In this document: in pieces, positions 1 through 47,099 of the stretch
Position numbering within the stretch: position 1 is the first letter of the stretch
How the letters are laid out: the number at the start of each line of letters is the position of its first letter
Origin: a virus
Lineage: Duplodnaviria; Heunggongvirae; Uroviricota; Caudoviricetes
Direction: 5' to 3' (one strand)
Length of the DNA stretch: 47,099 nucleotides
IMG/VR virus record: IMGVR_UViG_2534681604_000006
Location: 1 to 47,099 of that record
The notes under the pieces: model-generated
What the model saw: the letters and a program-made list of their open reading frames with translations, nothing else
Told to the model about the DNA's origin: nothing
The model's database searches: none
Program-made: the position numbers and the translations under genes

Positions 1-441
1 ATGAAAAAACTAACCTTTGAAATTCGATCTCCAGCACATCAGCAAAACGCTATTCACGCGGTACAGCAAATTCTTCCAGACCCAACCAAACCAATCGTAG
101 TAACCATTCAGGAACGCAACCGCAGCTTAGACCAGAATCGAAAGCTTTGGGCTTGCCTTGGTGACGTCTCTCGTCAGGTTGAATGGCATGGTCGCTGGCT
201 GGATGCAGAAAGCTGGAAGTGTGTGTTTACCGCAGCATTAAAGCAGCAGGATGTTGTTCCTAACCTTGCCGGGAATGGCTTTGTGGTAATAGGCCAGTCA
301 ACCAGCAGGATGCGTGTAAGCGAATTTGCGGAGCTATTAGAGCTTATACAGGTATTCGGTACAGAGCGTGGCGTTAAGTGGTCGGACGAAGCGCGACTGG
401 CTCTCGAATGGAAAGCGCGATGGGGAGACAGGGCGGCATGA
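1..441 (+). CDS. ninB: NinB recombination protein (Orf family)
   Basis: 146 aa product [21 protein letters not shown]...; recalled as lambda NinB; first gene of a ninB-ninE-ninF-ninG-Q series. Confidence 0.85.
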
Positions 442-620
442 GACGACAGCGACGAAGTATCACCGACATCATCTGCGAAAACTGCAAATACCTTCCAACG
501 AAACGCTCCAGAAATAAACGCAAGCCAATCCCAAAAGAATCTGACGTAAAAACCTTCAACTACACGGCTCACCTGTGGGATATCCGGTGGCTAAGACATC
601 GTGCGAGGAATACAAGGTGA
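438..620 (+). CDS. ninE: NinE protein
   Basis: ATG at 438 overlaps the ninB stop (ATGA); 60 aa [23 protein letters not shown]...; the listed ORF 378-620 is the same frame with an upstream alternative start. Confidence 0.7.
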
Positions 621-787
621 TTGACCCAAATCGAAGTTACGAACAAGAAAGCGTCGAGCGGGCTTTAACGTGCGCTAATTGCGGTCAGAAGCTGCATGTG
701 CTGGAAGTTCACGTGTGTGAGTACTGCTGTGCAGAGCTGATGAGCGATTCGAATAGCTCGATGCACGAGGAAGAAGATGATGGCTAA
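617..787 (+). CDS. ninF: NinF protein (Cys-rich)
   Basis: GTG at 617 overlaps the ninE stop; product [38 protein letters not shown]...; an alternative GTG at 575 is in frame, so the start is uncertain. Confidence 0.6.
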
Positions 788-1391
788 ACCAGCGCGAAGA
801 CGATGTAAAAACGATGAATGTCGGGAATGGTTTCACCCTGCATTCGCTAATCAGTGGTGGTGCTCTCCAGAGTGTGGAACCAAGATAGCACTCGAACGAC
901 GAAGTAAAGAACGCGAAAAAGCGGAAAAAGCAGCAGAGAAGAAACGACGACGAGAGGAGCAGAAACAGAAAGATAAACTTAAGATTAGAAAACTCGCCTT
1001 AAAGCCCCGCAGTTACTGGATTAAACAAGCCCAACAAGCCGTAAACGCCTTCATCAGAGAAAGAGACCGCGACTTACCATGTATCTCTTGCGGAACGCTC
1101 ACGTCTGCTCAGTGGGATGCCGGACATTACCGGACAACTGCTGCGGCACCTCAACTCCGATTTGATGAACGCAATATTCACAAGCAATGCGTGGTGTGCA
1201 ACCAGCACAAAAGCGGAAATCTCGTTCCGTATCGCGTCGAACTGATTAGCCGCATCGGGCAGGAAGCAGTAGACGAAATCGAATCAAACCATAACCGCCA
1301 TCGCTGGACTGTCGAAGAGTGCAGGGCCATCAAGGCGGAGTATCAGCAGAAACTCAAAGACCTGCGAAACAGCAGAAGTGAGGCCGCATGA
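777..1391 (+). CDS. ninG: NinG (Rap) recombination-associated protein
   Basis: 204 aa, Cys-rich, basic/K-rich N-terminal half; position and length match lambda NinG. Confidence 0.85.
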
Positions 1392-1434
1392 CGTTCTCAG
1401 TAAAAACCATTCCAGATCACAAGGGAGAAGGCGC

Positions 1435-1923
1435 ATGGGCATAAGAGAACTAAACCTCACCAAAGAACAGCACGAGTGGCTGAATGGCTGGCTTGAACTG
1501 TGGGGCGCATGGGTTTATTCAGGTCGTCTGGAAAAGCGCATGAGCAGCGTAATAGCTAAGTTCATGGAGAGCGTAGAGCCGGGAAGAGTTATGACAAGGC
1601 CAATGTGTAATGATGATGATGGAATGTTGATTTCTCAGGTCGTCGATTCCGTCATGTACATTGACAAGAAAGCCTTTGGCATCCTCCTCAGCTACTACGC
1701 CCACGGCTCTTCCAAGCACGCCATTGCATCTTACTATCATCGCGTCGCAAGACCTCGCAAGATGTTATGCCGGGGCGGCGGGCGCATTCAAAAACCATCG
1801 CTCGCAACCTGTCGACGGGAAGTTGACGAAATCCTCAATGCCTCGTTGTTTATGATTTACCCGGTTCTGGATAGTGCGTTTAAAAACCGGAAACGTGTAG
1901 AGAAAATTAAACATGTAGCATAG
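1435..1923 (+). CDS. Q: Late-gene antiterminator Q
   Basis: ATG at 1435 preceded by AAGGGAGAAG RBS; product MGIRELNLTKEQHEWLNGWLELWGAWVYSG...; sits directly upstream of the late promoter/terminator and lysis genes. Confidence 0.7.
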   Translation: MGIRELNLTKEQHEWLNGWLELWGAWVYSGRLEKRMSSVIAKFMESVEPGRVMTRPMCNDDDGMLISQVVDSVMYIDKKAFGILLSYYAHGSSKHAIASYYHRVARPRKMLCRGGGRIQKPSLATCRREVDEILNASLFMIYPVLDSAFKNRKRVEKIKHVA

Positions 1924-1929
1924 AACGTG

Positions 1930-1960
1930 TTGACATCATTGAGCAAATGAGCAACACTAT
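1930..1960 (+). promoter_or_regulatory. Candidate Q-dependent late promoter (pR'-like)
   Basis: Consensus -35 TTGACA at 1930-1935 immediately after the Q stop; the -10 is weak/ambiguous (AACACT/CACTAT). Confidence 0.3.
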
Positions 1961-1971
1961 TCGCATAAGCT

Positions 1972-2010
1972 GCCGTTAGTGACTCTTAAGTTGCAACGGT
2001 GGCTTTTTTT
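1972..2010 (+). terminator. Candidate tR'-like intrinsic terminator
   Basis: Imperfect hairpin CCGTT(1973-1977)/AACGG(1995-1999) followed by GGC and a T7 run (2004-2010). Confidence 0.4.
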
Positions 2011-2014
2011 ATTT

Positions 2015-2089
2015 GGGTCAGTCGTATAAAGGTCATTACGGAAGGCTGTTAACCTTCTTATCGTGGTTCGAGTCCACGCTGTCCCGCCA
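2015..2089 (+). tRNA. tRNA-Asn (anticodon GUU), phage-encoded
   Basis: Manual cloverleaf fold: acceptor GGGTCAG/CTGTCCC (one mismatch), U8, D-loop with GG, anticodon stem GAAGG/CCTTC with loop CTGTTAA, T-loop TTCGAGT, discriminator G then CCA. Confidence 0.7.
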
Positions 2090-2094
2090 AATAT

Positions 2095-2170
2095 GCTGGT
2101 TTAGCTCCAATGGTAGAGCGGTCGCCTTGTAAGCGAATGGGTAGCGGTTCAAGTCCGTTAACCAGCACCA
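2095..2170 (+). tRNA. tRNA-Thr (anticodon UGU), phage-encoded
   Basis: Manual fold: perfect acceptor GCTGGTT/AACCAGC, D-stem GCTC/GAGC, anticodon loop CTTGTAA, T-loop TTCAAGT, discriminator A then CCA. Confidence 0.7.
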
Positions 2171-2288
2171 TAACTGAGCCGTAGCCACTGGATGTCCTGA
2201 ATTCATCAGTGATAGTTATGCTGCGGTCTTCTTTTTCTCCCTTCCCAATATAAGAACTACGCAATCCGTTACTGGCGGAGGCGTTGCT

Positions 2289-2504
2289 ATGAAATCAATG
2301 GACAAAATCTCAACTGGCATTGCCTACGGAACATCCGCTGGTAGTGCGGGATACTGGTTTTTGCAGTGGTTGGATCAGGTCAGTCCATCACAGTGGGCTG
2401 CGATTGGGGTGCTTGGAAGCCTTGTGTTGGGCTTTCTCACCTATCTGACAAATCTGTACTTCAAAATCAGAGAAGACAGAAGAAAGGCTGCGAGAGGTGA
2501 ATAA
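2289..2504 (+). CDS. S: Pinholin, phage-21 S type, with dual-start motif (Met1/Met4)
   Basis: 71 aa [30 protein letters not shown]...; two TM segments; basic C-terminus; RBS GGCGGAGG upstream. Confidence 0.85.
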
Positions 2505-3001
2505 TGCCTCCATCATTACGAAAAGCCGTTGCTGCGGCTATTGGTGGCGGGGCTATTGCTATAGCATCTGTGTTAATCACTGGCCCAAGTGGTAACGATG
2601 GTCTGGAAGGCGTCAGCTACATACCATATAAAGATATCGTTGGTGTATGGACTGTATGTTACGGGCATACCGGAAAAGACATTATGCTCGGTAAAACGTA
2701 TACCGAAGCAGAATGCAAAGCCCTCCTGAATAAAGACCTTGCCACTGTCGCCAGACAAATTAACCCGTACATCAAAGTCGATATACCGGAAACAACGCGC
2801 GGCGCTCTTTACTCGTTCGTTTACAACGTTGGTGCTGGAAATTTCAGAACATCGACGCTTCTTCGCAAAATAAACCAGGGCGATATCAAAGGCGCATGTG
2901 ATCAGCTACGGCGCTGGACATACGCTGGCGGTAAGCAATGGAAAGGGCTGATGACTCGCCGTGAGATTGAGCGTGAAGTCTGTTTGTGGGGGCAACAATG
3001 A
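2504..3001 (+). CDS. R: SAR endolysin (T4-lysozyme-like muramidase with N-terminal signal-anchor-release domain)
   Basis: 165 aa; Gly/Ala-rich weakly hydrophobic N-terminus [20 protein letters not shown] followed by a lysozyme core (E...D...T, CYGHTG); adjacent to the pinholin. Confidence 0.85.
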
Positions 3002-3435
3002 GTAGAGTAACCGCGATTATCTCCGCTCTGGTTATCTGCATCATCGTCTGTCTGTCATGGGCTGTTAATCATTACCGTGATAACGCCATGACCTACAAAG
3101 AGCAGCGCAATAAAGCCACATCCATCATCGCTGATATGCAGAAGCGTCAACGTGATGTAGCAGAACTCGACGCCAGATACACAAAGGAGCTTGCTGATGC
3201 TAACGCGACTATCGAAAGCCTCCGTGCTGATGTTTCTGCTGGGCGTAAGCGCCTGCAAGTCGCCGCCACCTGTGCAAAGTCAACGACCGGAGCCAGCAGC
3301 ATGGGCGATGGAGAAATCCCAAGACTTACAGCAGATGCTGAACTCAATTATTACCGTCTCCGAAGTGGAATCGACAAGATAACCGCGCAGGTTAACTACC
3401 TGCAGGAGTACATCAGGACGCAATGCCTGAAATAA
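2998..3435 (+). CDS. Rz: Rz i-spanin
   Basis: ATG at 2998 overlaps the R stop (ATGA); N-terminal TM helix then coiled-coil periplasmic domain. Confidence 0.8.
3191..3382 (+). CDS. Rz1: Rz1 o-spanin lipoprotein, embedded in the +1 frame of Rz
   Basis: Signal peptide with lipobox-like VSAC, proline-rich mature part ([13 protein letters not shown]); entirely inside Rz. Confidence 0.7.
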
Positions 3436-3469
3436 TTTTTTTTTGCAAATCACAAAGTCCATTTAATGA

Positions 3470-3492
3470 GCCTCGCGATGCGGGGCTTTTTT
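3470..3492 (+). terminator. Intrinsic terminator downstream of the lysis cassette
   Basis: GCCTCGC gat GCGGGGC hairpin followed by TTTTTT. Confidence 0.55.
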
Positions 3493-3639
3493 ATGTCCGC
3501 AGTAAACGCGCTTCACACGCGCGACTTATGAACACAGAACCTTTCAGGATGACCCTTGAGGATGCCGGTTTGGTGATCGGTGCCTTTCTGTGGGCCGGAA
3601 TCCTGTGTGACAAGGTTCATCACTAAAAGGTAATCACTG

Positions 3640-4170
3640 ATGAAGTACCCAACAGTTATTGTCAATGGTGTGTCCGTTCGTGTTGATGAGGATGGACGCT
3701 ACAACTTAAACGATCTCCATGCAGCAGCAGTTGCAAATGGAGAGGCTACAGAGCAACAGCGCCCAAGCCAGTTTTTGCGTAGCGCGCAGATAAAACGCTT
3801 CATAAAAGCACTGGAGGCCAAAGTGCAAAAAAGCACTTTGGAACAAATTCAGCCACTTAAAATAATCAAAGGTGGTGCAGAACCAGGTGTGTGGGATGTT
3901 GAACTTCTGGCAATCAGATATGCAGCATGGATTAAGCCGGAATTTGAAATCGAAGTTTATGAAGTTTTCAAAACGGTTGTCCGTCTCGGCGTTGGCGCAA
4001 TGTCCCGTCTGAATAGAATCGATCACATCATCAATACTGAAACCAAAGCGATAAGCCAGTGCGCAAGCCAAATGGCTAAGTGGGGCGTTGGTGGGCGAAA
4101 AAGATTGCTTCATGTTGCACGTGAGAGAGCGGCAAATGAAGTGCAAATGTATTTGCCCGGAATGGTGTGA
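3640..4170 (+). CDS. KilA-N domain protein
   Basis: N-terminal pattern YNLNDLHAAA...PSQFLRSAQ...GVWDVELLAIRYAAWIKPEFE typical of KilA-N/APSES-type DNA-binding domains. Confidence 0.6.
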   Translation: MKYPTVIVNGVSVRVDEDGRYNLNDLHAAAVANGEATEQQRPSQFLRSAQIKRFIKALEAKVQKSTLEQIQPLKIIKGGAEPGVWDVELLAIRYAAWIKPEFEIEVYEVFKTVVRLGVGAMSRLNRIDHIINTETKAISQCASQMAKWGVGGRKRLLHVARERAANEVQMYLPGMV

Positions 4171-4421
4171 TTTCGCAGGTTAATCCAGTTTTTGCATTAC
4201 GGCAGTACAGCGAAACAACCCAAGCCAGTAAGTGGGGAAATAACACTGGCAGCCACTGAAAGATGAACCTCCTGCCTTATGGCAAAAAAGATTCTTTGTG
4301 GTGGCGGACTGATGGAAAGACATCGGTTATTGCAGAGACCATTCAATGAGTGGTCTCGACAATGGCTTATATCCTGCTAAGAGTGATTAACTGGGTGGCA
4401 AAAGTTCACCACCAACATCAA

Positions 4422-4853
4422 TTAGATTAAATTATTTCGATAAGCAGAATCGATTAGAGCGTTCATAAAGAGATACTCAACATCTTCGGTATAGTCGATG
4501 TCTATTGGAGCTGTTGAGTCAAGCGCCCCAAAATGCATGCAATTGTTCCAATCAAGAAAAATTTTATGAAACTCCTGTTTTTTTCCATCTCGCGATGTGT
4601 AAAAAGTAATAACCCCAATTAATGAGCCTTCGTGAAGTGAAAGCTTACTTTCTGTAAAACACTTAAAGCGTAGCTGTGGAATTGAAACCTCAAGCTCTCC
4701 ATCATTTAGCTCTATGGAAATTTGCTTATTAAGGTCTCGTTTGTTATTCCATGCGGTGTTAACACGTTCTAATAAATCATTCGTATTTTGCTGTAATAAC
4801 TCACCTTTCCTAGAAAGTAACTGTGACAATCCGATAAACGTTAATGAGCTCAT
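4422..4853 (-). CDS. Hypothetical protein, antisense AT-rich moron between the lysis genes and terminase
   Basis: 143 aa from ATG at 4853 with AAGGTGA RBS; opposite strand to all flanking phage genes; visibly AT-rich; no recognisable domain. Confidence 0.6.
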   Translation of the reverse strand: MSSLTFIGLSQLLSRKGELLQQNTNDLLERVNTAWNNKRDLNKQISIELNDGELEVSIPQLRFKCFTESKLSLHEGSLIGVITFYTSRDGKKQEFHKIFLDWNNCMHFGALDSTAPIDIDYTEDVEYLFMNALIDSAYRNNLI

Positions 4854-4873
4854 AAATTCACCTTTGAGAAAAA

Positions 4874-5425
4874 ATGGCACTCACAGACAAGCAAGAGATG
4901 TTCTGTCGCGAGTACCTCATCGATTTAAACGCCACGCAAGCGGCTATTCGGGCGGGGTACAGCGCAAAAACAGCCAACCGTACCGCATCCGAAAACCTGT
5001 CAAAACCTGACATCAAGTTAAGAATCGCCGAACTGAAAGCGCAACGCAATGATCTTGTTGGTATTAATGCAGAATATGTACTTAATCGCCTTATTGAAAT
5101 CGACCAGATGGATGTGCTTGACATTCTCCTGCAAAACGGTGAGCTAAAACCCATTAAAGACTGGCCTAAGGTATGGCGCACAACGTTATCAGGAATGGAT
5201 GTCGTGGAGATGGCATCCGCAGATAGCGCCGCACTCCTGAAGAAAATCAAATGGCCTGATAAGGTTAAAAACCTCGAACTTCTTGGTAAGCATGTTTCTG
5301 TTCAGGCGTTTAAAGACAACGTCAAAAATGAAGTGACTGGCGCTGATGGAGGACCAGTCAGAACAGAAATTACCAACTTAACGCCGGAGCAGGCTGCAGA
5401 GGCGTATAGAAAAATGATGGGCTAA
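4874..5425 (+). CDS. Terminase small subunit
   Basis: 183 aa; N-terminal [34 protein letters not shown] motif typical of Terminase_2-type small subunits; immediately upstream of the large subunit. Confidence 0.8.
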
Positions 5426-5427
5426 GT

Positions 5428-7050
5428 ATGCCGTTACCATTCCCCTTCGATTTTAAACATCCTGATTACCAGATGGTTTTTGAATGGCGGATGGAACGCT
5501 TACAGCGCATTCGCCAGAATCCTGAAATATTGCCTGCACTAAAACAGTTTTACCGAACCAATCCGGCTCAGTTCATCATCGACTGGGGCATGACAACGGA
5601 CCCGCGTAATATTGATTATGGCCTGCCGGTGACCATTCCGTTTTTACTCTTCCCTAAGCAGGAGGAGTGGATCCACTGGATTATGGAACGCTGGGGCAAT
5701 CGGGAGAATGGTATTACCGAAAAATCCCGTGAAATGGGGCTCAGTTGGACCGCGATCGGACTGGCCTGCTCGCTTTGTCTCTTCAAGAAAGAAATGGTTA
5801 TCGGTTTCGGCTCCCGTAAAGAGGAATACGTCGACAGCACCGGTGACCCGAAAGCATTGTTCTGGAAGGCGCGCAAGTTCGTGGAAACACTACCTGTAGA
5901 GTTTCGCGGTTCGTGGAGCGAGAAGAAGCACGCGCCATATATGCGTGTTGAGTTTCCTGAAACTGGTGCCGTTATCAAAGGCGAGGCTGGCGATAATATT
6001 GGTCGTGGTGACCGTACCACGCTTTATCTGGTTGATGAGGCTGCATTCCTTCAGCGTCCTCTGCTGATTGATGCGGCGTTGTCACAAACGACGCGTTGCC
6101 GTATTGACCTGAGTTCAGTTAATGGCATGGCGAACCCGTTCGCTCAGAAGCGTCATGGCGGGAAGATACCGGTATTCACATTCCACTGGCGGGATGATCC
6201 TCGCAAGGATGAAGAGTGGTATCGCAGGGAATGCGAGAAAATCGATAATCCGGTGGTGGTGGCACAGGAACTTGATCTGAACTACAGCGCATCAGCGGAA
6301 GGCGTCCTGATTCCATCCGAATGGGTACAGGCTGCCGTTGATGCGCATATCAAACTGGGGATCCAGCCAACAGGCAAACGACTTGGCGCGATGGATGTCG
6401 CCGACGAAGGCAGGGACAAAAATGCCTTTTCCACCCGTCATGGCTTCCTCCTGGAGAATGTGCGGGAATGGTCCGGTGTGGGCAGCGACATTTATCAGTC
6501 CGTCGAGAAGGTTTTCGGCTTTTGCGAACAGGACAACCTCGAAGAGTTTCGCTTTGACGAGGACGGGCTGGGCGCTGGCGTTCGCGGCGATGCACGCGCT
6601 ATCAACGAACTGCGTAACGCTGCGCGCCGACCGTCAATACTCGCCACACCGTTTCGAGGTAGTGGCGCGGTATTTGATCCGGATGATGAAGCTGTTCGCG
6701 GGGACAACGGGCAAGCCGCACGTCTTAACAAGGACTTCTTCGCTAACGCCAAAGCCCAGAGCTGGTGGCGGTTACGTAAACTTTTTCAGAATACCTGGCG
6801 CGCCGTGGTTGAAGGTATGGCTTACAACCCGGACGAAATCATCTCAATCAGCAGTAGCATGGCACTCAAAGATAAACTCATCATCGAGCTTTCGCAGCCG
6901 ACCTATTCCATTAATAGTGTGGGAAAAATCGTTATTGATAAACAGCCTGATGGAACCCGGTCGCCAAACCTTGCCGACTCGGTGATGATCAACTATGCCC
7001 CAATGAATTCAGCCCTGAACATCTGGGAGCTGCTAGGGAGACAGGCCTGA
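5428..7050 (+). CDS. Terminase large subunit
   Basis: 540 aa, ATPase plus nuclease organisation, placed between the small subunit and portal. Confidence 0.85.
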
Positions 7051-8516
7051 TGGCACGAAACAAACGAGCCCTGCGGCGAACTGCGCAGGCCACAGCTGAT
7101 GGTTATGAGAATTTTATTGCCCGCGTAGGGATGCAGACACCTAACCAGCACTCAGCATCCACCTACCGGGCTAATTTCACCAGTCGTAACCGCATGCTGG
7201 TGGAATGGTCCTATCGTTCATCCTGGATCATCGGCGAAGCAGTCGATGCTATCCCGGATGATATGACCCGCAAAGGCATTCGCATCACTTCGGAAATTGA
7301 TGCAAAAGATCGTGGCATTCTCGAATCACAACTGGATGAGTTGCAAATCTGGGATGCGCTGAATGACGTGCTGAAATGGTCGCGCCTCTACGGCGGCGCG
7401 GTGGGTTTCATCATGATTGAGGGGCAGGCACCAATGACCCCGCTGCGACCCGAAACCATCGGTAAGGGCAAGTTTAAGGGGATTCTCCCGCTCGACCGCT
7501 GGATGATTGACCCGGTACTGACCCGCCGCATTAAAGATATGGGGCCGGACCTGGGTAAACCTGAGTTTTACGATGTGGTGACCACAGCAACGGGAATTCC
7601 TGCCTGGCGCATTCATCACAGTCGACTGATTCGCTTTGATGGCGTCACGCTGCCATTTCAGCAGAAGATGACCGAGAACGAATGGGGAATGTCGGTTGTA
7701 GAGCGTATCTGGGATCGTCTTACCGCGTTCGACAGCGCTACTGTCGGCGCGGCGCAGCTGGTCTACAAAGCGCATTTGCGTACCTACAGCGTGGAGAAGC
7801 TACGCGAGCTTATCGCACTTGGTGGTCCTGCGTATGAAGCGTTGCTGAAGAATATCGACCTGATTCGACAGTTCCAGAGCAATGAAGGCATGACGCTCAT
7901 GGACTCGCGGGATAAGTTTGAAACGCATCAGTACAGCTTCAGTGGTCTGGATGACATCCTATCACAGTTTGCAGAACAGATTAGTGGCGCTGTTGGTATC
8001 CCACTGGTGCGGTTGTTCGGACAGTCCCCGAAAGGATTTTCTACCGGTGATGCAGACCTTGCCAACTATTACGACCGCATCAGTTCGTTGCAGGAGAGGC
8101 GTTTACGTCTTCCGGTGCGTCGGATACTGGACATCATGCATCGTTCGGAACTTGGCAAGCCGCTCCCGGATGATTTCACGTTTGAGTTTAACCCGCTCTG
8201 GCAAATGTCTGATGTCGATCGCTCAACGGTGGCGTTAAACACCACCAACGCAATCAGTACGGCGCTGGGTGATGGTCTGATGACACTGAAAGCCGCTATG
8301 ACTGATTTGCGCGAAAATTCTGACGTAACCGGCATCGGGGCATCCATTACCGACGAGGACATCGAGAATGCCGAAGATGAAGCGCCGCCCGGCATCGGCG
8401 AACCTGATGACGAACCGCAGGAACCGTCAGGCGGAAATCCGCTATCGAACCAGCCTACGCAGGATAGCGCGGGCGGTCGGAGACATCGTCAATGGTCACT
8501 ACGATGGTTCAAATGA
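7050..8516 (+). CDS. Portal protein
   Basis: 488 aa following the terminase; acidic C-terminal tail; conserved position. Confidence 0.8.
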   Translation: MARNKRALRRTAQATADGYENFIARVGMQTPNQHSASTYRANFTSRNRMLVEWSYRSSWIIGEAVDAIPDDMTRKGIRITSEIDAKDRGILESQLDELQIWDALNDVLKWSRLYGGAVGFIMIEGQAPMTPLRPETIGKGKFKGILPLDRWMIDPVLTRRIKDMGPDLGKPEFYDVVTTATGIPAWRIHHSRLIRFDGVTLPFQQKMTENEWGMSVVERIWDRLTAFDSATVGAAQLVYKAHLRTYSVEKLRELIALGGPAYEALLKNIDLIRQFQSNEGMTLMDSRDKFETHQYSFSGLDDILSQFAEQISGAVGIPLVRLFGQSPKGFSTGDADLANYYDRISSLQERRLRLPVRRILDIMHRSELGKPLPDDFTFEFNPLWQMSDVDRSTVALNTTNAISTALGDGLMTLKAAMTDLRENSDVTGIGASITDEDIENAEDEAPPGIGEPDDEPQEPSGGNPLSNQPTQDSAGGRRHRQWSLRWFK

Positions 8517-9141
8517 CAGTATCACGGAAATTATTGAGGCGCTGGAACGCTACAGTAAAATCATCACCCCCTGGGCGACAAAGGTCGCGGAAAACTTTAC
8601 TGCGGACCTAACCCGGCAGAACGAGAAAGTTTGGCGGCAACACAGCAAGAACATCAGTCGCGAGCTCCGCAATCTTGTGGAAAGCGCTCCTGTGGGCCAG
8701 GTGATGCAATCCATCATCGCCGAACAGGTCAAGTACATCAAATCGCTCCCCCTCGAGGCGGCTGACAGGGTGTACGACATCCAGAATCGGGCGACAGAAG
8801 CTGTTGTGACCGGCGGGAGAGCAGAACATTTTGCTAAAGAAATAGCCGCATCGGGTGATATAGCAAAGTCCAGAGTTGACCTGATTGCCCGTACTGAACT
8901 TGGACGTGCAACCGGCGCGCTGGATCAGGCGCGTGCGCTGTCAATTGGTTCGAATGGTTATATCTGGCGTACAGCCGAAGATGGTGACGTCAGGCATTCT
9001 CATCGGGAAATGGAAGGTAAATTTGTCGAATGGGGCAAACCTCCAACGCTTGATGGCATGACCGGTCACGCTGGCGAGCTCCCGAATTGTCGCTGTTATA
9101 AAGAAATCGTTTTTCCCACCTCCCATTCTTATCCCGCCTGA
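8368..9141 (+). CDS. Head morphogenesis protein (Mu F / SPP1 gp7-like minor head protein)
   Basis: 257 aa; ATG at 8368 with GAGGA RBS; overlaps the portal 3' end by 149 nt in another frame, so the start is uncertain. Confidence 0.65.
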   Translation: MPKMKRRPASANLMTNRRNRQAEIRYRTSLRRIARAVGDIVNGHYDGSNDSITEIIEALERYSKIITPWATKVAENFTADLTRQNEKVWRQHSKNISRELRNLVESAPVGQVMQSIIAEQVKYIKSLPLEAADRVYDIQNRATEAVVTGGRAEHFAKEIAASGDIAKSRVDLIARTELGRATGALDQARALSIGSNGYIWRTAEDGDVRHSHREMEGKFVEWGKPPTLDGMTGHAGELPNCRCYKEIVFPTSHSYPA

Positions 9142-9155
9142 ATCGCAGGTAACAC

Positions 9156-10376
9156 ATGAAATATTTTTTCAATACCCGGCTGGGGGAAACCCGCTATCAG
9201 CTGGCTGACGGCTCGTTGCTGTGCAAAGACGTGCCGATAGGACGAACAGGTAAGCAGCTCTATGGTGCTGATGACCTGCCAAAACTGAAACCCGATAAGT
9301 TCGGTGAAATAGTCGTCACGCGTTCTCCTGAGCAGGTATTCCATCCGGCCACGCTTGCCTCATTCGAAGGGATGAGCATCACGATTCTGCATCCTGAAGA
9401 TGAAAACGGGAATGTGCGGCTGGTAAATCCCGAGAACTGGAAAGAGCTTGCTGTCGGGCACCTCCAGAATGTCCGGCGCGGGACGGGTGAGCTGTCTGAT
9501 TTGATGCTGGCTGACCTTATCGTCAAAGACGAAAGCGCCATTCAGCTTATCGAAGATGGCCTGCGCGAAGTGTCGTGCGGCTATGACGCGGAGTATGAGC
9601 AGACCGAGCCAGGTAAAGCCGAGCAGGTCGATATTACCGGAAACCATGTGGCTCTTGTCCCTAAAGGCAGAGCCGGAAATCGTTGTGCAATTGGAGACAG
9701 AGACACAATGGCAAATCAAAAGAAAAGCTGGTGGACCCGCATGCGCACGGCCATCAAAACGGGTGACGCTGACACCATGAACGAACTGGTGGAGTCGGCT
9801 CCCGCATCGGTTACAGGAGATGAGGGGGATTTGCCGCAGGGCGTTAATCTCAACATCAACCTGTCCCCGCAGCAACCGCTACCGGACAAAGCACCAGAGA
9901 TGGGCGGAGGTCCAACCGGCGACAGTGATGATGACCTCAAAACATTACTGAAAGCCCTGCTGGCTAAGCTGGAAGGAAATGCGACGGGCGATAACGACAA
10001 TAAGCCTGACGATAATCCGACCGGTGACGGCGAGGACGATGAAGAGGAAACCACGATTACTGGTGACTCAGCCTGGCGTGCCGAAGTTATCGTTCCGGGT
10101 ATCGATCTGAGCCGTAAGATGAAACCGACCGCGTTCAAACGCGAGGTTCTGGCTTCTGCTGACAAAACGCTGGTTCGCCAGATAGTCGGCGATGCGGATA
10201 TCCGCAAATTACCGAAACAATCGGTCGACATGGCGTTTAATGCCGTGTCTGAGATTGCCAAAGGGCGAAACACCCGCGCCACCACCGGCGATGCACAGCG
10301 CCCAAACATGGGCATGACCAGTATCGCTTCCCTGAACAAACAAAACGCCGAATTCTGGGCAAACCGTAAAGGGTAA
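9156..10376 (+). CDS. Prohead protease/scaffold-like protein
   Basis: 406 aa; N-terminal domain with GNHVALVPKGRAG, long acidic low-complexity linker, C-terminal helical domain. Confidence 0.55.
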   Translation: MKYFFNTRLGETRYQLADGSLLCKDVPIGRTGKQLYGADDLPKLKPDKFGEIVVTRSPEQVFHPATLASFEGMSITILHPEDENGNVRLVNPENWKELAVGHLQNVRRGTGELSDLMLADLIVKDESAIQLIEDGLREVSCGYDAEYEQTEPGKAEQVDITGNHVALVPKGRAGNRCAIGDRDTMANQKKSWWTRMRTAIKTGDADTMNELVESAPASVTGDEGDLPQGVNLNINLSPQQPLPDKAPEMGGGPTGDSDDDLKTLLKALLAKLEGNATGDNDNKPDDNPTGDGEDDEEETTITGDSAWRAEVIVPGIDLSRKMKPTAFKREVLASADKTLVRQIVGDADIRKLPKQSVDMAFNAVSEIAKGRNTRATTGDAQRPNMGMTSIASLNKQNAEFWANRKG

Positions 10377-10379
10377 AAA

Positions 10380-10886
10380 ATGAATAATGTATTTCTGTAC
10401 CGGATGCCTGTTGGCATTGCCGGGGCTGTCTCTCGCCCGCAGGACTTAACCGTCGAACCGGTGGTCCTTAAATCCGATAACGCCTTCGCTGCCTATGGGC
10501 TGGCTGGTAAATACGATGATGACGGTTTTTTCGTGCCGCTGGCAGATGGTGATACCGCAGACAAGGTGAAGGGGATCTACGTGCGCCCTTATCCGACCAC
10601 TTCGCAGCCGGACATGGTTCGCCAGGTGGGGAGTGGCAAGAACTTCCCGGGCGACGCCATGAAGCGTGGCTACGTGACCGTTAATCTCGGTTCTGATTTT
10701 GATGCCAGCACCATCAAAAAAGGCGACCCGGTATACGTTGTCGTCTCCACTGATGAATCCATCAAAGTGCCGCTGGGTGGATTCATGGCCACGTCAGTCA
10801 GTGGCAAAAACGTGGTGCTGACCAACGCTGAATTCACAGGTGCCGGTGATGCTAACGGCAATGCAGAAATTTCCTGGAAGATTTAA
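10380..10886 (+). CDS. Head structural/decoration-like protein
   Basis: 168 aa directly upstream of the major capsid gene. Confidence 0.5.
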   Translation: MNNVFLYRMPVGIAGAVSRPQDLTVEPVVLKSDNAFAAYGLAGKYDDDGFFVPLADGDTADKVKGIYVRPYPTTSQPDMVRQVGSGKNFPGDAMKRGYVTVNLGSDFDASTIKKGDPVYVVVSTDESIKVPLGGFMATSVSGKNVVLTNAEFTGAGDANGNAEISWKI

Positions 10887-10897
10887 GGAACAGACGA

Positions 10898-11839
10898 ATG
10901 ATTACTTTTGATCAGGCAACCGTTGACAGCTCTGGTGCCTTTCTCATCGGGGAGCTGGAACGACTCGACCAGACACTGAACCTGCCACTGGTGGGGTACA
11001 CCTGGACCCGCGATATCCAACTGCGTGAAGATGTCTCCATCGCAGATGACATTTCCAGCTGGACGAATACCAGCTTCGCCGCTGCGGGTACTGGTGCAAA
11101 TCCGAATGGCAAAAACTGGGTAGGCAAAGACTCAACCGCTATTGCTGGCGTGAACGTGGATATCGGCAAATCCGGTAACCCGCTGAACCTGTGGGGGATG
11201 GAACTTGGCTGGACGGTCATAGAATTGCAGGCTGCTCAGCAGGTCGGCCGCCCGATTGATACGCAGAAGTATGACGGTATGCAACTGAAATGGCAGATGG
11301 ATAACGATGAACAGGTATATGTTGGCGATTCCGCATTAAACCTGAAAGGCCTTGTTACCCTGGACGGCGTGCCTGTCAACAACGCTGCCAAAACGTGGGC
11401 AACCTCAACACCGGACGAAATCCGCGCAAGCATTAACCAGGCGCTGTCTGATGCGTGGGCCGCTTCCGGTTACTCTGTGGTTCCGCGTGATTTGCTGATC
11501 CCGCCTGAGCAGTTTGCTCTGTTGTCCAGCATCATCGTTTCATCTGCGGGTAACCAGTCCCTGTTGACGTATCTTCAGACCAACACCATCAGCTATCACC
11601 AGAACGGTGTTCCGCTGAATATCCGCGCGGTTAAATGGCTGAAAGGCCGTGGTGTGGGGAAAAAGGATCGCATGGTTGCGTACACCAACGATAAAAAATA
11701 CGTCCGCTACCCGCTGGTTCCGCTTCAGAGCGTGCCGGTGCAGTATCGCGGTCTGTATCAGATCGTCACTTACTACGGCAAGCTGGGTGCAGTCGAGCCA
11801 GTGTACAAAGAAACCATTTCGTACGTTGATGGCATTTAA
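10898..11839 (+). CDS. Major capsid protein
   Basis: 313 aa in the capsid position after scaffold/decoration genes; followed by a strong GC hairpin. Confidence 0.75.
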   Translation: MITFDQATVDSSGAFLIGELERLDQTLNLPLVGYTWTRDIQLREDVSIADDISSWTNTSFAAAGTGANPNGKNWVGKDSTAIAGVNVDIGKSGNPLNLWGMELGWTVIELQAAQQVGRPIDTQKYDGMQLKWQMDNDEQVYVGDSALNLKGLVTLDGVPVNNAAKTWATSTPDEIRASINQALSDAWAASGYSVVPRDLLIPPEQFALLSSIIVSSAGNQSLLTYLQTNTISYHQNGVPLNIRAVKWLKGRGVGKKDRMVAYTNDKKYVRYPLVPLQSVPVQYRGLYQIVTYYGKLGAVEPVYKETISYVDGI

Positions 11840-11846
11840 CAGCCAC

Positions 11847-11867
11847 ATGGCCCCCTGGTGGGGCCAT
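11847..11867 (+). other. Perfect 8-bp GC-rich stem-loop downstream of the major capsid gene
   Basis: ATGGCCCC ctggt GGGGCCAT; no U-run. Confidence 0.45.
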
Positions 11868-11880
11868 TAAGGATGACCCG

Positions 11881-12102
11881 ATGGCAAAAAATGATGCAGT
11901 AATACACGTACATACCCCGTTTGTGCTCACGCTTCCCGACGGTTCTCGGCGCGAGTTTGTTAAAGGCCGTCATGCTGTGGAGGAAGACGTTGCCACGCAC
12001 TGGTTCACTCGTGCGCACGCGGAAGTATCCGTTGGCAAAGCCACAGACGCGCGTAACGAGGTAAAAAATGCCAAAGAATCAAAGTCTGCCAGCGGTAAGT
12101 GA
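11881..12102 (+). CDS. Hypothetical small head-associated protein
   Basis: 73 aa; ATG preceded by AAGGATGA. Confidence 0.5.
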
Positions 12103-12475
12103 TTTTCGCCGCGACTTCCCGCAGTTTGCTGACCCTGCCAAATATCCCGAAGCGCAAATCCAGTTTCGTCTGAATCTGGCCGATGAACTGCTGAGCGAAA
12201 ACGTCACCGGCAAAAAGTTGTTTCCGTACTTTGCCGGGTTGTTCGTTGCGCACTACATGACGCTCTGGGCGGCAGACAGCCGGGCGATGCTGGCTGGTGG
12301 TCCGGGCGGTTCAACCAATGGTGTTCAGTCCTCAAAGTCCGTGGATAAGGTAAGCGTCAGTTATGACACCAGCGCGACGCTGAATCCTGATGCAGGTTTC
12401 TGGAATAACACCCGATATGGCGCTGAATTTTATCAGTTGATCACGATGTTCGGTGCAGGTGGTCGCCAGCTATGA
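12068..12475 (+). CDS. Head-tail connector-like protein
   Basis: 135 aa; RBS GAGG; position between capsid and tail modules. Confidence 0.5.
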
Positions 12476-13026
12476 GTTTCAAAAGCGGTGTAACAACGAG
12501 GGTGGATAACGCTAAGGCCATTCTGGATGCGCTCAGGTCGTTAACCAAAAAAGATGTGCTGGTCGGCATCCCTTCGGAAGACAGCGGGCGGGATGATGTT
12601 CCGTTTGGTAATGCGGGCATCGGTTACCTCAACGAATACGGCTCACCAGAGCAGAACATCCCGCCACGACCTCACCTGGTTCCCGGCGTTAAATCGGCAG
12701 AAGAGCAGACGGTGCCGCAGCTCAAAGTCGCGGCGCAGGCTGCACTTGATGGTAATGCTGCGGGAGCAGAAAGCGCACTCAACCGTGCCGGAACGCTGGC
12801 CGCTAATGGCGTCAGGCGTTACATGACCATTACCGGCTTTACGCCGCTTGCTGACAGTACTGTTGAAGCCAGGGCTCGTCGGGGGCGCAAGGGGGCAACA
12901 CTGGAACTTGCCCGGCGTGCTGCTGGCGAATCTCCGGGAACCGAACTGGCGAAACCATTAATTGATACCGGGCAATATCGCAGAGCTATTACCCATGTTG
13001 TGAGGGATAAAGATGCCGACTCTTGA
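12472..13026 (+). CDS. Hypothetical phage structural protein
   Basis: 184 aa; start overlaps the upstream stop (ATGA). Confidence 0.55.
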
Positions 13027-13402
13027 TGTAACAGATGTGCTTTTTGACCCCGATTTTTGCGACTTCAATTTGTGGGTAACACGCCGTGTGCAAACGGTGG
13101 ATGAGGACGGGATCGGCAGCGACAGCGAAGTTAAAAAGCAGTTTGCCGGAGTCGTTACTGTTGATCGCTCTCTGGAAAACCGTCGTATGCAGGCCGGGCA
13201 GGTAATCAGTGGTGCAATTCTGATTGTGACGACTGAGCGACTGACGCAGGGCCAGACTGGCCGTGATGCCGATATCGTGACGTATCAGGGCCGTGATTAC
13301 CGTGTGACCTTCGTCGACCCGTATACAGCTTATGGTGCCGGATTCGTTCAGGCGCATTGTGAGTTGCTGCCGTTTGATGGGGGAATTCCGGTTGAGCAAT
13401 AA
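13013..13402 (+). CDS. Hypothetical phage head-tail joining protein
   Basis: 129 aa, overlapping neighbours in the late operon. Confidence 0.55.
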   Translation: MPTLDVTDVLFDPDFCDFNLWVTRRVQTVDEDGIGSDSEVKKQFAGVVTVDRSLENRRMQAGQVISGAILIVTTERLTQGQTGRDADIVTYQGRDYRVTFVDPYTAYGAGFVQAHCELLPFDGGIPVEQ

Positions 13403-13940
13403 CACCAGCACAGAGTGCGGATGGCTGATACCAACCAGTGGCGATCCGGATTATGACGAAGCGCTCGACAGGCTGTTAAGCCAGTGGATGCGTAACGTTT
13501 CCGGTCTGTCTGCCGGGATGGTTCGTCCGCGCTGGCAGAAAGAGCAGCCGCCACTGCTACCGGCTGAAACGAACTGGTGTGCGTTTGGGGTTATCGGATG
13601 GTCAGGTGATGACAGCCCGGCATTCACCAGACAGACCGATGATGGCTCTCAGCTCTGGCGGCATGAAATGATTGAGTGTATGGCTTCGTTTTATGGACCG
13701 GCGGGGATGGTGTATGCGTCCCGGTTTCGTGACGGTATATCTGTACCGCAGAACAATGCAGCACTGAATGCGCTGGGGCTGTCTCTTGGCGATTACACAG
13801 GTCTGACTCCCTTCCCTGAACTTATTAATCAGCAATGGGTCCGCCGCTACGATATTACGGTGCGTCTGCGCCGGAAGGTTGTGCGCGAGTACGGTATTAA
13901 ATCGCTGGTGGAAGCACCAGTCATCTTTTTCGGAGATTAA
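13377..13940 (+). CDS. Hypothetical phage structural protein (tail completion-like)
   Basis: ORF 13332-13940; internal ATG at 13377 gives a shorter overlap with the upstream gene; start uncertain. Confidence 0.5.
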   Translation: MGEFRLSNNTSTECGWLIPTSGDPDYDEALDRLLSQWMRNVSGLSAGMVRPRWQKEQPPLLPAETNWCAFGVIGWSGDDSPAFTRQTDDGSQLWRHEMIECMASFYGPAGMVYASRFRDGISVPQNNAALNALGLSLGDYTGLTPFPELINQQWVRRYDITVRLRRKVVREYGIKSLVEAPVIFFGD

Positions 13941-13943
13941 GCT

Positions 13944-15089
13944 ATGGCACAGGGCTTGCCTGTATCAAACGTTGTTAATGTTGATGTGATCATGTCGCCG
14001 CGTGCAGCATCAGGGCGAAATTTTGGTGCATTACTCATTCTCGGCCCGTCCACAATCATTCCGGTAAGTGAGCGCATTCGCCGTTATTCTGCCGCGGAAG
14101 ATATTGGAAAAGATTTTGGCGTGGAATCACCAGAATATAAGGCTGCGCAGGTGTTTTTCTCACAATCACCGAAACCTCAGGAGGTTTTTGTTGGTCGTTG
14201 GGTGAAAACGAAGGGAGACAGCGAACAGGCCACGACTGAGACGCTGGAGCAGGCTGTGAATGCCATGCTCGATTATACTTCATGGTATGGGCTGGGGATT
14301 GCATACGATGAAGATATTCCGGATGCAGACTGGCTGAAAGTGGCTGCGGCGATCGAATCCTCTTCTGTAAGCCGTATTCTGGCGATTACGACAAGCGATG
14401 AGAAATGCCTACAGACTGCATCCAGCGATGATTTGGCATCAAAACTGAAAACCGCCGGATATTCACGCAGTTTTATTCAGTATTCATCGGGTAATAAATA
14501 CGCAGCGTTATCTGCATTTGGCCGGGCATTCACGGTTAATTTCAATGGCAGTAATACCGCGATTACGCTCAAGTTTAAGCAGGAGCCGGGTGTCGGGTAT
14601 GAAACACTGACAGTCAGCCAGGCATCGGCACTTGATGCAAAAAACTGCAATGTATTCGTGTACTACCAAAATGATACGGCTATCCTCCAGCAGGGAGTGA
14701 TGGCTAACGGCGATTTCTTTGATGAACGCCACGGCCTGGACTGGTTACAGAATTATGTGCAGACCAACCTCTATAACCTGCTTTATACCAGCACCACGAA
14801 AGTACCCCAGACTGAAGCCGGTATTACCCGACTGTTATCAAGTGTTGAAAAATCACTGGATCAGGCCGTTCAGAATGGACTGATTGCTCCGGGCGTATGG
14901 AACGGGGGCGACCTTGGTCAGTTGTCATCAGGTGACACACTGCCCAAAGGTTATTACGTATACGCCCAGCCGCTGGATGAACAGGCACAATCAGAACGTG
15001 AAGCCCGTAAGGCTCCGGTGATTCAGGCTGCAATAAAACTTGCAGGTGCGGTTCATTACGCTGACGTACAGATTAACGTTGTTCGCTAA
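13944..15089 (+). CDS. Tail sheath protein
   Basis: 381 aa immediately upstream of tube, chaperone and tape-measure genes. Confidence 0.7.
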
Positions 15090-15099
15090 GGGGAAGTGA

Positions 15100-15540
15100 A
15101 TGTCTACCTATTCTTTTATGGATGTCACTGCGACGCTGACCGGACCGACCGGTTCGATTGACCTCGGGTACGGTTCTGCAAGTTCTGAAGAGGGGATTGT
15201 GGTTGCGATGGGCGGTCCTAAAAACACCATGACCATCGGTGCTGATGGCGAAGTGATGCAAAGTCTCCATGCAGATAAAAGCGGGACGATTACCGTTAAC
15301 CTTCTGAAGACATCACCGACAAATAAAAAATTGTCGCTGGCGTATAACGCACAGAGCCAGTCTTCTGCCACATGGGGGAATAACGTTATTGTGATCCGAA
15401 ACAAGGTCAGCGGCGACATCATCACGGCACGTAGTGTTGCGTTCCAGAAACAACCGGATAATGCCAACGCTAAAACCGGTAATACGATGCCGTGGGTGTT
15501 TGACTGCGGCAAGATTGACCAGGTTCTCGGGGAGTTTTAA
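15100..15540 (+). CDS. Tail tube protein
   Basis: 146 aa between sheath and chaperone. Confidence 0.65.
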   Translation: MSTYSFMDVTATLTGPTGSIDLGYGSASSEEGIVVAMGGPKNTMTIGADGEVMQSLHADKSGTITVNLLKTSPTNKKLSLAYNAQSQSSATWGNNVIVIRNKVSGDIITARSVAFQKQPDNANAKTGNTMPWVFDCGKIDQVLGEF

Positions 15541-15543
15541 TAC

Positions 15544-15996
15544 ATGGAATTCGAAATCAAAGGCATGAAATATCGCGTGGCAAAACTCAGCGTTTTTGAC
15601 CAGCTGAAAGTGACCCGCAAACTTCTGCCGGTACTGGCGGGAATGATGTCAGATTTCGGGAGCATTTGCTCATGTTTGCCTGCTGACGGCAAAATCGACA
15701 CCGTGAAATTCGAACAGTTAAAATCGGTGTTTGAAACCATGCTCCCGCGTATCGCTGAGGAACTGTCTTCCCTGACCGAAGATGACACCGATGCGATTAT
15801 TCATCCCTGTCTTGCGGTGGTATCGCGGCGTCATATGGACGGATGGGTGCCGGTATTTACCCAGGGTGAACTGATGTTTGATGATATTGACCTGCTGGTC
15901 ATGCTTCATCTGGTGGCGCGGGTGGTCGCCGATTCGCTGGGAAATTTTTTGCCTACACCCCTTACCAGCACGACGCAGAGCCTGCAACAGGGCTGA
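15544..15996 (+). CDS. Tail assembly chaperone (G-like, short product)
   Basis: 150 aa immediately upstream of the tape measure; contains slippery heptamer T TTT TTG at 15945-15951. Confidence 0.6.
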   Translation: MEFEIKGMKYRVAKLSVFDQLKVTRKLLPVLAGMMSDFGSICSCLPADGKIDTVKFEQLKSVFETMLPRIAEELSSLTEDDTDAIIHPCLAVVSRRHMDGWVPVFTQGELMFDDIDLLVMLHLVARVVADSLGNFLPTPLTSTTQSLQQG

Positions 15997-16184
15997 CGTT
16001 TAACAGCCTGCCGGACGGGCTGTCCTACCTTCTCAATCCGGTTGACGCCGGGTTAATTCCTTATACAGCACTTAAAGATGGCTCTGTCGATTTGTACGAC
16101 ATTGCTCTCTTGAATGACCATCTGGCGGTAAAAGCGGATAACCAGCGGCGCATTGAGAAATGGAGAGAGGATAATGAACGCTGA
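15951..16184 (+). CDS. -1 frameshift extension of the tail assembly chaperone (GT-like fusion: 15544-15951 joined to 15951-16184)
   Basis: -1 frame is open for 77 codons from the slippery site to a TGA at 16182-16184, overlapping the tape-measure start. Confidence 0.45.
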   Translation, partial: AYTPYQHDAEPATGLTFNSLPDGLSYLLNPVDAGLIPYTALKDGSVDLYDIALLNDHLAVKADNQRRIEKWREDNER

Positions 16185-18162
16185 AACTATTAAAGATTTC
16201 CTCGTCTCGCTTGGCTTCAGTGTGGATGATGCAGGAGCGAAAAAGTTCGGTTCTGTCCTCGCCGGTACAACTGCAAATGTCATCAAAATGGGGCTGGCTG
16301 TTGAAGGAGCTGCGCTGTCCGTGGTGGCCTTCACGGCTAAGATCGCCTCCGGCCTGGATAATCTTTACTGGGCGTCACAGCGCACCGGCGCGACAGTCCA
16401 GGGAATTCAGTCTATTGGCTATGCGGTTTCGCAGGTTGGCGGCAGCGTGGACGCTGCGCGATCTTCTCTGGAAAGCCTCTCCCGGTTTATTCGTAACAAT
16501 CCCGGTGCAGAAGGCTTTCTGAATCGCCTGGGCGTACAGACCCGTGATGCCAGCGGTAACATGCGTGACATGGCCGCTATTTTTACGGGCGTTGGACAGA
16601 AACTCAGCAGCATGCCGTATTACCGGGCTAACCAGTATGCGCAGATGCTGGGCATTGACGAAAATACCCTTATGGCGATGCGCCGGGGTGTGGGTGGCTT
16701 CTCCGGGCAGTACAGCGCAATGGCGAAAGCTATCGGCTTCAATGCTGACGAGGCGGCCAGAAGCTCCAACAAATTTATGACCTCCCTGCGTGAGTTTGGC
16801 GCGATGGCAGGCATGGCCCGTGACAAAATCGGCTCTAATCTTGCGGGGGGGCTTGCGGGTTCGCTGGACACCCTGCGCCGCCATATCCTGGACAACTTCC
16901 CTCGTATCGAGCAGACCCTGACGAAAGCCATAAAAGGCATTCTGGCGCTCGGGGATATTATCGGGCGGCTGTTCTTCAGACTGATTGAGGGGACATCAGG
17001 CCTTATCACCTGGTGGCAATCGCTGGATAAGCAAACGCGGGAGTTGATCTCGCTGTTTGGCGCACTGACGATTGCGCTGCGCATTCTGAACAGTACGTTC
17101 TGGATGTCGCCGATTGGCCTCATTACCGCGCTGGCGGCGGGTATTGCCCTCCTGTGGGAGGACTATCAGACCTGGAAGGAAGGCGGCGACAGCCTGATTG
17201 ACTGGGGCAAGTGGAAACCGGAGGTCGATGCCGCGCTGAAGATGGTTCGTGACCTTAAAACGACCGTTAACGACCTGGTGAAAGCGCTGGCGAAACTACT
17301 CAATATTGACCCCAAATCATGGTCCCTGAAGTGGGATTTCAGCAACTTCATCGACCAGATGGGCGAATTCAGCAAAATGCTGAACATGATCGCTGACCTG
17401 CTCAACGCTATCAAAGATGGCCGCTGGGCTGATGCCGTCAGCATCGGCAAACAGATACTTAATCAGGGCAGCGAAAATCCGTCAGCGATGCCGATGGTTA
17501 CAGACAGCGCTAACAGTACTGCCGACTGGATTAAAGAGCACTGGGGATTCGATCCCCGCAGTGTGGGTCGGACGGTACGCGGCTGGTTTGGTGATGATGA
17601 GCCGGAACAACATGCACAGGCTACGAAACGAGGAGAACGGAATAACAATCCGGGAAACCTTAATTTTGCTGGTCAGGCAGGGGCTTCTCTTGAACGCCCG
17701 GGCGGGCGATTTGCCAGATTTGAAACTGCCTTTGATGGATTACGGGCTCTTGCTCGTCAGTTAATGCTGTACGCCGGACGGGGAATAAACAGTGTGGAGA
17801 AAATTATCTCTACCTGGGCACCTGCGTCTGATAATAACAACACAACTGCGTATATCAGGGCTGTATCGCAACGACTGGGAGTGGATCCCCGGGCTGCCCT
17901 GAATATGAGCGATCCGCAAACCATGTCAGCATTGATGAGCAGCATTATCCAGCATGAGAATGGAAGAAATATCTATTCTCGGGAGCTGATTAATAAGGCT
18001 GCCGTGGCGGGAATTAGTGGCAAAGTGACAGAGGTTAACCAGCAAAATACCTACCACATTTACGGTGGCGGAGATCCGCACGCTGTCGGTAATGAGGTTG
18101 CACGTCGGCAACAGTCTGCAAATGCTCAGGTCATGCGAAGTAATCAGGTGAGGGTGGGTTAG
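16174..18162 (+). CDS. Tail tape measure protein
   Basis: 662 aa from ATG at 16174 (RBS GGAGAGAGG); long helical protein with hydrophobic central segments. Confidence 0.75.
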   Translation: MNAETIKDFLVSLGFSVDDAGAKKFGSVLAGTTANVIKMGLAVEGAALSVVAFTAKIASGLDNLYWASQRTGATVQGIQSIGYAVSQVGGSVDAARSSLESLSRFIRNNPGAEGFLNRLGVQTRDASGNMRDMAAIFTGVGQKLSSMPYYRANQYAQMLGIDENTLMAMRRGVGGFSGQYSAMAKAIGFNADEAARSSNKFMTSLREFGAMAGMARDKIGSNLAGGLAGSLDTLRRHILDNFPRIEQTLTKAIKGILALGDIIGRLFFRLIEGTSGLITWWQSLDKQTRELISLFGALTIALRILNSTFWMSPIGLITALAAGIALLWEDYQTWKEGGDSLIDWGKWKPEVDAALKMVRDLKTTVNDLVKALAKLLNIDPKSWSLKWDFSNFIDQMGEFSKMLNMIADLLNAIKDGRWADAVSIGKQILNQGSENPSAMPMVTDSANSTADWIKEHWGFDPRSVGRTVRGWFGDDEPEQHAQATKRGERNNNPGNLNFAGQAGASLERPGGRFARFETAFDGLRALARQLMLYAGRGINSVEKIISTWAPASDNNNTTAYIRAVSQRLGVDPRAALNMSDPQTMSALMSSIIQHENGRNIYSRELINKAAVAGISGKVTEVNQQNTYHIYGGGDPHAVGNEVARRQQSANAQVMRSNQVRVG

Positions 18163-18749
18163 TGGATATTCTCTCTACACTTTTTCATCAGCAGAGCAGA
18201 AAAATAGGAATGATTGTTCCCAGTGTTGTTATTTCAGAGAAGCATACAGATATGCTTGAAATAACCGAGCATCCGGTAGAGGTCGGGGCCGCTGTCGCTG
18301 ATCATGCCTATAAAAAACCGTCAGAAGTGGTGATGGAGGTTGGTTTCGCCGGTGGCGGCGCATTGCTGGATTTTGCCAGTAACCTGACGGCTACCAGCCT
18401 GCTCGGCCTGAGTCCTCAGCAGACGTATCAGGAGCTACTGGATCTGCAGGAAAGCCGTATCCCCTTCGATGTGGTAACCGGTAAACGGCTGTACAGCAAC
18501 ATGTTGATCCGGGCGCTGGAAGTGACGACGGACAAGACAACCGAAAACGTCCTGTCCGCCGTCCTCACCCTGAGGGAGGTCATTATCTCCCGGACACAGC
18601 AGATTACCGTCGCGGATAAAACCAACATGAAGGAAGGGGCCAGCACGTCGGCGGTACAGAACAGCGGCAACAAAACCACAAAACCTCCAGATACTTCACT
18701 GCTGAAAAGCATCACGGGTAACGTGGCGTCATTACTGGGGGGCGGCTAA
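18162..18749 (+). CDS. Tail/baseplate protein
   Basis: 195 aa, start overlaps the tape-measure stop. Confidence 0.5.
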   Translation: MDILSTLFHQQSRKIGMIVPSVVISEKHTDMLEITEHPVEVGAAVADHAYKKPSEVVMEVGFAGGGALLDFASNLTATSLLGLSPQQTYQELLDLQESRIPFDVVTGKRLYSNMLIRALEVTTDKTTENVLSAVLTLREVIISRTQQITVADKTNMKEGASTSAVQNSGNKTTKPPDTSLLKSITGNVASLLGGG

Positions 18750-19051
18750 TGACAATTCAGGAAATTCCGCTGACAGCGGACAACCAGCAGTTCAGCATCG
18801 TCCTGGGTGGTGTCACCTGGCGGATTAGCATCATATGGCGCGATCTGTACTGGATTATGGACCTGCAGAACGACAGAGGGGAGCCGGTAATCTCCGGTAT
18901 TCCTCTCGTCACTGGTGCTGACCTGCTGGCGCAGTACGCCTGTATGGGGCTTGGTTTTAAGCTGGTGGTGGTCTGTGATGACAACACACAGGATTACCCC
19001 ACAAAAACTGACCTGGGCGGTCGCAGCCATTTACTGGTATCAACGGAGTAA
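18749..19051 (+). CDS. Hypothetical baseplate-associated protein
   Basis: 100 aa, coupled in the tail operon. Confidence 0.5.
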   Translation: MTIQEIPLTADNQQFSIVLGGVTWRISIIWRDLYWIMDLQNDRGEPVISGIPLVTGADLLAQYACMGLGFKLVVVCDDNTQDYPTKTDLGGRSHLLVSTE

Positions 19052-19053
19052 GC

Positions 19054-20115
19054 ATGTCACAGAACTGGATGAGACATTTCGAGCTGCAGCTTGTGGACGG
19101 GAACGGTCAGGGAATTGAGCTAAGTGATTTTAAAGTCACCTTTACGATCGACTGGTTCAACATCAGCAGCGCGTCCCGGGTAGGGACTATCAAAATTTAT
19201 AACCTCTCGGCAGATACTGTGAACCGAATCACCGGGCAGGAGTTTTCGAAAGTGCGTCTGATTGCCGGTTACGACGGTATCGCGCCGGAGGTGTCGGCAA
19301 GCGACGTCGGGACCGTGCGGGAAGTTGACGCGGCGGACGTGGGTCAGAGTGATGGCCGCAACTACGGACTGATTTTCAGCGGTGAAATTCGCTACTCGGT
19401 CACAGGAAAAGACAGTCCGGTTGATTCCTACGTCCTGATTCAGGCAGCAGATACTGATCTGGCTTTTGCCACCAGTATAACCTCACAGACGCTGGCTGCC
19501 GGTTACACGGTCGCTGATGTAAACCGTGCGCTGATGAAAGACTTCGAAGCCAAAGGCGCGACCGAAGGCCTGACGCCTGAAATGCCTGCTACTGTATTCC
19601 CCCGGGGGCGGGTACTCTTTGGCATGACGCGGCATCTAATGGATAACGTAGCCGGGCAATGTGGCGCAACATGGCAATTCGTGGACGGTCAGCGCCAGAT
19701 GGTGGCGAATAACGAATATGTTCATGAAGCGATTGTGCTCAACAGCGCTACCGGGCTTATTGGCATGCCGCAGCAGACTATCGGTAACGGCGTAAACGTC
19801 CGCGCGCTTATTAATCCGAACATCCGGGTTAACGGACTTATTCAGCTGGATCAGGCTTCCGTGTATCGTACCGCCTTGTCGAACAACGATATTGCGATGG
19901 CTGGTGGTCAGATCACCGACCAGAACACGGATGGAAATATCACGCTAAGCGGCACCACATCGCAGCCTGCCAGCATCGCAACGGATGGCGTTTATATTGT
20001 GCGCGGGATTATGTACACTGGCGACACAAGGGGCCAGGCGTGGTACATGGATATGATGTGCGAAGCGCGTGGCGCGGCGGATCTGTATACGCGATCGGCT
20101 TTGCAAAGGGGATGA
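19054..20115 (+). CDS. Baseplate hub-like protein
   Basis: 353 aa in the hub position. Confidence 0.55.
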   Translation: MSQNWMRHFELQLVDGNGQGIELSDFKVTFTIDWFNISSASRVGTIKIYNLSADTVNRITGQEFSKVRLIAGYDGIAPEVSASDVGTVREVDAADVGQSDGRNYGLIFSGEIRYSVTGKDSPVDSYVLIQAADTDLAFATSITSQTLAAGYTVADVNRALMKDFEAKGATEGLTPEMPATVFPRGRVLFGMTRHLMDNVAGQCGATWQFVDGQRQMVANNEYVHEAIVLNSATGLIGMPQQTIGNGVNVRALINPNIRVNGLIQLDQASVYRTALSNNDIAMAGGQITDQNTDGNITLSGTTSQPASIATDGVYIVRGIMYTGDTRGQAWYMDMMCEARGAADLYTRSALQRG

Positions 20116-20118
20116 GCA

Positions 20119-20460
20119 ATGAGGGGTATTATTTTTCTGTTAGCTGTCTTTTCTGCGTGCAGCGCGTGGGCGGATGGCTTCACGGTTAAATGCGGTGGCT
20201 ACACTATGGTTGCAAACCAGGGCGAGTTATCGACTATCAACGGTGAAAGAGTTACCTCTCAAAAAATCACCGAACTGGGTACCAATGGTTTGAAAGTAGA
20301 CATGGGGCTTATGCCTGCCAAAGACGGTAACAACTACGGCTTTGAATACATTCGTCGCCCTGGCACCGAAACGCGTTTCCTGAACGTCCAGCTTCTGCAG
20401 AACAGCATGGATGCACCGAAAATCATCGGATCTTTCCCGTGTAAAAAGGTTGATGGTTGA
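20119..20460 (+). CDS. Small secreted/periplasmic protein (moron in the tail operon)
   Basis: 113 aa with N-terminal signal peptide MRGIIFLLAVFSACSAWA; translationally coupled to the hub gene; followed by a hairpin. Confidence 0.6.
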   Translation: MRGIIFLLAVFSACSAWADGFTVKCGGYTMVANQGELSTINGERVTSQKITELGTNGLKVDMGLMPAKDGNNYGFEYIRRPGTETRFLNVQLLQNSMDAPKIIGSFPCKKVDG

Positions 20461-20465
20461 AGTCC

Positions 20466-20490
20466 CATCCTTTTTGCAAGGATGATTTTG
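20466..20490 (+). terminator. Hairpin/terminator after the secreted-protein gene
   Basis: CATCCTT tttgc AAGGATG perfect 7-bp inverted repeat followed by ATTTTG. Confidence 0.4.
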
Positions 20491-20521
20491 TGCGAAACGG
20501 CTCAACAGCACGAGCTTCGGA

Positions 20522-20551
20522 TTGACTAAACTGTATACGCGAACATAAAAT
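20522..20551 (+). promoter_or_regulatory. Candidate sigma70 promoter for the two-gene moron
   Basis: -35 TTGACT (20522-20527), 18-nt spacer, -10 TAAAAT (20546-20551). Confidence 0.35.
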
Positions 20552-20580
20552 TCAACCAAAAGATAAGTAGCGAGCGTACT

Positions 20581-21351
20581 GTGGCAAGACCAAAACTGAA
20601 AGCGGAAGAGCGTTTTGACCAGTTGGTTAAGATAATCAATAGTGGTCAACCTCTTGATATTTGGACCTTTCGAGAGGTGGTCTCGGAGTATGGCTCTAAG
20701 CGTACTCCGCCTGCTGACACGCTTGTAGCTTTGGCTCATATTGCTAAAGGTGATGTGAGTGTCGGGATTGAAATGCTTGAAGCTATCCTCCCACATGCTG
20801 ATGTTAACTTTGCGCGGATTTTTTGTAAGCTGCTTGAGCGTTTTTCTCTACTCGAAAAATCGGACTACTACATCTATTCTTTAGCTGATAAGTATCCAAC
20901 CAAGTGGTTTACTTATAGGGCTGGTGGCGTTGCGTATTTGGTAGGGAAACTATCAAAATGCGTAGAATATTTTGGACGTCATTGCAAAATGTTATCCCAA
21001 GAAGAACATAGGGATGACGCAGAAGCCTTCTTGCAGGAGGTAATTCACGATATGGATGAAGCATACAAAAAGTCAGGATGCTCTTCAGAACAATACATGC
21101 AAGTTGCTCTTGCTGTTCATAGAGTCATGGCTGAATTCCCTCCAACTGAATATCGTGCTGACATCAACGGTGCATCTGGTGGGACTTATCTGGTTGAGGT
21201 AGTTAATGCATCCCCTGAACAGGTGGTTGCAATGAATATGCGACTTGCAGATGAAATTTGTTCAATCGATTTACTTGATGATTGCAATCTTATTGCACGT
21301 TTTTCCGTTGAAAGAAATAGCTTGAAAGGGTGTAAATATGCCTATAACTAG
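20581..21351 (+). CDS. Hypothetical protein, moron gene A
   Basis: 256 aa from GTG at 20581; helical, no TM segment or recognisable catalytic motif; interrupts the baseplate operon. Confidence 0.55.
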   Translation: MARPKLKAEERFDQLVKIINSGQPLDIWTFREVVSEYGSKRTPPADTLVALAHIAKGDVSVGIEMLEAILPHADVNFARIFCKLLERFSLLEKSDYYIYSLADKYPTKWFTYRAGGVAYLVGKLSKCVEYFGRHCKMLSQEEHRDDAEAFLQEVIHDMDEAYKKSGCSSEQYMQVALAVHRVMAEFPPTEYRADINGASGGTYLVEVVNASPEQVVAMNMRLADEICSIDLLDDCNLIARFSVERNSLKGCKYAYN

Positions 21352-21733
21352 CTCTGAGTTTTTATCTTCAGCGGAGCGTTGCTTTGCGGAGGATTCTGAA
21401 GTTGGTTATCGTAATACTATTTCGCGGGCATATTATGCGCTTTACCATGAAATAAAAGAGAATCTGACCAGTCTTCCTGCTTATACGAAGGATCATCATT
21501 CCAGTCTTATCTCTTATCTTAAAAATAAGAGTGAAAACAAACTGGAGCCATATGATCCATTAAGCCTAAAATCCATGGCTTACAAACTTGAGCAACAGAG
21601 ACTGGCTCGAAATGAAGCAGATTATGACCTCACTAGCTGTGCAATAGATAAAGCAATGGCACAGCAATCTCTCTTAGAGGTTAAGACTATTTTTTCTCAG
21701 TGGGAAAAAATGAAGACTGATGAAGCTGTTTAA
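21338..21733 (+). CDS. Hypothetical small helical protein, moron gene B
   Basis: 131 aa; overlaps gene A by 14 nt; N-terminal SRAYYALYH; followed by a strong terminator. Confidence 0.55.
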   Translation: MPITSSEFLSSAERCFAEDSEVGYRNTISRAYYALYHEIKENLTSLPAYTKDHHSSLISYLKNKSENKLEPYDPLSLKSMAYKLEQQRLARNEADYDLTSCAIDKAMAQQSLLEVKTIFSQWEKMKTDEAV

Positions 21734-21753
21734 ACTCATTTAGTGAATTAACA

Positions 21754-21778
21754 AAACCCGCCATTCGGCGGGTTTTTT
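21754..21778 (+). terminator. Intrinsic terminator closing the two-gene moron
   Basis: CCCGCC attc GGCGGG hairpin followed by TTTTTT. Confidence 0.75.
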
Positions 21779-21797
21779 GCTTTCTGGAGCCTACCAA

Positions 21798-22550
21798 ATG
21801 GCAGTATCTGACCAGACCCGCAGCGGCGACCTTGCCGAAACATTCAAATCTGAACGGGAAACAACAAAGAATCAGATCCGAGTCGCCTTGCCTGGCATTA
21901 TTCAGTCATTCGATCCTGATGCGGTGACGGCGGTTGTGCAGCCTGCTATCCGTTCGGTTGAAAAGGATAATGACGGCAACCGCATTACCAAAAATTACCC
22001 ATTGCTGGTGGATGTTCCAGTGGTATTCCCACGTGGCGGAGGATGTACGCTAACGTTTCCGATTAAAGCCGGGGATGAGTGTCTTGTCGTTTTTGCCGAT
22101 CGTTGTATTGATTTCTGGTGGCAGAGCGGCGGAATACAGGAACCGGTCGATGACAGAATGCATGATTTATCGGATGCGTTTTGTATTGTAGGCCCCCAGT
22201 CGCAGGCGAGGAAGATTAGCGGTATTAATACCAGTGCCACACAGTTGCGTAGTGACGATGGCAGCACCTATTTTGAGCTTAATCCTGATACCAGGAAAAT
22301 TAAAATTGTCGCTCCGGGTGGTCTTGATGTGGTTGCCCCTCTGGCTGATTTTTCTGAGAAAGTAACCATTCATGGCCTGTTAACCTGGATGGGGGGCATG
22401 GTGGGGTCTGTTGTTTCTGGTGTGGCTTCAAAAATCACTGGTGTTGTTGAGTTTTTGGGTAGCGTGAAGGCTAACGGCAAGCCAATCGATAATACGCACA
22501 CTCATGGTGGTGTTCAGCGCGGTGGAAGCAGTACCGACGGGGTAAACTGA
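21798..22550 (+). CDS. Baseplate spike protein (gpV-like)
   Basis: ATG at 21798; C-terminal HTHGGVQRGGSSTDGV typical of spike proteins. Confidence 0.65.
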   Translation: MAVSDQTRSGDLAETFKSERETTKNQIRVALPGIIQSFDPDAVTAVVQPAIRSVEKDNDGNRITKNYPLLVDVPVVFPRGGGCTLTFPIKAGDECLVVFADRCIDFWWQSGGIQEPVDDRMHDLSDAFCIVGPQSQARKISGINTSATQLRSDDGSTYFELNPDTRKIKIVAPGGLDVVAPLADFSEKVTIHGLLTWMGGMVGSVVSGVASKITGVVEFLGSVKANGKPIDNTHTHGGVQRGGSSTDGVN

Positions 22551-22903
22551 TGCGATACAGACGTGAAGACGCCGATGGCGATTACACCTTTGGCAGCGGT
22601 GATGACACCTGGCTGATTAACTCACCGGATGCCGTGGCACAGGCGGTAAAAACGCGATTCGAATTGTGGTATGGGCAATGGTTTCTCGACACCACCGAGG
22701 GGACTCCGTGGATCCAGTCCGTACTCGGTAAGCAGAAGCCGGAAACCTACAACCTGGCCGTCCGTAAGCGCATCCTCGAAACGCGGGGCGTTAAATCAAT
22801 CCTCTCTTTCAATACGACGGTGGATACCACGACCCGACGTGTCATGTTTTCCGCTGAAATCGACACTCTCTATGGAATAACGACTGTTACATCGGAGGCG
22901 TAA
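22550..22903 (+). CDS. Baseplate wedge protein (W/gp25-like)
   Basis: 117 aa between spike and J-like genes. Confidence 0.55.
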   Translation: MRYRREDADGDYTFGSGDDTWLINSPDAVAQAVKTRFELWYGQWFLDTTEGTPWIQSVLGKQKPETYNLAVRKRILETRGVKSILSFNTTVDTTTRRVMFSAEIDTLYGITTVTSEA

Positions 22904-24102
22904 TGGCTCTGAACCTTGATTCTCTCGGTTTATCTGCAAAGGTAACCGCGGAGGGGATCGGTGCGCCTGATTATCAGACGATACTCAGCACCCTGATTAG
23001 CTATTTTCAGCAGATTTATGGCAGTGATGCCTACCTAGAACCGGACAGCAAAGACGGCCAGATGGTGGCTCTGATGGCGCTGGCGATTCATGATGCCAAT
23101 AATATGGCGATAACTGTCTACAACTGTTTTTCACCGGCAACCGGCTATGGGGTTGCACTGACCAGTAACGTGAAAATAAATGGTATTTCACGTAAAGGCG
23201 CGACGAACTCTACGGTTGATTTGCTTCTTACAGGAACTGCCGGAACAACCATCATTAATGGCAGCGTGAAAGACAGTAATAATGTGATATGGCGTTTGCC
23301 TGCTTCAGTGGTGGTCGGCGTGGATGGTACAGTGATGGTGACTGCAACATGTTCCGTCAGTGGTGCAGTGGCGGCGCTGGCTGGAACTATCACTGAAATA
23401 AATACGCCAACCCGTGGCTGGGTTTCGGTAACTAATCCTGCTGCGGCTACCGTGGGCACTCCGGCAGAAACTGACGCGGAGTTACGTATCCGCCAGTCGC
23501 AAAGTGTTGCGTTGCCATCAATAACCCCATTTGAAGCACTGGATGGTGCTGTTTCTAATGTTACCGGTGTAACCCGCCACAAACTCTATGAAAACGATAC
23601 TGGTTCGGAGGACGGTAACGGGTTACCGCCACACTCTGTTGCCGTAATTGTGGATGGCGGTGATGTGACGGATATTGCTCAGGCTATCAGAGGGAATAAA
23701 GGCCAGGGGACAGCCACTCACGGTACAACATCCGTTACGGTTCCGGATAAATACGGCAATCCCCATGTAATCAAATTCTCGCGTTCCAGTGATATGCCTG
23801 TTTATGCCCGGATTAAATTAAAAGTTTTTACGGGTTATACCTCACAGATAGGGCAGCAGATCCAGCAGGCTATTTCCGACTATATCAATAGTCTGACGAT
23901 TGGTGATTCGGTCCTTTTAAGTCGCATTTACTCACCGGCGAATCTTGGCGTGGTGAGTGGCGGGAATGCACGCTATTACGATATTCAGGAACTGACGATT
24001 GGGAAATCCCCGGGGGCTTTGTCGTCATCAAACATTGATATCAGATATAACGAATCTGCGTCCTGTACCCCGGAAAATATCGTTATAACGGTGGAGTCAT
24101 GA
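22903..24102 (+). CDS. Baseplate J-like protein
   Basis: 399 aa, position and size. Confidence 0.7.
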   Translation: MALNLDSLGLSAKVTAEGIGAPDYQTILSTLISYFQQIYGSDAYLEPDSKDGQMVALMALAIHDANNMAITVYNCFSPATGYGVALTSNVKINGISRKGATNSTVDLLLTGTAGTTIINGSVKDSNNVIWRLPASVVVGVDGTVMVTATCSVSGAVAALAGTITEINTPTRGWVSVTNPAAATVGTPAETDAELRIRQSQSVALPSITPFEALDGAVSNVTGVTRHKLYENDTGSEDGNGLPPHSVAVIVDGGDVTDIAQAIRGNKGQGTATHGTTSVTVPDKYGNPHVIKFSRSSDMPVYARIKLKVFTGYTSQIGQQIQQAISDYINSLTIGDSVLLSRIYSPANLGVVSGGNARYYDIQELTIGKSPGALSSSNIDIRYNESASCTPENIVITVES

Positions 24103-24779
24103 GCAAATACACCGAACTAATCACGAACTACCACGCCACCAAACCTAAATTTCTTGCGCATGTTGATCTGATGACCCGGCCGCTTATTGATGTTGCGGCT
24201 GCCACCAGAGGGCTGATTACTGCATTTGATATTGACTCTGCGGTTGGTGTGCAACTTGACATTCTGGGATTGTGGATCGGACGTAGCCGTGTTGTCAGCC
24301 AGCCTATCTCAGGTGTCTATTTCAGCTGGGATACCGACGGGCTTGGATATGATCAGGGGGTATGGCAGGGGCCATATGATCCTGATTCCGGATACATGTA
24401 CCTCAGCGATGAAACTTATCGTGTCATCCTTAAAGCGAAGATTGCGATTAATAACTGGGACGGACGGAATGATTCGCTTCCGGCAATTCTTGACACGGCG
24501 ACAGCAGGATCCGGGCTGCGAATGCAGATAGTCGATAACCAGGACATGACGATATCGGTCTGGGTCTTTCCTGATACAGATATTTCAGATGTATCGCGTG
24601 AGTTAATTGCGGCAATTAAACAGGGGTATCTCACAGTAAAAGCCGCCGGGGTATGGGCGGGTGGCATTGAAACACCTTCGGTGGAAACCCCATCGGAAGG
24701 CTCAAAATTTTTTGGTTTTGATATGGATAACGAATTCATCAGTGGTTTTGATGTAGGAGCATGGGGAGTATTACTCTGA
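24099..24779 (+). CDS. Baseplate/tail protein (I-like)
   Basis: 226 aa preceding the tail fibre. Confidence 0.6.
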
Positions 24780-25489
24780 TGGCGAAAAATGACTTTAAAG
24801 CGTTTGCAACGGATCGAAATGCCAATGTTATATCGCAGGAGGAATGGGAAGCGTTGCCCGCGCTTTTATCCGGATTTACAGCAGGGAAAGCCTCCAGTGC
24901 GCAAGTCAATAAGGTTATTCGGCAGGCCAGCTTTATTGCTGCAGCTCTGGCCCAGTTTGTAAGTGATAAAACGCAACGGGATGTGCTTGATAATGGTGAT
25001 CTGCCCGGTTTTGTTGAATTGCTGGGATCGGGGTTTGCTGTTGAATACCTGAGCCGCAAGAATCCGTTTGGTGATATCAAATCGGATGGCACGGTGAAAA
25101 CGGCTCTCGAAAACCTTGGTTTGGGAGAAGCGGCAAAACGGGATGTGGGCACAGGGGAAAATCAGATACCGGACATGGTTTCATTTAGTGGGGTGAGGGA
25201 TTATTACGGAAAACAACTTTTGCCAGGAGGGTTGATACTCCAGTGGCTGACGATTCCATCAAGTGCAGCAGCCAAAGCTGTAACACTGAATAATGGTAAT
25301 TATCAGCTGTCAGGTTATAAATGGCCCCAGTCATTTGGTGTCCTGTTTGCTGTGTTTGCCACAAAAGTTTCTGGCTCGACTAACGAAGCATACGCAATCT
25401 CAGTTAATCGTCACTCTACCGATGTAATTGTCACCTGGAATGCCCGTAAGGCTGATGATGTCCACATTTTAGGAATTGGGAAATTATGA
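24779..25489 (+). CDS. Tail fibre protein (constant N-terminus fused to the currently oriented variable C-terminus)
   Basis: ATG at 24779 overlapping the upstream stop; crossover repeat inside the gene at 25116-25141; a paralogous C-terminus is encoded on the opposite strand. Confidence 0.7.
25116..25141. repeat. Left inverted-repeat crossover site of the invertible tail-fibre segment
   Basis: TTGGTTTGGGAGAAGCGGCAAAACGG, perfect reverse complement of 26623-26648. Confidence 0.75.
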
Positions 25490-25905
25490 AAATGAAATGG
25501 TCCCCATCTGTTCAGGGATTTTTCTCTGAAAACAACAGTGATATTCCCGATGATGCTTTCGATATTGAAGATGCTCTTTATTATGAACTTATGAATGGTC
25601 AGAGTACTGGGAAAATTATTATCAATAGCCCGGATAACTACCCTGTACTTACTGAATATCCAGCGAAGACACAGGAACAGGAAATAGCTGAAGCGGAGGG
25701 AATGAAAAATATACTTATTGAACAAGCCAACGATTATATGAACAGTAAACAATGGCCTGGTAAAGCGGCTATTGGCCGGCTGAAAGGTGAGGAACTGGCG
25801 CAATATAATTTGTGGCTGGATTACCTGGACGCACTGGAACTGGTCGATACTTCCGGTGCGCCAGATATTGAATGGCCTACGCCGCCGGCAGTTCAGGCCA
25901 GCTAA
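25486..25905 (+). CDS. Tail fibre assembly protein
   Basis: 139 aa [17 protein letters not shown]...; follows the tail-fibre gene. Confidence 0.7.
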
Positions 25906-26272
25906 TCTCAGGAGCCGTCGAAGTGTCGACGGCTTTTACTTCTTTTTTGTAGTCCATCCAAGCAGATAGTTTTTCTTTATCTGTACTGCTGATATCACCA
26001 AGCATTAACTCCACTCGCCAGTCAGCTGTGACATTATCGGCATGAGCAAGTAACTGCATTCGCTGATTTTCCGCAAGTGCGACATAATCAATCGCCGGGG
26101 ATTTCAGTACCGGTAAACCATTTTCATCTGACGTAATTAATTTACCCCCTTCCTGCTGTCCGGCAATTAATTCATTGTATAAGTCTGTACTTATCTCAAC
26201 AATGTCAGCAGGCATGTCGCTGTTTATACCATCAAAGAAAAAACCATTAGTCGATTTTGAGAAATAAATCAT
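25877..26272 (-). CDS. Alternative tail fibre assembly protein (inverted orientation)
   Basis: Paralogue on the minus strand, MIYFSKSTNGFFFDGIN... from ATG at 26272. Confidence 0.6.
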   Translation of the reverse strand: MIYFSKSTNGFFFDGINSDMPADIVEISTDLYNELIAGQQEGGKLITSDENGLPVLKSPAIDYVALAENQRMQLLAHADNVTADWRVELMLGDISSTDKEKLSAWMDYKKEVKAVDTSTAPEISWPELPAA

Positions 26273-26280
26273 AGATATAC

Positions 26281-26622
26281 CTATACACCGATTGCTACCC
26301 AAAAACAGGACCTTTCATATTTGACAATTTCTCCATGAGATATACCGCCAACAATTATATAGAACTGTGATTTGCTGATATCAGAACAGTTCGCTATGCC
26401 CATTGCAGATATACCAGCCACCGACGTTGTATGTGGCACAGCCAACAGCGCAAGTGAACGATTTGGGAATGTTACCGGGTAAGTCACCGTATAGTTTGAT
26501 GCTCCACTGACAATACCCCACTGAATAATCAGACCTGAAGGGAGTTTTTGAAACCCCGTTGATGAAAGTGAACTGGCAAACGCCGCCATATCCGGAATTT
26601 GGTTTTGCTCGTTACCTACATT
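26281..26622 (-). CDS. Alternative tail-fibre C-terminal variable segment (no own start; expressed only after inversion)
   Basis: Encodes ...[20 protein letters not shown]..., paralogous to the plus-strand tail-fibre C-terminus and beginning at the inverted repeat. Confidence 0.6.
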   Translation of the reverse strand, partial: NVGNEQNQIPDMAAFASSLSSTGFQKLPSGLIIQWGIVSGASNYTVTYPVTFPNRSLALLAVPHTTSVAGISAMGIANCSDISKSQFYIIVGGISHGEIVKYERSCFWVAIGV

Positions 26623-26648
26623 CCGTTTTGCCGCTTCTCCCAAACCAA
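26623..26648. repeat. Right inverted-repeat crossover site of the invertible segment
   Basis: CCGTTTTGCCGCTTCTCCCAAACCAA. Confidence 0.75.
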
Positions 26649-26714
26649 CGTTTATGAAAATGCAGAAATAGCGCGCAAATGGCATCGTTCCTGTTTTTGT
26701 CAGGAGGAGCTATC

Positions 26715-26906
26715 ATGCTTATTGGCTATGTTCGCGTATCAACAAATGACCAGAACACCGATCTACAACGTAATGCGTTGAACTGTGCAGGATGCGAGCT
26801 GATTTTTGAAGACAAGATAAGCGGTACAAAGTCCGAGAGCCTAGGGCTGACACTGCTGTTCTTGATGCAAATTAAAGGATTTAATAGTGAGTTGTGGCCT
26901 TACTAA
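26715..26906 (+). pseudogene. Gin/Hin/Pin-family DNA invertase, truncated after about 40 codons
   Basis: MLIGYVRVSTNDQNTDLQRNALNCAGCELIFEDKISG... then unrelated sequence and a stop; RBS AGGAGGAG; a full invertase is about 190 aa. Confidence 0.7.
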
Positions 26907-26939
26907 TGTAAGGCCGCTATAATCATTTTATTAATTGCA

Positions 26940-28829
26940 TTAATCGTGTTTTGGCCATACTTTCAATGCAATTTCCCCCAACTTTTTACCCCGCTCCAGG
27001 ATTTCACCCTCATCCCATTTATCCTTAAGTATAAGTGGTATGTTCAGTCGTAGATTGGTGTGGACGATGAGAGCATCACGTTTTTTCAGAAATACAGCAT
27101 TCTGAACAGAACGGTTTACGCTAAGGTTAAGCAAAGTTAGATTTCCCAACGTAGCTATCGCTTGTTGCCGTTTCCTTACCAGTAGCTGCTCAGGGGTAAG
27201 ATCTGTTCCAGACAGAACAATTTGGTTCAATACCGTTGCATCTGAATTTGTCACCATATGACCATTTTCGAGAGGCCAACAGGAATACCAACTTTGAGGC
27301 ATAAGATGATCGATATCGAGATTGGAAAGATTTGGAACATCAGGCTTCTCTGTCTTCACTTGGTGACAAAGTTCTCTTTCAAGTTCCGTTAACATTGAGC
27401 GCATTTTCGGTGCGTCGAGCCTGCCAGGATAAAGTGGAGCATTGATGCAAGCATTGAGAAATTCTGAGTCACCAGGCCAACGTGAGGCTTCGCCATTTAA
27501 GCTATTGAGGATATTACGTAACTCAACACTGGAAATTTCCGTTTTAGACAAGTGCCGCAATACATTCATAAATACATTGTTGTAATTCTTTGGCGTCAGG
27601 CCACATACGGCTCTTCGTACTACGTAGGAGACAAGATCATTATACATGGCTGCTTTCTCATCATCGGCGATGTTAGCTATCGAAATGAACAAAGCAAGCG
27701 GATAAAGTGTCGTCACATCATAGGCTGCGATGCGATGTCCAAAGTGTGAGATGGGGGTTGTGCCAAAACCACCAACCAAATCTTTATATTGTGATGCATA
27801 TTGTTTGAGGCGCTTTACTTGCAGATCAGCTCGTTGTGAAGGCAAGTCCTTACTTACATAATCACGATACTCATTGTAAAGACGAGACAGATCAATTTCA
27901 CGTTGCCTTTCTGATTGCAATGTCGCATGCACTAGCCACTCCATGCGTGGTTTATTAATACGTCCACGGCGTTGCCTTTCCGACCAGTATGTATCTTCAA
28001 AGCTCTTCCACTCATTTTCATATAATTCAATAGCATTAATATTTTCATGCTCAGCGCACATAAAGATGTAGTTGCGAATAAGATCCGTGGCATGAAGTTC
28101 CGCCCCTCGGCCATTTAATGTTTCAAAAATTATTTGGGCATCATCTTCAGCTTCGAGAAATATGCTTACCAGTTTCAGATCCGTCAAGACAGCCTCAATT
28201 AGTGCTACAGCATTTTCATGTGGTGAGTACTTTTCTATTTTAATCCATTTTATAAAGGCTTCAGTAAAAAAACATAATGCCTCTAGTGACGGCGGGTGGT
28301 TGAAATGTTTACGTAACGTACCATGTTGCGTGAAGCTATCAGAAAATACATTACGGAGATCGTCAATGTTTTCAACATTAAAACTTTGAATAAAATGAGT
28401 TTGGTCTCGAAAAGTTGGCCACAGTTTGAAGCATTCTACCTTTTTATTTCGCATAGTTGCTTCGTTTGTATTTTTCAAGCAAGTCAATACTAACCCTTCC
28501 AAATCAGAAAGGCCTGTAGCACGCAATGATAATCGAATGGATGCCAGAATATATTGAAGAGTGGTTAAACGTTGCTGGCCGTCAATAATATGTATGGTAT
28601 CTACACCTAACAAGCTGTTTTTGAGTTGAGGTTCCAGCACCACCGCGCCAAGGAAATGGGGAGTTGGTTTTGTTCCCAAAAGTCGGCTATGTGCTTTTTC
28701 GAAGATATCCTCCAGCAAAGCTGACCATTGGTTTTGTTGCGTCCATACGTAGGCACGTTGATAGAATGGAACACGATATTGTCGTTGATTTTGGAAAAGT
28801 TGCTGGATGGTTAGCGTTTCGGATTTCAT
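26940..28829 (-). CDS. GmrSD-like type IV restriction endonuclease (DUF262 + DUF1524 domains)
   Basis: N-terminal DUF262 motifs (FYQRAYVW, IIDGQQRLTT) and C-terminal HNH-like DUF1524 (DIDHLMPQSW); AT-rich. Confidence 0.8.
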   Translation of the reverse strand: MKSETLTIQQLFQNQRQYRVPFYQRAYVWTQQNQWSALLEDIFEKAHSRLLGTKPTPHFLGAVVLEPQLKNSLLGVDTIHIIDGQQRLTTLQYILASIRLSLRATGLSDLEGLVLTCLKNTNEATMRNKKVECFKLWPTFRDQTHFIQSFNVENIDDLRNVFSDSFTQHGTLRKHFNHPPSLEALCFFTEAFIKWIKIEKYSPHENAVALIEAVLTDLKLVSIFLEAEDDAQIIFETLNGRGAELHATDLIRNYIFMCAEHENINAIELYENEWKSFEDTYWSERQRRGRINKPRMEWLVHATLQSERQREIDLSRLYNEYRDYVSKDLPSQRADLQVKRLKQYASQYKDLVGGFGTTPISHFGHRIAAYDVTTLYPLALFISIANIADDEKAAMYNDLVSYVVRRAVCGLTPKNYNNVFMNVLRHLSKTEISSVELRNILNSLNGEASRWPGDSEFLNACINAPLYPGRLDAPKMRSMLTELERELCHQVKTEKPDVPNLSNLDIDHLMPQSWYSCWPLENGHMVTNSDATVLNQIVLSGTDLTPEQLLVRKRQQAIATLGNLTLLNLSVNRSVQNAVFLKKRDALIVHTNLRLNIPLILKDKWDEGEILERGKKLGEIALKVWPKHD

Positions 28830-29548
28830 TATTTACCTATAAGTGACATTCCACAAGAGTAAGAAATTCATCTGAGTCAGAACAATCATTTTTATGTAGT
28901 CATGATACAGTGTATTTGTTGCTGGTGAAGTAAAAACGAGAAATCCCGTTTTTGAATGCTGACGTGCTACGGCTTCATTGGATATTCTCTTTTGTCTCTT
29001 CTCCATTCCGTCGGTGTTTTGTCGAGATTGTTAGCATATTGTTATTGTTGTTTTTTTATCCAAGCGCTGCTCGATCATTGTAGATGGCACTATCGGGTAT
29101 TGAAGCTGCAGACATGTCGTATACAAAAGTCAGTTGCGGTTGGCTGGTGAACTTCCGATAGTGCTAGTATTGAATTATTTCCAGCCGTTATTGATTTTAC
29201 ATGTTTTTTGCATGAAAGGATTAACGCCTCCTCCCACCGACCCTCCATGACTTTACGCCACTATCTCTCAGTCTGCTATGTGCCAGATGCGGATGTTACG
29301 AACAGTTAAATATATTTATATTGCGGGGGCAGTTTAAAAGCATTACGGACGAAAAATTAATCGATCCTTGATAAAATCAGTCCAGCGATGACCATAATTT
29401 ATTCTTTCCTTAAATCAAACAAGTCATCCTTTCCATGGTTGTCTCATAAGTTATCCTTTGAAGAAATGATTAATTATGATGAAATTATGCCTTCTTTATA
29501 CAGTTGAAAAAGTGTTCATCTGCTTTTCTTGGCTAAGGAACAAATAAT

Positions 29549-32500
29549 ATGGATGAAATTTCCAGATTTATTGGAAAGATTGAGGTGCTTCACAAGACAG
29601 GATGTGCAACTGAACATTCGTACAGACCTGCTTTTATTGACCTCATCGAAAGCTTTAATAATGACATAACGGTTTTAAACGAACCTAAGCGCATTGAATG
29701 TGGTGCCCCCGATTTCATTATCCAGCGTGGAAATATTGTCGTTGGTCATTTGGAGGCAAAGGATGTTGGCGTGGATATCCGAAATCTCACAGGGCCGAAC
29801 AAAAAGCAGCAGCAGCGTTATCTTGATGCCCTACCTAATCTCATCTACAGCAATGGCCTCGATTGGGATTTCTACCGTGATGGGCAACTACTGGAATCGG
29901 TTACTATTGGTTCCATGGGGCTAGGTATCAAGTCAGATGCAGGCCAGTTCGACAAGTTGAAATCATTACTGGATGATTTTATTAGCCAGACACCTATCAG
30001 CATTACTAGCCCTCAAGAGTTAGCCGTGCGCATGGCGGGTAAGGCCAAGCTTATCAAACCTGTGTTCTTTAACGCTTTGGATGCTGATCTGCGATCTGGA
30101 AATGATACTGAGCTAGTTTTACAGTACAAGACCTTCAGAGACAACCTTATACACGGTATTGACCCGGAAAGTTTCGCGGATATTTATGCAGAGACCATCT
30201 GCTACGGTATGTTCGCAGCTCGACTACATGACAATACGTTGGATACGTTCAGTCGTCATGAAGCGTTGGACAAGCTACCCAAAACCAACCCGTTCCTAAA
30301 AAATCTATTCAGTTATATAGCTGGAAGCGGGTTAGACGAACGTATTGTTTGGATCATCGACGATCTTGCCGATATTTTTCGGGCAACAGATGTTGCGGCC
30401 ATCATGGCCGGTTTCGGCAAGCTCACTGGCCGACAAGATCCTTTCCTACACTTCTATGAAACCTTCTTGGCCGCTTATGACCCAGACAAACGCAAATCTC
30501 GAGGTGTTTGGTACACTCCGGAACCAATAGTAAATTTCATTGTGCGAGCCGTAGATGAAGTCTTGCAAACCGAGTTTGGTCTTAAAGATGGGCTAGGCGA
30601 TACATCGAAGATAAAAATCCCATGGGACACTGGCCAGCGTAAATTGACCAAGTCTGGTAGACCTACGGCCGATGGAAAAAACTTTATCACCGAAAAAGAC
30701 GTTCACCGGGTTCAGATTCTCGATCCAGCTACCGGCACTGGCACTTTCCTGGCGGAGGTAATCAAGCAGATCGCCCAAAAGGTTAACGATGTAGCGCCTG
30801 GCATGTGGAGTGGCTATGTCGAAAAGGAGTTGATTCCACGCATCCACGGATTCGAAATTATGATGGCCTCCTATGCAATGTGCCACATGAAACTGGACAT
30901 GATACTCACCGAATTGGGTTACAGGCCAAGCAGCAATCCACCGCGCCAATCAATATACCTAACTAACTCACTGGAAGAAGGTGACCCACCTAACTATAGC
31001 TTGCCATTCGCTAGCTGGCTTGCCACCGAAGTGAAACTCGCCAATACCATCAAGCGTGATATGCCTATTATGTGCGTGATTGGCAATCCACCTTATTTGG
31101 GCGAAGGCGGCGTTTCAGAAGGGTGGATTGGTAGACTTATGGACGACTATAAAAAAGAACCCGGCGGTAAGGAGAGGCTTAGGGAACGCAATCCCAAATG
31201 GCTGAATGATCTATATGTGAAGTTCCTGCGTATCTCCTCGCACTGGGTTGAAAAGAACGGTGAGGGTGTCTTGGGATTCATTACCAACCACGGCTATCTG
31301 GATAATCCCACCTTCCGGGGCATGCGTTGGCACTTGCTTCATACTTTTGACAAGATTTGGATTCTGGATTTACATGGCAGTTCCAAAAAGAAGGAGAAAA
31401 CGCCGAACGGTTCCATGGATGTTAATGTCTTCGACATAATGCAGGGGGTGTCCATCATAATCGGCGTTAAGAAAAAGCATAGTGGTAATGGTCTGGCTGA
31501 AGTAATGCGAGGTGATTTGTGGGGCAGTAGGGCGGAAAAATACGAGGCTCTGAGAAATCTTAACTTGACAAACGAGCTTTTCAAAAAAATTGAAATAAGA
31601 CCGCCTCAATATCCCTTTGTTACACAGGACTGGACTGATTTTGAAAGTTATCAGTCCGGATTTCCTATTAATATTTTTATGCCGGTACATGGAAATGGGA
31701 TTGTCACAAAACGGGATAAATTGAATATTCACTTTACTCCTAATGATGTTAAGCAAGTCGTTGAAGATTTCCTGACGCTCAGTGAGTCTGAAGTCCGGAA
31801 TAAATATAAACTTCCAAATGATGTCAGAGACTGGCGATATGAATGGGCTAAACAGGACATCGAAAGCAGGGTGGGAAAAATTCCAGTTCAGAAAATTGGT
31901 TATAGGCTCTTCGATCGTCGTTTTATCTTTTATTCGGGGAAAGCAAGAGGACTTATTGGTTGGCCAGTGGCACATATCATGGAACATTACATTCGTGGAA
32001 AGAATATTGGGTTACTGACCACTAAAGCACATAGAGATGCTGATTTTGCTCATGTATTTATAACTGATCTACCAACGGAAGCCATTCATTTCTCAGCTAC
32101 TAGTGGCTCAAATGCGATGAACTTTCCCCTTTACCTCTATCCGAAAGACGATCTGACAAAGCCCCAAGTTAATTTCGAACCCAAGCTCTTCGCCCGCTTG
32201 CAAAGATTGGCTGCTCATTCTGATTACGGCATACCCAATGAAATCGTTGTCTTTGATTATATTTACGGTGTGCTTCATTGTCCGCTCTACCGCAAGGCTT
32301 ATGCGGAGTTTCTTAAAACTGACTTCCCGCGCATTCCTTGGCCAGCCAGCCCGGATGAGTTTTGGCATGTCTCAGTCAAGGGCGGCGAGTTGCGGCGCTT
32401 GCACCTAATGGAACCATCAGCCATAGGTGATACATCATTTAGCTTCATGGGCGATGGCAATAACGAGGTGGATACCATCGGCAAGGCATCTTTCCGAGAA

Positions 32501-32725
32501 GGCAAGGTTTTTATCAATAAAACCCAGTACTTCGTATACGTTCCGGAGAATGCTTGGAACTTTCGTATCGGTGGCTATCAGCCTGCTCAGAAATGGCTCA
32601 AGGATCGCCAAGGGTGTACTCTGTCATTTGAGGATATAAGGCACTACCAAAGAATTATTAAGGTGCTCATCGAAACTGATCGTATTATGGCAGATATTAC
32701 AATGAATCTGGGTATTAAAGTCTAA
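29549..32725 (+). CDS. Single-chain type IIL/IIG restriction-modification enzyme (MmeI-like)
   Basis: N-terminal PD-(D/E)xK motif (APDFII...GHLEAKD), AdoMet motifs GVWYTPEPIV and ILDPATGTGTF, catalytic NPPY (VIGNPPY), C-terminal target-recognition region. Confidence 0.75.
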   Translation: MDEISRFIGKIEVLHKTGCATEHSYRPAFIDLIESFNNDITVLNEPKRIECGAPDFIIQRGNIVVGHLEAKDVGVDIRNLTGPNKKQQQRYLDALPNLIYSNGLDWDFYRDGQLLESVTIGSMGLGIKSDAGQFDKLKSLLDDFISQTPISITSPQELAVRMAGKAKLIKPVFFNALDADLRSGNDTELVLQYKTFRDNLIHGIDPESFADIYAETICYGMFAARLHDNTLDTFSRHEALDKLPKTNPFLKNLFSYIAGSGLDERIVWIIDDLADIFRATDVAAIMAGFGKLTGRQDPFLHFYETFLAAYDPDKRKSRGVWYTPEPIVNFIVRAVDEVLQTEFGLKDGLGDTSKIKIPWDTGQRKLTKSGRPTADGKNFITEKDVHRVQILDPATGTGTFLAEVIKQIAQKVNDVAPGMWSGYVEKELIPRIHGFEIMMASYAMCHMKLDMILTELGYRPSSNPPRQSIYLTNSLEEGDPPNYSLPFASWLATEVKLANTIKRDMPIMCVIGNPPYLGEGGVSEGWIGRLMDDYKKEPGGKERLRERNPKWLNDLYVKFLRISSHWVEKNGEGVLGFITNHGYLDNPTFRGMRWHLLHTFDKIWILDLHGSSKKKEKTPNGSMDVNVFDIMQGVSIIIGVKKKHSGNGLAEVMRGDLWGSRAEKYEALRNLNLTNELFKKIEIRPPQYPFVTQDWTDFESYQSGFPINIFMPVHGNGIVTKRDKLNIHFTPNDVKQVVEDFLTLSESEVRNKYKLPNDVRDWRYEWAKQDIESRVGKIPVQKIGYRLFDRRFIFYSGKARGLIGWPVAHIMEHYIRGKNIGLLTTKAHRDADFAHVFITDLPTEAIHFSATSGSNAMNFPLYLYPKDDLTKPQVNFEPKLFARLQRLAAHSDYGIPNEIVVFDYIYGVLHCPLYRKAYAEFLKTDFPRIPWPASPDEFWHVSVKGGELRRLHLMEPSAIGDTSFSFMGDGNNEVDTIGKASFREGKVFINKTQYFVYVPENAWNFRIGGYQPAQKWLKDRQGCTLSFEDIRHYQRIIKVLIETDRIMADITMNLGIKV

Positions 32726-32729
32726 AATT

Positions 32730-32759
32730 GTCAGGGCTGCTTTGGCAGCCCTGACTTGC
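32730..32759 (+). terminator. Hairpin/terminator after the restriction-modification gene
   Basis: Perfect 11-bp stem GTCAGGGCTGC tttg GCAGCCCTGAC followed by a T-containing tail. Confidence 0.5.
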
Positions 32760-33074
32760 TCCCAGTAGTTAAATACTCCACGATATTAAAATGCCTTACG
32801 AACTTCCGATTTTCGCTCATAACAGATATTTACTAGAGTTATGGTAGAAGGTATGTATGCTGGTTGGGGATAGTGTGAAAGAAAAGAAGACTGCTGCGCC
32901 GTTTGTCGTCACGTTGATCTTCATTGGCTATGCAAGTCATAATGCAAGGTGGGACAAAACTGAGACACATAAGGCCTCACAATGGCTTGTAAGGCTTTAC
33001 ATATTTTGATATGGAGGGACGTGTGAGCGCAGTGTTGATGGGGTAATACTTTGAATTAGAATCGGATTCTTATA

Positions 33075-33120
33075 ATTCGTAATGCGAAGGTCGTAGGTTC
33101 GACTCCTATTATCGGCACCA
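33075..33120 (+). other. 46-nt copy of the tRNA-Thr(CGU) 3' end, anticodon loop to CCA (prophage attR; attachment site used by the downstream island)
   Basis: ATTCGTAATGCGAAGGTCGTAGGTTCGACTCCTATTATCGGCACCA folds as the 3' two-thirds of a tRNA; the 5' part is absent, so this is not a functional tRNA gene. Confidence 0.75.
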
Positions 33121-33727
33121 TCAAGAAAATCAATAACTTAGCTTAACTTCTCTAAGAAATTGTATCTTCTGTTATCACTTACAAACGCCTATACGTTGTT
33201 ATGGGCTTTGGTAGTGTAACACGTATGGGCGAGTAGTTCACAGGCTCAACCTCGTAACAAGTTCCTTTGAAGCTGGAAGACGTGCCACCGTCTCTAAACC
33301 TTCTACCAAAACTCTTAGCAAGATGTTCCACACCTGGCGCGGTGTCCAATGATGCTACACGTCGTGAGACGTTGCAGAGGATAAACAGGCTAAATGATGG
33401 GAAGAGTTTTAAGTGCAATAGTGGATCAAAGCCCACCTCTTCAAAACCTAACTTGATCGGGAAAGAATCAAGCTCTAGCACGGTTTCGTCCACCGGAGTA
33501 CAACGGGTGCCTGATAAGAGAAGAACTGCTAAGACTTCATAGCTTTTGTGAAAAAGCCCTTTTTAGTGGATACGCCTACGGCGCTTATTTTTTGGGATAG
33601 CCCATCAAAGGCGCTTTATGGCTCCTATTGTCTTGAAAATGTATCTTTACTTGTATTGTGTTTTATGCGTAGTCTCCCTGTGTAGTATGTAACTTGTTAA
33701 TTTTCATATGAATACAGAGGTAACACG

Positions 33728-33886
33728 ATGAAAAACATTGCAGCTATCAAACGTAATAACCGCAAGATTCACGCTCGTAAGTTCCTGTCTACGCCAGAAG
33801 GAAAAGCCTGGCTAGAGCGTAAACAGAGAGAGAACGAAGAAAGAAAACTCCTTAGTGAGTTGAAATGGCTTAGAGAGGATTTCTGA
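33728..33886 (+). CDS. Small basic hypothetical protein (52 aa)
   Basis: ATG at 33728 preceded by GAGG; below the 60-aa cutoff of the ORF track. Confidence 0.3.
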   Translation: MKNIAAIKRNNRKIHARKFLSTPEGKAWLERKQRENEERKLLSELKWLREDF

Positions 33887-34177
33887 AAATCTCCAGAACG
33901 CAACAGGACGCATTCTAACGCTGTTTTCATTGCTTGGTATAGGGATGTATAGGTGATGTGTGTTTAATGCGTCTGTGAGCTTGTTTTGTGCCTTATTTTG
34001 CATTTTCATAATGCAGGAGAGAACACGGAAAACCTTAAAATTAATTATTGGGGTATTTAAGGCTATTTTCAGGTTATTTAAGGGTATTAAACTTGATTTA
34101 ATTGATTAAAATATAAACAGATAATTATGTATCTTATTGATTTATAAGGTTATTTTTAAATAAAGGTAAATAAAAAA

Positions 34178-34227
34178 TAAATAGCCATAAATAGCTATAA
34201 ATACGTCTAAATACATCTAAATACCTA
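34178..34227. repeat. Five tandem 10-bp iteron-like repeats
   Basis: AAATAGCCAT AAATAGCTAT AAATACGTCT AAATACATCT AAATACCTAT, one helical turn apart. Confidence 0.7.
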
Positions 34228-34703
34228 TATCCCTTCCTTATGGCTAGATTGCGAGAGGTGCTTAACGCGATTTTCAGCGCCCCCCGATCTGGAAAATCCA
34301 GAATCCCCAAATATCAGCAAGGAATTTTCTTGCGTAATCAACATCGTTTTTACCTATTAAATCATTACACAGAAAGCCTTTCTGTAATGTCTCTCACTAA
34401 ACTTTCACTAAACACGAGAATGATCGGTTTTATGTCGGATCAGATGCTAGAAACAGCACCACGTCTCACAAGGGCTGTAAGCGATGAAACCAGTGTTTAT
34501 GCGGGTACAGGTCAAAATATAGGCCAAAATCCATTTAACATAATAATCGTAATATGCACTAAGGAACACATAGAACGCCTTGAATTGATGTATCAGGGGA
34601 AAAGTGATGGATTTTTTACGTAGGAGCACGAAAGGGCTTCTATTGACTTTTGTATGTTATGAAATATAATTAAAGGTTTTTTTGTTTTTATCGTGTGATG
34701 TAG

Positions 34704-35150
34704 TGGATTACACAGGGGAATAGATTAAATGGTGTTCTGTTTATACAGGTTTATTTGTTAGATCAACAATTTGGCATTTCTAAACAGATGTTTGAACGTT
34801 GCCAAATGCCTTGACAACACAAGAAAAGGGCTTGCTATGCCACGCATTACACGAAATAAGGCTGTAAAAACAAAATAAATTTTAAAATTTGCACAAACGA
34901 GAGAACTCATTAAGAAACAAGCAGAACAATTTTTAGCCAACAATTTCTGATGGTGCTCTGTAAGCCGCATTACACAAGGCTTTGCGAAAGTGATGTAAAA
35001 GTGAAGAAAGTAAGAATTGCACTTTTAAGCTACTTTTCATTGAATTTTTTAGTATGGAATTACACAGGGAATAGAGAGCATTATTCTATGATTTACACAG
35101 GGAATATAGGGGGATTATGGCACACACATAGAAAGGCATTACACAGAGTG
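34704..35150. repeat. Dispersed ATTACACAGGG(AATA) direct repeats, at least six copies
   Basis: GGATTACACAGGGGAATAG, CATTACACGAAATAAGG, CATTACACAAGG, GGAATTACACAGGGAATAGAG, GATTTACACAGGGAATATAGG, GCATTACACAGAG. Confidence 0.5.
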
Positions 35151-35191
35151 CTATGTGACAAATGGATGTAACGAGAGGTTACATTCAGCTA

Positions 35192-35326
35192 CCCCCACAG
35201 AATTCTGTTAATCTTAACTTTTAAAGAGATTTTTACCCTAACAAAATTCTGTTACCCCACCCTAACAGAATTCTGTTAGACACCCCCACAGAAAACTGTT
35301 AGACACCCCCACAGAATTCTGTTACC
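35192..35326. repeat. Array of five direct repeats each containing the palindrome ACAGAATTCTGT
   Basis: Palindrome copies at 35197, 35241, 35265, 35288 and 35311, the last four at about 23-bp spacing, each flanked by CCC(C/T)...TTA(G)ACA. Confidence 0.7.
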
Positions 35327-36542
35327 TATTAGATCATTTATTAAATTACTTATTAAATTATAATATTATATATTTATTTATATGATCTTTTGCCTTCCGG
35401 CGTTAGCTTCACTCTCTGGCAAGCAGCCTTACTCCGCTACCTTTGGGCTTCGTGGCTGGCCCGTTCCGCTCACACCGAAAGCAAAGCGTTACTTTCTTCG
35501 TGTAACTTCGTTGGCGGTAACGCCCACGAAGAAATACTATTGCGCTGTGCGCAGTAAGAGTAATCACCTAACCAATCATACTGATTGCTTACGTGTTAAC
35601 TCTCTCTAACTCTTAATTACCCTCCTACATTTAATAACTCTGTTATTCTCTGTAGTTGTGTAATTACTCGAAGAGAGAGCGGCTAAAGCTCAATTACACT
35701 CTGCTTTCCTCGTGTAATTTCACTAAGCCTCAATACAATTTCACTTCCTACATTCTGTAGTCGTGTAATTGTTTTCGGTGGAAAAGCCAGAGGCGACACC
35801 GAAAGAGAATTCTGATCTTATTAATCTTATCTATCTTAGTTAATCTTCTTACTTATCTTACTTACTTTATCTACTTTATTATTAATAATAGCTTTATAAG
35901 CTCTGTGTAGCTCTCTGACGCAAGAAACAGCATTCAGGAAGGGAATCACCTTAGAAAAGTGTTCTTTGCGTCATAATGTGTTTTATGAAGGATTCAGAGG
36001 TGTTTCATAACAGGAGTGTATAGAGGATACTTTAGGTAATTAAAAATAAGGGGTCTAAATGCTTCTCTAACAGCATTAAGCAGGGTAGGGAATGGAAACG
36101 CATTGCCTACACATATAAGCTCACTACAGAGCTTTACAGAGCGTTTTATAAAGTGACTCTCTATCTTATATCTACCATCACCTTTTCATATACCTAACAA
36201 ATACAAAATAAGCCCCTTAAATAAGCCTCTGGCGAGCTAAACAACCTCTACATAAGAGAATGTATTGCTTTTATCAAAACTTCGTTAGAACGCGTTTTAG
36301 AGCGTTTTAGACAATAATGAAGAATAGCACTACACAGAAGAGCACGAATAGCTAAGAAAAAATGTAAGTGCATGAAAAAGATCAGTTTTTTTATGGAAAG
36401 GTATTGACAAATGTTTCTTTATATGTAATAATAGGTATTAGAGGGACAGAAAAACATTCTTCTCTAAATAATCAAAATCAATGCACTTTGAAGCCGTCAG
36501 GCTTGCAAGGTGTTTTTCTTTTAACTGAATAAGGAGTTTTTT

Positions 36543-36731
36543 ATGAAATGGTTTACCCCGGAGCACGTCATCTCGGCATTTAAAAAAGGTGAGCTTACAC
36601 GCCATCAAGTAGTAATGAATCGTAATATGGCAAGGAGTCGAGGTTATCCAGAGCGAGCAGCTTGCTTCAATGAAGCACTCAAGATTATTGATGAACTAAG
36701 AAAAAATGAAAAAGAATCTGAAACAGAGTAA
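36543..36731 (+). CDS. Hypothetical small protein, first gene of the island operon
   Basis: 62 aa; strong RBS AAGGAG 8 nt upstream. Confidence 0.55.
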   Translation: MKWFTPEHVISAFKKGELTRHQVVMNRNMARSRGYPERAACFNEALKIIDELRKNEKESETE

Positions 36732-36750
36732 AGAATAGAAGGAGAAAACT

Positions 36751-36918
36751 ATGAGCGAAACTAAGAAACCAATTCCGCGCACTTACCTACACGTTGACCC
36801 TGAAATCTTCAAGGTTTTATTTGCTGAAGCCAAGAAAAGGCAAATTATGGTCAGTGATTTGATGTTAGAAATCATTACTGAAGCAGCAGAGAACATCAAA
36901 CAAAAAAAGGGTAAGTGA
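36751..36918 (+). CDS. Ribbon-helix-helix-like small DNA-binding protein (55 aa)
   Basis: ATG at 36751 with RBS GAAGGAG; N-terminal beta-strand-like RTYLHVDPEIFKV followed by helices; not in the ORF track because it is under 60 aa. Confidence 0.5.
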   Translation: MSETKKPIPRTYLHVDPEIFKVLFAEAKKRQIMVSDLMLEIITEAAENIKQKKGK

Positions 36919-36969
36919 TCCTCATTCACTTTAGTAGCGCATTAAGCGTGATTTATAAGGAGATTTTTA

Positions 36970-37623
36970 ATGATTAATGAAGAACAATTTGTAAAAGTTC
37001 CTATGTGGATTCTAAAAATAAGCCAAGTAAACGGGCATAAATTTACAGATAGTGCTAAAAACCTTTACTGCTATCTGAAAGGGTTTGATCGTGCATTTCC
37101 CTCTTACGCTAAGATAGGCGATGTTTTTGGCATAACACCAAGAGCAGCAGAGGAAAGGGTTAAGAAATTGCTCGAAATGGGATTAATTATAAAAGATGCA
37201 CGACCAGGAAGTTCTAATGTCTATCAAGTGGTAGATATTCCACAAGAAGAAGCTAGACAAGAAGCCAAGACACAACAAGAAGCTACTGTTAAAGCTGTTC
37301 CTGATCAGCTTCCCCCTACGGAAGATAATAAACAGCCTTCTTTTGATGTTCTTGATGATTGGGATGCGCCTTTGCCGTGGGAGACGGAAGAAACACCTGT
37401 TTCATCAAATGAAAAGGTAGCTAATGATAATGAGGAGGATGTGTTAGAGAATTTTGCCTCTCTTATCATCCGGGAGAAACACAGAAGAACAGGAGGATCA
37501 TCATTTATAGACTTTGCAAATTCACTAGCTTATAGACACGGGCTAAAACGACCAAATGGTATTGAGGCATATTTTGCTAAGAAACATCCCAAAGTATATG
37601 AAGACTTTGATATTCCATTTTAA
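36970..37623 (+). CDS. HTH-domain protein, putative replication initiator/organiser
   Basis: 217 aa; N-terminal winged-HTH-like region (KNLYCYLKGFDRAFPSYAKIGDVFGITPRAAEERVKKLLEMGLI), acidic linker, basic C-terminus; RBS AAGGAG. Confidence 0.55.
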   Translation: MINEEQFVKVPMWILKISQVNGHKFTDSAKNLYCYLKGFDRAFPSYAKIGDVFGITPRAAEERVKKLLEMGLIIKDARPGSSNVYQVVDIPQEEARQEAKTQQEATVKAVPDQLPPTEDNKQPSFDVLDDWDAPLPWETEETPVSSNEKVANDNEEDVLENFASLIIREKHRRTGGSSFIDFANSLAYRHGLKRPNGIEAYFAKKHPKVYEDFDIPF

Positions 37624-37634
37624 TAAGGAGGGTT

Positions 37635-37913
37635 ATGATTCAATATTTAGTAAAAAATCAAGTAGACAGAATTCAGTGTAATGACACAGGAAAACGCATC
37701 TATGAAACACTTGCTTACCTCTATAAAGGAAAGCCAACACCGCTAAAATATAGCGATGTGTTACATCGAGCAGGGTGCTCTGAAGATGGTTTAAAATTCT
37801 GGCTTAGACAGCTATCAAATTTCGGTGTTATAGAGATTAAAGAATTATCTTTCTCTACATTCAATCTCAAAAGACTGGATAAAGAAATAGACTTCATCTA
37901 TTCCACTCTCTAA
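37635..37913 (+). CDS. Hypothetical protein
   Basis: 92 aa; RBS AAGGAGGG. Confidence 0.55.
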   Translation: MIQYLVKNQVDRIQCNDTGKRIYETLAYLYKGKPTPLKYSDVLHRAGCSEDGLKFWLRQLSNFGVIEIKELSFSTFNLKRLDKEIDFIYSTL

Positions 37914-38045
37914 AATCTCTCTATGTAATTAAAATATAAAAGGAAAACATTATTATGGTAATAGCTATGTGGTGGTTGTTGTTTTTTATGCTCGTAGAAA
38001 CATACTTCGGGGTGTTTTCCTTTAAAAGAAAAGGAAAAGTAAATA

Positions 38046-38456
38046 ATGGCAAAAAGAAAAAACAACGTTGTTAAGAAGATCGGTGATTCAGCTTCTCTTC
38101 TAAGTAAACCTAAATCTATTCTAAGACGCAAAGACTTTAAAGAGCTAGTTACGCTCACCAAGCAAAATAGCGCCCCTGGCGAATGGAAAACAGAGATTAT
38201 AGAACATTCTCCCTCTGTGCCTTGCGGAGATGAATTTAACGCCTTACAAGAAATCTTATCTTCAACACCTGGCGTATTCTGGAAACCTAGAAAAAGAAAA
38301 GAGTATATCGTTGATAGCTCTGATTTGCGCAAATACCAGATTTTAGGATTTGAAGATTATAATCACTACGTCGGTTATCTCGCCACCAATGGCCTAAATA
38401 ATTTAGTTCCTGAATTCCAAATTTTAGATAATGCTGATCACTATGGAGACTTTTAA
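38046..38456 (+). CDS. Hypothetical protein with basic N-terminus
   Basis: 136 aa; RBS present. Confidence 0.55.
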   Translation: MAKRKNNVVKKIGDSASLLSKPKSILRRKDFKELVTLTKQNSAPGEWKTEIIEHSPSVPCGDEFNALQEILSSTPGVFWKPRKRKEYIVDSSDLRKYQILGFEDYNHYVGYLATNGLNNLVPEFQILDNADHYGDF

Positions 38457-38457
38457 T

Positions 38458-38796
38458 ATGAACAAAAACACGTATGACACAATTTATTCACTAATTAATT
38501 ATTATGAGGATGATTACCTCCTGCCTTTAAACCGCGCTGAACTTGAAGCATACAAAGAAAACACGCCAGCGGCACTAAATGAGGCGTTTAAACACTGGGA
38601 TTTAGCTGTGAATGCCTTTGAGCACCTCTCTAAGCGTGTAGAGATGCTCTGTAAGCGTGAGAACGCATATCTAACAGCGGATCAGCTATTTGAGCTATCA
38701 AACTGGATAGAAGATATTGAATCGGACGTTCGCTATGTGGGAGATGGCCTTATTGAACTAGCTCAACGCTTAGGCGCTGCTATCACAGAAGAATAA
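38458..38796 (+). CDS. Hypothetical protein
   Basis: ATG at 38458 with GGAGA RBS, directly after the upstream stop; ORF track lists 38431 as an upstream alternative. Confidence 0.5.
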   Translation: MNKNTYDTIYSLINYYEDDYLLPLNRAELEAYKENTPAALNEAFKHWDLAVNAFEHLSKRVEMLCKRENAYLTADQLFELSNWIEDIESDVRYVGDGLIELAQRLGAAITEE

Positions 38797-39128
38797 AAAA
38801 AGCAACAAAAAAGTTGTAAAATATCTTGACATTTCATCTATTGTATGTTAATATAATTATATAGGGTGATTATTTTTCCTTTATTGGTTCGATATTAAAA
38901 ATTCTTCTTGTCGTTAAAGGGGAGTAAAATCTCCGCTCCCCGCTTCTCCTCCTTAAGTAAATACTGTGTCATTATTACCTCTTTTTTCCTTTGTTATGCA
39001 TACATCTTGGAGTGTGCATAACATAGGGTAATTACAAAGGCGGCTTTAAATGCTGCCTTTTATTTTGCCCGTTATGCAACTTAAAAGTTGTATTTCTTAC
39101 TTTAAACAAGGTAACAAGGTTTATATAA

Positions 39129-39341
39129 ATGTTGTTTTTAAACGATAAAGAGCAAATCATCAAGTATAAAGATGAAATGCTGAAAATTAATCCACAAATT
39201 ACCGAAATGGTAGCTAAATACGCTGGGTGTTCTGTCGAGGAAGTAGAACGATGTGTTGAAAAATATTTTTCTCCTTCTTCTCCGTCTACACCTTCCATTA
39301 ATGAATTAATCAAATTAAAAGCTAAGGAGATTACTAAATGA
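39129..39341 (+). CDS. Hypothetical small protein
   Basis: 70 aa; stop overlaps the next start. Confidence 0.45.
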   Translation: MLFLNDKEQIIKYKDEMLKINPQITEMVAKYAGCSVEEVERCVEKYFSPSSPSTPSINELIKLKAKEITK

Positions 39342-39700
39342 TTATTGATTTAGACACTCTGTTTCCAGTCCGAAAGACTTTCACAGATATTGTAAGTTAT
39401 TGTACTGATCCGTTTGCCTCTGTAGAAAGCAAGGTTTTTGCTTCTCTTCCTGCTGATGTTGAATGCGGCGACTTGATCACCAGCACTGGCGCTAAATATG
39501 TATCAGGAGATGATATCTATGTTGTTATGAGTGAATTTGTAACGGCTGGAGAAAACAAGCCTGTAGATGTTTTACGTAGCAATGCTGGCCTTGTATGCAT
39601 TAAAGCTGATGCGCTGAATGCTGTAAGTGAAGCAGCAAAAACAGCCTTAATTAAAAAAGGCTTCCAGCTTGAAGGCTTCCACTCTGTTTTCACTTCTTAA
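39338..39700 (+). CDS. Hypothetical protein
   Basis: 120 aa; RBS AAGGAG. Confidence 0.55.
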   Translation: MIIDLDTLFPVRKTFTDIVSYCTDPFASVESKVFASLPADVECGDLITSTGAKYVSGDDIYVVMSEFVTAGENKPVDVLRSNAGLVCIKADALNAVSEAAKTALIKKGFQLEGFHSVFTS

Positions 39701-39718
39701 TAAAAGGAATAATAATAA

Positions 39719-40747
39719 ATGATTCTAGGTAATGATTACGTTGATTTAGCTCCTCTGTTCTCTGCGCATAGCACTAGAAACTATCTGCTTTCTACTCTCG
39801 ACTTCACTGATCCGGTGGGCGTTAGTTCTCATAAAGTAGCTGTTTCCCAGCTTGTCGAAAGCAACGAATCTCTCTTTAACAAAGAGACAAGCCGTTTTAG
39901 TTCTGAACACAACGTTACTAAGCGAGAACAAGGTAAAGAATGGCTGATCGAAATCCCGTATTTTCTTCGTGAAGATGTGATCCGTCCTTCTGATGTTCAA
40001 GGCAAACGTAAGCCTGGCACTGATTTCCAGGAAACACTCACTGATATCTATGCGGAATATATCGCTAAACACAATGTTGCATTCCAGCGTACAAAAGAGA
40101 GCGTATTGGCTGCTTCTTTGTTCTCTGGCAAAACTTACACGCCTAAAACTGATGATGTTCTTATCGAATGGGGCAAGCTGTTTAACGTATCAGCTATGAA
40201 AGCCACGGTTAACGCTTCCAGCACTGACACCACGAAGATTTTTAAAGAATTTGATCAGATTGCTACTAACATTTTTGAAATCACACAAAGCCAGGCGTCG
40301 GCGGTAGAACGCATTGTTGTTTTCTGTAAACCTGACGCCTTCTCTGCAATTCGATTCTCTGCTGGTATGGCAAACGCATTCCAGTATGTAAGCCCACTGG
40401 AAGAGGGGAATGTTGTGTACCAGCGTCGTGACCTGCTACCAGGAGTGACAGCGTTCACTATTCCAGGAACTAACATTGATGTTGTTAAACTGGTAGATCC
40501 GCTACATCTGGCACATATGACCGCAGACGCTGTAGCGATTCCGAAGTTTGCTAAAGGCTCTAACGTCTACCAGGCCATCTATGGGGCGGCTTCCAGCACC
40601 TTTGAACTGATTAATGCCGCTCCTGCTGAGGTGTATAGCTACAGCTATGAATCTTCTCGTGGTGATGCTGTTAACGTTGTTACAGAGAATAGCCAGATGG
40701 TTGTAAACCACGGTGTAGGCTTCTCCGTTCAAATCACTGTTAAATAA
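39719..40747 (+). CDS. Hypothetical 342-aa protein, possibly structural; followed by a strong terminator
   Basis: Largest well-formed ORF in the middle of the operon; RBS AAAGGA; no motif recognised with confidence. Confidence 0.6.
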   Translation: MILGNDYVDLAPLFSAHSTRNYLLSTLDFTDPVGVSSHKVAVSQLVESNESLFNKETSRFSSEHNVTKREQGKEWLIEIPYFLREDVIRPSDVQGKRKPGTDFQETLTDIYAEYIAKHNVAFQRTKESVLAASLFSGKTYTPKTDDVLIEWGKLFNVSAMKATVNASSTDTTKIFKEFDQIATNIFEITQSQASAVERIVVFCKPDAFSAIRFSAGMANAFQYVSPLEEGNVVYQRRDLLPGVTAFTIPGTNIDVVKLVDPLHLAHMTADAVAIPKFAKGSNVYQAIYGAASSTFELINAAPAEVYSYSYESSRGDAVNVVTENSQMVVNHGVGFSVQITVK

Positions 40748-40766
40748 TATTTTAACGTGTAATAGA

Positions 40767-40798
40767 GGCGTGGCGTGTATTCACGCTTCGCCTTTTTT
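40767..40798 (+). terminator. Intrinsic terminator after the 342-aa gene
   Basis: Nested GC stems GGCG..GCGTG tatt CACGC..CGCC followed by TTTTTT. Confidence 0.65.
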
Positions 40799-40833
40799 AT
40801 TTATTTTTTTAAATTTTGAGAGGTGATTAAAAT

Positions 40834-41037
40834 ATGGAAGTGATTTTGAAATCAAAAAATGGTGTACACGTACATTTAGATGCTAATGATTCTAGAGGCT
40901 TGTTAAATCTGAAATATCTATGTTCTCTTTTAGATGTTCCCTATGAAGGCGTAAAAGCCCGTATGTTCAGATTAAACGAGAGTATTGATCAAGCTCTGCA
41001 CCATTTCTTAAGTAAAGAAGGTGATAAAAATGATTAA
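40834..41037 (+). CDS. Hypothetical small protein
   Basis: 67 aa; RBS GAGGTGA. Confidence 0.5.
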   Translation: MEVILKSKNGVHVHLDANDSRGLLNLKYLCSLLDVPYEGVKARMFRLNESIDQALHHFLSKEGDKND

Positions 41038-41051
41038 TAAGGGGATTTTAA

Positions 41052-42884
41052 ATGTTAGAAATTAACACTTCTAAAATTAAGAACACAGTAACATTTAGTG
41101 TAGATAAAGACAGCTTGAAAAAAGCGAAAGATTCTATTACAGGCTTAAAGAAACTCGCAGAAAATATCAAGCCCGCTAAATTAAGATTTGATAATGTCAC
41201 TAAAGGCTATAAGAAAGCACAAAACGAAGTAGACAAGATTACCCAGCAAAAAGCCAAAACAGAAAAGCAAAATCAAAGAGCACAAGCTGCCGCAGCAAGA
41301 GCACAGGCAAGGCAACAGCAACAAATAGCAGCACGTAAAGAGAAAGCAGAATTAAAGCTCCTCGATGTGTCAAGCTCTATCAGTGCAATGCACCGCCTCT
41401 CTGTAGCTGAACAATACAAAGCTATTGCACAGGCTAGAGAGATAGCAAAACAATATGAGCAAGGGGCTATCTCGCTTGCACGTATGAATAGCCAGATGAA
41501 ACGCCTACAACAGCAACAACGTAAGATCAATGGCAACAGGAAAGCCCAATTAGCCCCCGTTAAGGGAGGATCAGGGAATGCCGCCACTATGGGCGCTCTG
41601 TTATTTGGAGGCGCTACGGCTGCTGCTGGCGTGATGGCTGTTAGTAAAGCCTCTGAATTTATGGCTAACAGCTTTGCGAATGCTGAAGCCCAAGGGGAGC
41701 TAATTCAACGGGCCAAGCTGGGCGGTGTAGACGTTAACCAGATGTATAATATTACAGAATGGGCGTATAAAAACGGCGTTGACTCTATGATGGGTGATCA
41801 AGGGGCTAGGAAATACCTGGATCAGATGAAAGATGTTAGGGAACGTGCCGCAAAATCCTACAGTGAAGCTGAATTGGTGAAAGATAAGCAAACCGGAAAA
41901 TCTAAATGGAAAGGCGGTGATAACGCTATTAATGAACTTCTAAACATCGGTGTTATTAACAAAAGCGACCTTAAAAAATTTGCTGATAATCCAGCCGGAT
42001 TAATTTCTAAGGCTGTTAATGGAATGATGAAAAAAGGGTTTTCAGACTCCCAAATTGGACAACGTTTAGAAGACCTGGGCGATGATTTGATGCTTACGTC
42101 AAAATATTGGCAACGTTCCGTTAAAGATGTACAAGAAAGTATTAATCAGCAAAAAGCCTCTGGAAAATGGCTAACAGAAACACAGCAAGACTCTATTGTT
42201 AAATTCAGAGAGCTAAACAGACAGCTTTCACAGCTTTCTGATGCAAGACAAGTAGCATTCGTAGACGGCTTTATGAAATCTCTCGATCCAAAAGTAACGG
42301 AAGAGTTTATGAAAAACCTTTCTAATCTCACTCCGTATTTTACGAAGCTGGGCGAAGCGTCTGGAAGTCTCTTTGAGGCCATTATGAAGATTGTAAACTG
42401 GTTTAATCGTAATGATGATAAGACAGATGCTATTCAGAAAAATATGGGAGATGCACCGCCATTAAGCAATGAAGGAATGAAACAGAATCTTTCTAATCTC
42501 GTTCCTGATAAATATAAAGGCGCTGGCACTGCAACAACTACACCTGATAATACTCATTCCCTCTTTAACACAATTAAGGGATGGCTTTTCGATGATAATG
42601 CTTCTTCTGTGTCAGATGTAAAAATGTCAGTTAGTGAAGCACCGATAACCAATCTCAAACAGGGTGCTTTAAATAATCTTGCAATGACAACTCCGGCTTA
42701 TAATTTATCTCCTGTGTTTAACCTGAATCCAACGTTTGAAGTGGTAACAGAAGTTCCTCTTACTATTAATTCTGACACATCAAGATTAAGCGATTATGTG
42801 GATTTTACAGCGAGAGCAAGTCGGGATAGCTTCTTGAAATCATTAACATTAACCAGCTTATCAGGACAATCCAACGGCGGGTAA
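41052..42884 (+). CDS. Large coiled-coil protein with Gly/Ala-rich hydrophobic segment (tape-measure-like or other extended structural protein)
   Basis: 610 aa; Q/A/K-rich heptad-like region (QRAQAAAARAQARQQQQIAARKEKAELK) and GGSGNAATMGALLFGGATAAAGVMAV segment; RBS AAGGGG. Confidence 0.55.
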   Translation: MLEINTSKIKNTVTFSVDKDSLKKAKDSITGLKKLAENIKPAKLRFDNVTKGYKKAQNEVDKITQQKAKTEKQNQRAQAAAARAQARQQQQIAARKEKAELKLLDVSSSISAMHRLSVAEQYKAIAQAREIAKQYEQGAISLARMNSQMKRLQQQQRKINGNRKAQLAPVKGGSGNAATMGALLFGGATAAAGVMAVSKASEFMANSFANAEAQGELIQRAKLGGVDVNQMYNITEWAYKNGVDSMMGDQGARKYLDQMKDVRERAAKSYSEAELVKDKQTGKSKWKGGDNAINELLNIGVINKSDLKKFADNPAGLISKAVNGMMKKGFSDSQIGQRLEDLGDDLMLTSKYWQRSVKDVQESINQQKASGKWLTETQQDSIVKFRELNRQLSQLSDARQVAFVDGFMKSLDPKVTEEFMKNLSNLTPYFTKLGEASGSLFEAIMKIVNWFNRNDDKTDAIQKNMGDAPPLSNEGMKQNLSNLVPDKYKGAGTATTTPDNTHSLFNTIKGWLFDDNASSVSDVKMSVSEAPITNLKQGALNNLAMTTPAYNLSPVFNLNPTFEVVTEVPLTINSDTSRLSDYVDFTARASRDSFLKSLTLTSLSGQSNGG

Positions 42885-42917
42885 TTCCCGCCATAACATT
42901 ACAAGGAAATTATTATT

Positions 42918-43631
42918 ATGGCGACCGCCGGGATTTTAACCATACGTGCAGCAAATACTCCAGAACAACACGTTCAGGCTGTTTACAAAGCAGAACAAGA
43001 TATAAACTCTACAAAAAACGAAAATAGCAAAGCTAATACAACAAAAGGAGAAAATGGATTTGCTATTGTTACCAGTGGGCTGGCATCTTCTGGTAATGAC
43101 GTTTATGAAAATTATATGGCGCTGGCTTTTGACAGTGTAGATGATGTAAACGTGAGACGTTCGGCAGATGTTACAAGCTACCCCGTAGAAAATGGTGCTA
43201 CTGTGTCTGATCACGTTCAAATTAAAAACAATAAATTTTCTCTTAAAGGGCGTATCTCTGAAACACCGATTAAAAGCGATCCTGGCTTGTTAAAGAGTGC
43301 AGGGGTGAACGGGAACAGAAGATCATTAGCTATCGACTACCTGAATCAGATTATGGACAGTAGACAGCCTTTTCTTCTTGTTACAGAAAATAAAACTTTT
43401 GAGAACGTTGTTTTAACAGGCATCGAATACACAGAAGAAGCAAGCGAATCCCTGGTATTTGATCTTAGCTTTGAGCAGATCAGGCTCGTTTCGTATGGCA
43501 CAGTAAACACTGTAGCTATCAAAACACAGCCATCTAAGAACATCGGGGCGAATATGAAAAAACGTGTTAACACTGAAAAATCAAGTAGTGAAGGTGAAGA
43601 TACTATTACGCCTGCCTTTAAGCAGGAATAG
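42918..43631 (+). CDS. Hypothetical protein
   Basis: 237 aa; RBS AAGGA; last gene of the operon. Confidence 0.55.
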   Translation: MATAGILTIRAANTPEQHVQAVYKAEQDINSTKNENSKANTTKGENGFAIVTSGLASSGNDVYENYMALAFDSVDDVNVRRSADVTSYPVENGATVSDHVQIKNNKFSLKGRISETPIKSDPGLLKSAGVNGNRRSLAIDYLNQIMDSRQPFLLVTENKTFENVVLTGIEYTEEASESLVFDLSFEQIRLVSYGTVNTVAIKTQPSKNIGANMKKRVNTEKSSSEGEDTITPAFKQE

Positions 43632-43673
43632 CCGTAAACGCCTCTAAAACGCTCTGTAACGATGTAATTGTAA

Positions 43674-43704
43674 AAGAGGCTACCAATCTATGCTGAAGCC
43701 TCTT
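43674..43704. terminator. Hairpin between the convergent operon and the integrase gene
   Basis: AAGAGGCT (43674-43681) / AGCCTCTT (43697-43704) 8-bp stem with a 15-nt loop. Confidence 0.45.
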
Positions 43705-43712
43705 TATTGCGT

Positions 43713-44990
43713 CTATGGCGTTGTTTTACGCCTTAAATTTGATTTTTTATTGATTGATAAGCCTTTCTCTATTTCAGGGTAGCGTAGAAGCTCAATATAG
43801 TTTTTAAGCTCTACTGGAGAAGCTGCATTCTTGCTATATGTGCGGAATGTCTCTGTATTGCCGCGTGTATGGCCCAGGAGAAGGGCGATCCTGTCTTCTG
43901 GAATTTGATTTCGATCAAGAAGCTGTGCTACTCCGTGTCTCAGAGAATGAAACACCTTCCTTTCTGTTCCCTTTTCCCCTAAAGCCTTTCGTTTAGCTCT
44001 TGTAAATCTCTGCGTGTGCCACGTGGAACGTTTACCATCAGCACGCTCTGTAATGCTGGCGTGATAGAACAAAAAGCCATTATGAGGCTTTTCACGAAGA
44101 GATAACACCAATGGAGTGATAAGGCTATGCACAGGCACAAGACGTGCCGCAGCTTTCGTTTTTCCCTGTGTGATTTCAAAACACAGCACACCTTCGATCT
44201 CTTTCACATCGTCTATTGTGAGACTTGCTATCTCATTGATCCGCATCCCTGTATATAAACCGATAAGACACAAAGCCATCATTTCTTTGTTTTCTGCTGA
44301 ATTACCGGAAAATACTTGCAACACCTGCAATAGCTCTTTGTTAGAAAATGCCTCGTAGCTCTCTCTACTTTGTGCCACATCAAGCCTATGCCCTCGCCAG
44401 GGGGAGAGCGCCCTTTCTGGCGCATCGTGGTAACGTGATGAAGCTAACTCCCATAGCTGGGCCATTGGGCTGATATAATTTGCAATTGATTGTTGTGAAA
44501 GGGTTTTTTGCATGTGTTCTATCCAGCCTGTAACAGTGGTGCGGCTTACATCTTGCAATGCAATATCAGGCTTTTTACGGTAGGAGAGAAACATCTCTAC
44601 CGCTTTTCTTGCCTTAGCTAAAGTGGCTGGCTTCTTCTTCGTGCTGTTAATTGTCAGGTAGATTTCAAGAATTTTAAGCAATGACGGACACGAAGACGCT
44701 GTATCTTGCATTCTGGTAGCTGTTTTGGCGTATTTAGCCTTACTGCGTAACAGTTCCAGCGTGTTCTCTATTGTGCTGTTTACAGGGGCGACACTCTCCC
44801 GTAGACAATGGTATTCATCTGCAATCTGATCACGCTTTCTACGTGCAACACGAAGATTACTTGTATGCAGACTCCTAACAAACGTCCTTTTTCCTTCAAA
44901 AAAGGGCTGCATATACACAGGCAACGTGATCCTCAAATAGTAGTTACCGTAAGAATCACAGATTATGTATTGATTGGGCTTGTATCTCAT
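43713..44990 (-). CDS. int: Tyrosine site-specific integrase
   Basis: C-terminal catalytic motifs (RLVPV..., FHSLRHGVAQLL, LLGHTRGNTETFRTYS); start taken at ATG 44990 with GGGGAG RBS (upstream ATG at 45047 lacks one); adjacent to the att core. Confidence 0.85.
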   Translation of the reverse strand: MRYKPNQYIICDSYGNYYLRITLPVYMQPFFEGKRTFVRSLHTSNLRVARRKRDQIADEYHCLRESVAPVNSTIENTLELLRSKAKYAKTATRMQDTASSCPSLLKILEIYLTINSTKKKPATLAKARKAVEMFLSYRKKPDIALQDVSRTTVTGWIEHMQKTLSQQSIANYISPMAQLWELASSRYHDAPERALSPWRGHRLDVAQSRESYEAFSNKELLQVLQVFSGNSAENKEMMALCLIGLYTGMRINEIASLTIDDVKEIEGVLCFEITQGKTKAAARLVPVHSLITPLVLSLREKPHNGFLFYHASITERADGKRSTWHTQRFTRAKRKALGEKGTERKVFHSLRHGVAQLLDRNQIPEDRIALLLGHTRGNTETFRTYSKNAASPVELKNYIELLRYPEIEKGLSINKKSNLRRKTTP

Positions 44991-45133
44991 AAACTCCCCG
45001 GCTAAAGTGTCGGAGCGTTTGTAATGTGAAAATTGATTGTAACGCATAGAAAATGATGATTTTTTCTATAAGATTCAATCAATTAGTAATGGTCGTAGGT
45101 GATGGCATTAACACGAGATTAATCGAGTGTTTT

Positions 45134-45152
45134 ACTCCTATTATCGGCACCA
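45134..45152. repeat. Right att core direct repeat (19 nt of the tRNA-Thr 3' end) preceded by a degenerate tRNA-like arm
   Basis: ACTCCTATTATCGGCACCA identical to 33102-33120; 45081-45133 resembles the tRNA 3' half with substitutions and an insertion; sequence just right of both cores is also similar (AAATCAATAA). Confidence 0.7.
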
Positions 45153-45237
45153 TTTAAATCAATAAGTTACCCATCATTAGTACCTTCCTTATTTTTTGAC
45201 TGGGACAAATTTGGGACCGATGGGTTCAGGATCGAGT

Positions 45238-45498
45238 CTATTTGCCATGCGTGTTCGGTAAGGTGTTAGGCGCGAGGTGAGCATATCGACGAACCATTTC
45301 GATAGACTCCCAGCCTCCCATTTCCTGTAATACTGACAACGGGACTCCGGCCTGAACCAGCCAACTTGCCCAGGTGTGTCTCAAGTCGTGAAATCTGAAA
45401 TCATCAATACCAGCTCGTCTCAGCGCCGCTTTCCTTGTACACAGATACCCAGCGGTAATGATTTGCAATTCGAAAGAGTTCGTATTTCTCTCCCACAA
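45238..45498 (-). pseudogene. Integrase C-terminal remnant (P4/CP4-type tyrosine recombinase), N-terminus deleted
   Basis: Encodes only ...[42 protein letters not shown]...; no genuine start codon. Confidence 0.6.
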
Positions 45499-45935
45499 AT
45501 ATAAATACTGTTTAAAAAGGGGAGAGAAAACATATTTTAATTATCACCAACGTAAATTATTTTTTGACGTTATTAATAGAAGTGAAGGAATAAATAGGCG
45601 TATTCTACGATTGCAACAAAAACAACGATATTAATCAGTTTATGACTGATTTGTTGTATTTTATTCTCTTTCATTGGTACTTCCTCGCTTTAAAAAAGAG
45701 TGCACTTCGTAAGTGCCTTATATATAAATAGCGAGTTTGGTCAACCAATTTTTTGACATGTATCACAAATTTGAATGGATGTATTACATCAGCCATCTTT
45801 TATAGATAATTAATTCCTTAACGGAAACCAGCCTGTTCCTTTCGATACCTGAATTTGATCCCATAGTTTATCCAGAATGGTTAGTTCAGGAACGCGCTGT
45901 GGATTAAGGGGGGAATTTCATGACTTCTACCTGAT

Positions 45936-46157
45936 TCAGCTAAATGTACCCATCACCAGCCTTTTACCGATCGCCGCAAGTGTCAGCCAGCGGAAAGCGC
46001 ATACGTCATTCGAGTGGTGATTATGGCGGTTAAAGAGAGGAGAAAAGAAATTCTGCAGAAGAAATCCATTCGCGCTATGAAGGTCAACGCTATCAAAACC
46101 TGCTTTAATGGCTCTTTTATGACGTCTTCCGGCTAAAATGATTGTGTCTATAAACAC
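45936..46157 (-). pseudogene. Possible fragment of an Old-Yellow-Enzyme-type NADH:flavin oxidoreductase
   Basis: Short stretch KAGFDSVDLHSANGFLLQNF resembles the OYE active-site region, then similarity is lost. Confidence 0.3.
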
Positions 46158-46166
46158 CCTTCATGA

Positions 46167-47099
<933 letters not shown>

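Follow-up and report, generated by a model that had tools for sequence, protein, structure and literature searches.

A small AT-rich gene encoded against the direction of every surrounding phage gene, and set almost against the start of the terminase genes, raises the question of what it is, why it lies there and what it might do. The gene (orf143) belongs to a stretch of 47,099 nucleotides of a tailed-phage genome (IMG/VR record IMGVR_UViG_2534681604_000006), hereafter the window. It had been predicted from the letters of the DNA to be an antisense moron, with virulence or phage exclusion as roles suggested by analogy. Our analysis places orf143 among the alternative cargo alleles of a hypervariable hotspot for morons, located beside terS, the gene for the small terminase subunit. 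The locus contains the following features:

4300..4377, plus strand: 78-nt left flank, the left boundary of the cassette (about 98.7% identity, about 640 E. coli genomes)
4378..4421, minus strand: 3' tail of the cassette, containing a weak hairpin (4394-4413) that lacks a U-run; left end of the cargo-specific DNA
4422..4853, minus strand: orf143 coding sequence, 143-aa cargo protein (ORF and translation, homologues, PGAP annotation of near-identical genomes)
4854..4873, no strand: divergent spacer of exactly 20 bp with two back-to-back ribosome binding sites (terS Shine-Dalgarno GAGA at 4866-4869), too short for a promoter
4858..4864, minus strand: orf143 Shine-Dalgarno AAGGTGA, 4 nt before the ATG (read from the sequence)
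4874..5425, plus strand: terS, small terminase subunit of the Terminase_2 type (PF03592, E 2.6e-40; phrog_51), the invariable divergent neighbour
4874..4969, no strand: conserved terS 5' end (codons 1-32), constrained at nucleotide level; right-hand anchor of the cargo slot and putative promoter or leader site
4876..4916, minus strand: antisense-specific hairpin (complementary to terS nt 3-43), with AUUUUUUCUC after it in the window (folding against shuffles)

orf143 is a conserved protein-coding gene

The longest form of the open reading frame spans 4422..4880 on the minus strand (152 aa, GTG start). The ATG at 4851-4853 defines the 143-aa form (MSSLTFIGL...NNLI, with the stop codon at 4422-4424), and in all close homologues the Met at this position is the start. 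The minus strand upstream reads AAAGGTGAATTT-ATG, and homologous loci carry GGAGG or GGAGA at the position that matches the Shine-Dalgarno of orf143. The flanking phage genes (NinB to Q, holin, lysozyme, Rz, KilA-N, terS, terL and portal among them) are all on the plus strand. GC content across the gene is 0.36-0.39 against 0.45-0.55 in the flanks; taken as a whole, the gene has a GC of 0.359, against about 0.49, and a GC3 of 0.333. The original prediction was thus correct in describing a 143-aa ORF opposite to all flanking genes, with a good ribosome binding site, at 20 bp from the terS start codon and markedly AT-rich. The protein is identical to RefSeq WP_000097127.1, annotated as hypothetical protein, an accession for which a paper search gave no result; its exact sequence is indexed in 889 sample blocks.

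Homologues of orf143 form fifteen clusters of 68-99% identity, every one 143 aa long, and the length of the family stays within 143-148 aa down to 20% identity. Residues M1, L20, P59, F63, F84, A137 and I143 are invariant or nearly so. Among homologues of 68-87% identity, each of exactly 143 aa, dN/dS was 0.07-0.18, with synonymous change saturated between more distant pairs. Since these ratios come together with conserved length and a confident predicted fold (see below), the protein itself must be under selection. The possibility that related prophages would fail to conserve the ORF, which had been named as the sign of a spurious reading frame, is contradicted by its conservation and this purifying selection. 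In turn, presence is patchy, as orf143 occurs in only 7 of the 374 E. coli genomes that carry this terS, and a tblastn search with three family members against 50,697 phage records recovered only Cronobacter phage ES2, matched only by its own protein. Together with the deviant composition and the occurrence of other antisense genes at the site, this patchiness upholds the reading of an antisense AT-rich moron. We conclude that orf143 is a real, conserved protein-coding accessory gene.

Searches of Pfam, PHROGs, NCBIfam and PADLOC with orf143 and 20 family members returned no match, in agreement with the claim that the protein has no recognisable domain. For orf143 this held in Pfam at E up to 1 and in PADLOC-DB v2.0.0, where none of the defence families matched at E up to 10; for the 20 family members it held in Pfam at E up to 0.01. 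A sequence profile search of the PDB yielded noise only (E above 0.4). Four repeat-protein matches in the representative search (P0020, P0031, P0033 and P0034) were judged spurious.

A fixed antisense slot with interchangeable cargo

Every member of the family that we examined faces either the start of a terS or a relic of one, 55-75 nt long. Across nine independent contexts, which cover homologues from close ones to those of just 20% identity, the gene was always divergent from a Terminase_2 terS, while the family of terL (no Pfam hit, Terminase_6 or Terminase_3), the portal and the neighbours on the lysis side varied. The only neighbour of orf143 conserved across loci is terS, and the pair persists even in degraded prophages (L009, L010 and L163). 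The same 20-bp gap was found in loci of Citrobacter, Klebsiella and Enterobacter and in Cronobacter phage ES2. The gene is therefore tied to the start of terS and not to the lysis genes. Small convergent ORFs (63-90 aa) are present in four homologous loci (L003, L008, L009 and L019) and absent from the window.

The same position was then considered in 114 contigs of viral origin that have the conserved 5' end of terS in common. The 114 cargo ORFs of this sample fell into 39 clusters of unrelated antisense genes, and relatives of orf143 accounted for five. The distance between cargo start and terS ATG is 11-33 bp in nearly all cases. Of the 105 evaluable contigs, 95% have an antisense ORF that is 50 aa or longer and begins 0-33 nt away from this ATG, compared with 28% at random positions. 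Cargos are mostly single small genes (56-324 aa) with a GC of 0.41, against 0.49 in terS (100 loci). E. coli B, E2348/69, Rb-23 and 18KM2445 likewise have other antisense genes in the slot, with gaps of 19-26 bp. No description of a hotspot at this antisense position was found in the literature searched.

Scanning 35 cargo representatives with PADLOC left 33 without a match; one of the other two matched the candidate defence gene PDC-S66 (1.6e-109) and one a ThsB-like TIR protein (2.5e-44). A DUF4145 domain was present in one of the representatives. Any enrichment of the cargo for known defence genes thus appears weak. The bearer of PDC-S66 was not among six long cargo proteins searched with PADLOC, and three cargo accessions were not found in the DefensePredictor supplements.

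The constrained 5' end of terS and the limits of the cassette

On its right the slot is bounded by the start of terS. The synonymous difference pS in its 5' end was 0.26 against 0.71 in the rest of the gene, in loci chosen through their orf143 homology, and third-position conservation was 0.81-0.89 against 0.48-0.64. Homology to other E. coli prophages begins at 4866-4874. Furthermore, at five independent junctions only the first 55-75 nt of this terS type remain beside the cargo, in phages that have other terS types, and the relic in one of the loci (L014) has just two differences from the consensus though it no longer codes. Alternatively, the conservation may be due to a pac site, to an element that acts in terS translation or to homogenisation by recombination.

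On the left, homology of the flank to other prophages stops at 4377, and the prophages of the roughly 640 E. coli genomes that share this flank have other packaging modules. The hairpin in the 3' tail (-13 kcal/mol, z -0.8) was not significant and led to no terminator call; lacking also a U-run, it was rejected as terminator of orf143, and no canonical terminator was found after the gene.

Where could the cargo be transcribed from? No sigma-70 site scoring 9 of 12 or better was detected on either strand between 4100 and 5500. The best candidate under relaxed settings, TTGACA-15-TACGGT (5003-4977), was discarded because it is not conserved, and another, TTGCGT-17-GGTACT, because its -35 element is lost in the relic loci. 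The cassette-specific DNA ahead of each cargo ATG amounts to just 12-25 nt; any promoter would therefore have to lie in shared sequence, inside terS. Given that any cargo transcript would have to start there, expression of the cargo and of terS must interfere with each other.

The same stretch folds in a strand-dependent manner. The antisense hairpin has a free energy of -19.4 kcal/mol (z -2.5; 3 of 200 shuffles as stable), compared with -12.6 kcal/mol (z -1.0) for the sense strand, and in its commonest variant the values are -22 and -13.7 kcal/mol, respectively. If the hairpin and the U-run that follow each other just upstream of the cargo Shine-Dalgarno were a terminator, they would hinder expression from a promoter inside terS. 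Rfam gave no match over 4200-5200.

Predicted fold and mode of action

The orf143 product is a soluble, mildly acidic protein of 16 kDa. The maximum of its Kyte-Doolittle profile over 19 residues is 0.6 and lies internally, there is no hydrophobic N-terminal segment, no transmembrane segment, no Cys near the N-terminus and no lipobox, so that the predicted lack of a signal peptide stands. For a soluble protein that lacks a signal peptide, a Bor-like role in virulence at the cell surface is unlikely.

An AlphaFold2 (AF2) model built from a deeper alignment reached a pLDDT of 90.3 and a pTM of 0.85 with all five models in agreement; it replaces a first model from a shallow alignment (pLDDT 78), in which the five disagreed. 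The predicted layout consists of a helix (residues 6-36), six strands and a second helix (125-139), an alpha-beta sandwich of helix, antiparallel sheet and helix as in frataxin/CyaY. A BFVD fold search gave a single structural match, a protein of Burkholderia phage Mana (A0A873WDE3, TM 0.76). The likeness to frataxin/CyaY, and to the alpha/beta sandwiches of the type III secretion chaperone kind, is one of shape only. The frataxin/CyaY profile (PF01491) had no sequence match in orf143 (Pfam at E up to 1; PDB sequence search), and the genomic context is neither that of Fe-S metabolism nor that of type III secretion. Frataxins use an acidic ridge on helix 1 and strand 1 for the binding of iron and IscS. 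Helix 1 of orf143 holds three acidic and three basic residues, a balance kept across the family. Hydrophobic residues make up nearly all the positions conserved in the family, which points to binding of another protein, and not catalysis, as the most likely mode of action.

Comparison with known systems

The classical moron carries its own promoter and terminator. The orf143 cassette differs in that the upstream DNA specific to it could not accommodate a promoter, and the scan detected none. Morons of lambdoid phages in the interval between lysis and terminase genes, for example lambda bor (the concept of Juhala and Hendrix), have been reviewed (PMC3594210). Like them, orf143 deviates in composition, being AT-rich, and only some of the close relatives carry it. 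The original prediction placed it in the slot where lambda carries bor, and this is right as to the opposite strand, antisense to the late operon, and as to the interval between the lysis cassette and the packaging genes. The exact place differs, however, since bor abuts Rz and encodes an exported lipoprotein, whereas orf143 abuts the start of terS and encodes a soluble cytoplasmic protein unrelated in sequence.

The closest architectural match is the TERi locus of Listeria comK prophages (TerI, TerI-80 and TerI-180), where a conserved promoter, present in 96% of prophages, is followed by alternating unrelated small antisense cargo that is expressed in lysogeny and is non-enzymatic (10.1101/2025.02.27.640495). 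Both loci combine a conserved flank with alternating unrelated small antisense genes. The Listeria locus differs in phage group and host; it lies in the early lytic module and not at terS, overlaps a gene on the opposite strand and has 5 alternative genes against at least 39 here. In addition, no self-immunity genes were identified at the terS slot, and sequence similarity between the two loci is not to be expected.

Tab, the tail assembly blocker of Pseudomonas phage JBD26, is the product of a minus-strand moron between terS and terL that has its own promoter; transcription occurs from the prophage, and the protein disturbs the virion assembly of incoming phages through protein-protein interference, with a cognate anti-Tab in the late operon (PMC10884400). 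As a single small minus-strand gene in the terminase region of the late operon orf143 resembles tab, but it lies upstream of terS, has no partner gene conserved beside it and gives no sign of similarity in sequence or fold. The defence hotspots of P2 and P4 prophages, in turn, occupy a fixed position between conserved genes and frequently exchange their diverse cargo, with defence systems among it (Rousset et al. 2022, PMC9122126). The terS slot is also fixed, bounded by conserved phage sequence and highly diverse in cargo, although phages and position are different, the cargos are mostly single small genes, and only 2 of the 35 representatives scanned match known or candidate defence models, so that a defence role of the slot as a whole is tentative.

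Proposed explanation and its alternatives

We propose that orf143 is one of at least 39 unrelated cargos of a fixed antisense slot in temperate phages of Enterobacterales. The slot lies upstream of a Terminase_2-type terS, at 11-33 bp from its start codon, and the first ~95 nt of that gene form the right-hand border, which we take to be the shared recombination anchor. The same stretch would carry the promoter or 5' leader for whichever cargo resides there. The lysogen would then make the orf143 protein, which may sequester a protein of phage or host and so block competing phages, in the manner of the single-gene morons Tab and TerI. The reality of the gene, its family and fold, the architecture of the slot, the diversity of cargo and the constraint on the terS 5' end are facts in which we place high confidence. 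Phage-phage conflict is the role of orf143 that we judge the most likely, a tentative assignment to which we give somewhat less than an even chance; it is suggested by position, AT-richness, rapid allele turnover and the TIR/ThsB-like and PDC-S66 proteins among the alternative cargos. The explanation as a whole, from gene and slot to promoter location, binding mode and conflict role, stands at about even odds.

The constancy of the neighbour invites the thought that adjacency reflects functional coupling and that orf143 is a dedicated partner or modulator of TerS, for instance by regulating packaging, by serving as a decoy against TerS-hijacking satellites or by inhibiting the TerS of competing phages. 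The family is indeed found only beside a Terminase_2 terS or its relic, the pair is kept in degraded prophages, the fold class is one typical of protein binders, and TerI and the satellite proteins discussed in PMC10884400 are precedents of small proteins that target TerS or the terminase. Yet the identities of orf143 and TerS between loci are uncorrelated (26% and 76%, respectively, for the window against L016, 84% and 70% against L003, 68% and 82% against L008), and the two genes have therefore been reshuffled rather than co-evolving; co-evolution with TerS was rejected on these grounds. Moreover, members of the family persist beside a relic in phages that use a different terS (L012 and L014). 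Because 38 unrelated families share exactly the same place, the slot itself explains the adjacency, and we regard a dedicated TerS partner as unlikely. The geometry also admits that the functional product is an antisense RNA over the terS translation start, silencing terS in the lysogen, with the ORF incidental or, in the extreme form, spurious. A transcript reaching the ORF must start inside terS and would be antisense to its initiation region, where the stable hairpin is found on the antisense strand. The dN/dS values, the constant length down to 20% identity and the confident AF2 fold speak against this view, which is extremely improbable, and the dN/dS values refute its extreme form; an antisense effect on terS may nevertheless accompany the function of the protein.

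Rapid turnover of alleles would equally suit the offensive side of an arms race, with orf143 as a gene for counter-defence or host takeover, whose product might for example inhibit a bacterial immune protein and so serve the phage during infection or induction instead of protecting the lysogen. However, orf143 runs against the late operon, at a great distance from the early promoters. Expression as part of the lytic programme is thereby precluded, and late transcription would collide with the gene; in addition, its fold matches are weak and it has no sequence match to any anti-defence family. We hold this role to be quite improbable. The interval shared with bor brings to mind a gene for host fitness or virulence in the manner of lambda Bor, or one for a mimic of frataxin/CyaY through which the Fe-S cluster or IscS-dependent metabolism of the lysogen would change. 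This reading is very unlikely, as the protein has no export signals, no Pfam match to Bor or frataxin and, with its balanced helix 1, no acidic ridge of the frataxin type; its identity to frataxins is 8-12%, and the topology of an alpha-beta-alpha sandwich is generic.

Significance of the slot

Taken alone, orf143 would be one more hypothetical prophage gene; its usefulness comes from the setting. The slot has an exact definition that lends itself to searches, namely an antisense gene about 20 bp from a conserved terS start, and just over a hundred viral contigs already provide 39 unrelated small gene families that include a TIR protein and a candidate defence gene. Fixed hotspots in P2 and P4 phages and in Listeria prophages have been productive sources of new anti-phage mechanisms, and the terS slot is likely to be a source of new phage-conflict genes. 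A broader view would make the first ~60-100 nt of Terminase_2 terS a universal platform for docking and expression, a recombination anchor with the promoter or leader of each incoming cargo on its antisense strand, its cargos a reservoir of anti-phage or anti-satellite proteins and orf143 a new family of sequestering defence proteins with a frataxin-like binder fold; we consider this generalisation rather doubtful at present. If it were true, dozens of uncharacterised single-gene cargos would constitute a large untapped reservoir of anti-phage (or anti-satellite) functions. The geometry of the slot also frames a testable regulatory question, that of cargo against terS expression. Experiments are feasible in standard strains, since in E. 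coli B/BL21 and EPEC E2348/69 the slot is filled by another cargo, of 182 aa.

The orf143 gene and its immediate setting

The gene under study, orf143, lies in a minus-strand open reading frame (4422..4880) and opposes all surrounding phage genes (NinB, NinE, NinF, NinG, Q, two tRNAs, holin, lysozyme, Rz, KilA-N, terS, terL, portal, and head and tail genes), which are encoded on the plus strand. The locus is organized as follows:

4422-4853, minus strand: orf143, 143 aa (MSSLTFIGLSQLLSRKGELL...AYRNNLI), ATG at 4851-4853, stop at 4422-4424
4858-4864, minus strand: good Shine-Dalgarno sequence of orf143, in the context AAAGGTGAATTT-ATG
4854-4873: spacer containing both ribosome-binding sites back to back
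4874-5425, plus strand: terS, the Terminase_2 small terminase gene (PF03592, E 2.6e-40; phrog_51)
4876-4916, minus strand: hairpin complementary to terS nt 3-43

Since terS starts at 4874, the two start codons are exactly 20 bp apart. These coordinates agree with the original prediction of a 143-aa frame with a good RBS on the opposite strand, 20 bp from the terminase gene. The marked AT-richness that it reported was recovered in a GC scan (0.36-0.39 over orf143 vs 0.45-0.55 in the flanks; whole-ORF GC 0.359, GC3 0.333). Its claim that signal peptide and recognizable domain are lacking was likewise sustained by profile and hydrophobicity scans, in which the protein matched no Pfam, PHROG, PADLOC or NCBIfam model and showed no hydrophobic segment fit for a signal peptide or TM helix. 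The proposed equivalence to the slot of lambda bor holds broadly, since bor, too, is encoded on the opposite strand in the interval from lysis genes to packaging end, but not in detail, as bor abuts Rz whereas orf143 abuts terS.

The left boundary of the orf143 cassette is a 78-nt non-coding segment (4300-4377) found at 98.7% identity in about 640 E. coli genomes, also in Stx1 prophages whose packaging module is of the HNH/P27 type; it could be a recombination linker or a late-operon signal. A KilA-N domain gene (3640-4170; PF04383, E 2e-17) lies between Rz and the cassette. It is absent from strain SCU-301 despite the same orf143-terS pair, and a Rha/ORF11CD3 gene is found instead in another locus, so the lysis-side flank of orf143 is itself mosaic.

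A real gene and a small family

A search of 5.8 billion proteins recovered 15 clusters of orf143 homologues at 68-99% identity from Escherichia, Enterobacter, Citrobacter and Klebsiella, each protein exactly 143 aa long. Comparisons with the window gene (Nei-Gojobori) gave dN/dS values of 0.07-0.18, with synonymous change saturated in the more distant pairs. The gene is consequently real: lack of conservation in related prophages, named in the original prediction as the mark of a spurious ORF, was not what we found, and the dN/dS values refute a spurious frame and make an RNA-only function at 4422-4853 very unlikely. The identical protein stands in RefSeq as WP_000097127.1 ('hypothetical protein'). 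Index entries for it cover 889 sample blocks in the assembly collection (385 contigs in a separate count), yet it is carried by only 7 of 5,426 complete E. coli genomes.

A family profile searched against 1.84 billion representative proteins gave 21 matches, four of which were repeat proteins judged spurious. The 17 retained include two short fragments (P0016, 69 aa, and P0022, 38 aa) and full-length members of 143-148 aa, with identities to the window protein as low as 20% and divergent members from Kosakonia, Pantoea and Citrobacter koseri. Among 50,697 phage records the only carrier detected was Cronobacter phage ES2, whose 144-aa member AEM24710.1 aligned with an hhalign probability of 99.9% (E 2e-31). 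GenBank labels this protein (L153:1546-1980) 'transcriptional regulator', a label that nothing found supports, as no HTH or other DNA-binding domain was matched in it. Residues M1, F84 and A137 are invariant across the family and L20, P59, F63 and I143 nearly so, while the family alignment holds no polar residue conserved throughout. A C-terminal tail of the form ...KKLIS[LIV] or ...NLI recurs, and by sequence analysis the family members are soluble, with mildly acidic pI values (4.7-5.8).

The family is small, uncharacterized and confined to one genomic position. In all nine independent contexts inspected, covering close and distant homologues, the gene was divergent from a Terminase_2 terS, with a gap of 20 bp in Citrobacter, Klebsiella and Enterobacter loci and in phage ES2, 25 bp in Pantoea, and 16 bp in a JGI metagenome contig. 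The rest of the neighbourhood varied: terL had no Pfam hit or belonged to Terminase_6 or Terminase_3, the portal was Phage_portal_3 or DUF4055, and E. coli contigs with an identical orf143 protein had KilA-N, Rha/ORF11CD3 or a 50-aa ORF on the lysis side. Furthermore, the pair was retained in three degraded prophages without terL (L009, L010 and L163). The identities of the two proteins to those of the window are uncorrelated (orf143 26% and TerS 76% in comparison locus L016; 84% and 70% in L003; 68% and 82% in L008), which indicates that the two genes have been reshuffled relative to each other and argues against specific co-evolution with TerS.

A fixed antisense slot with many alternative cargos

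Window-type terS was present at 80-99% nucleotide identity in 374 E. coli genomes, only seven of which carried orf143. In most of the matches listed, homology to the window starts at 4866-4874, that is, at the terS ATG or a few bases before it. Strains inspected that have terS without orf143 carried other antisense genes directly upstream of terS: a 182-aa hypothetical protein (WP_000762846.1; L028:1934-2482 and L029:1934-2482, minus strand; gap 19 bp) in E. coli B and EPEC E2348/69, YodC/DUF2158 plus DUF6953 (gap 26 bp) in 18KM2445, and an 81-aa ORF with a 301-aa LPO_1073/Vpar_1526 protein (gap 21 bp) in Rb-23. WP_000762846.1 had no Pfam or PADLOC match; its presence in E. coli B (BL21 lineage) and E2348/69 offers a convenient experimental handle on the hotspot. 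In the E. coli B locus, a truncated portal-like gene (L028:4678-5436), DUF1073 in other genomes, is named 'anti-CBASS protein Acb1 family protein' by PGAP, and this naming looks inconsistent within one gene family.

A wider sample, obtained by scanning IMG/VR with 23 invariant nt from the 5' end of terS, comprised at least 119 loci; in 114 of them an antisense ORF of 50 aa or more lay close to the terS ATG. Among the matches listed, 105 loci could be evaluated, and in 95% of these the ORF start lay at 0-33 nt from the ATG; for random positions in the same loci the figure was 28%. All-against-all BLASTP resolved the 114 cargo proteins among these matches into at least 39 unrelated clusters, which recur across contigs with conserved lengths. 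Largest among the matches listed was the cluster of DUF2158/YodC-like proteins, with 19 loci, followed by a 111-aa family and a 92-aa membrane protein with 10 loci each; relatives of orf143 accounted for 5 of the 114. Mean GC was 0.41 in cargo and 0.49 in terS. The position is thus an antisense slot, fixed next to the start of Terminase_2 terS and filled by at least 39 alternative cargos. Since orf143 is a real gene of variable occupancy and deviant composition, it is a moron-type cargo gene.

We scanned 35 cluster representatives against Pfam and PADLOC, leaving out that of the orf143 family and three short ORFs. Pfam domains were DUF2158, TIR_2, DUF4145, DUF2441 and DUF6173, and PADLOC gave two hits, a candidate defence protein of the PDC-S66 type (E 1.6e-109) and a ThsB-like TIR protein (E 2.5e-44). 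The latter is 324 aa long, combines a coiled coil with a TIR domain at its C-terminus, and fills the slot in one IMG/VR contig (L098; 3300031417_000260), where its ORF starts 136 nt from terS. In Cronobacter phage phiES15, an unannotated 72-aa antisense ORF (L151:1761-1979, minus strand) 21 bp from terS is probably a missed gene, judging by its homology to an IMG/VR cargo cluster (L051). Phage vB_EcoM-689R2 has a different TerS N-terminus and an empty slot with a 61-bp gap.

Constraint at the 5' end of terS

In seven loci picked through orf143 homology, and hence unbiased by terS sequence, the proportion of synonymous differences was 0.26 in terS codons 1-32 vs 0.71 (saturated) in the remaining gene. 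In the motif-selected set, third-position conservation was 0.81-0.89 within these codons and 0.48-0.64 beyond them, even at conserved amino acids. Where the cargo proteins were only 25% identical, loci still matched at about 95% of nucleotides within these codons, with the break placed exactly at the terS ATG. In addition, phages with a different terS (MAKPDW type, P22-gp3-like type or another type) kept the first 55-75 nt of window-type terS beside the cargo as a non-coding relic. Five independent junctions were found, all just upstream of TTYAAAT: two located via orf143 homology (L014:6878-7000, C. koseri; L012:6882-7000, Kosakonia), one in L061, one common to L062 and L065, and one in L070. 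The L014 relic differs from the consensus at two sites only. The terS 5' end is thus subject to nucleotide-level constraint and accompanies the cargo. Between the L014 relic and the RBS of the C. koseri family member P0027 lies a stretch of 15 consecutive C (L014:6960-6980), perhaps phase-variable, perhaps produced by assembly.

Each cargo ATG has just 12-25 nt of cassette-specific sequence upstream, too little for a promoter, so any cargo promoter or leader must lie in the shared terS sequence. A consensus scan found no sigma-70 site at 9/12 or better on either strand of 4100-5500, and the best relaxed match was rejected because it was not conserved. There are two unproven candidates for the promoter element. 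One, TTYAAAT (terS nt 50-56), sits immediately inside every relic junction; the other is an extended -10, TGcCATnnT, that incorporates the terS start codon as read on the opposite strand.

Read on the antisense strand, terS nt 3-43 folds as a 41-nt hairpin (-19.4 kcal/mol, z -2.5; 3 of 200 dinucleotide shuffles as stable), and its commonest sequence variant reaches -22 kcal/mol. Folding is much weaker on the sense strand (-12.6 kcal/mol, z -1.0), since C.A mismatches replace three G.U pairs there. Common polymorphisms (terS nt 11, 17 and 23) sit in the bulge or loop. The hairpin is followed in the window by AUUUUUUCUC, a run of six U, and so resembles an intrinsic terminator whose end lies 10 nt ahead of the cargo Shine-Dalgarno sequence. 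Other loci do not conserve the U-run, and in L012 the hairpin itself has decayed. The structure could be an attenuator of cargo expression, a 5' stabilizer of cargo mRNA or an insulator against antisense read-through, or it could belong to terS itself, as a pac site or through translational control. It counts partly against simple straight read-through from a promoter inside terS.

Predicted fold and possible role

AlphaFold models built on a 20-sequence divergent alignment (pLDDT 90.3, pTM 0.85; all five models at 88-90) superseded discordant models from a shallow alignment (pLDDT 78). The predicted fold, a generic two-layer alpha/beta sandwich, starts with a long helix (6-36), passes through six antiparallel strands (46-108) and ends with a second helix (125-139). 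Such folds are employed in protein-protein binding. Frataxin mimicry was considered and fails: the frataxin hallmark is an acidic ridge on helix 1, and helix 1 of the orf143 protein, with 3 acidic and 3 basic residues, has no such ridge, nor did the protein or family members match a frataxin profile (Pfam). A generic fold devoid of these features suggests a non-enzymatic binder of some partner.

That partner could have been TerS, as the constant juxtaposition of the genes might suggest. This reading is weakened by the lack of co-variation between the two proteins and by the occurrence of 38 unrelated genes at the same place. A counter-defence role is disfavoured because the orientation of orf143 opposes the lytic programme, and a Bor-like surface factor, invited by the positional analogy, is excluded since the protein lacks export signals. 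The rapid turnover of AT-rich cargos, the ThsB-like TIR and PDC-S66 genes among the alternatives, and two studied analogues lead us tentatively to infer a role in phage-phage conflict. The cargo would be expressed from the prophage via an element in the terS 5' end, and the orf143 protein would act through binding its partner. Tab of JBD26 is likewise a minus-strand moron by the terminase genes, located between them rather than against the terS start, and blocks tail assembly (PMC10884400). In the Listeria TERi locus, comparable to the terS slot in its alternating unrelated small genes, a conserved promoter drives genes that block DNA packaging (10.1101/2025.02.27.640495). From geometry alone, lysogenic cargo expression and lytic-cycle terS expression should be mutually exclusive, given a cargo transcript antisense to the terS translation start and head-on late transcription.

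Morons and prophage cargo hotspots are kinds already known; a full-text literature search found no paper on the orf143 family or the terS slot, which does not prove that none exists. The gene orf143 alone is moderately interesting; what raises the practical value is how sharply the slot is defined, how diverse its cargo is, the question of an embedded promoter, and an alternative cargo that is available in E. coli B/BL21 and E2348/69.

Other features of the window

Genes for tRNA-Asn(GTT) and tRNA-Thr(TGT) (2015-2170) lie between the Q antiterminator and holin genes, the position of tRNAs and stx in Stx phages. From about 33 kb (33075-47099) the window matches chromosomal DNA common to other E. 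coli strains, in a stretch that holds ecpC/ecpD fimbrial genes, an integrase gene and, in some strains, vat; the prophage tail end and junction may therefore lie inside the window.

Follow-up and report, generated by a model that had tools for sequence, protein, structure and literature searches.

The window analysed here, 47,099 nucleotides of a tailed virus (Caudoviricetes; IMG/VR record IMGVR_UViG_2534681604_000006), carries two small genes between the baseplate hub and baseplate spike genes of a SEN34-like prophage. Their position raises the question of whether they serve the tail or are passengers within it and, if passengers, to what end. The initial annotation, made from the sequence alone, had taken them for a self-contained moron and a good candidate for an undescribed defence or exclusion module. 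The two genes are referred to below as ORF-A and ORF-B, in the order in which they are read (Table 1).

Table 1. Features of the slot between the hub and spike genes (positions in the window).
Feature	Position	Strand	Evidence
113-aa signal-peptide protein, phrog_3443	20119..20460	+	PHROG match, E = 9.5e-48
Exchangeable cargo cassette (intergenic leader, ORF-A and ORF-B)	20461..21752 (approx.)	+	blastn breakpoints, GC dip
Weak hairpin after the 113-aa gene	20466..20484	+	7-bp stem
Candidate sigma-70 promoter, TTGACT-18 nt-TAAAAT, 10/12	20522..20551	+	Consensus match
ORF-A, 256 aa, GTG start	20581..21351	+	
ORF-B, 131 aa	21338..21733	+	
Strong intrinsic terminator hairpin	21753..21776	+	10-bp stem, 6 GC pairs, T-run
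Baseplate spike gene, PF18352 N-terminal domain and Apex motif	21798..22550	+	Pfam E = 1.4e-44

Borders and layout of the cassette

The pair occupies a hypervariable cargo slot of the baseplate operon, the edges of which were placed by blastn against eight phages and prophages with other cargos: on the left, homology ends at 20447-20462, and on the right it resumes at 21753-21755. The cassette is, as first read, more AT-rich than the tail genes around it, with a GC content of 0.41-0.44 over 20501-22000 against 0.53-0.54 in both flanks. The 113-aa gene is conserved backbone lying outside the cassette, and its stop codon forms the left edge of the slot; it comes after the hub almost throughout the SEN34-like loci, independent of cargo, the exception being one Salmonella lineage with an unrelated 153-aa ORF in its place. 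The supposition that hub and spike are normally contiguous therefore fails in the relatives checked, where the 113-aa gene comes after the hub and the slot behind it is nearly always filled with cargo. On the right, the spike is likewise backbone, starting at the ATG at 21798 according to the RefSeq CDS in Escherichia coli E2348/69, and the terminator sits immediately 5' of its ribosome-binding site. This terminator is indeed strong (-18 kcal/mol, z = -3.8; none of 200 shuffles as stable), but it does not belong to the cassette: phages that differ in cargo become homologous again at the first base of its stem, and in loci with other cargos the stem is kept while the loop varies, making it a conserved backbone element that closes the slot on the right for all of them. 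Matches to Rfam at this position were all sub-threshold, generic leader or terminator look-alikes.

Within these borders, the two overlapping genes stand as described, with CDSs identical to both annotated by RefSeq in E2348/69, and their 14-nt overlap implies translational coupling. That the cassette is a self-contained transcription unit holds only in part, given a terminator that belongs to the backbone, an upstream hairpin of chance-level stability and a promoter that is plausible but unproven. The hairpin exists, yet at -7.8 kcal/mol (z = -0.5) it is equalled by 51 of 200 shuffles and is not conserved in an 88%-identical Salmonella allele; it is probably not a meaningful feature. The candidate promoter is identical in that Salmonella allele and partly retained in Yersinia, but the region holds five promoter-like sites against 3.9 +/- 2.2 in shuffles, i.e. 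no excess, and other alleles of the cassette hold none or one weak site.

What marks the locus as a cargo hotspot is its presence or absence among close phages, its conserved flanks and its sharp breakpoints. Elsewhere, the slot is filled by a DUF4282 gene, a DUF2335 gene, or a 190-aa gene paired with a YafO toxin; compared with NCBIfam, Pfam and PADLOC, these alternative cargos gave nothing except YafO. An IRNNLFHGGK pattern in the 170-aa cargo of phage 689R2 was considered as a sign of a second HEPN protein and set aside, being without sequence support. The slot constitutes a cargo hotspot in the baseplate operon of a common enterobacterial prophage group, undescribed as far as the searches made here reach, with several other uncharacterised cassettes in it.

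Occurrence, pairing and allelic turnover

ORF-A lies directly upstream of ORF-B in nearly all of about 70 loci. In five different tail lineages (SEN34-like, P2-like, lambda-like, Mu-like PG1 and another siphovirus) the pair sits within the tail-tip or baseplate module; it also occurs at phage sites away from the tail, on a 10-kb mobilizable MOBQ plasmid and at a non-phage chromosomal site. The pairing extends to loci in which ORF-A is recognisable by profile similarity only (hhalign probability 97%, E = 2.4e-11). Phage YP3 has an orphan ORF-A, and no ORF-B without an upstream partner gene was found in the loci examined. An apparent ORF-B pseudogene in Klebsiella phage ST405-OXA48phi1.3, annotated there as two small ORFs, proved on inspection of the frames to be an intact ORF of 130 aa. 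The identities of the two proteins to those of the window track one another (r = 0.97) and show little relation to those of hub or spike (r = 0.03-0.27), and ORF-A is the more diverged of the two in 14 of 14 loci. The arrangement is that of a generic type II-like toxin-antitoxin (TA) system, with adjacent, co-oriented and co-inherited genes and the putative regulator upstream.

Among 5426 complete E. coli genomes, 353 contain the backbone. Ten of these carry the allele described here and a further 45 (33 + 12) carry alleles only 22-29% identical to it, within backbones of 94-100% identity. Roughly 85% of the E. coli prophages built on this backbone lack the pair and have unrelated small genes instead. 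Such rapid turnover of alleles is typical of conflict systems, and, should the pair work as a conflict module, three allele types this far apart in near-identical backbones would amount to a natural experiment for mapping the determinants of specificity. The view of the pair as accessory cargo is borne out by its rarity, by the other cargos in the slot and by its loci outside tails and phages; the prophage survey also disposes of the possibility that both proteins are conserved tail components in all related phages. Recurrence in other phages and on a plasmid, together with the hypervariable slot, indicates that this is probably a toxin- or immunity-type module rather than part of the tail.

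ORF-B is an AF0298-like HEPN protein

ORF-B had been described as loosely HEPN-like. This was correct and can now be made specific: the protein is an alpha-helical bundle of the AF0298/UPF0332 (HEPN-T) clade, which is named for Archaeoglobus AF0298 (PDB 2hsb, Pfam PF05168). Five of ten close homologs match PF05168 (best E = 2e-6), the family profile matches 2hsb at E = 0.023, and several wider homologs are labelled HEPN or UPF0332 by their source databases. The protein of the window itself has no match to a HEPN model or to PF05168 in Pfam at E <= 1, and gives only a weak match to HEPN_IX in PADLOC-DB v2 (E = 0.009, residues 10-72); Foldseek returned no significant match.

The two segments singled out at first sight, SRAYYALYH and LARNEADYD, are both present and both fall within invariant motifs of the family. 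The observation that the canonical Rx4-6H motif is missing was right in substance, since the position at the junction of helices 3 and 4 reads R91-N-E-A-D95-Y96, an R91-x4-Y96 arrangement in which every one of the 84 family members has Tyr instead of His. SRAYYALYH does fit R-x6-H literally (R30 to H37), but it was rejected as a catalytic motif because this part of helix 2 is the family's version of sRAYYAmfH, a structural motif with which 2hsb and 9xbd also align. What the protein retains is the AF0298-like pattern: the Arg at the motif position but not the His, and, closer to the N-terminus, another strongly conserved His within an insert between helices 2 and 3. R91 and this His, H54, are invariant in all 84 proteins, with H54 opening the helix after the 43-52 loop in the AF2 model, and altogether ten charged or aromatic polar residues vary little or not at all within this diverse set. 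The invariant residues fit the alternative active site proposed for AF0298-like HEPN-T proteins and for AbiV (Anantharaman et al. 2013, PMC3710099). With the canonical catalytic His absent, the prediction that ORF-B is an RNase effector rests on that published prediction.

ORF-A is a TPR-like partner

The model of ORF-A consists of an N-terminal array of helix-turn-helix repeats with TPR geometry (approximately residues 8-136), further helices up to residue 185, and a C-terminal beta-beta-alpha-beta domain (residues 190-243). Its family has no invariant residue at all. No model in PADLOC, NCBIfam or Pfam matched it, nucleotidyltransferase models included, its distant homologs gave no meaningful match to PADLOC, and a PDB search with the single sequence returned noise only; a scan of genome contigs for the ORF-A family returned a single locus. 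A GASGG loop was considered as a nucleotidyltransferase-like motif and rejected, being conserved only in close relatives. ORF-A is predicted to act on ORF-B as a regulator, antitoxin or sensor without enzymatic activity of its own, and the lack of conserved residues in its TPR array suggests a surface for variable recognition.

Comparison with known systems

Proteins of the AF0298 type have been described as standalone, or as associated or fused with minimal nucleotidyltransferases (Anantharaman et al. 2013, PMC3710099), and their activity is itself only predicted; the invariable partner here is a TPR protein. The type VII HepT/MntA (HEPN-MNT) systems differ in two respects: Firstly, ORF-A, as a TPR array with a beta-beta-alpha-beta domain, is no minimal nucleotidyltransferase able to AMPylate a toxin, so that it cannot be the agent of neutralisation by AMPylation, despite the invariant Tyr96 in the ORF-B motif. 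Secondly, ORF-B has no Rx4H. In RnlA/RnlB and LsoA/LsoB, too, the antitoxin of a HEPN toxin is a protein unrelated to it, yet the toxins are much larger, multidomain and canonical in motif, and their partners are unrelated to ORF-A. The abortive-infection HEPN protein AbiV of Lactococcus is encoded by a single gene in another phylum, and the structural match to it is far weaker than to 2hsb.

Closer in setting are HepS of the Gifsy-1 prophage (PMC13043305) and Tha of a Staphylococcus aureus prophage (PMC11087260), HEPN effectors kept inactive until a structural (tail) protein of a phage turns up and that both face the problem of being triggered by their own phage. HepS acts alone and has a canonical R100-H105 motif, and Tha is controlled by a small inhibitor encoded antisense to it, unlike the pair described here, and neither has a TPR partner or resides in a slot of a tail operon. 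The slot itself resembles the P2/P4 prophage and satellite defence hotspots (Rousset et al. 2022, PMC9122126) and classical morons in being bordered by conserved genes, in holding varied cargo in near-identical phages and in its distinct base composition. It differs from the P2/P4 hotspots in its SEN34-like lineage, its place in a baseplate operon and a right border formed by a terminator common to all cargos.

The characterisation of the module as undescribed holds within the searches made. The pair does not qualify as a curated defence system of PADLOC-DB v2 (no model for ORF-A, and for ORF-B the HEPN_IX match given above), ORF-A has no model in NCBIfam or Pfam, and no paper naming either protein was found, including the DefensePredictor supplements, Vassallo 2022, Rousset 2022 and the SEN34/Brunovirus work.

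Proposed function and its alternatives

A possible role in phage defence, superinfection exclusion or toxicity is read from the domains, the order of the genes, the turnover of alleles and precedent, the precedents being HepS and Tha as prophage HEPN proteins of abortive infection. On balance, the cassette appears to be a TA-like or abortive-infection module, with ORF-B as putative RNase effector and ORF-A as its regulator or sensor. It would act as a mobile two-gene conflict module housed in a hypervariable slot and expressed in the lysogen. ORF-B would cleave RNA, probably through an alternative site formed by R91 of the motif and H54 of the helix 2-3 insert, with D95, Y96, E21 and R25 near the putative active site, while ORF-A, fast-evolving and co-produced with it, would bind and silence it. 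When another phage attacks, either a protein of that phage would bind the TPR surface, or ORF-A would be lost as host gene expression is shut down; the freed ORF-B would then cut RNA and arrest the cell, as in abortive infection or TA behaviour. The specificity of trigger or neutralisation might then be what separates the deeply diverged alleles found in identical backbones. Against such a module speak the loss of the canonical His, the negative Pfam HEPN and Foldseek results for the ORF-B of the window, the lack of a PADLOC model for ORF-A and the unproven promoter; in addition, the cassette lies within a late operon, where its expression may be mainly lytic, and ORF-A, at 256 aa, is large for an antitoxin. 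If the model is true, the pair represents a new HEPN conflict architecture, in which a His-less AF0298-type effector is under the control of a TPR protein rather than a nucleotidyltransferase, and opens a first functional route into a HEPN clade for which, since 2013, there has been no more than a predicted activity.

A more specific version, which we consider rather improbable, is tail-sensing abortive infection, in which ORF-A would use its hypervariable TPR surface to detect the baseplate or tail-tip proteins of an invading phage, in the manner of HepS and Tha, and repeated placement in the tail-tip or baseplate clusters of five unrelated tail lineages would reflect selection to keep the sensor linked to, or co-expressed with, the carrier phage's tail allele, which does not trigger it. 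Were this true, self-immunity would be solved by linkage, ORF-B would be the first His-less AF0298-type HEPN effector with demonstrated activity, and ORF-A would define a new, non-MNT class of HEPN regulator.

Among the other explanations, the one that survives best, possible though on the unlikely side, is a purely selfish addiction module that stabilises its carrier replicon through post-segregational killing and has no role in defence. Gene order and overlap suit an antitoxin-then-toxin pair, a mobilizable plasmid is one of its carriers, the YafO pair is an alternative cargo of the same slot, and an orphan ORF-A is tolerated in YP3. Neither the 22-29%-identical alleles in 94-100%-identical backbones nor a TPR array resembling a variable recognition surface is readily explained in this way, however, and the distinction from a defensive module is a soft one, as many TA systems act in defence too.

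A rather poor prospect is that the pair is an accessory of the lytic cycle, expressed by read-through of the late tail operon and acting as a host-takeover RNase, in counter-defence, or as a weapon against coinfecting phages or satellites. The cassette does lie on the same strand within the late structural operon, there is no space for a separate spike promoter 3' of the terminator, so late transcription must cross the cassette, and the pair recurs in the tail-tip and baseplate modules of five lineages. Late phage expression cannot, however, apply to its copies at non-tail sites, on the plasmid and in the chromosome; the candidate sigma-70 promoter upstream and the majority of same-backbone phages that do without the pair also weigh against it.

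Very improbable is a non-catalytic, ligand-binding HEPN protein, as in sacsin or the HEPN domain of kanamycin nucleotidyltransferase, that would form a regulatory or chaperone complex with ORF-A: ten invariant or near-invariant residues in 84 proteins argue for chemistry or a specific ligand rather than a passive scaffold, their pattern is that of the predicted alternative nuclease site, and fast allelic turnover is the mark of conflict. The notion that the two proteins form part of the tail or help to assemble it, supported solely by their position between hub and spike genes, is effectively refuted by their absence from some 85% of same-backbone E. coli prophages, with unrelated small genes in their stead, by their occurrence outside tail operons and outside phages, and by identities uncorrelated with those of hub or spike.

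E2348/69, the prototype EPEC strain, is closely related to the host of this prophage and has the same cassette, which makes any share of the prophage in phage resistance directly testable.

Layout of the baseplate region

The window is an E. coli prophage, a SEN34-like (Brunovirus-like) myovirus. Its cassette, the cargo lying between the baseplate hub and spike genes, is matched at 99.8-99.9% identity in the chromosomes of seven complete E. coli genomes, EPEC O127:H6 E2348/69 among them. The initial annotation had proposed here a defence or exclusion module of two overlapping genes, more AT-rich than their surroundings; both genes are present as described (ORF-A and ORF-B in the table), and GC content is 0.41-0.44 in the cassette versus 0.53-0.54 in both flanks.

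Features of the window, in order of position
Feature	Coordinates (strand)	Match or remark
Baseplate hub	19054-20115	phrog_196, E = 1e-88
113-aa signal-peptide ORF	20119-20460	phrog_3443
Promoter-like site	20522-20551	10/12 positions matched
ORF-A	20581-21351	256 aa, GTG start
ORF-B	21338-21733	131 aa, 14-nt overlap with ORF-A
Terminator	21753-21776	-18 kcal/mol, z = -3.8
Spike gene	21798-22550	ATG at 21798; PF18352, E = 1.4e-44
Tail-fibre-assembly-type gene	25486-25905 (+)	Caudo_TAP
Tail-fibre-assembly-type gene	25877-26302 (-)	
GmrSD type IV restriction enzyme	26940-28829 (-)	PF03235, E = 8e-34; PF07510, E = 1e-18
1058-aa protein	29549-32725 (+)	N6_Mtase, Eco57I, Type_ISP_C domains
Low-GC stretch followed by the three genes below	~34000-45100	GC 0.33-0.40
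Capsid-E-like gene	39719-40747	
Dit-like tail gene	42918-43631	
Second tyrosine integrase	43713-45047 (-)	

The transcription signals attributed to the cassette fared less evenly. Its terminator is as strong as claimed, with none of 200 shuffles folding equally well, but the stem is conserved across cargos and belongs to the backbone. The upstream hairpin is not strong, its -7.8 kcal/mol fold (z = -0.5) being equalled by 51 of 200 shuffles. The candidate promoter is unchanged in a Salmonella allele 88% identical to the cassette, but promoter-like sites around the cassette are no more numerous than in shuffled sequence. As the spike ribosome-binding site lies within ~10 nt downstream of the terminator, late transcription would have to pass through the terminator to reach the spike gene.

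A predicted HEPN protein and its TPR partner

On profile comparison, ORF-B is predicted to be a HEPN protein of the AF0298 type. Its family profile aligns over nearly the full length of PDB 2hsb (AF0298, UPF0332; E = 0.023) and also with 9xbd and 9xbc, whose chains are named 'HEPN domain-containing protein'; Pfam HEPN (PF05168) is matched by five of ten close homologs (best E = 2e-6), though not in a Pfam search by the window's ORF-B itself, and several wider homologs carry the source labels HEPN or UPF0332. Among 84 non-identical family members, E21, R25, R30, Y32, Y33, H54, R91, D95 and Y96 are invariant, and H37 is kept in 83. The protein combines a HEPN-T fold and an AF0298-type motif with loss of canonical Rx4-6H: the motif position reads R91-x4-Y96, with Tyr in place of the catalytic His. 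In AF0298-like HEPN-T proteins and AbiV that His is likewise missing, and a second conserved His in the helix 2-3 insert, together with the motif Arg, is a predicted alternative RNase site (Anantharaman et al. 2013, PMC3710099), a description that H54 and R91 match. The earlier remark that the canonical motif was absent is therefore right in substance; the SRAYYALYH segment is a helix-2 motif of the family and is not catalytic. The chains of 9xbd and 9xbc, which align with ORF-B residues 27-128, are told apart by a Tyr-to-Phe change in RNRSD[Y/F]DL, at the site equivalent to invariant Tyr96; this tyrosine seems to have been a target of the depositors.

ORF-A, a TPR protein, shows no conservation of the kind seen in enzymes. 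When its profile was run exhaustively against 1.84 billion representative proteins, only 62 clusters came back, nearly all of ~255 aa and aligned full-length, and an alignment of 48 diverse members contains no invariant or near-invariant column. Pfam, NCBIfam and PADLOC give no match, and its sole family match is phrog_17809, of function not known; a distant plasmid homolog matches Pfam TPR models and is annotated in RefSeq as a TPR protein.

Pairing, mobility and allele turnover

Around 70 loci were inspected, spanning contigs encoding homologs, viral contigs, E. coli genomes, cultured phages and plasmids. In nearly all, the B-family gene is immediately preceded by one of the A family, some partners being recognised by profile-profile comparison only (hhalign probability 97.3%, E = 2.4e-11, 214 columns). 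The exception is locus L019, where the upstream gene is a 196-aa ORF that is not A-like; no B among these loci lacks an upstream partner gene. In Yersinia phage YP3 the slot holds an A-family gene on its own (locus L003, 2127-2927; 266 aa, HMM E = 1.4e-12), with only 124 nt to the spike gene and no ORF-B. The pair occupies the order hub, 113-aa ORF, A, B, spike in SEN34-like myoviruses of Escherichia, Salmonella, Yersinia, Serratia, Citrobacter and Rosenbergiella; elsewhere it lies between gpS and gpV of a P2-like Aeromonas prophage, between gpK and gpI-gpJ of lambda-like siphoviruses, downstream of the tape measure and ahead of a J-like protein in another siphovirus, and between tape measure and baseplate hub in Mu-like Pseudomonas phage PG1. 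Further copies are found in various phages upstream of terminase, after DUF968, or between lambda-P-like replication genes and terminase; between ogr-like and gpA genes of a Vibrio P2-like phage; beside chromate-resistance genes on a 10-kb MOBQ plasmid of Acinetobacter schindleri; and in an ordinary chromosomal neighbourhood on a metagenomic contig. Judged by this distribution, A and B form an ancient mobile unit. A pseudogene reading of the ORF-B homolog in Klebsiella phage ST405-OXA48phi1.3 (MK416008; locus L083, 3490-3900), which GenBank splits into 43-aa and 71-aa ORFs, was rejected: the split is a mis-annotation, one frame encoding an intact 130-aa HEPN protein.

Alleles are replaced within near-identical backbones. 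Relative to the window, E. coli LR-46 has 100% identity in the hub and 98% in the spike, with 23% in A and 29% in B, and OkiPb01680 has 99%, 94%, 22% and 25% respectively; both cargos remain members of the A family (HMM E = 1e-33 and 5e-21) and the B family (7e-12 and 3e-7), and 33 complete E. coli genomes share the first type, 12 the second. The reverse is seen in some viral contigs, where A and B are 99-100% identical to the window beside a spike of only 65%. Across 14 loci, identities of A and B to the window correlate with each other (r = 0.97) and hardly with those of hub or spike (r = 0.03-0.27), and A has diverged further than B at every one of the 14, values that are descriptive and not phylogenetically independent, as the window is the one reference throughout.

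A cargo hotspot between hub and spike

Among 5426 complete E. coli genomes, 353 have the hub-to-spike backbone, and only 10 of the 353 carry the cassette. The remaining E. coli backbones and cultured relatives hold a 79-aa DUF4282 membrane protein, a 190-aa DUF2335 protein, a 190-aa protein with a YafO-family toxin, a 170-aa or 138-aa protein of function not known, or further two-gene cassettes of like size. On the left, the window stops matching these loci at 20447-20462, where the 113-aa gene has its stop codon; on the right, the match restarts at 21746-21755, where the terminator stem begins, in every locus except YP3, which matches again only from the start of the spike gene. Across loci the stem is kept and the loop differs (ATTC, AAGT, ACCC). 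These breakpoints, with the conserved stem and variable loop, place the 113-aa gene and the terminator in the backbone, with an exchangeable unit of ~20461-21752.

Two of the other cargos deserve mention. In E. coli CUVET20-1667 (locus L076, 1576-2566) the YafO-family toxin (PF13957, Pfam E = 3.5e-17) is preceded by the 190-aa protein, of function not known, in place of the usual small YafN antitoxin, making it a second toxin in the hotspot with an unusually large upstream partner. In the 170-aa cargo of phage vB_EcoM-689R2 (locus L002, 1951-2463), the segment IRNNLFHGGK literally fits an R-x4-H pattern resembling the canonical HEPN motif; the protein has no sequence match in Pfam, PADLOC, NCBIfam or PDB. 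The 113-aa ORF itself encodes a signal peptide and a lipobox-like FSAC (MRGIIFLLAVFSAC...); its position is kept in nearly all SEN34-like phages, its sequence evolves fast (28-73% identity where the hub has 46-97%), and an unrelated 153-aa signal-peptide ORF substitutes for it in a Salmonella lineage (locus L009, 5366-5827). The site may be a second, independent variable locus, encoding for example an exclusion lipoprotein.

Proposed function

We favour, with modest confidence, a toxin/antitoxin-like or abortive-infection module, because: 1) ORF-B is a small, strongly constrained putative HEPN effector; 2) its upstream partner is a translationally coupled, hypervariable repeat protein with no catalytic signature; 3) the two are co-inherited as one unit; 4) the hotspot also houses a YafO toxin pair; 5) the pair is found on a small plasmid; and 6) allelic replacement is deep within identical backbones. 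ORF-B would act as an RNase that ORF-A keeps inactive, and ORF-A might sense a phage protein via its TPR surface. The presence of the pair inside tail-tip or baseplate clusters of five unrelated tail lineages may reflect no more than cargo-tolerant sites, or else a benefit of being linked to, or co-expressed with, the tail proteins of the phage that carries it. That the pair serves addiction purely is unlikely, and a lytic-cycle function serving the carrier phage is more doubtful still. A non-catalytic HEPN within a regulatory or chaperone complex is very improbable, and a structural tail component is effectively refuted.

Among known systems, HepS of Gifsy-1 (PMC13043305) and Tha of S. aureus phages (PMC11087260) are prophage HEPN effectors that stay silent until another phage's tail proteins appear, but they differ from the toxin/antitoxin-like or abortive-infection module favoured here in architecture, motif and location. 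The pair is not type VII HepT/MntA, since it has no nucleotidyltransferase. None of the PADLOC (2023) defence models matches it, and the RefSeq accessions and diagnostic peptides of A and B are absent from searchable literature and DefensePredictor supplements; we therefore class A/B as a putative HEPN conflict module with a new partner class, in a newly delineated hotspot.

Other features of the window

The tail-fibre genes are followed downstream by a GmrSD gene and the gene of a 1058-aa protein resembling restriction-modification enzymes of the type IIG or ISP-like kind, so defence-type cargo is also carried beyond the prophage's tail-fibre genes; E2348/69 has intS in their place. The low-GC stretch further on, together with the capsid-E-like, Dit-like and integrase genes that follow it, looks like a separate small integrated element (satellite-like or a prophage remnant) beside the main prophage. 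The two opposed tail-fibre-assembly-type genes have seemingly similar N-termini, and in related Salmonella loci opposed Caudo_TAP genes adjoin a resolvase/invertase gene, which together suggest an invertible host-range segment.

Follow-up and report, generated by a model that had tools for sequence, protein, structure and literature searches.

Does an invertible tail-fibre segment stop switching once its own invertase gene has been cut short? The question is raised by the 47,099-nucleotide stretch of viral DNA analysed here (the window; IMG/VR record IMGVR_UViG_2534681604_000006), for which an earlier note, made from the letters of the DNA alone, had proposed a tail-fibre segment frozen in one orientation, unless another invertase acts in trans. 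The region concerned is the right end of a complete-looking E. coli prophage integrated at thrW, and its features are collected in Table 1.

Table 1. Positions in the window of the tail-fibre cassette, the invertase stub and the cargo up to attR.
Feature	Position	Strand	Basis or remark
Fibre gene	24779..25489	+	ORF list; constant part outside the segment, variable C-terminus inside; 236 aa
Constant N-terminal part of the fibre (Sc equivalent)	24779..25115	+	Outside the segment; gives both variants their start codon and ~112 first residues
Left 26-bp crossover site, pix-like	25104..25129	.	CTCTCGAAAACC-TT-GGTTTGGGAGAA; central dinucleotide 25116-25117
Invertible segment, 1,533 bp	25116..26648	.	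Bounded by perfect 26-bp inverted repeats; both orientations known in other genomes
Expressed variable C-terminus (Sv equivalent), present orientation	25116..25489	+	
Chaperone for the expressed variant (U equivalent)	25486..25905	+	Pfam Caudo_TAP, E=2.4e-22
Second chaperone (U' equivalent), silent in the present orientation	25877..26272	-	Pfam Caudo_TAP, E=5.2e-24
Terminator-like hairpin between the convergent chaperone genes, segment centre	25910..25937	.	
Alternative fibre C-terminus (S'v equivalent), own start absent in the present orientation	26281..26648	-	Pfam Gp53-like_C, E=2.5e-15
Right 26-bp crossover site, pix-like	26635..26660	.	TTCTCCCAAACC-AA-CGTTTATGAAAA; central dinucleotide 26647-26648
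Truncated invertase gene (pinE stub)	26715..26906	+	ATG 26715; unrelated tail up to the stop 26904-26906
Predicted Fis-bound recombinational enhancer	26736..26799	.	Inside the retained stub; ~95 bp from the right site centre
Hairpin at the stub/cargo junction, where transcription of the convergent GmrSD gene probably stops	26896..26915	.	GGCCTTAC-TAAT-GTAAGGCC, read from the sequence
GmrSD-family type IV (modification-dependent) restriction enzyme, cargo gene 1	26940..28829	-	Pfam GmrSD_N E=7.9e-34, GmrSD_C E=1.2e-18
Single-polypeptide R-M enzyme (Type IIG / 'type ISP' C-terminal specificity domain), cargo gene 2	29549..32725	+	Pfam Type_ISP_C, N6_Mtase, Eco57I
Prophage attR	33075..33119	+	Matches tRNA-Thr (thrW) exactly over its 3' 45 nt

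The attR copy lies beyond both restriction genes and so puts the cargo inside the prophage. The same attR repeat is shared between the attL of S3 and the attR of STEC005, and a tandem island begins at attR. An origin of the window prophage as an inter-prophage site-specific recombinant or through a large chromosomal inversion, combining a phage of the A16/611R5 type at the yfhH site with a thrW remnant, was considered and rejected, because the TST3 backbone forms one continuous prophage from thrW and int to attR, with which the window is collinear at 96-99% identity. Cassette and cargo are mosaic in the sense that one and the same stub is found behind three different phage backbones and beside different segment alleles.

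The repeats that bound the segment are perfect over 26 bp, with TTGGTTTGGGAGAAGCGGCAAAACGG at 25116-25141 returning at 26623-26648 as its exact reverse complement, and are extended by a repeat finder to 68-nt arms of 82% complementarity. A perfect 26-mer inverted repeat within a span of 1.5 kb is far beyond what is expected by chance. The two crossover sites have the inner half-site and the TT/AA core in common. Between the inner half-site of the left one and the repeat published for the e14 P segment, TTGGTTTGGGAGAAGG, 15 of 16 bases agree (PMC12529663). When aligned, the right site is the same as the right sites of e14 and Cartapus without any difference, and the sites of the window agree with those of e14 and Mu. 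The site arrangement of the Din systems, i.e. two inverted 26-bp sites, each with 12-bp half-sites around a 2-bp core, is therefore found at this locus.

The gene content of the segment follows the same scheme. The fibre ATG at 24779 overlaps the stop codon of the DUF2612 gene that precedes it; in 611R5 and A16 the annotated fibre start is the same. No Pfam family was matched by the expressed C-terminus (25116-25489), annotated in relatives as 'hypothetical protein / phage tail protein'. Inversion of the segment in silico keeps the reading frame and gives an intact alternative fibre of 234 aa instead of the present 236 aa, behind which the 131-aa ORF of the second chaperone is then located. 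Both fusion ORFs are intact, and the alternative C-termini and chaperones are mirrored behind an external constant N-terminus, as in the Din systems. The constant N-terminus reads into the segment, the orientation of which picks the C-terminus, each with its own chaperone behind it. In short, the cassette belongs to a known kind of system, the invertible tail-fibre (host-range) switch of e14/Mu type, and is an ordinary example of it.

Of the invertase gene, only a stub is left. Its ORF (26715-26906) matches the Resolvase N-terminal domain only (Pfam), and tblastn with an intact invertase found residues 1-49 alone, at 26715-26861. Residues 1-41 are those of K-12 PinE without difference, and the resemblance fades out by codon ~49 (26861); against intact pinE genes in general, homology stops at approximately 26836-26861. 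With 49 of ~184 codons present, the catalytic Ser is kept and the rest of the catalytic domain, as well as the DNA-binding domain, is gone. The complete serine recombinase that adjoins the sites in Din systems, having catalytic and C-terminal helix-turn-helix domains, is represented here by residues 1-49 only, and a second invertase homologue was not found by tblastn anywhere in the 47-kb window. In relatives, PGAP labels the stub a pseudogene, 'incomplete; missing C-terminus'. Recombinase cannot be produced from such a gene. With the cassette's own invertase dead, the locus is what remains of a Din system rather than a self-sufficient member. The anatomy described in the earlier note holds up well. 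Its perfect 26-bp inverted repeats are exact reverse complements, its two fibre C-termini and two assembly genes in mirror order are recovered by ORFs, Pfam and in-silico inversion, and its Gin/Cin/Pin-type host-range switch agrees with both the sites and the mirrored fibre/chaperone sets. The approximately 40 N-terminal residues that it had allowed the invertase are 1-49 by tblastn (1-41 identical to K-12 PinE), and the ORF does diverge into a stop at the junction, running into defence cargo.

The first gene of this cargo was recognised by PADLOC as mREase_IV (full-length match, 1473 bits). Judged from its domains, the predicted product is a GmrSD enzyme, with an N-terminal DUF262 (ParB-like NTPase) and a C-terminal DUF1524 (HNH-like nuclease) in one polypeptide. 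The hairpin that separates it from the stub is kept in STK78-E and S3, and was not called by a simple terminator scan. The best PADLOC models for the second gene are Type IIG (REase_MTase_IIG, E=1.7e-281), and its 1,058-aa product, named Type ISP by PGAP in relatives, contains Type_ISP_C and N6_Mtase. Type ISP enzymes (LlaGI/LlaBIII) unite nuclease, helicase-like ATPase motor, methyltransferase and target-recognition domains in ~1,570 aa. No ATPase/helicase family was matched by Pfam in the product of the window, and Type IIG-like would be the better label for the enzyme. A replacement or deletion of old date cut the serine invertase gene after ~49 codons and, by the same event, fused the stub to the defence cargo (GmrSD and the R-M gene) between the invertase gene and attR.

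The stub-cargo junction is widespread. It is present at 95-100% identity in 286 of the 5,426 complete E. coli genomes (~5%); among 50,697 records of isolated phages, no stub-GmrSD junction was found. That the truncation or the differences in orientation are artefacts of assembly or sequencing is hardly conceivable. Nothing specific speaks for it, although cultures can mix orientations and the assembler outputs the majority form, and it is contradicted by the identical junction in 286 independent complete genomes as well as by the repeats of TST3 and TBE6, which are too short to mislead an assembler. The sequencing error in the invertase ORF, which the earlier note had named as a possible refutation, can be put aside on the same ground; the truncation is real.

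Whether the segment can still invert is answered by relatives carrying the same stub. The backbones of TST3 and TBE6 are 96-99% identical to the window over 84% of window positions 1-25200, and both carry its stub-GmrSD junction. When the two are compared with each other, the flanks show 100% identity over 8,725 nt to the right and 355 nt to the left, and the 3,167-bp segment between them, a shared ISVsa5 insertion included, is inverted at 99.97% identity. Because their inner half-sites are unlike (GGTTTGGGAGAA vs GGTTTAAGAGCA), the exchange can be mapped to 7 nt, TTGGTTT, with the central dinucleotide. This stretch is too short for RecA and is where the Pin-type enzyme family cuts. In S3, the segment of the window itself (98.4-99.0% identity) is flipped beside a 100%-identical stub junction, and its orientation in STEC005 and STK78-E is opposite to that in S3. 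Inversion at the site centres, another property of Din systems, is accordingly seen in stub-bearing relatives, both in the breakpoints of TST3/TBE6 and in S3 compared with STEC005/STK78-E. Since both orientations occur beside the same stub junction in near-identical loci, inversion took place later than truncation.

Opposite orientations could in principle also result from RecA recombination between the repeats, or from homologous replacement of the cassette by that of another prophage, with no site-specific inversion in trans. The clear mosaicism of cassette and cargo, with three backbones and different segment alleles, would be in line with this, and the repeats of the window and S3, being perfect over 26 bp, make the crossover point unmappable there. 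However, the 7 contiguous bases shared by the TST3/TBE6 repeats at the exchange are far below the need of RecA, and an imported cassette would lose the shared IS and the 99.97% identity of these two genomes. We consider such an origin very improbable.

The flips in the stub-bearing relatives are presumably due to Pin-family invertases acting in trans, and it would be an enzyme of this family that inverts the segment in these lineages. No other serine recombinase is annotated in the whole TST3 prophage. Action across prophages has been published for the family: the e14 P segment is inverted by each of PinQ, PinR and PinE, Fin inverts the Hin segment, and the G segment of Mu as well as the H segment of Salmonella are substrates of PinE (PMC12529663). 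We therefore regard the cassette as, in all likelihood though not with certainty, an orphan P-segment-type switch, in which the cis parts are intact and self-switching is lost, and which is still invertible by a related invertase from another prophage in the same cell.

How often this happens is another matter. At truncated loci, the orientation is that of the window in 14-17 cases and flipped in one; where the segment allele is the same but the junction is absent, in most cases with a complete invertase gene alongside, the corresponding numbers are 41 and 25 (Fisher p 0.03-0.009, uncorrected for relatedness). The skew suggests slower switching at the truncated loci. When pinE is deleted in K-12, the e14 segment is locked at native PinQ/PinR levels (PMC12529663), so that, unless induced, inversion in trans may be a rare event. 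The 14-17:1 skew agrees with rare inversion in trans.

The same observations may be read more strictly, the segment being truly frozen in the source strain, with a compatible invertase not expressed and the 236-aa fibre as the only one made by the prophage. The dead cis invertase, the window devoid of any other, the orientation skew with its p values uncorrected for relatedness, and the K-12 pinE mutants reported as locked at native PinQ levels (PMC12529663) all point in this direction. Flips have, however, followed truncation in at least two lineages, and several Pin-family loci are found in most E. coli: 2,666 of the 5,426 genomes gave matches to the fibre/pin query, at a median of 2 places in each, and PinQ/PinR, which are beyond the reach of megablast through divergence, act on pix sites as well. 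Complete freezing is on balance unlikely. Such second loci can themselves be damaged, as in ARS-C101, where another pin locus, at the e14 site, is frameshifted. The 'frozen' segment of the earlier note is therefore only half retained: its own invertase is dead and a much reduced rate of switching fits the skew, whereas locking as a property of the allele is contradicted by the flips of TST3/TBE6 and S3. By virtue of these post-truncation flips, the caveat about another invertase acting in trans becomes the operative case, and the search for other Gin/Hin/Pin-family invertases that had been recommended, run on the 47-kb window, returned none besides the stub.

For an orphan switch of this kind to work, its cis elements have to be in place, and they appear to have survived: the two 26-bp crossover sites, and that 5' stretch of the invertase gene in which the Fis enhancer of the family is expected and would still function. 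Over positions 26649-26839 (191 bp), the window has 91% identity with e14 from the right site into the 5' region of pinE, and in alignments the predicted enhancer differs from e14 pinE at 2 positions only and is conserved in Mu gin. The Mu enhancer was reportedly located within the invertase gene by Kahmann et al. in 1985. The exact Fis cores in 26736-26799 are putative, being placed after the hin sequence. Third-codon-position conservation among the three genes compared (gin, pinE and the Cartapus invertase) is mildly raised in codons 1-15 only. The Hin enhancer comprises 65 bp at a native distance of 99 bp from hix, with ATTTA/TAATG between the Fis sites (PMC3798978), and the spacing of ~95 bp predicted here is compatible with the published ~99-100 bp. 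It is tempting, if rather doubtful, to go further and suppose that the stub may be retained for the enhancer, as well as for the outer half-site of the right crossover. The cassette would then be a host-controlled switch beside a defence hotspot of GmrSD and variable cargo, flipped only on induction of the invertase of another prophage (e.g. PinQ/PinR during phage attack, cf. the published PinQ-e14 adsorption-blocking system), and the stub would also be a conserved left anchor for swaps of defence cargo between prophages at thrW.

Loss of the invertase gene by itself does not freeze a phage host-range switch; dependence shifts to the other prophages of the cell. The type of tail fibre, and possibly adsorption-related phenotypes, can in this way hinge on cross-talk between prophages. 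In annotation, an invertase pseudogene next to an invertible segment should not be taken to mean 'fixed orientation'. In addition, the stub of this widespread truncated allele is a landmark for the border of a variable region of anti-phage cargo by the thrW attR.

Among the known systems, the P segment of e14, the cryptic prophage of K-12, shares with the window the order of fibre, chaperone, chaperone', fibre', invertase and a type IV restriction gene by attR, the cargo here holding the place of mcrA beside pinE. The crossover core, an identical right site and PinE residues 1-41 are also common to both, and e14 itself is invertible by the invertases of other prophages. Unlike in e14, the invertase of the window is cut at codon ~49 and the segment alleles differ; the restriction gene is of GmrSD type on the opposite strand and followed by an R-M gene, whereas e14 has McrA; and the prophage is a complete-looking one at thrW with a DUF2612-type baseplate backbone, e14 being integrated at icd. 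Similarly to the G segment of Mu with Gin and the C segment of P1 with Cin, a constant N-terminus is combined with two C-termini and mirrored chaperones between 26-bp sites, and the invertase gene, conserved in its 5' coding region, is directly outside the right site. Mu and P1, however, have a functional invertase and much longer fibres, and in Mu com/mom stand behind the invertase in place of the restriction genes found here. The closest parallels to the proposed mode of action are PinQ/PinR on e14 and Fin of Fels-2 on the Salmonella H segment, where the invertase comes from another prophage, and it is on such action that the cassette described here must rely. In those cases a cis invertase is present and the action in trans is redundant, whereas here it would be obligatory.

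The 1,533-bp invertible tail-fibre segment (25116-26648) is bounded by TTGGTTTGGGAGAAGCGGCAAAACGG at 25116-25141 and by its exact 26-nt reverse complement at 26623-26648, as the earlier note had described, and a repeat finder extends the arms of the inverted repeats to 68 nt at 82% complementarity. The two pix-type crossover sites read CTCTCGAAAACC-TT-GGTTTGGGAGAA (left) and TTCTCCCAAACC-AA-CGTTTATGAAAA (right). ORFs and domain matches also agree with the proposed mirror order of two fibre C-terminal variants and two assembly genes, the convergent chaperone genes being separated by a terminator-like hairpin. As now oriented the fibre has 236 aa; with the segment inverted in silico, the alternative fibre is likewise intact, at 234 aa, and has a chaperone of its own behind it.

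Genes of the fibre cassette, the defence cargo and the neighbouring island
Feature	Position	Strand	Remark
Tail-fibre gene	24779-25489	+	Start outside the segment
Caudo_TAP chaperone gene	25486-25905	+	After the fibre gene
Second Caudo_TAP chaperone gene	25877-26272	-	Strand opposite to fibre gene
Gp53-like_C fibre C-terminus	26281-26648	-	Strand opposite to fibre gene
Invertase ORF right of the segment (stub)	26715 (ATG)-26906 (stop)		Only N-terminal part of Resolvase domain matched
GmrSD-family type IV restriction enzyme	26940-28829	-	First defence gene downstream of stub
Single-chain R-M enzyme, 1,058 aa	29549-32725		Second defence gene
Island tyrosine integrase	43713-45047	-	

The cassette's own invertase is dead. 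Residues 1-49 of the intact invertase map to 26715-26861 (tblastn against the 47-kb window), over residues 1-41 the stub does not differ from E. coli K-12 PinE, and similarity to intact pinE genes ends at approximately 26836-26861, which bears out the suggested reduction of the ORF to its N-terminal residues. No other invertase homologue was found in the 47-kb window by tblastn with the intact invertase. The truncation is no artefact; it is old and widespread. With a 502-bp query across the stub and the GmrSD gene end (coverage at least 80%), the junction, where the stub is joined to the GmrSD gene, was counted in 286 of the 5,426 complete E. coli genomes, with identities of 95-100%. Every stub copy inspected retains exactly residues 1-49, and in RefSeq relatives PGAP calls the stub a recombinase pseudogene without its C-terminus. 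The junction was absent from the isolated phages among 50,697 phage records. The window-type backbone with a full-length pinE occurs in E. coli strain A16, at a different integration site. Invertase decay is recurrent: in phage record vB_EcoM-611R5 (L003 10307-10642) the invertase was independently cut after residue ~112, and strain ARS-C101 has a frameshifted invertase at the e14 site (L009 3567-4115) in addition to the thrW stub.

The death of the invertase may not have locked the segment, which the earlier note took to be frozen unless another invertase acts in trans: in related strains the cassette has demonstrably flipped since the truncation. Strains TST3 and TBE6, both from a single study, have in common the backbone, the stub and the GmrSD and retron proteins. 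Identity is 100% in their flanks (8,725 nt and 355 nt), and the 3,167-bp segment between the sites is inverted at 99.97% identity. ISVsa5 lies within the segment in one and the same fibre variant of both strains (L006 562-1770 and L007 2098-3306); it knocks out one fibre form of the two and moves along with the inversion. The inversion is thus younger than the truncation as well as the IS insertion. Since the inner half-sites of the two strains differ, the exchange is confined to the 7-nt TTGGTTT with the central dinucleotide; seven bases are insufficient for general recombination, and the position of the exchange is that of the serine invertase cut. In strain S3, the window's 1,533-bp segment is flipped (98.4% identity to the window and 99.0% to strain STK78-E) and adjoins a 100%-identical stub junction, and strains AH62 and 14EC001 have 1.25 kb of segment sequence in common in opposite orientations. 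No second serine recombinase is annotated in the TST3 prophage. The e14 segment is inverted by PinQ, PinR and PinE alike, PinE also acts on the G segment of Mu and the H segment of Salmonella, and the latter is likewise a target of Fin (PMC12529663). Because these published Pin and Fin enzymes act across elements, inversion in trans is the simplest explanation for the flipped cassettes of the related strains.

At truncated loci the switch looks sluggish. A K-12 strain mutated in pinE is reported to be locked when PinQ is at native levels (PMC12529663). Where the segment allele accompanies the truncated junction, 14-17 genomes are window-oriented and one is flipped; beside any pin 5' region the numbers are 55 and 26, leaving by subtraction 41 and 25 at loci without the truncated junction. 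The difference in orientation skew with and without the junction gives a Fisher p of 0.03-0.009, the genomes being non-independent samples.

In this family of enzymes the Fis-bound enhancer is part of the invertase gene itself, according to the title of a 1985 paper by Kahmann et al. The Hin enhancer is 65 bp long, at a distance of about 99-100 bp to the closest site (PMC3798978). In the window, a predicted enhancer stretch would occupy ~26736-26799, some 95 bp from the centre of the right site, and this stretch falls well within the 49 codons kept. A synonymous-site test gave no added support for this placement, which is inferred from homology and from the hin enhancer sequence.

The window belongs to an E. 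coli prophage with lambda-like nin genes as well as portal, capsid, sheath-like, tape-measure and baseplate genes. Positions 1-25200 are 96-99% identical over 84% to the complete TST3 prophage, which starts with tRNA-Thr (thrW) and an integrase and extends as far as the fibre cassette. Genes for tRNA-Asn(GTT) and tRNA-Thr(TGT), both also found in the TST3 prophage, are located at 2015-2170, upstream of the lysis/terminase region. At 20581-21733 the baseplate operon is interrupted, between hub-like genes and the spike gene, by two overlapping low-GC ORFs (256 and 131 aa; no match in Pfam or PADLOC); their place is taken by a DUF4282 gene in TST3 and by two other hypothetical genes in A16, and it appears to be a moron slot in the tail module.

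The 45 nt at 33075-33119 repeat the 3' end of thrW exactly and represent the prophage attR; the AT-rich cargo therefore resides within the prophage, flanked by the invertase gene and attR. The stub and GmrSD are constant there, and the slot between GmrSD and attR (28830-33074 in the window) is variable (L006, L010-L013), containing the R-M enzyme in the window, retron Ec67 reverse transcriptase in TST3 and TBE6, and small unknown genes elsewhere. The top PADLOC models for the R-M enzyme are Type IIG, and no ATPase/helicase domain was detected in its 1,058 aa; RefSeq calls an identical protein 'type ISP restriction/modification enzyme'. The stub-cargo module is found behind at least three tail-module types, namely the e14/SfV-like YmfQ type, the DUF2612 type (as in the window) and the lambda-like gpJ-Lom-Stf type. 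In strain 167 (L008 1908-6240), the stub and an invertible fibre end stand behind a lambda-like gpJ-Lom-long side-tail-fibre module, and the stub is followed by IS903B, not GmrSD. A separate 12-kb low-GC integrative island (~33075-45170) is arranged in tandem with the prophage, starting from the att copy derived from thrW. Besides the tyrosine integrase, its products are a Dit-like 'baseplate' protein, an HTH protein, a homologue of major capsid protein E and an unknown protein of 610 aa. The island occurs in 158 complete E. coli genomes, directly follows thrW in strain 2022E04-002, and looks like a phage satellite.

For a cassette dependent on invertases made elsewhere, 'orphaned' fits better than 'locked'. 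What is new is modest: the orphan cassette is still recombination-competent, and a variable defence-gene region at the thrW attR has the stub as its boundary. Systems of this kind have long been known, and the truncated allele is common and already marked as a pseudogene in RefSeq. The window cassette shares its inner half-site with the published e14 repeat (PMC12529663), a 191-bp stretch starting at the right site and entering the invertase gene is 91% identical to e14, and in e14 the position equivalent to the window's cargo is held by mcrA, beside pinE.

What the first reader, a model, noticed from the sequence alone, without database searches (positions are those of the whole stretch)
26840..33074. 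Defence cargo at the prophage right end: GmrSD-like type IV enzyme plus MmeI-like type IIL RM, divergently arranged
Where P22/SfV-type prophages usually carry gtr-type cargo between the tail fibre and attR, this prophage has two AT-rich defence genes separated by a 720-bp divergent promoter region: a DUF262-DUF1524 nuclease (targets modified DNA) and a single-polypeptide nuclease-methyltransferase with PD-ExK, DPATGTGTF and NPPY motifs (targets unmodified sites). The pairing gives complementary restriction. The insertion point coincides with truncation of the phage invertase gene.
Basis: partly seen in the sequence, partly recalled or inferred. Interest (0 to 1): 0.55.

Follow-up and report, generated by a model that had tools for sequence, protein, structure and literature searches.

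The report
Two known-type restriction genes on a prophage end
The right end of this E. coli prophage carries a near-copy of the already characterised GmrSD enzyme, which cuts modified phage DNA, next to an independently acquired, uncharacterised single-protein restriction-methylation enzyme of the DrdV type; the finding is real but ordinary.

Summary
Two large divergent ORFs, 26940-28829(-) and 29549-32725(+), lie 719 bp apart between a truncated tail-fibre invertase and a 46-bp thrW attR core (33075-33120).

- **ORF 1 is GmrSD.** It has Pfam GmrSD_N and GmrSD_C and is 96.7% identical to Eco94GmrSD, which was shown experimentally to cut glc-5hmC/5hmC DNA. DGQQR and D507/H508/N522 are intact. 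That enzyme was already reported just downstream of prophage tail-fibre genes.
- **ORF 2 is a 1058-aa single-chain RM enzyme.** It has an invariant PD..ExK nuclease motif, a helical linker, a gamma-type N6A methyltransferase (DPATGTGTF, NPPY) and a Type_ISP_C recognition domain. It has no ATPase. Its closest solved relative is the type IIL enzyme DrdV. It is not in the MmeI family, and NCBI's name "type ISP" does not fit.
- **The two genes are not a co-evolved pair.** gmrSD, next to a truncated invertase in every locus inspected, is in 306 of 5426 complete E. coli genomes. The RM gene is in 6. It is a 3.55-kb cassette (29271-32826) that is solitary in Enterobacter. The same slot elsewhere holds a type I-C retron or a 300-aa unknown gene.

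Complementary restriction is plausible but untested. Verdict: a new member of known kinds, low interest.

The parts
25111..25178 (.). Left inverted repeat of the invertible tail-fibre segment. It is also the mosaic junction: homology to this prophage's own lineage stops at 25130, and the block shared with an unrelated SfII-like prophage starts at 25052.
   Evidence: Inverted-repeat pair, 68 nt, 82% complementary. BLAST junctions.
26586..26653 (.). Right inverted repeat of the invertible segment. In many genomes homology to the gmrSD module begins here (26587-26634).
   Evidence: and the query starts of 587-635.
26715..26903 (+). Truncated Pin/Gin-type serine invertase pseudogene. About 45 N-terminal residues are homologous and the remainder of the 184-aa protein is missing.
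   Evidence: Pfam Resolvase N-terminal domain, 5.5e-9. BLASTP against the intact 184-aa pinE of L003. Annotated as a pseudogene in relatives.
26894..26917 (-). Stable hairpin just downstream of the gmrSD stop codon. It is a candidate terminator but has no clear U-tract.
   Evidence: Fold of 26880-26945(-): -15.2 kcal/mol, z = -4.07.
26940..28829 (-). gmrSD: a single-chain type IV, modification-dependent endonuclease. The N-terminal DUF262 NTPase/DNA-binding domain carries DGQQR 83-87. The C-terminal DUF1524 His-Me finger carries D507, H508 and N522.
   Evidence: Pfam GmrSD_N 7.9e-34 and GmrSD_C 1.2e-18. PADLOC mREase_IV, 1473.6 bits over 629/629. 608/629 identical to Eco94GmrSD and 93% to UTI89 GmrSD.
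28902..28929 (-). Sigma-70-like promoter candidate for gmrSD (TTCACC-16-TATCAT). The -10 hexamer is conserved in all three allele groups.
28830..29270 (.). Non-coding region upstream of gmrSD that travels with gmrSD, not with the RM gene. The 57-aa ORF at 28833-29006(-) is not conserved as a reading frame.
   Evidence: Alignment of 11 loci shows stop codons and frame-breaking indels in the UTI89-type and icd-type copies. Block boundaries.
29271..32826 (+). A 3.55-kb single-gene RM cassette: 278 bp upstream, the ORF, and about 100 bp downstream. This is the unit found in the variable slot.
   Evidence: 88.6% DNA identity over exactly this span to a solitary chromosomal copy in Enterobacter. Within E. 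coli the variable region runs from about 29290 to 32803. No terminal repeats were found.
29549..32725 (+). Single-polypeptide type IIG/IIL-style RM enzyme, 1058 aa, with four parts:
- PD-(D/E)xK nuclease, about residues 1-150;
- helical connector, about 155-343;
- gamma-class N6-adenine methyltransferase, with motif I at 392 and NPPY at 513;
- Type_ISP_C target-recognition domain, 710-1048.
   Evidence: - Family searches: Pfam; PADLOC REase_MTase_IIG, 935 bits.
- PDB searches.
- Conservation: motifs invariant in 30 homologues.
- Structure: AF2 model and Foldseek.
- ATPase: no Walker A.
32730..32755 (+). An 11-bp perfect hairpin 5 nt after the RM stop codon. It is a candidate terminator.
   Evidence: -24.5 kcal/mol, z = -4.94.
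32827..33074 (.). Conserved right block, presumed attP arm. It is shared at about 90-97% identity by thrW prophages that carry different cargo.
   Evidence: L002, L003, L005 and L007 resume homology at 32801-32813.
33075..33120 (+). attR core: the 3' 46 nt of tRNA-Thr (thrW), ending in CCA. This is the prophage right boundary.
   Evidence: Aligns to positions 31-76 of the annotated tRNA-Thr in L004. Sequence. Unique in the window. Not called as a whole tRNA.

Best explanation
The last 6.3 kb of a thrW-integrated E. coli myovirus prophage carries two autonomous, single-gene restriction systems. Each has its own promoter region and a trailing hairpin.

**System 1: gmrSD (26940-28829, minus strand).** It encodes a type IV enzyme. 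By analogy with Eco94GmrSD, which is 96.7% identical, it binds DNA containing glucosyl-5hmC or 5hmC and cuts it with its C-terminal His-Me finger (D507/H508/N522). NTP stimulates the reaction through the N-terminal DUF262 domain. This would exclude T-even-type phages unless they inject an IPI*-like inhibitor.

**System 2: the 1058-aa protein (29549-32725).** It is a DrdV-like type IIL RM enzyme. The inferred mechanism is:
- its C-terminal recognition domain reads a short asymmetric site;
- the gamma-class methyltransferase marks one adenine of host sites with m6A;
- the N-terminal PD-ExK nuclease cuts unmethylated DNA at a fixed distance when several enzyme-bound sites come together;
- there is no ATP-driven translocation.

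The two systems should not interfere with each other, because one writes m6A and the other reads modified cytosines. Together they would cover unmodified and hypermodified phage DNA.

**How the locus was assembled.**
- gmrSD, with the invertase stump next to it, is an old and widespread prophage-end module.
- The RM gene is one of at least three alternative cassettes in the slot between gmrSD and attR.
- The whole right end, from the tail-fibre inverted repeat (about 25.05-25.13 kb) to attR, has been exchanged between unrelated prophage backbones, presumably by homologous recombination.

**Shown here:** identities, domains, motifs, boundaries and distribution.

**Inferred:** enzymatic activities, expression in the lysogen, recognition site and phage range.
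For: **GmrSD**
- Pfam and PADLOC hits.
- 608/629 identity to the Eco94GmrSD sequence taken from Fig. S1 of PMC4437046.
- The catalytic residues whose mutation abolished activity in that paper are conserved at the same numbering.
- The paper reports more than 10^6-fold restriction of T4 delta-ip1, and a location immediately downstream of the tail-fibre genes of an SfII-like prophage.

**RM enzyme**
- Type_ISP_C at 1.6e-76, plus N6_Mtase and Eco57I.
- The profile search of the PDB hits only LlaBIII, DrdV and LlaGI significantly, and only over the MTase-TRD part.
- Foldseek puts DrdV first at E 1.8e-27 over the full length. The isolated DrdV nuclease-domain chain 7lvv_C matches with TM 0.76.
- P54, D55, E69, K71, most of motif I (D392, P393, A394, G396-F400; T395 nearly so) and NPPY are invariant in 30 homologues of 60-90% identity.
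- There is no Walker A motif and no helicase Pfam hit.
- The mechanistic model comes from the DrdV paper.

**Independence of the two genes**
- 306 versus 6 of 5426 genomes.
- The cassette is solitary among housekeeping genes in Enterobacter.
- Slot alternatives are a type I-C retron in 20 genomes and a 300-aa unknown gene in 17.
- gmrSD alone lies next to attR at icd.

**Module exchange**
- Window 25052-33133 is 98.8-99.7% identical to the right end of an SfII-like prophage (L001).
- Homology to this window's own backbone relatives stops at 25130.
Against: - **No activity was measured.**
  - This thrW allele of GmrSD differs from Eco94GmrSD at 21 positions, including K280T in a motif the authors targeted.
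  - The 93%-identical UTI89 enzyme was inactive in vitro and has a different phage range. Specificity and IPI* sensitivity therefore cannot be read off.
- **No close characterised relative of the RM enzyme was found.** Its recognition site is unknown.
- **The structure model is mediocre.**
  - Mean pLDDT is 65.9, and the MTase core is below 50.
  - Only the N-terminal domain and the overall ranking of matches are usable.
  - Global TM-scores are low, around 0.3.
- **Promoters are weakly supported.**
  - The scan found no more sites than in shuffled sequence, 19 against 15.8 +/- 4.3.
  - It found none upstream of the RM gene.
  - Both hairpins lack U-tracts.
- **One of the six carrier genomes has the RM gene split by an IS4-family element**. 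The gene is therefore not always maintained.
Confidence: 0.8

Rival explanations
1. The two genes form one obligate, co-evolved two-component defence system with shared regulation from a common divergent promoter region.
For: They are adjacent and divergent. All six E. coli genomes with the RM gene also have gmrSD beside it.
Against: - gmrSD occurs without the RM gene in about 300 genomes.
- The RM cassette is solitary in Enterobacter.
- The spacer is composite: 28830-29270 belongs to the gmrSD block and 29271-29548 to the RM cassette.
- The same slot holds a retron or an unknown gene elsewhere.
Confidence: 0.04
2. The 1058-aa protein is a type ISP enzyme, as its RefSeq product name says. It would translocate along DNA using ATP and cut on collision of two enzymes.
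For: RefSeq names it 'type ISP restriction/modification enzyme'. The best PDB sequence matches are LlaBIII and LlaGI.
Against: - The matches cover only the MTase-TRD part: LlaBIII residues 895-1523 align to query 382-1018.
- There is no helicase Pfam domain and no Walker A motif.
- The protein is 1058 aa against 1406-1578 aa for the type ISP enzymes.
- The full-length fold match is to DrdV, which has no translocase.
Confidence: 0.03
3. The RM protein acts only as a methyltransferase, for epigenetic marking or for protecting phage DNA, and its nuclease is no longer used. Alternatively, the locus is decaying cargo that is not expressed.
For: - One carrier has an IS insertion in the gene.
- No promoter was detected upstream.
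- The cassette is rare, in 6 of 5426 genomes.
Against: - The PD..ExK residues are invariant across 30 homologues down to 60% identity, which argues for selection on the nuclease.
- The ORF is intact in all five uninterrupted carriers, identical in four of them and 99.9% in the fifth.
Confidence: 0.1
4. This thrW allele of GmrSD has a different specificity from Eco94GmrSD, or is inactive like the purified UTI89 enzyme. The 'modified-DNA' arm of the pair would then not work as assumed.
For: - There are 21 substitutions against Eco94GmrSD. Ten match the UTI89 allele and eleven are unique, including K280T.
- The UT enzyme does not restrict T4 or T4 lacking IPI and was inactive in vitro.
Against: - The catalytic residues and DGQQR are intact.
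- The allele is conserved at 624-628 of 629 residues in the other thrW loci.
- The UT enzyme still restricts T2 and T6 in vivo.
Confidence: 0.15

Closest known systems
[quoted passage not shown] 2015, PMC4437046)
   Same: Same length (629 aa) and 96.7% identity. The DGQQR and D507/H508/N522 residues are the same. The genomic position is the same: immediately after the tail-fibre genes at the end of a prophage.
   Different: There are 21 substitutions, including K280T. This is the thrW-site allele, whereas copies 627-628/629 identical to Eco94GmrSD sit in icd-site prophages. Here the host prophage backbone is not SfII-like. The activity of this allele is untested.
DrdV (Deinococcus wulumuqiensis type IIL RM enzyme, PDB 7lo5/7lvv)
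   Same: - Same order of parts: N-terminal PD-ExK nuclease, helical connector, gamma-class N6A methyltransferase, C-terminal TRD.
- Similar size, 1029 against 1058 aa.
- Neither has an ATPase.
- It is the best full-length fold match and the best nuclease-domain match.
- The profile E-value is 3.1e-46 over the MTase-TRD part.
   Different: Identity in the structural alignment is only about 18%. The N-terminal 380 residues are not detectable by sequence. The recognition site (CATGNAC for DrdV) cannot be transferred. This protein belongs to a large proteobacterial subfamily: 8000 database clusters, the search's scoring cap, matched at E<=1e-10 and the best 120 are 59-100% identical. I found no characterised member of it.
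MmeI family (type IIL, PDB 5hr4)
   Same: Same functional class and overall architecture: a single chain with nuclease, then methyltransferase, then TRD. NPPY and motif I are present.
   Different: - MmeI_Mtase scores 17.4 bits, below the cut-off of 27, and no other MmeI model hits.
- There is no sequence or profile hit in the PDB.
- Foldseek gives E 6e-4 and probability 0.69.
Type ISP enzymes LlaGI / LlaBIII
   Same: The MTase and TRD are homologous, with E down to 2.9e-51 for the profile. The Pfam Type_ISP_C domain is shared.
   Different: The RecA-like translocase and coupler are absent, so the collision mechanism cannot apply.
Paired methylation-based and type IV defence in one island (BREX + BrxU on pEFER, PMC8565348), and prophage/satellite defence hotspots
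   Same: One system attacks unmodified DNA and sits next to a GmrSD-family enzyme that attacks modified DNA. The cargo sits in a variable hotspot of a mobile element.
   Different: Here the partner is a single-gene type IIL enzyme, not BREX. The pairing is one of several alternatives at the slot. Complementarity has not been tested.

Membership tests
GmrSD family (type IV) | N-terminal DUF262 (ParB/Srx-like NTPase) domain with the DGQQR motif | tested here: met
   Pfam GmrSD_N 7.9e-34, residues 8-256. DGQQR at 83-87.
GmrSD family (type IV) | C-terminal DUF1524 His-Me finger nuclease with D-H...N catalytic residues | tested here: met
   Pfam GmrSD_C 1.2e-18, residues 451-619. D507, H508 and N522 are present. 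Mutating these residues abolished activity in Eco94GmrSD.
GmrSD family (type IV) | Cleavage depends on modified cytosine (glc-5hmC/5hmC) and is stimulated by NTP | not testable with these tools
   Shown for the 96.7%-identical Eco94GmrSD. Not shown for this allele.
Type IIL RM enzymes, DrdV-like | N-terminal PD-(D/E)xK nuclease domain | tested here: met
   - P54-D55...E69-x-K71 is invariant in 30 homologues.
- The model of residues 1-150 has pLDDT of about 80 and an alpha/beta core.
- The DrdV nuclease chain 7lvv_C matches with TM 0.76 and rmsd 3.6.
Type IIL RM enzymes, DrdV-like | Gamma-class N6-adenine methyltransferase followed by a C-terminal TRD in the same polypeptide, joined to the nuclease by a helical connector | tested here: met
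   - N6_Mtase, Eco57I and Type_ISP_C domains.
- Motif I at residue 392 precedes NPPY at 513.
- Helices span 155-343 in the model.
- DrdV aligns at 335-897 to profile positions 378-945.
Type IIL RM enzymes, DrdV-like | No ATPase or translocase domain | tested here: met
   No helicase Pfam hit. No Walker A motif.
Type IIL RM enzymes, DrdV-like | Methylates one strand of an asymmetric site and cuts at a fixed distance, needing several sites | not testable with these tools
   Needs a methylome and cleavage mapping.
MmeI family | Matches to the MmeI-specific Pfam domains above their gathering scores | tested here: not met
   Only MmeI_Mtase hits, at 17.4 bits against a cut-off of 27. MmeI (5hr4) is absent from the phmmer and profile PDB searches. 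It ranks 41st in Foldseek with probability 0.69.
Type ISP RM enzymes | SF2 RecA-like ATPase/translocase between the nuclease and the methyltransferase | tested here: not met
   The protein is 1058 aa against 1406-1578 aa. Alignments to LlaBIII and LlaGI start after their helicase part. There is no Walker A motif.
Prophage right-end cargo (moron) hotspot | Conserved flanks with alternative, unrelated cargo in related elements | tested here: met
   - The left block runs to about 29290 and the right block starts at about 32805.
- The cargo is the IIL RM gene (6 genomes), a type I-C retron (20 genomes) or a 300-aa unknown gene with its deletion derivative (17 genomes).
- The related prophage L003 carries an intact pinE, a GIY-YIG gene and an AraC-family gene instead.

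The most novel reading that the evidence does not exclude
The stretch between gmrSD and the thrW attR core may be a recombinase-free exchange slot for single-gene defence cassettes. If so, its third occupant is a candidate new anti-phage gene. That occupant is a 300-aa protein (WP_129468631.1) with no Pfam or PADLOC match and only a hit to a PHROG of unknown function. A related possibility is that the uncharacterised proteobacterial subfamily of DrdV-like enzymes, to which the RM gene belongs, has a new specificity or a new way of controlling cleavage.
Probability: 0.3. Interest if true: 0.4.

Novelty: new member of a known kind. Interest (0 to 1): 0.2.

Why it matters
The finding documents, with exact boundaries, how a prophage end accumulates defence genes.

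- An old gmrSD module with an invertase stump has spread across at least four integration sites.
- Next to it is a slot where single-gene systems are swapped: a type IIL RM enzyme, a retron, or an unknown gene.
- The whole tail-fibre-tip-plus-defence block moves between unrelated prophage backbones.

In practice this does three things. It corrects a misleading RefSeq product name ('type ISP'). It flags an untested GmrSD allele and an uncharacterised type IIL enzyme whose specificity could be read from existing PacBio data. It points to one unknown gene worth testing for defence. None of this would surprise a specialist. GmrSD at this position was published in 2015, and complementary pairs of type IV and methylation-based defence are known.

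Tried and rejected
- **A small gene upstream of gmrSD.** I looked at the 57-aa ORF at 28833-29006(-) as a possible regulator or antitoxin. I rejected it because the frame is broken by a stop codon and indels in the UTI89-type and icd-type copies.
- **Known RNAs.** An Rfam scan of 26000-37000 at E<=1 gave only a spurious archaeal snoRNA hit inside gmrSD. There is no retron ncRNA or other RNA family here.
- **Terminal repeats around the RM cassette.** Only short matches at chance level were found, so there is no sign of transposition or site-specific insertion.
- **Promoter scan.** It was not informative, with 19 sites against 15.8 expected. Only the conserved gmrSD -35/-10 pair is worth noting.
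- **NCBIfam.** No family for GmrSD, and only a far-sub-threshold MAD2 hit for the RM enzyme.
- **Sequenced phages.** Neither protein has a close homologue in 50,697 phage records; the best matches are 22-30% identical. The genes are known only from prophages in bacterial genomes.
- **Literature.** Searches for the protein accessions and for this pairing found only the Eco94GmrSD paper.
- **Recognition sequence.** I did not try to predict it. No close characterised relative was found, and motif-avoidance statistics would not be reliable.

Full report
**1. Observation**

ORF listing shows two long ORFs facing away from each other. One is at 26940-28829(-), 629 aa, and the other at 29549-32725(+), 1058 aa. 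They are separated by 719 bp.

The region is poorer in G+C than the phage structural genes. It is 42.8% over 26840-33074, with 37.3% in the spacer, against 50.5% for 1-26000.

- DGQQR 83-87 and D507/H508/N522 in the first protein;
- P54-D55...E69-x-K71, DPATGTGTF at 392 and NPPY at 513 in the second.

To the left, 26715-26903(+) is the stump of a Pin/Gin-type serine invertase.
- It is homologous to an intact 184-aa pinE for only about 45 residues.
- It sits next to an invertible tail-fibre segment bounded by 68-nt inverted repeats at 25111-25178 and 26586-26653.

To the right, 33075-33120 is the 3' 46 nt of tRNA-Thr thrW. It aligns to positions 31-76 of the annotated tRNA in another strain and continues into the sequence that follows that tRNA. 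ARAGORN finds no complete tRNA there, as expected for an attR core.

**2. The first gene is gmrSD itself**

Pfam gives GmrSD_N (7.9e-34) and GmrSD_C (1.2e-18). PADLOC's mREase_IV model matches end to end at 1473.6 bits.

I took the sequence of Eco94GmrSD from Fig. S1 of He et al. 2015 (PMC4437046).
- The window protein is identical at 608 of 629 positions with no gaps.
- It is 93% identical to the UTI89 enzyme.

The paper reports the following:
- ATP-stimulated cleavage of glc-5hmC and 5hmC DNA;
- loss of activity in the D507A, H508A and N522A mutants;
- more than 10^6-fold restriction of T4 lacking IPI*;

The gene, its function and its position were therefore already described.

Three allele groups can be told apart:

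| Allele group | Integration site | Identity to Eco94GmrSD | Residue 280 |
|---|---|---|---|
| This window's type | thrW | 607-610 of 629 | T |
| Eco94-like | icd | 627-628 of 629 | K |
| UTI89-like | ssrA, tRNA-Pro | 587 of 629 (measured at the tRNA-Pro locus L016); UTI89 itself 585 of 629 | K (read in L016 and in the paper's UTI89 sequence) |

The thrW allele has not been tested. The UT enzyme has a different phage range and was inactive in vitro. The exact specificity here is therefore an inference.

**3. The second gene is a DrdV-like type IIL-style enzyme**

It is not in the MmeI family and it is not a type ISP enzyme.

- **Pfam.** Hits are Type_ISP_C (1.6e-76, residues 710-1048), N6_Mtase and Eco57I. 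MmeI_Mtase scores only 17.4 bits against a cut-off of 27.
- **PADLOC.** It calls the protein REase_MTase_IIG at 935 bits.
- **PDB by sequence.** Single-sequence phmmer finds LlaBIII, LlaGI and DrdV, only over the MTase-TRD part.
- **PDB by profile.** A profile of 30 homologues gives LlaBIII 2.9e-51, DrdV 3.1e-46 and LlaGI 1.4e-44. MmeI is not found.
- **Conservation.** In that alignment, at 60-90% identity to the query, P54, D55, E69, K71, most of motif I and NPPY are invariant. Conservation is lowest at about 660-900, as expected for a recognition domain.
- **No ATPase.** There is no helicase Pfam domain and no Walker A motif. The protein is 350-500 residues shorter than the type ISP enzymes.
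- **Structure model.** The AlphaFold2 model is mediocre overall, with mean pLDDT 65.9 and the MTase core below 50. Residues 1-150 are usable, with pLDDT around 80 and an alpha-beta-beta-beta-alpha-beta layout. Residues 155-343 are helical.
- **Fold search.** Foldseek against the PDB ranks DrdV first over the full length (E 1.8e-27), then LlaBIII and LlaGI. The isolated DrdV nuclease-domain chain matches with TM 0.76. MmeI is at E 6e-4 with probability 0.69.

The DrdV paper describes this same architecture. It describes a mechanism in which slow methylation of single sites competes with fast cleavage once several unmethylated sites are brought together, without translocation. It also notes that the DrdV and type ISP MTase-TRD modules share an origin.

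I adopt that mechanism for the window's enzyme as the best inference. The recognition site cannot be deduced.

The family is large: the search scored 8000 candidates, its cap, and all matched at E<=1e-10, the best 120 being 59-100% identical across Proteobacteria. I found no characterised close member.

**4. The two genes are independent units in a hotspot**

In 5426 complete E. coli genomes, gmrSD occurs in 306 and the RM gene in 6. In all six it lies next to gmrSD. Four of the six copies are identical in sequence and a fifth is 99.9% identical. The sixth (STK78-E) also aligns at 100% but is split by an IS4-family element.

Pairwise BLAST against eight related loci defines three regions:
- a conserved left block, from the right inverted repeat through the invertase stump and gmrSD to about 460 bp upstream of it, ending near 29290;
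- a variable slot, from about 29290 to 32803;
- a conserved right block, 32805-33133, which is the presumed attP arm plus the att core.

The nearest homologue outside Escherichia is 90% identical and comes from Enterobacter. It is a solitary gene among efflux, regulator and metabolic genes. DNA homology to it spans 29271-32826 at 88.6%. These limits match the slot limits found within E. coli to within about 20 bp. The RM gene is therefore a 3.55-kb self-contained cassette. It has no flanking repeats.

Other occupants of the same slot are:
- a type I-C retron (RT-Toprim, 'Ec67 family'), in 20 genomes;
- a 300-aa protein with no Pfam or PADLOC match, complete in 7 genomes and reduced to an 89-aa remnant by an approximately 540-bp deletion in most of the other 10.

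At icd, gmrSD is followed directly by the att site. At ssrA and tRNA-Pro it is followed by other genes.

In all 11 gmrSD-carrying loci that I inspected, the truncated invertase lies next to gmrSD. The truncation therefore belongs to the history of the gmrSD module, not to the arrival of the RM gene.

The '720-bp divergent promoter region' is composite.
- 28830-29270 travels with gmrSD.
  - It contains a conserved TTCACC-16-TATCAT candidate promoter at 28929-28902.
  - The 57-aa ORF in it is not conserved as a frame.
- 29271-29548 travels with the RM gene.

Each gene is followed by a stable hairpin, with z = -4.1 and -4.9.

**5. Prophage context**

The left 25 kb of the window is a myovirus prophage. 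It encodes TerL, a DUF1073 portal, a 399-aa baseplate J protein and DUF2612. Its closest relatives are 97-98% identical.

Those relatives carry different right ends:
- strain 2018-10-2CC has an intact pinE followed by a GIY-YIG gene and an AraC-family gene;
- the induced phage vB_EcoM-606R2 has a differently truncated invertase and other cargo.

Homology to these relatives stops at 25130, inside the left inverted repeat. From 25052 to 33133 the window is 98.8-99.7% identical to the right end of an unrelated prophage at the same thrW site. That prophage is SfII-like, with a Mu-type tail.

The tail-fibre tip, its assembly genes, the dead invertase and the defence cargo were therefore exchanged as one block of about 8 kb. 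The exchange was most simply by homologous recombination between the conserved tail-fibre sequence on the left and attR on the right (inference).

With only the first third of the invertase remaining, the invertible segment can flip only if another Pin-family invertase acts in trans (inference).

It is not apt for the backbone of this prophage.

**6. How the pair would work**

The type IIL enzyme writes m6A and attacks unmethylated sites. GmrSD reads glucosylated or plain 5hmC. The two should therefore not attack each other's host marks (established properties of the families; inference for this locus).

Phages with hypermodified cytosines generally escape sequence-specific RM enzymes (established knowledge) but are GmrSD substrates. 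Unmodified phages are invisible to GmrSD but are substrates of the RM enzyme.

This is the same logic shown experimentally for BREX plus the GmrSD-family enzyme BrxU (PMC8565348, listed). It is plausible here but untested. The distribution data show it arose from hotspot turnover, not as a selected obligate pairing.

**7. Verdict**

The finding is real and its interpretation is essentially right. It describes known kinds of things:
- an allele of a published enzyme at its published position;
- an uncharacterised member of the DrdV-like type IIL class;
- both inside a prophage cargo hotspot.

Novelty: new member of a known kind. Interest: 0.2.

The least ordinary leads are the recombinase-free cassette slot with its 300-aa unknown occupant, and the unstudied subfamily of type IIL enzymes.

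Noticed in passing
L005 5862-6764 (E. coli AH62, WP_129468631.1); same slot as window 29290-32803: A 300-aa protein occupies the slot between gmrSD and thrW attR in 7 complete genomes. About 10 more carry a remnant, in most of them shortened to 89 aa by an approximately 540-bp deletion. It has no Pfam or PADLOC hit, only phrog_30874 of unknown function at 2.3e-18. Its position makes it a candidate defence gene.
   Followed up: partly
L002 8998-10833 (E. coli TST3): A type I-C retron (RT-Toprim, 'Ec67 family', PADLOC 736 bits) occupies the same slot next to gmrSD in 20 complete genomes. The ncRNA in the 800-bp spacer was not examined.
   Followed up: partly
window 33121-45200: A second, AT-rich (34-42% G+C) island lies in tandem directly after the prophage attR.
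- It encodes a capsid-E-like protein (39719-40747), a Dit-like tail protein (42918-43631), a 610-aa protein with no Pfam hit (41052-42884) and a tyrosine integrase at the far end (43713-45047, minus strand).
- At least 46 complete E. coli genomes have it at thrW.
- It could be a satellite or a degraded phage.
- No second copy of the att core was found in the window.
   Followed up: partly
window 29136-29200: A 65-bp stretch in the region upstream of gmrSD is 89% identical to a chromosomal intergenic sequence between ykgJ and ecpE (L001 26113-26177, L004 22135-22199). It is also conserved in the UTI89-type locus. There is no Rfam match and its meaning is unknown.
   Followed up: no
window 25052-25130: This is a mosaic junction. 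Backbone homology to this prophage's own lineage ends at 25130, inside the left inverted repeat of the invertible tail-fibre segment. The 8-kb right end is shared at about 99% identity with an unrelated SfII-like prophage. Tail-fibre tips and defence cargo therefore move together.
   Followed up: yes
window 26715-26903: Only about 45 residues of the invertase remain, so the tail-fibre switch (25111-26653) should be locked unless another Pin-family invertase acts in trans. In phage vB_EcoM-606R2 the invertase is truncated at a different point (104 aa) and is followed by a different gene. Loss of the invertase 3' end to cargo insertion may therefore be recurrent.
   Followed up: partly
NZ_CP162185.1 (strain STK78-E), homologue of window 29549-32725: In one of the six carrier genomes the RM gene is interrupted by an IS4-family (ISVsa5) insertion.
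   Followed up: no
window 29549-32725: The RefSeq product name 'type ISP restriction/modification enzyme' (WP_000343528.1) comes from the C-terminal Pfam domain. The protein has no translocase, so the name is misleading.
   Followed up: yes
window 2015-2170: The prophage carries adjacent tRNA-Asn(GTT) and tRNA-Thr(TGT) genes.
   Followed up: no
window 26940-28829, residue 280: The thrW-site gmrSD alleles have T280 where Eco94, CT596 and UTI89 have K280. This residue is part of the ExEx4ExK motif that He et al. targeted by mutagenesis. The consequence is unknown.
   Followed up: partly

Follow-up and report, generated by a model that had tools for sequence, protein, structure and literature searches.

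The window, as we call the whole stretch of 47,099 nucleotides analysed here, very probably holds three integrative elements arrayed in tandem at the 3' end of the tRNA-Thr gene thrW (Table 1). Read from left to right, the array would comprise thrW itself, placed outside the window, a ~44-kb prophage with an integrase of the SfV/P22 type, a 46-nt copy of the thrW 3' end, an island of 12 kb, a 19-nt copy, and an older SfV-type attL arm with the stump of its integrase, beyond which host DNA would resume at ykgR, following a deletion. Such an array was very probably built by successive site-specific recombinations carried out by tyrosine integrases, each insertion restoring an intact tRNA gene on its left and leaving a partial 3'-end copy on its right as a boundary mark. 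Tandem arrays at thrW are a known phenomenon and the pattern is that of an ordinary hotspot; the island is of greater interest than the array. Most probably it is a phage satellite or an anti-phage island tied to virulent myoviruses of the phi92/phAPEC8 type, a view that we hold less surely than that of the array itself.

Table 1. Features of the window, with positions counted from its first nucleotide.
Feature	Position	Strand	Evidence or remark
Lambdoid prophage (~44 kb), right ~33 kb, with myovirus-type structural module	1-33074	+	
Defence cargo adjoining attR	26940-32725	.	Two restriction enzymes, PADLOC
Type IV methyl-directed restriction enzyme (DUF262)	26940-28829	-	PADLOC mREase_IV E=0
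Type ISP/IIG restriction-modification enzyme	29549-32725	+	PADLOC REase_MTase_IIG 1.7e-281
P arm of SfV/P22-type attP, prophage side of attR	32995-33074	+	Contiguous in free Sf phages
46-nt thrW 3'-end copy	33075-33120	+	Probable prophage attR; last 19 nt are the island's left att
Integrative satellite-like island, 12 kb	33121-45133	+	Repeat-bounded; present in 231 complete E. coli genomes
Non-coding block common to Stephanstirmvirinae phages	34243-34288	+	Invariant core of 29 nt at 34249-34277
Second, weaker collinear block, Stephanstirmvirinae	34771-34808		
Five iterons ACCCCCACAGAATTCTGTTA, then AT-rich stretch; putative replication origin	35191-35324	+	Repeat family
Replication-initiator-like protein (winged helix, lambda O-like)	36970-37623	+	PHROG replication initiation 1e-10
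120-aa ORF ahead of capsid gene, possibly decoration-like	39338-39700		
Major capsid protein (lambda gpE-type, HK97 fold)	39719-40747	+	Pfam Phage_cap_E 2.5e-14
Tape-measure-like protein, 610 aa	41052-42884	+	PHROG 16051 (tail length tape measure) 1.6e-53
Tail tube initiator (Dit-like)	42918-43631	+	Pfam Dit_like 2.6e-29
Island tyrosine integrase	43713-45047	-	Pfam DUF6538, Phage_int_SAM_5, Phage_integrase
Degenerate copy of thrW positions 31-54, in island attP arm	45081-45100	+	Alignment score vs shuffles
19-nt core	45134-45152	+	Exact thrW 3'-end copy; island's right att
Earlier SfV/P22-type prophage remnant	45153-45463	-	P' arm and integrase C-terminal part
Remnant P' arm	45153-45237		Contiguous with P arm in free Sf phages
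Remnant integrase ORF	45238-45498	-	Pfam Phage_integrase 6e-19
Host chromosome	45482-47099	.	~89-90% identity to E. coli ykgR/LysR region
ykgR	45573-45674	-	
LysR-family regulator gene	46206 to window end	+	

Attachment-site repeats

The sequence-only reading, made before any comparison with other genomes, had proposed a perfect 46-nt copy of a tRNA-Thr(CGU) 3' end and a second, 19-nt core copy. Both proved to be exact matches to E. coli thrW, the longer one corresponding to its nucleotides 31-76. In a search of the window allowing up to three mismatches, the core ACTCCTATTATCGGCACCA occurred solely at 33102-33120 and 45134-45152, and it had no match in 100 shuffles. The T that follows each core, at 33121 and 45153, extends the identity to 20 nt; upstream of the two cores 23 of 25 nt are alike. 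Alignment of nine junctions yielded 20 invariant core positions. The thrW gene of L001 is called by ARAGORN as a tRNA-Thr with anticodon CGT; neither ARAGORN nor Rfam called a tRNA in the 46-nt copy, and scans with both revealed no intact tRNA-Thr(CGU) in the window, whose only tRNAs are a phage-borne tRNA-Asn and tRNA-Thr(TGT) at 2015-2170. The intact thrW of this genome probably lies ~11 kb left of the window, ~0.8 kb past the left end of L035, which belongs to the same scaffold (GL870856.1).

Two finer similarities that had been pointed out were also recovered. The motif AAATCAATAA is located to the right of both cores, at 33127-33136 and 45156-45165, and reflects the fact that the arm of either element resembles the native trailer of thrW. 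Furthermore, the degenerate tRNA-like arm left of the right core (ATTAGTAAT / GGTCGTAGGT) aligns to thrW 31-54 with one 5-nt gap, at a score reached by none of 2000 shuffles, and it is unchanged in all island copies examined.

The identity block at thrW differs between the two integrase families that use it: the SfV/P22 type of the prophage shares 46 nt with the gene, starting from the anticodon loop, and the DUF6538 type of the island shares 19-20 nt, from the T-loop to the CCA. As to the earlier suggestion of at least three integrations at one site, the tRNA gene is indeed common to all; a single common identity block is not. Crossover points and integrase activity were read off the lengths of these blocks for both elements and are predictions from sequence.

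The prophage and the older remnant

Interpretation of the 46-mer as the probable attR of the prophage, already put forward from the sequence, is supported because its left flank is the right arm of an SfV/SfI/P22-type attP. A query joining the P arm of the window to the DNA right of the second core was covered at 100% in the free phages SfIV, SfI, SfV and SfII, in which P arm, 46-mer and P' arm are contiguous at 95-97% identity; two of these records annotate the stretch as attP. The same P arm is found left of the 46-mer in L004, L008, L017, L026 and L027.

The structural genes of the prophage are 97.5% identical to those of Escherichia phage vB_EcoM-611R5, and its nin/Q/lysis region is 98.5% identical to that of SfI. 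Its integrase and excisionase genes lie ~10 kb left of the window and point leftward. In L035 the integrase (387 aa, minus strand) occupies the left end of the prophage, and its first 128 aa show 98% identity to the SfV-type integrase of E. coli STEC005 over 113 aligned residues. The pair of restriction enzymes (99.6% identity) is found at the attR end of thrW prophages in six E. coli genomes. In related prophages this position is taken by retron Ec67 or by other genes.

DNA to the right of the second core probably derives from a decayed earlier SfV-type prophage (attL arm and integrase), since the other attP arm and 58 integrase codons are present there. These codons, located 86 nt from the right core, correspond at 98% identity to residues 285-342 of an SfV-type integrase encoded by a thrW prophage of E. 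coli, in agreement with the older integrase remnant first noticed at this place. The remnant is 97-98% identical to the attL region of the intact SfV-type prophages in L004 and L007, and the homology stops near 45463.

It appears that this earlier SfV-type prophage came first and that the island followed, entering thrW on its left; the present prophage may have arrived before or after the island. The structure would be the same whether the prophage inserted into thrW after the island or the island inserted into the prophage attR. The sequence-only reading had favored the latter: the separate, repeat-bounded nature of the island holds, while the order of insertion is not readable from the structure.

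Occupancy of thrW in E. coli genomes

A survey of 5,426 complete E. coli genomes revealed empty, single and tandem occupancy of the site. It was empty in 1,642 genomes; the island (at least 80% present, ~95-96% identity) was found in 231, the junction of prophage, 46-mer and island in 25, and that of island, core and SfV-type integrase in six. In the island copies tabulated, the left boundary was always thrW or the 46-nt copy and the right one always the 19-nt core. Including the right core (end 45152), the island measures 12,032 bp. It lies alone beside an intact thrW in L001, followed by native downstream DNA, and in L002, followed by the same integrase stump. In GF153, thrW is followed by the island, then by an SfV-type integrase together with a decayed prophage, and lastly by a P4-like remnant; strain 08-00022 carries a lambdoid prophage (a lambda-like siphovirus) and then an island variant, and in other genomes P4-like elements are found downstream of the island.

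These distributions also concern the idea that prophage and island form one composite element moving as a unit, with the internal 46-mer as a relic. The two do adjoin, and their junction recurs in the 25 genomes mentioned. However, the island stands alone at thrW in most of its 231 carriers, SfV-type prophages with the same attR occur without the island (in L004 a prophage with the same cargo and attR is alone at thrW), and the partner prophage varies, from the myovirus-type module seen here to the siphovirus of 08-00022. Contradicted by such single-occupancy genomes, a composite element is extremely improbable, and we retain the tandem array of separate elements.

Gene content of the island

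The gene set of the island is intact across hundreds of genomes, at 94-100% protein identity, and both the size of the element (12 kb) and the order of its genes are maintained across Enterobacterales. The integrase, 98-99% conserved between island copies, is 444 aa long if counted from the first ATG and 425 aa long in the E. coli annotation (start 44990), and its start lies 87-144 nt from the right core.

A number of island features are related to phi92/phAPEC8-like phages. The tube initiator is 60% identical to phi92 gp135 and matches PDB chain 21vq_N ('Phi92_gp135') with E=1e-78, the tape-measure-like protein shows 31-51% identity to the phi92 tape measure gp134, and the capsid protein, aligned along its full length, 22% identity to gp124, the capsid protein of phi92. 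Relatives of this capsid protein (38-64% identity, same gene order) are found in Klebsiella, Enterobacter and Serratia. The initiator-like protein has a weak match to Pfam HTH_36; its first 83 aa match one winged-helix domain in a protein of Phapecoctavirus Mt1B1_P17 (QNJ49226) at ~98% identity, and the 55-aa ORF upstream of it (36751-36918) shows 100% identity to Justusliebigvirus muut_153. At the DNA level, the island shares a near-identical patch of 239 nt (99.6%) with the virulent phages of this group. The 46-nt non-coding block is 95.7% identical in phages Antha and PD06, where it is intergenic, upstream of a Phi92_gp001 homologue, and it is found also in a Klebsiella phage. In other island copies the iteron block is swapped for other iteron families, along with the N-terminal domain of the initiator.

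Nature of the island

Close to an even prospect, in our judgement, is that the island is a satellite which, upon infection by phi92/phAPEC8-like phages (Stephanstirmvirinae), would excise, replicate from its iterons and be packaged with its own structural homologues and helper parts. This is suggested by the integrase, the initiator with its iterons and the three structural genes in phi92 gene order, by the graded protein identities to phi92, by the near-identical phage patches (the 239-nt stretch, the initiator DNA-binding domain and the non-coding block), and by the size and gene order retained across Enterobacterales. Weighing against it, Pfam and PHROG scans recognised no gene for terminase, including its small subunit, portal, excisionase, AlpA or primase in the island, and no recognisable packaging site was found there. 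In addition, the 43-nt attP junction of the circular form had no exact match in viral or metagenome contig collections, a literature search found no paper describing the island, and the relatives in Klebsiella, Enterobacter and Serratia are without the tube-initiator gene.

The same phage homologies could belong to an element serving mainly in anti-phage defence, whose diverged structural copies and DNA-binding-domain protein would poison phage assembly or replication with no transduction, and the hotspot is a location rich in defence cargo. We consider this unlikely, as none of the island proteins matched any PADLOC model, and an integrase and origin that are conserved point to a mobile element more than to a defence locus fixed in place. 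The view that the island is the inert leftover of a small prophage would be in line with the lack of most virion and lysis genes. It is, however, an improbable reading given that the gene set is kept intact in so many genomes and the architecture is retained in other genera, while the exchange of iteron and initiator-domain cassettes argues for ongoing function.

Returning to a satellite, we tentatively propose, at less than even confidence, that the island (33121-45152) represents an undescribed Enterobacterales family exploiting large virulent Stephanstirmvirinae myoviruses (phi92 and phAPEC8 relatives). The helper would be sensed or copied via the common DNA-binding domain and non-coding blocks, replication would proceed from exchangeable iteron cassettes, and capsid, tape-measure and tube-initiator proteins would come from the island itself. 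If true, the island would be the E. coli counterpart of the Vibrio PLE-ICP1 system.

Comparison with known systems

thrW has been reported as one of the tDNA sites used most in E. coli (PMC7545054), and TIGER explicitly resolves tandem arrays (PMC12424338). In Islander/TIGER tRNA arrays, as here, tRNA 3'-end copies delimit successive elements with the intact gene at one end; there is no essential difference, the present case involving two integrase families and repeats of different length. Exact tRNA 3'-end repeats bound each element, prophage, island and remnant each have an integrase gene adjoining one att site, and presence/absence polymorphism respects the same boundaries.

Among thrW prophages, the 46-bp identity block is that of SfV, SfI, SfII, SfIV and P22. 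The attR arm and the remnant arm match Sf attP at 95-97%, and the integrase is of the same lineage, the N-terminus in the present prophage and the stump both showing 98% identity to an SfV-type integrase from E. coli. In Sf phages, however, gtr O-antigen genes adjoin attR in place of the restriction enzyme pair, and the virion module is of another myovirus type. CP4-6 of E. coli K-12 also uses thrW, and its integrase, too, is encoded on the minus strand next to the repeat on the right, but this IntF shares only 24% identity with the integrase of the island and the CP4-6 repeat is 49 nt; no other island protein matched CP4-6.

EcCIMP1 is a phage-inducible chromosomal island at tRNA-Thr in the proA-yagU interval, a satellite in the same tRNA gene and likewise in tandem with a second island; its direct repeat TCCTATTATC falls within the 19-nt core described here (PMC11773190). 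It carries AlpA, primase and Vat, is without structural genes and has the temperate helper Kapi1 (PMC11773190). Unlike EcCIMP1, the present island encodes an O-like initiator, and its capsid, tape-measure and tube-initiator genes are related to those of virulent phages.

The island resembles P4-like satellites, PICIs, capsid-forming PICIs and Vibrio PLEs, which are integrative elements of 10-18 kb with their own integrase and replication and with genes like those of helper virions. Assignment to each of these families was rejected. PICIs combine an integrase and a primase-replicase with a regulator of the AlpA or Stl type and with genes for packaging (small terminase or redirection of capsid size), and only the integrase and an O-like initiator are found here. 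Capsid-forming PICIs encode a complete head module (capsid protein, portal, protease, head-tail connectors and small terminase); the island has only the capsid protein and possibly the decoration-like 120-aa ORF. P4-like satellites are marked by Psu, Delta/Ogr, Sid, the alpha primase-helicase and a P4-type integrase with Arm-DNA-bind_3. None of these P4 markers occurs in the island, and the P4-like elements seen in other genomes are separate neighbours. To our knowledge, the combination of capsid, tape-measure and tube-initiator genes is part of no known satellite family. PLEs, finally, possess a large serine recombinase, a RepA_N initiator and ICP1 as helper, whereas the integrase of the island is of the tyrosine type and its initiator an O-like winged-helix protein; the resemblance to them is functional only and lies in the candidate helper, which would again be a large virulent myovirus.

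Repeats of the thrW 3' End

The 46-nt block at the end of the resident prophage matches the 3'-terminal 46 nt of E. coli thrW, the tRNA-Thr(CGU) gene, without a mismatch, as the sequence-only reading had claimed. No tRNA was called at 33075 by ARAGORN or Rfam, while thrW in locus L001, in which the island stands alone at the intact gene, was called by ARAGORN as tRNA-Thr with anticodon CGT. The 19-mer ACTCCTATTATCGGCACCA closes this block and recurs exactly at the right end of the island, the second core of that reading; these are its only two sites in the window with up to three mismatches allowed, and 0 of 100 shuffles contained a match. Including the following T, the two copies are identical over 20 nt, and five more bases upstream can be matched at the cost of two mismatches (repeat family D13). 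The similar sequence noticed to the right of both cores was recovered as AAATCAATAA, and the degenerate tRNA-like arm to the left of the right core also held up, with none of 2000 shuffles reaching its alignment score. This arm and the 46-nt block begin with the same nucleotide of the tRNA, which suggests that the island attP arose from a more extended tRNA copy, interrupted later.

Nine junctions were aligned (for strain STEC005 the attR row covers the core and right flank only), and all of them have AAATCAA and TTA in common shortly after the core. The native thrW trailer agrees with the SfV-type arm at 17 of 22 positions and with the arm of K-12 CP4-6 likewise at 17/22, while the island arm matches the native trailer over a 10-mer with an offset of 3 nt. 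Through these shared positions the arms of the elements look like the thrW trailer of the host, which gives the impression that each attP was copied from a thrW locus.

The only tRNA genes in the window (ARAGORN, Rfam) are a phage-borne tRNA-Asn(GTT) and tRNA-Thr(TGT), located between the Q antiterminator and the prophage lysis genes and unrelated to the thrW fragments. A 23-nt inverted repeat (83% complementary, 8-nt spacer) stands between the att core and the start of the island integrase; it may represent an operator or a binding site for integrase or a host factor.

Features of the array and of the island, in window coordinates
Feature	Coordinates	Basis or remark
tRNA-Asn(GTT) and tRNA-Thr(TGT)	2015-2170	ARAGORN, Rfam
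Truncated Hin/Gin-type invertase gene	26679-26906	
Cargo slot beside attR	26940-32725	
46-nt copy of thrW 3' end	33075-33120	
19-nt core, left copy	33102-33120	
Island	33121-45152	12,032 bp
AAATCAATAA, left copy	33127-33136	
Gene-poor, AT-rich left part of island		3.4 kb
Non-coding block common to phages	34243-34288	46 nt; 29-nt invariant core 34249-34277
Second collinear block	34771-34808	
Five iterons, then AT-rich stretch	35191-35324	
Consensus promoter	36404-36432	predicted
O-like replication initiator	36970-37623	Pfam and PHROG scans
Several unassignable ORFs	initiator to capsid gene	Pfam and PHROG scans
gpE-type major capsid protein	39719-40747	Pfam and PHROG scans
Tape-measure-like protein	41052-42884	PHROG scan
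Dit-like tube initiator	42918-43631	Pfam scan
Island integrase	43713-45047	Pfam and PHROG scans
Inverted repeat	45031-45084	
Degenerate tRNA-like stretch	45081-45100	aligns to thrW positions 31-54
19-nt core, right copy	45134-45152	
AAATCAATAA, right copy	45156-45165	
Integrase fragment of remnant	45238-45498 (-)	
Host flank	45482-47099	

The Resident Prophage and Its attR

A test sequence was assembled from three pieces: 80 nt of the left flank of the 46-mer, the 46-mer, and the 100 nt that follow the second core on its right. It is contiguous in the free phages SfIV, SfI, SfV and SfII, at 95-97% identity over its full length, and two of those phage records annotate the matching stretch as attP, one of them as similar to P22 attP. 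The window therefore holds two halves of one kind of attP, 12 kb apart; judged by this comparison, the left half belongs to the resident prophage and the right half to a decayed predecessor. The proposal that the 46-mer marks the prophage attR is thus borne out at the sequence level, its left flank completing an attP found whole in free phages.

The last genes of the resident prophage encode a type IV restriction enzyme followed by a type ISP/IIG restriction-modification enzyme (PADLOC). In E. coli STEC005 this pair is 99.6% identical, and the order is proBA, thrW, integrase, prophage, cargo, 46-mer and native downstream DNA. The window derives from scaffold GL870856.1 of assembly GCA_000190495.1, whose loci L014 and L035 are identical to it in all overlaps. 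L035 carries, 10 kb left of the window and transcribed leftward, an excisionase-like gene and a 387-aa integrase that is 98% identical to that of STEC005 over its readable part; given their position, the resident prophage is about 44 kb long, and the intact thrW of this genome should lie just past the integrase. For annotation, the prophage is to be ended at 33120 and not at 45152.

The slot beside attR holds the two restriction enzymes here and retron Ec67, ompT or other genes in related E. coli prophages, so the turnover of cargo takes place both inside the prophage and at the tRNA gene. Next to oppositely oriented tail-fiber and assembly genes, a DNA invertase gene is cut off at about 45 residues, and the invertible tail-fiber switch of the prophage appears to have been frozen where the restriction-enzyme cargo starts.

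Boundaries of the Island and Occupancy of thrW

Of 5,426 complete E. coli genomes, 231 (about 4%) contain at least 80% of the island, at approximately 95-96% identity. Strains that bear it include MB06234, SA186, BEN2908 and MRE162. In MB06234 it lies directly behind an intact thrW, and its right end, the 19-nt core, borders on the native thrW trailer and yagP/paoD; in SA186 the DNA beyond the core consists of the SfV-type arm and integrase pseudogene also seen in the window. A scripted survey of all fetched loci revealed at the left boundary the full thrW or the 46-nt copy or, in some loci (L006, L021, L029), a shorter exact copy, and at the right boundary invariably the 19-nt core with one and the same island arm before it. 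Beyond the core lies the native trailer, an SfV-type arm or one of several P4-like integrase elements, depending on the locus. These boundaries argue that the 12-kb island is a discrete element, apart from the prophage. No exact match to the attP junction of the island was found in viral or metagenome contigs.

Occupancy of the site was counted in the 5,426 E. coli genomes by junction-specific queries: thrW followed by its native trailer (empty site) was present in 1,642 genomes, the junction of prophage arm, 46-mer and island in 25, and that of island, core and SfV-type arm in 6. Other arrays were also seen. Strain 08-00022 carries a lambda-like prophage followed by a diverged island variant, and in GF153 thrW and the island are followed by a full SfV-type integrase with a decayed prophage, then by another tRNA copy and, beside ykgR, a P4-like remnant. 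CP4-6 of K-12 uses thrW too, with a repeat of 49 nt. Identity between its integrase and that of the island is only 24%, and a relationship between the two elements was rejected. Taken with CP4-6, the arrays indicate that at least four integrase lineages use thrW.

The DNA to the right of the island differs between E. coli genomes (L016, 15588-21029; L013, L015, L019): some have the remnant of a P4-type integrase along with a MarR-family regulator and the Vat autotransporter, others P4-like satellites that carry Psu and a retron reverse transcriptase. It seems that the vat island published at thrW takes in the 12-kb element as its left part, which would place the latter in the thrW region bearing the vat toxin gene in avian and extraintestinal strains.

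Order of Integration

The older integrase remnant recognized beyond the right core was found as an integrase fragment. This remnant stops near 45463, and its junction with ykgR-proximal host DNA lies at about 45482, so the rest of the earlier prophage was lost by deletion. The island must have entered an intact thrW, to the left of the earlier prophage or its stump. The present prophage could then have integrated into thrW after the island or, alternatively, it could already have been there and the island could have entered its 46-nt attR, as the sequence-only reading had it. The island is indeed bounded by the 46-mer and the core, but both routes yield the same structure and the order it assumed cannot be read from it. 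Since SA186 carries the island and the stump without the prophage, later arrival of the prophage seems mildly favored. Under either order, the prophage, the island and the decayed predecessor are each resolved, in agreement with the proposed tandem array of at least three integrations at one tRNA-Thr site.

The 46-nt block starts in the anticodon loop and the 19-20-nt block in the T-loop, a difference that fits two integrase classes. A sublocation scheme for tRNA-targeting integrases has been published, and our assignment of crossover points, inferred from repeat lengths, leans on it. Accordingly, the 19-nt copy would be no target for an SfV-type phage, while any copy could serve the island.

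The host flank is only approximately 89-90% identical to E. coli, compared with approximately 96% for the island and 99.6% for the prophage cargo. The host is probably a non-coli Escherichia lineage that shares these elements with E. coli through horizontal transfer.

Gene Content of the Island

The island integrase is 98-99% conserved between island copies. The iteron block and the N-terminal domain of the replication initiator are exchanged jointly as cassettes between copies (35191-35327 with 36981-37328; L001, 6154-6261; L016, 5236-5646). No Rfam family was found in the gene-poor left part, no island protein matched a PADLOC defense model, and the small ORFs had no Pfam or PHROG match, with no excisionase identified among them. 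We consider the island to be a maintained family of mobile elements rather than debris.

In some island copies a single origin region combines iterons of three or four different families. Other family members possess a second small recombinase in the left part (L010, 3969-4508; L017, 4197-4736; L043, 2968-3585; L046, 3138-3689; L047, 4166-4726), which is of the resolvase type in some E. coli copies and a 183-205-aa tyrosine recombinase in Klebsiella, Enterobacter and Serratia; the copy in the window is devoid of it.

Links to Stephanstirmvirinae Phages

The three structural proteins of the island are homologous to proteins of phi92, a virulent myovirus of the Stephanstirmvirinae, and keep its gene order. 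Identity is 60% between the tube initiator and gp135 (the former also matches PDB chain 21vq_N), 31-51% between the tape-measure-like protein and gp134, and 22% over the full length between the capsid protein and gp124. Nearly identical DNA from phages of the same subfamily is present in patches: a 239-nt island stretch matches Justusliebigvirus muut at 99.6% and contains a 55-aa ORF with 100% identity, and the first 83 aa of the replication initiator agree at approximately 98% with one winged-helix domain of the Phapecoctavirus protein QNJ49226. In addition, a 46-nt non-coding block in the left part of the island is common to phages of E. coli and Klebsiella, and its 29-nt core is unchanged across island copies and identical in Stephanstirmvirinae phages of these two hosts, despite diverged flanks. 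A second block is collinear with it; the phages carry the two in the intergenic region that lies upstream of their gp001 homologue. The 29-nt block might act as a packaging signal, as a promoter or operator or as a recombination site, or might encode a peptide N-terminus; a phage tRNA was rejected as the source of the 46-nt match, as ARAGORN called none. The island iterons were not found in the phage stretches fetched.

Capsid relatives (38-64% identity) occur in Klebsiella, Enterobacter, Citrobacter, Cronobacter, Serratia and Sodalis. Where loci were examined (Klebsiella, Enterobacter, Serratia), they have the same 11-12-kb layout at other chromosomal sites, without the tube-initiator gene. 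A capsid-protein search of genome contigs returned a single truncated locus. Capsid-protein matches in IMG/VR were rejected as virion DNA, being predicted proviruses of isolate genomes.

Comparison With Known Elements

In marker tests for PICI, capsid-forming PICI, P4-like elements and PLE, the island failed all four, and our literature search returned no description of it. It is best interpreted as an element that acts as a satellite of Stephanstirmvirinae phages or interferes with them; we offer this as a hypothesis, since neither an excised form nor a packaging gene in the island was found. If the island parasitizes or blocks phi92/phAPEC8-like phages, phage-therapy candidates of that subfamily would be affected, and it would also provide a tractable E. 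coli model of satellites of virulent phages. The value of the analysis thus lies in fixed element boundaries and in a 12-kb island exposed as a candidate new satellite family.

The array itself was correctly and well read, and serves as a clean worked example of a tRNA hotspot that stacks elements and swaps cargo. It is a structure of an ordinary kind and no new biology, because tandem arrays at tRNA genes and the thrW hotspot are already established (PMC7545054, PMC12424338) and a satellite in tandem with another island at the same tRNA has been published (PMC11773190). The repeat of that satellite falls within the 19-nt core of the window.

Follow-up and report, generated by a model that had tools for sequence, protein, structure and literature searches.

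A 12-kb island at thrW as a probable member of an undescribed Enterobacterales satellite family of virulent Stephanstirmvirinae phages

The stretch of DNA analysed here (the window; 47,099 nucleotides of the Caudoviricetes record IMGVR_UViG_2534681604_000006) carries an AT-rich element beside a prophage, and the locus raises the question of what kind of mobile element this is. The original prediction described an AT-rich 12-kb integrative island that matches neither a complete prophage nor the P4-like and PICI types of satellite, and proposed either a new satellite-like element or an island carrying a multi-gene system not described before. The evidence supports the former reading; the latter, taken as a defence system, found no direct support, and PADLOC gave no matches. 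The element spans 33121-45152 (12,032 bp) between a 3' fragment of thrW and a 20-nt tRNA-end repeat, with a GC content of 38.9% compared with 48.9% in the prophage. An exact repeat search showed that the att core ACTCCTATTATCGGCACCAT occurs at two places of the window, 33102-33121 and 45134-45153, and nowhere else in it; the repeat had been correctly assigned to a tRNA-Thr 3' end, with its length given as 19 nt. Aligning the window with the thrW annotation of SA186 showed that 33075-33120 (46 nt) is identical to the 3' part of this tRNA-Thr (CGU) gene. The left junction (33075-33121) consists of the thrW 3' part ending in the att core, and the window does not include the intact thrW. The tRNA-Thr(UGU) gene located by ARAGORN at 2095-2170 was rejected as the source of the repeat, as it differs in sequence and is part of the neighbouring prophage. 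The right junction (45080-45153) combines the anticipated degenerate tRNA-like arm (GGTCGTAGGT...) with the second core. The tyrosine integrase expected at the right end is an intact 444-aa ORF on the minus strand (43713-45047) with Phage_integrase, SAM-like and DUF6538 domains; all other oriented features described here lie on the plus strand.

In SA186 the same island adjoins the intact thrW without a prophage beside it. The island is a discrete mobile unit. The adjacent prophage is a temperate myovirus resembling vB_EcoM-606R2/SEN34. Because this prophage is unrelated to the island and is not needed for its presence, as SA186 illustrates, the co-packaging experiment suggested earlier is the wrong test. 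Searches of IMG/VR and of JGI metagenome contigs gave no match to the predicted attP junction GTGTTTTACTCCTATTATCGGCACCATCAAGAAAA. An integrase fragment at 45238-45498 is a remnant beside the island, and thrW is a hotspot holding further remnants, such as Sp1 and Sp2 in the Sakai strain.

Comparison of genomes showed that the island is present at a coverage of at least 80% in 237 of 5426 complete E. coli genomes, and some part of it in 776. An ordered gene set is common to E. coli lineages, Klebsiella, Enterobacter and Serratia, with identities of 38-75% for the major capsid protein (MCP), and MCP homologues were further seen in Citrobacter, Cronobacter, Dryocola and Sodalis. The family order begins with two small proteins, Rep, and proteins of ~93, ~130 and ~114 aa; after a gap come proteins of ~70 and ~120 aa, the MCP, a ~63-aa protein, a ~615-aa tape measure protein (TMP) and the integrase, whose position is the same in all family members. 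The sister islands are inserted at differing tRNA genes. Portal, terminase, sheath and tube genes occur in no family member, and a literature search returned no description of such a satellite family. This compact set of genes is kept under purifying selection in Klebsiella, Enterobacter, Citrobacter and Serratia.

The predicted 12-gene same-strand operon (36543-43631) is real, although AAGGAG precedes only five of its 12 genes, most others having a partial Shine-Dalgarno sequence, so that the claim of such a site for nearly every gene was overstated. Ahead of the early or regulatory genes lies a promoter-like site (36404-36432; TTGACA-17-AATAAT with an extended -10 TG), identified by consensus match only. 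The first two genes (36543-36918) encode conserved proteins of 62 and 55 aa that are present in the Klebsiella islands at 60% and 40% identity and have no family matches; by eye, the 55-aa protein resembles a ribbon-helix-helix regulator. The dN/dS of the 62-aa gene between close variants is 0.08; that of the 55-aa gene is ~0.28 in the two divergent comparisons yielding a value. The third product, predicted to be a winged-helix replication-type protein, is indeed a 217-aa initiator (36970-37623) with a lambda O-like N-terminal domain (phrog_270, E 1.2e-10; phrog_391, E 1.3e-7) and a weak HTH_36 match; unrelated Rep-sized proteins take its place in other genera. Three conserved proteins of 92, 136 and 121 aa follow (37635-38796), the last more likely having 112 aa with a start at 38458. 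Ahead of the capsid genes, a promoter-like site (38826-38854) precedes an intrinsic-terminator-like hairpin (39036-39066) by ~180 nt, and the two (38826-39066) may form a regulated leader. All family members have a gap of 330-880 bp at this place, with sequences that are not alignable.

The remote-homology search proposed in the original prediction identified, besides the O-like initiator, the MCP, the TMP and a tube initiator; the 342-aa and 610-aa ORFs had been located, but the capsid, decoration, tape-measure and tube-initiator identities were missed. The morphogenesis block opens with a conserved 70-aa protein (39129-39341). The following 120-aa protein (39338-39700) has a gpD-like fold and is assigned as the capsid decoration (cement) protein. 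The 342-aa MCP (39719-40747) belongs to the lambda gpE family with the HK97 fold (PF03864 over the full length, E 2.5e-14), matches phrog_29 and is labelled 'major capsid protein' in RefSeq. It has no close phage relative: the best matches are Pseudomonas Pakpunavirus-type phages at ~24%, and the Phapecoctavirus MCP is 22% identical over the full length. The terminator reported after this gene corresponds to a terminator-like hairpin at 40765-40800. A conserved 67-aa protein (40834-41037) then occupies the position of the tail assembly chaperone in phages.

The two genes that follow point to one group of phages, the Stephanstirmvirinae, a subfamily of virulent myoviruses with genomes of ~148 kb that includes phi92 (Justusliebigvirus) and phAPEC8 (Phapecoctavirus). 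The 610-aa TMP (41052-42884; phrog_16051, E 1.6e-53) has phage homologues in 134 records only, all of them TMPs, and the records examined belong to the Stephanstirmvirinae; none was found in other phage groups among 50,697 records. The TMPs of the E. coli and Klebsiella islands each match 134 phage records of nearly the same organism make-up. The identity between island and Stephanstirmvirinae TMPs is 28-42%, and the first 87 bp of the gene share 85% DNA identity with a Justusliebigvirus. The 237-aa Dit-like tail tube initiator, a baseplate protein (42918-43631; PF21821, E 2.6e-29), is 50-60% identical to the product of the Stephanstirmvirinae gene directly downstream of the TMP, with a range of 50-76% when further comparisons are included, and the order of the two genes is the same in island and phage. 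Thus, among phages, homologues of the tape measure and the initiator are found only, or best, in the Stephanstirmvirinae. The structural genes have dN/dS values of 0.03-0.19. As predicted, no terminase, portal, primase or defence domain was found in the island.

The left 3.4 kb is nearly free of ORFs and rich in repeats, as described previously for a ~3-kb non-coding region, but a plausible iteron origin and a sequence copied from a helper-phage end had been overlooked in it. The single RefSeq gene of this region in SA186 is a 52-aa ORF (33728-33886), which has no match in Pfam or PHROG. A mosaic alignment of 20 related loci defined a variable segment (33881-34701), a cargo hotspot that is swapped in sister islands for cassettes that encode either a secreted protein of 183 aa or a small serine recombinase. 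The putative replication origin (35188-35390) consists of five or six ~23-bp iterons (ACCCCCACAGAATTCTGTTAG; 35188-35324) and then an AT-rich stretch (35322-35390). The iteron 12-mer occurs five times in the island, four of these within the iteron array, and six times in the window, where 0.09 occurrences are expected. Where sister islands have another Rep, the iterons at this place differ as well.

Within the variable segment lies a candidate packaging site that mimics a helper-phage end (34239-34316). Its 40-bp block at 34249-34288, TTGCGAGAGGTGCT directly followed by TAACGCGATTTTCAGCGCCCCCCGAT, is 100% identical to phi92 DNA, and the 343-bp terminal repeat annotated in phi92 has its inner boundary inside the block, exactly between TTGCGAGAGGTGCT and TAACGCGATTTTCAGCGCCCCCCGAT. 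A second conserved motif, CCAAATATC, lies 3' of the block. Divergent Stephanstirmvirinae share without change only a 26-nt core and CCAAATATC; both are present in the island at equal spacing. The best blastn match of the end block is 95.7% over 46 bp, and this first allele matches a set of 46 records at 95-99%. Among 100,044 species-representative genomes, the 26-mer turned up solely in a fragment of the island itself. In one sister island the end block alone, as 58 bp, is retained and the surrounding DNA is replaced. Other sister islands carry a second allele, whose matches (81% over 85 bp, E 7e-13) are to 65 other phage records, most of them Phapecoctavirus; in several records the match is near an end, with two places in each. 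No recognisable end block was found in the Klebsiella, Enterobacter and Serratia members, and the left part of the Klebsiella island has no phage match. In the left region a plausible iteron origin is accompanied by a copy of a helper terminal-repeat boundary, although the shared block could also be a regulatory or replication element placed at the repeat edge by chance.

Because the island has its own capsid, decoration, tape-measure and tube-initiator genes together with a copy of a helper genome end, we read it as a satellite of phi92/phAPEC8-type coliphages, and consider it likely that it belongs to an undescribed Enterobacterales satellite family whose helpers are virulent Stephanstirmvirinae. 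The GC content of these phages is 37-43%, and that of the island resembles the phages and not the host. The att repeats, the intact integrase and the occurrence with or without a prophage neighbour show that the island was inserted at the 3' end of thrW by its own integrase. Helper infection would cause derepression, excision and replication from the iteron/AT-rich origin by the O-like initiator, as homology and anatomy suggest. The capsid and decoration proteins would form the island's own shell, presumably a small one of T=3 to T=4 compared with T=13 (our own estimate by volume scaling for ~12 kb instead of 148 kb). The shell would be assembled on the portal, scaffold and protease of the helper, parts missing from the island; with an MCP only ~22% identical to that of the putative helper, the fit with these parts is not obvious. 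Because the island copies a sequence spanning the inner boundary of the direct terminal repeat, where the genome end is made, the helper terminase may package the satellite DNA. The island has only one of the two terminal-repeat boundaries, a point against ready processing by a terminase that makes direct terminal repeats. By homology, the helper sheath, tube, baseplate and fibres would assemble around the satellite's TMP and tube initiator. We know of no precedent for the role of a satellite-encoded tape measure; it may serve satellite-specific tails or DNA delivery, or make the satellite independent of helper genes shut down by it. The helper yield would probably be lowered, as with other satellites.

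Comparison with known systems showed partial likenesses. PLE and the island are both chromosomal elements of ~12-18 kb with an integrase, their own initiator and an iteron-type origin, apparently exploit a large virulent myovirus instead of a temperate phage, lack portal and terminase, and probably form a small capsid. However, the PLE integrase is a serine recombinase, and PLE remodels the helper coat protein with the scaffold TcaP, whereas the island encodes its own capsid and decoration proteins; the host clades also differ. No homologues of PLE proteins were found in the island, and no tape measure or tube initiator is known from PLE. In MiniFlayer, which reportedly has no integrase and attaches to the helper virion, the life style differs from that of the integrative island. 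The Streptomyces satellites of the Mulch/Flayer systems are described as carrying part of the encapsidation genes and using a non-lysogenising helper (PMC10690885). The island has the former feature and would have the latter, but the hosts are unrelated and no sequence is shared. The cf-PICIs of Proteobacteria are likewise described as having their own capsid protein and not the helper's (10.1101/2022.09.08.507074); they encode a complete set of head and packaging genes (protease, portal, connectors, small terminase) and steal only tails, whereas the island has only capsid and decoration genes plus two tail-core genes, without portal or terminase, and its capsid protein is of the lambda-E family (PF03864). 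Satellites of the P4 type, whose helpers are P2-like phages, resemble the island in size (~12 kb), tRNA gene, tyrosine integrase, a copy of the helper end or packaging sequence and a variable cargo hotspot (for P4 hotspots, PMC9122126). However, the island's putative helper is virulent and not temperate, the copied end is a terminal-repeat boundary and not cos, shell and tail-core proteins are encoded, and no sid, psu, delta or alpha-primase homologues were found in the island. The Stephanstirmvirinae themselves (phi92, phAPEC8, phiWec188) share homologous MCP, TMP and tube initiator in the same relative order plus the terminal-repeat boundary, but these are three of ~250 phage genes, and every other island protein is without a homologue in a complete phage genome.

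An unlikely alternative, although one with some weight, is an anti-phage interference island, in which the capsid, TMP and initiator homologues act as dominant-negative poisons of Stephanstirmvirinae assembly, the end copy titrates or misdirects the terminase, and the island spreads otherwise than by packaging. Head and tail assembly is nucleated by exactly those parts of which the island has diverged copies, satellites and defence islands commonly hinder assembly (tail assembly interference is described in PMC11364771), and no sign of packaging was found, the attP junction having no metagenomic match. However, an island with its own integrase, origin and initiator is therefore built to excise and amplify; a decoration protein and a full-length MCP under purifying selection suggest a working shell rather than a poison; end alleles matched to helper clades are what a packaged element needs; and PADLOC matches are absent. 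Interference is also compatible with satellite spread, the two not being mutually exclusive.

It is improbable that the island is a satellite or defective element of another, perhaps temperate, phage outside present collections, with tail-core genes and end sequences in common with the Stephanstirmvirinae by descent or exchange. The distant MCP, the missing end block in the Klebsiella and Serratia members and the incompleteness of public phage collections would fit such a phage, whereas the perfect match to phi92, the 46 close records, a second allele matching mostly another genus of the same subfamily, and the confinement of TMP homologues to one phage group argue against it. A functionless, decaying prophage remnant, suggested by the fragmentary structural gene set, the long gene-poor stretch and the other remnants at thrW, has very little probability and is largely refuted by the comparative data: the same partial set, order and intact ORFs persist across genera at low dN/dS, the phage relatives are non-integrating virulent viruses with only three homologues of island proteins in a complete genome, and integrase, origin and att sites are intact.

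The island is common in E. coli and Klebsiella, where phages of the phi92/phAPEC8 type, its likely helpers, are therapy candidates.

The island occupies 33121-45152 of the window (12,032 bp, within the ~7-20 kb typical of phage satellites) and is a discrete integrative element bounded at each end by a 20-nt att core, ACTCCTATTATCGGCACCAT, at 33102-33121 and 45134-45153. The left copy terminates a 46-nt segment (33075-33120) identical to the 3' part of thrW, the tRNA-Thr(CGU) gene beside proA in E. coli SA186. The right copy adjoins a degenerate tRNA-like arm and the gene of an intact 444-aa tyrosine integrase (43713-45047, minus strand) with DUF6538, SAM-like and catalytic domains. The direct repeat of the tRNA-Thr 3' end, the integrase and the tRNA-like arm of the original prediction are therefore all present, with a repeat length of 20 nt, and the described AT-richness relative to the prophage on the left is seen in the GC contents (38.9% vs. 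48.9%). The Rfam scan of the window detected only two tRNAs, both in the prophage, where the Asn-GUU and Thr-UGU genes lie side by side at 2015-2170; the latter could mislead on the source of the att repeat. This tRNA-Thr(UGU) (2095-2170, ARAGORN) was ruled out as the source, as it differs in sequence and is prophage-borne. Just beyond the right repeat, an 86-aa C-terminal fragment of a second tyrosine integrase (45238-45498, minus strand), a pseudogene in SA186, is left over from an element that occupied the thrW hotspot earlier.

Comparison with SA186 showed the 12-kb island directly beside an intact thrW with the prophage absent, followed by the integrase remnant and the chromosomal genes as in the window. 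Occurrence both with and without the adjacent prophage indicates that the island is mobile. It is present at a coverage of at least 80% in 237 of the 5426 complete E. coli genomes (~4%) and partially in 776 (~14%); SA186, MRE162 and the APEC strain BEN2908 are among the strains with matches. The predicted excision (attP) junction, GTGTTTTACTCCTATTATCGGCACCATCAAGAAAA, has no match in the assembled contigs of IMG/VR or the JGI metagenomes.

Twelve genes, as originally counted, lie on one strand to the right of the ORF-poor left 3.4 kb. The 342-aa protein is a major capsid protein (MCP) of the lambda gpE family (PF03864, E 2.5e-14, 53.5 bits vs. a cut-off of 22.9, residues 19-341 of 342), and phrog_16051 (E 1.6e-53) identifies the 610-aa protein, previously described as a coiled-coil protein, as a tape measure. 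A PF21821 match (E 2.6e-29) places the 237-aa protein, the tube initiator, among the Dit-like tail proteins. The 217-aa protein, for which a replication-type winged helix had been proposed, matches the lambda-O-like winged-helix replication initiators (phrog_270, E 1.2e-10). The remaining eight of the twelve proteins have no assignment in the family scans (Pfam, PHROGs, PADLOC and NCBIfam). The 120-aa protein adjoining the capsid gene adopts the decoration-protein fold and is assigned as a gpD-like capsid decoration protein; the sequence-level PDB search for it was empty, and the identification came from the fold search alone. For a conserved 136-aa protein, neither the predicted model in the fold search nor the PDB profile search yielded a significant match. 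Scans with Pfam, PHROGs and NCBIfam found no portal, terminase, protease, sheath, tube, baseplate wedge or fibre gene in the island, and a primase and known defence proteins are likewise absent, with nothing relevant from PADLOC or NCBIfam, confirming the absences noted earlier for terminase, portal, primase and defence domains. With this incomplete virion gene set, the island would be unable to form particles alone. The first ATG of the 121-aa ORF (38431-38796) lacks a ribosome-binding site and gives a 26-nt overlap with the preceding gene; the ATG at 38458 has a GGAG and agrees with the RefSeq call (112 aa).

The tape measure protein links the island to a specific group of phages. A tblastn search against 50,697 phage records gave matches in only 134 records, and the examined ones, with 27-36% identity, are Stephanstirmvirinae (Phapecoctavirus and Justusliebigvirus), virulent myoviruses of ~148 kb. 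The match in phiWec188 sits between the tail chaperones and the baseplate genes, and the product of the following gene is 50% identical to the 237-aa island protein, rising to 60% in other members; a relative of this homologue in a more distant phage is annotated as "tail tube initiator". The similarity to Justusliebigvirus extends to the DNA over the first 87 bp of the tape measure gene, with 85% identity. A full-length alignment of the island MCP with the phage capsid protein gives only 22% identity, and the best phage matches of the island MCP are Pseudomonas phages such as Pakpunavirus. According to PMC12846349, phages of the Pakpunavirus type and Stephanstirmvirinae share a broad capsid lineage. 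A complete Justusliebigvirus genome contains homologues of three island proteins only, the MCP, the tape measure and the tube initiator. Several records labelled "UNVERIFIED Campylobacter phage" (MG065639, MG065645, MG065650, MG065656, MG065689 and others, our loci L031-L033) are genomes of ~146-150 kb that closely match coliphages and carry Justusliebigvirus in their own taxonomy line where checked, and their Campylobacter host looks doubtful.

A second connection to the same phages lies in the left 3.4 kb, for which a blastn search against phages returned 63 records, those examined all being Stephanstirmvirinae. A block of 40 bp (34249-34288) matches phi92 at 100% identity. The left direct terminal repeat of phi92, 343 bp long in its record, has its end within this block, between TTGCGAGAGGTGCT and TAACGCG, and thus the block spans the site where a genome end arises from concatemers. 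Among the divergent phages phi92, A150, KP2025 and Tr1, only a 26-nt core and a CCAAATATC motif ~30 nt away are invariant, and both are kept in the island with unchanged spacing. The 26-mer occurs once among one genome each of 100,044 species, in a mis-binned fragment of the same island. A 4-kb contig (JAEYLX010000052.1) shares 95-96% identity with the left part of the island, and its placement in a "Bacillota bacterium" MAG is probably a binning error.

The end block is found in most E. coli sister islands, one of which retains just a 58-bp piece amid replaced DNA. Where the left-hand cassette of a sister island differs, the end site is present in a version that is related to that of the island but distinct. 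This second allele has its matches in another set of 65 phage records, mostly Phapecoctavirus and including phAPEC8, ESCO13, SKA64 and WPEC, with 81% identity over 85 bp (E 7e-13). In several of these records the match lies near a record end and is found twice, which a terminal repeat would produce. Searches for a second terminal-repeat boundary in the island found none, leaving one of the two boundaries present. The end block was not found in the Klebsiella, Enterobacter and Serratia members of the family, and for the left region of the Klebsiella island no phage match was obtained. Judged from these sequences, the end block may serve as a packaging site recognised by the terminase of a helper phage.

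The left 3.4 kb is nearly ORF-free, with a single RefSeq gene of 52 aa, in line with its earlier description as largely non-coding. Degenerate genes were sought there by tblastx against the Klebsiella and Serratia islands, and nothing was found. Five or six iterons of ~23 bp (35188-35324) are followed by an AT-rich tract (35322-35390), an arrangement that is the usual anatomy of an initiator-dependent origin. Together with the O-like initiator, the iterons and the AT-rich tract suggest that the island carries its own replication module, a satellite trait. The left region is also mosaic: the segment 33881-34701 is exchanged for cassettes of ~1.2-1.4 kb in sister islands (L013, L014, L015 and L024-L027). 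These cassettes encode a small serine recombinase (179-185 aa) or a secreted 183-aa protein, and the allele of the end block switches together with the cassette. The 8-mer TTACACAG has five plus-strand copies within 800 bp (34365, 34708, 35060, 35093 and 35139), mostly as ATTACACAGGG or ATTACACAGA, and seven in the whole window, where 1.4 are expected; one of the small regulators of the island may bind to it. Just upstream of the capsid block, 38826-39066 contains a near-consensus promoter (TTGACA-17-TAATAT with TG) and, ~180 nt on, a strong terminator-like hairpin, a candidate arrangement that resembles a late leader under antitermination control or a small RNA. A long gap (330-880 bp) ahead of the capsid block is present in all family members. 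A conserved RNA structure in this gap was considered and dropped, as the regions of six family members are not alignable.

Homologues of the island MCP are all chromosomal and occur in E. coli, Citrobacter, Klebsiella, where the elements are abundant, Enterobacter, Cronobacter, Dryocola, Sodalis and Serratia. Judged by contig names, all but two of the IMG/VR relatives come from isolate genomes and not from viromes, and thus they are uninformative on packaging. Every locus examined has the same gene order: two small proteins, a Rep-sized protein that differs between members, three small proteins, the 330-880-bp gap, proteins of ~70 and ~120 aa, the MCP, a ~63-aa protein, the ~615-aa tape measure and, at the end, an inward-facing DUF6538 integrase. 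The tube initiator is found in several lineages at 51-60% identity and is missing from others. The Klebsiella element has a 24-nt repeat of another tRNA end at its boundaries, and the iterons at the equivalent place are different ones. Four members outside E. coli also encode, near the tRNA-proximal end, a catalytic-domain-only tyrosine recombinase of 183-205 aa (L003 2768-3585, L005 2932-3689, L009 3955-4726 and L010 4243-4803, all on the minus strand), which recalls the FimB/FimE-type invertases by size. In L003, L005 and L009 it is adjoined by a 63-67-aa protein with a signal-peptide-like N-terminus; both genes are absent from the E. coli thrW island.

An island with a partial virion gene set could be a degraded prophage module, the case that the original prediction named against itself. 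A decaying prophage is ruled against by the retention of the same partial gene set, intact, across genera, and the structural genes and most small ORFs have dN/dS values of 0.03-0.19 when island variants are compared. With phage relatives that are non-integrating viruses of 148 kb, the family is therefore not debris. The neighbouring prophage was considered as the helper. Most of this temperate myovirus is contained in 1-33074. It shares 97.8% identity over 6.6 kb with Escherichia phages vB_EcoM-606R2/689R2, is a relative of Salmonella SEN34, and has genes for terminase, portal, sheath, tube, a 669-aa tape measure and a 1058-aa fibre. The 46 nt of thrW at its right end indicate that it is also integrated at thrW, between the tRNA gene and the island. 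The proteins of the two elements share no similarity except for a weak Dit-like match (25%, E 1e-4), and the island occurs without the prophage, which was rejected as helper. Identity with the thrW elements Sp1 and Sp2 of E. coli Sakai was likewise rejected, as those are a lambdoid remnant and a P4-like element.

The island is thus probably a satellite of Stephanstirmvirinae. The tentative suggestion of a new satellite-like element is hereby strengthened and made specific by the gene identities, the homologies peculiar to this subfamily, the copied end sequence with its two alleles, and the conservation and selection seen across the family. The island integrates at thrW and, when induced by helper infection, would replicate from its own origin. 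Its capsid and decoration proteins would then build a small decorated shell on the portal and scaffold of the helper, and its DNA would be packaged by the helper terminase via the copied repeat boundary. The particles would exit on helper tails built around the tape measure and tube initiator of the island. As a scaling estimate, a T=3 to T=4 shell would suit ~12 kb, given a T=13 helper capsid. However, the single repeat boundary, the members outside E. coli without the end block, the distance between the island MCP and that of the helper, and the lack of an excised form in assemblies are in tension with the satellite reading. The island is rated as a new family within a known kind, the phage satellites. 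We see about an even chance that this family parasitises phi92/phAPEC8-type myoviruses with a miniature capsid, a substituted tape measure and initiator, and packaging alleles matched to the helper genus.

Comparisons with known satellites agree with the earlier view that the island is neither P4-like nor a PICI, as the defining gene sets of both are lacking in the family scans. Gram-negative PICIs are marked by alpA, a primase-replicase (pri-rep) and a packaging redirection gene (rpp/ppi or small terminase); the AlpA, primase, helicase and terminase-small families were detected in none of the island ORFs. P4-like elements are marked by sid, psu, delta, the alpha primase and a helper cos site, and no homologues of the first four are found in the island, in contrast to Sp2 at thrW in Sakai, a true P4-like element. 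The cf-PICIs, which carry an MCP, protease, portal, head-tail connectors and small terminase, are closest in encoding their own capsid gene. However, the island has only the MCP and the decoration protein, with the rest of the module absent. The PLE of Vibrio cholerae, a satellite that depends on a virulent myovirus and has an initiator and origin of its own, is closest in lifestyle. The resemblance is limited to lifestyle: PLEs are defined by a Vibrio host, a serine integrase, a RepA_N initiator, TcaP, CapR, NixI and related genes, whereas the island integrase is of the tyrosine type and the PHROGs and Pfam scans detected no matching families. None of the four groups combines a capsid and a decoration protein without portal or terminase with a tape measure and a tube initiator. 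A literature search of incomplete coverage, which included the RefSeq protein accessions, returned no description of the island or of satellites of Phapecoctavirus, Stephanstirmvirinae, phAPEC8 or phi92.

To our knowledge, only a few systems with satellites of virulent phages have been described, among them PLE-ICP1 and PICMI in vibrios, and none for the big virulent myoviruses of enterobacteria. If the satellite reading is true, the island would be the first satellite for this phage group and, as far as we know, the first with a tape measure protein, a result that would surprise specialists and concerns an element common in clinically relevant hosts. The copied 26-bp core is a first candidate for the packaging recognition site of the subfamily. 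Therapeutic and biocontrol collections often contain Stephanstirmvirinae (phi92, phAPEC8, the ESCO phages and others), and if the island hijacks and probably interferes with these phages, their host range, efficacy and gene transfer in therapy would be affected. An own capsid and decoration protein without portal or terminase, together with a tape measure and an initiator, would represent a new division of labour between parasite and helper, and the island may reveal what the tape measure contributes beyond length.
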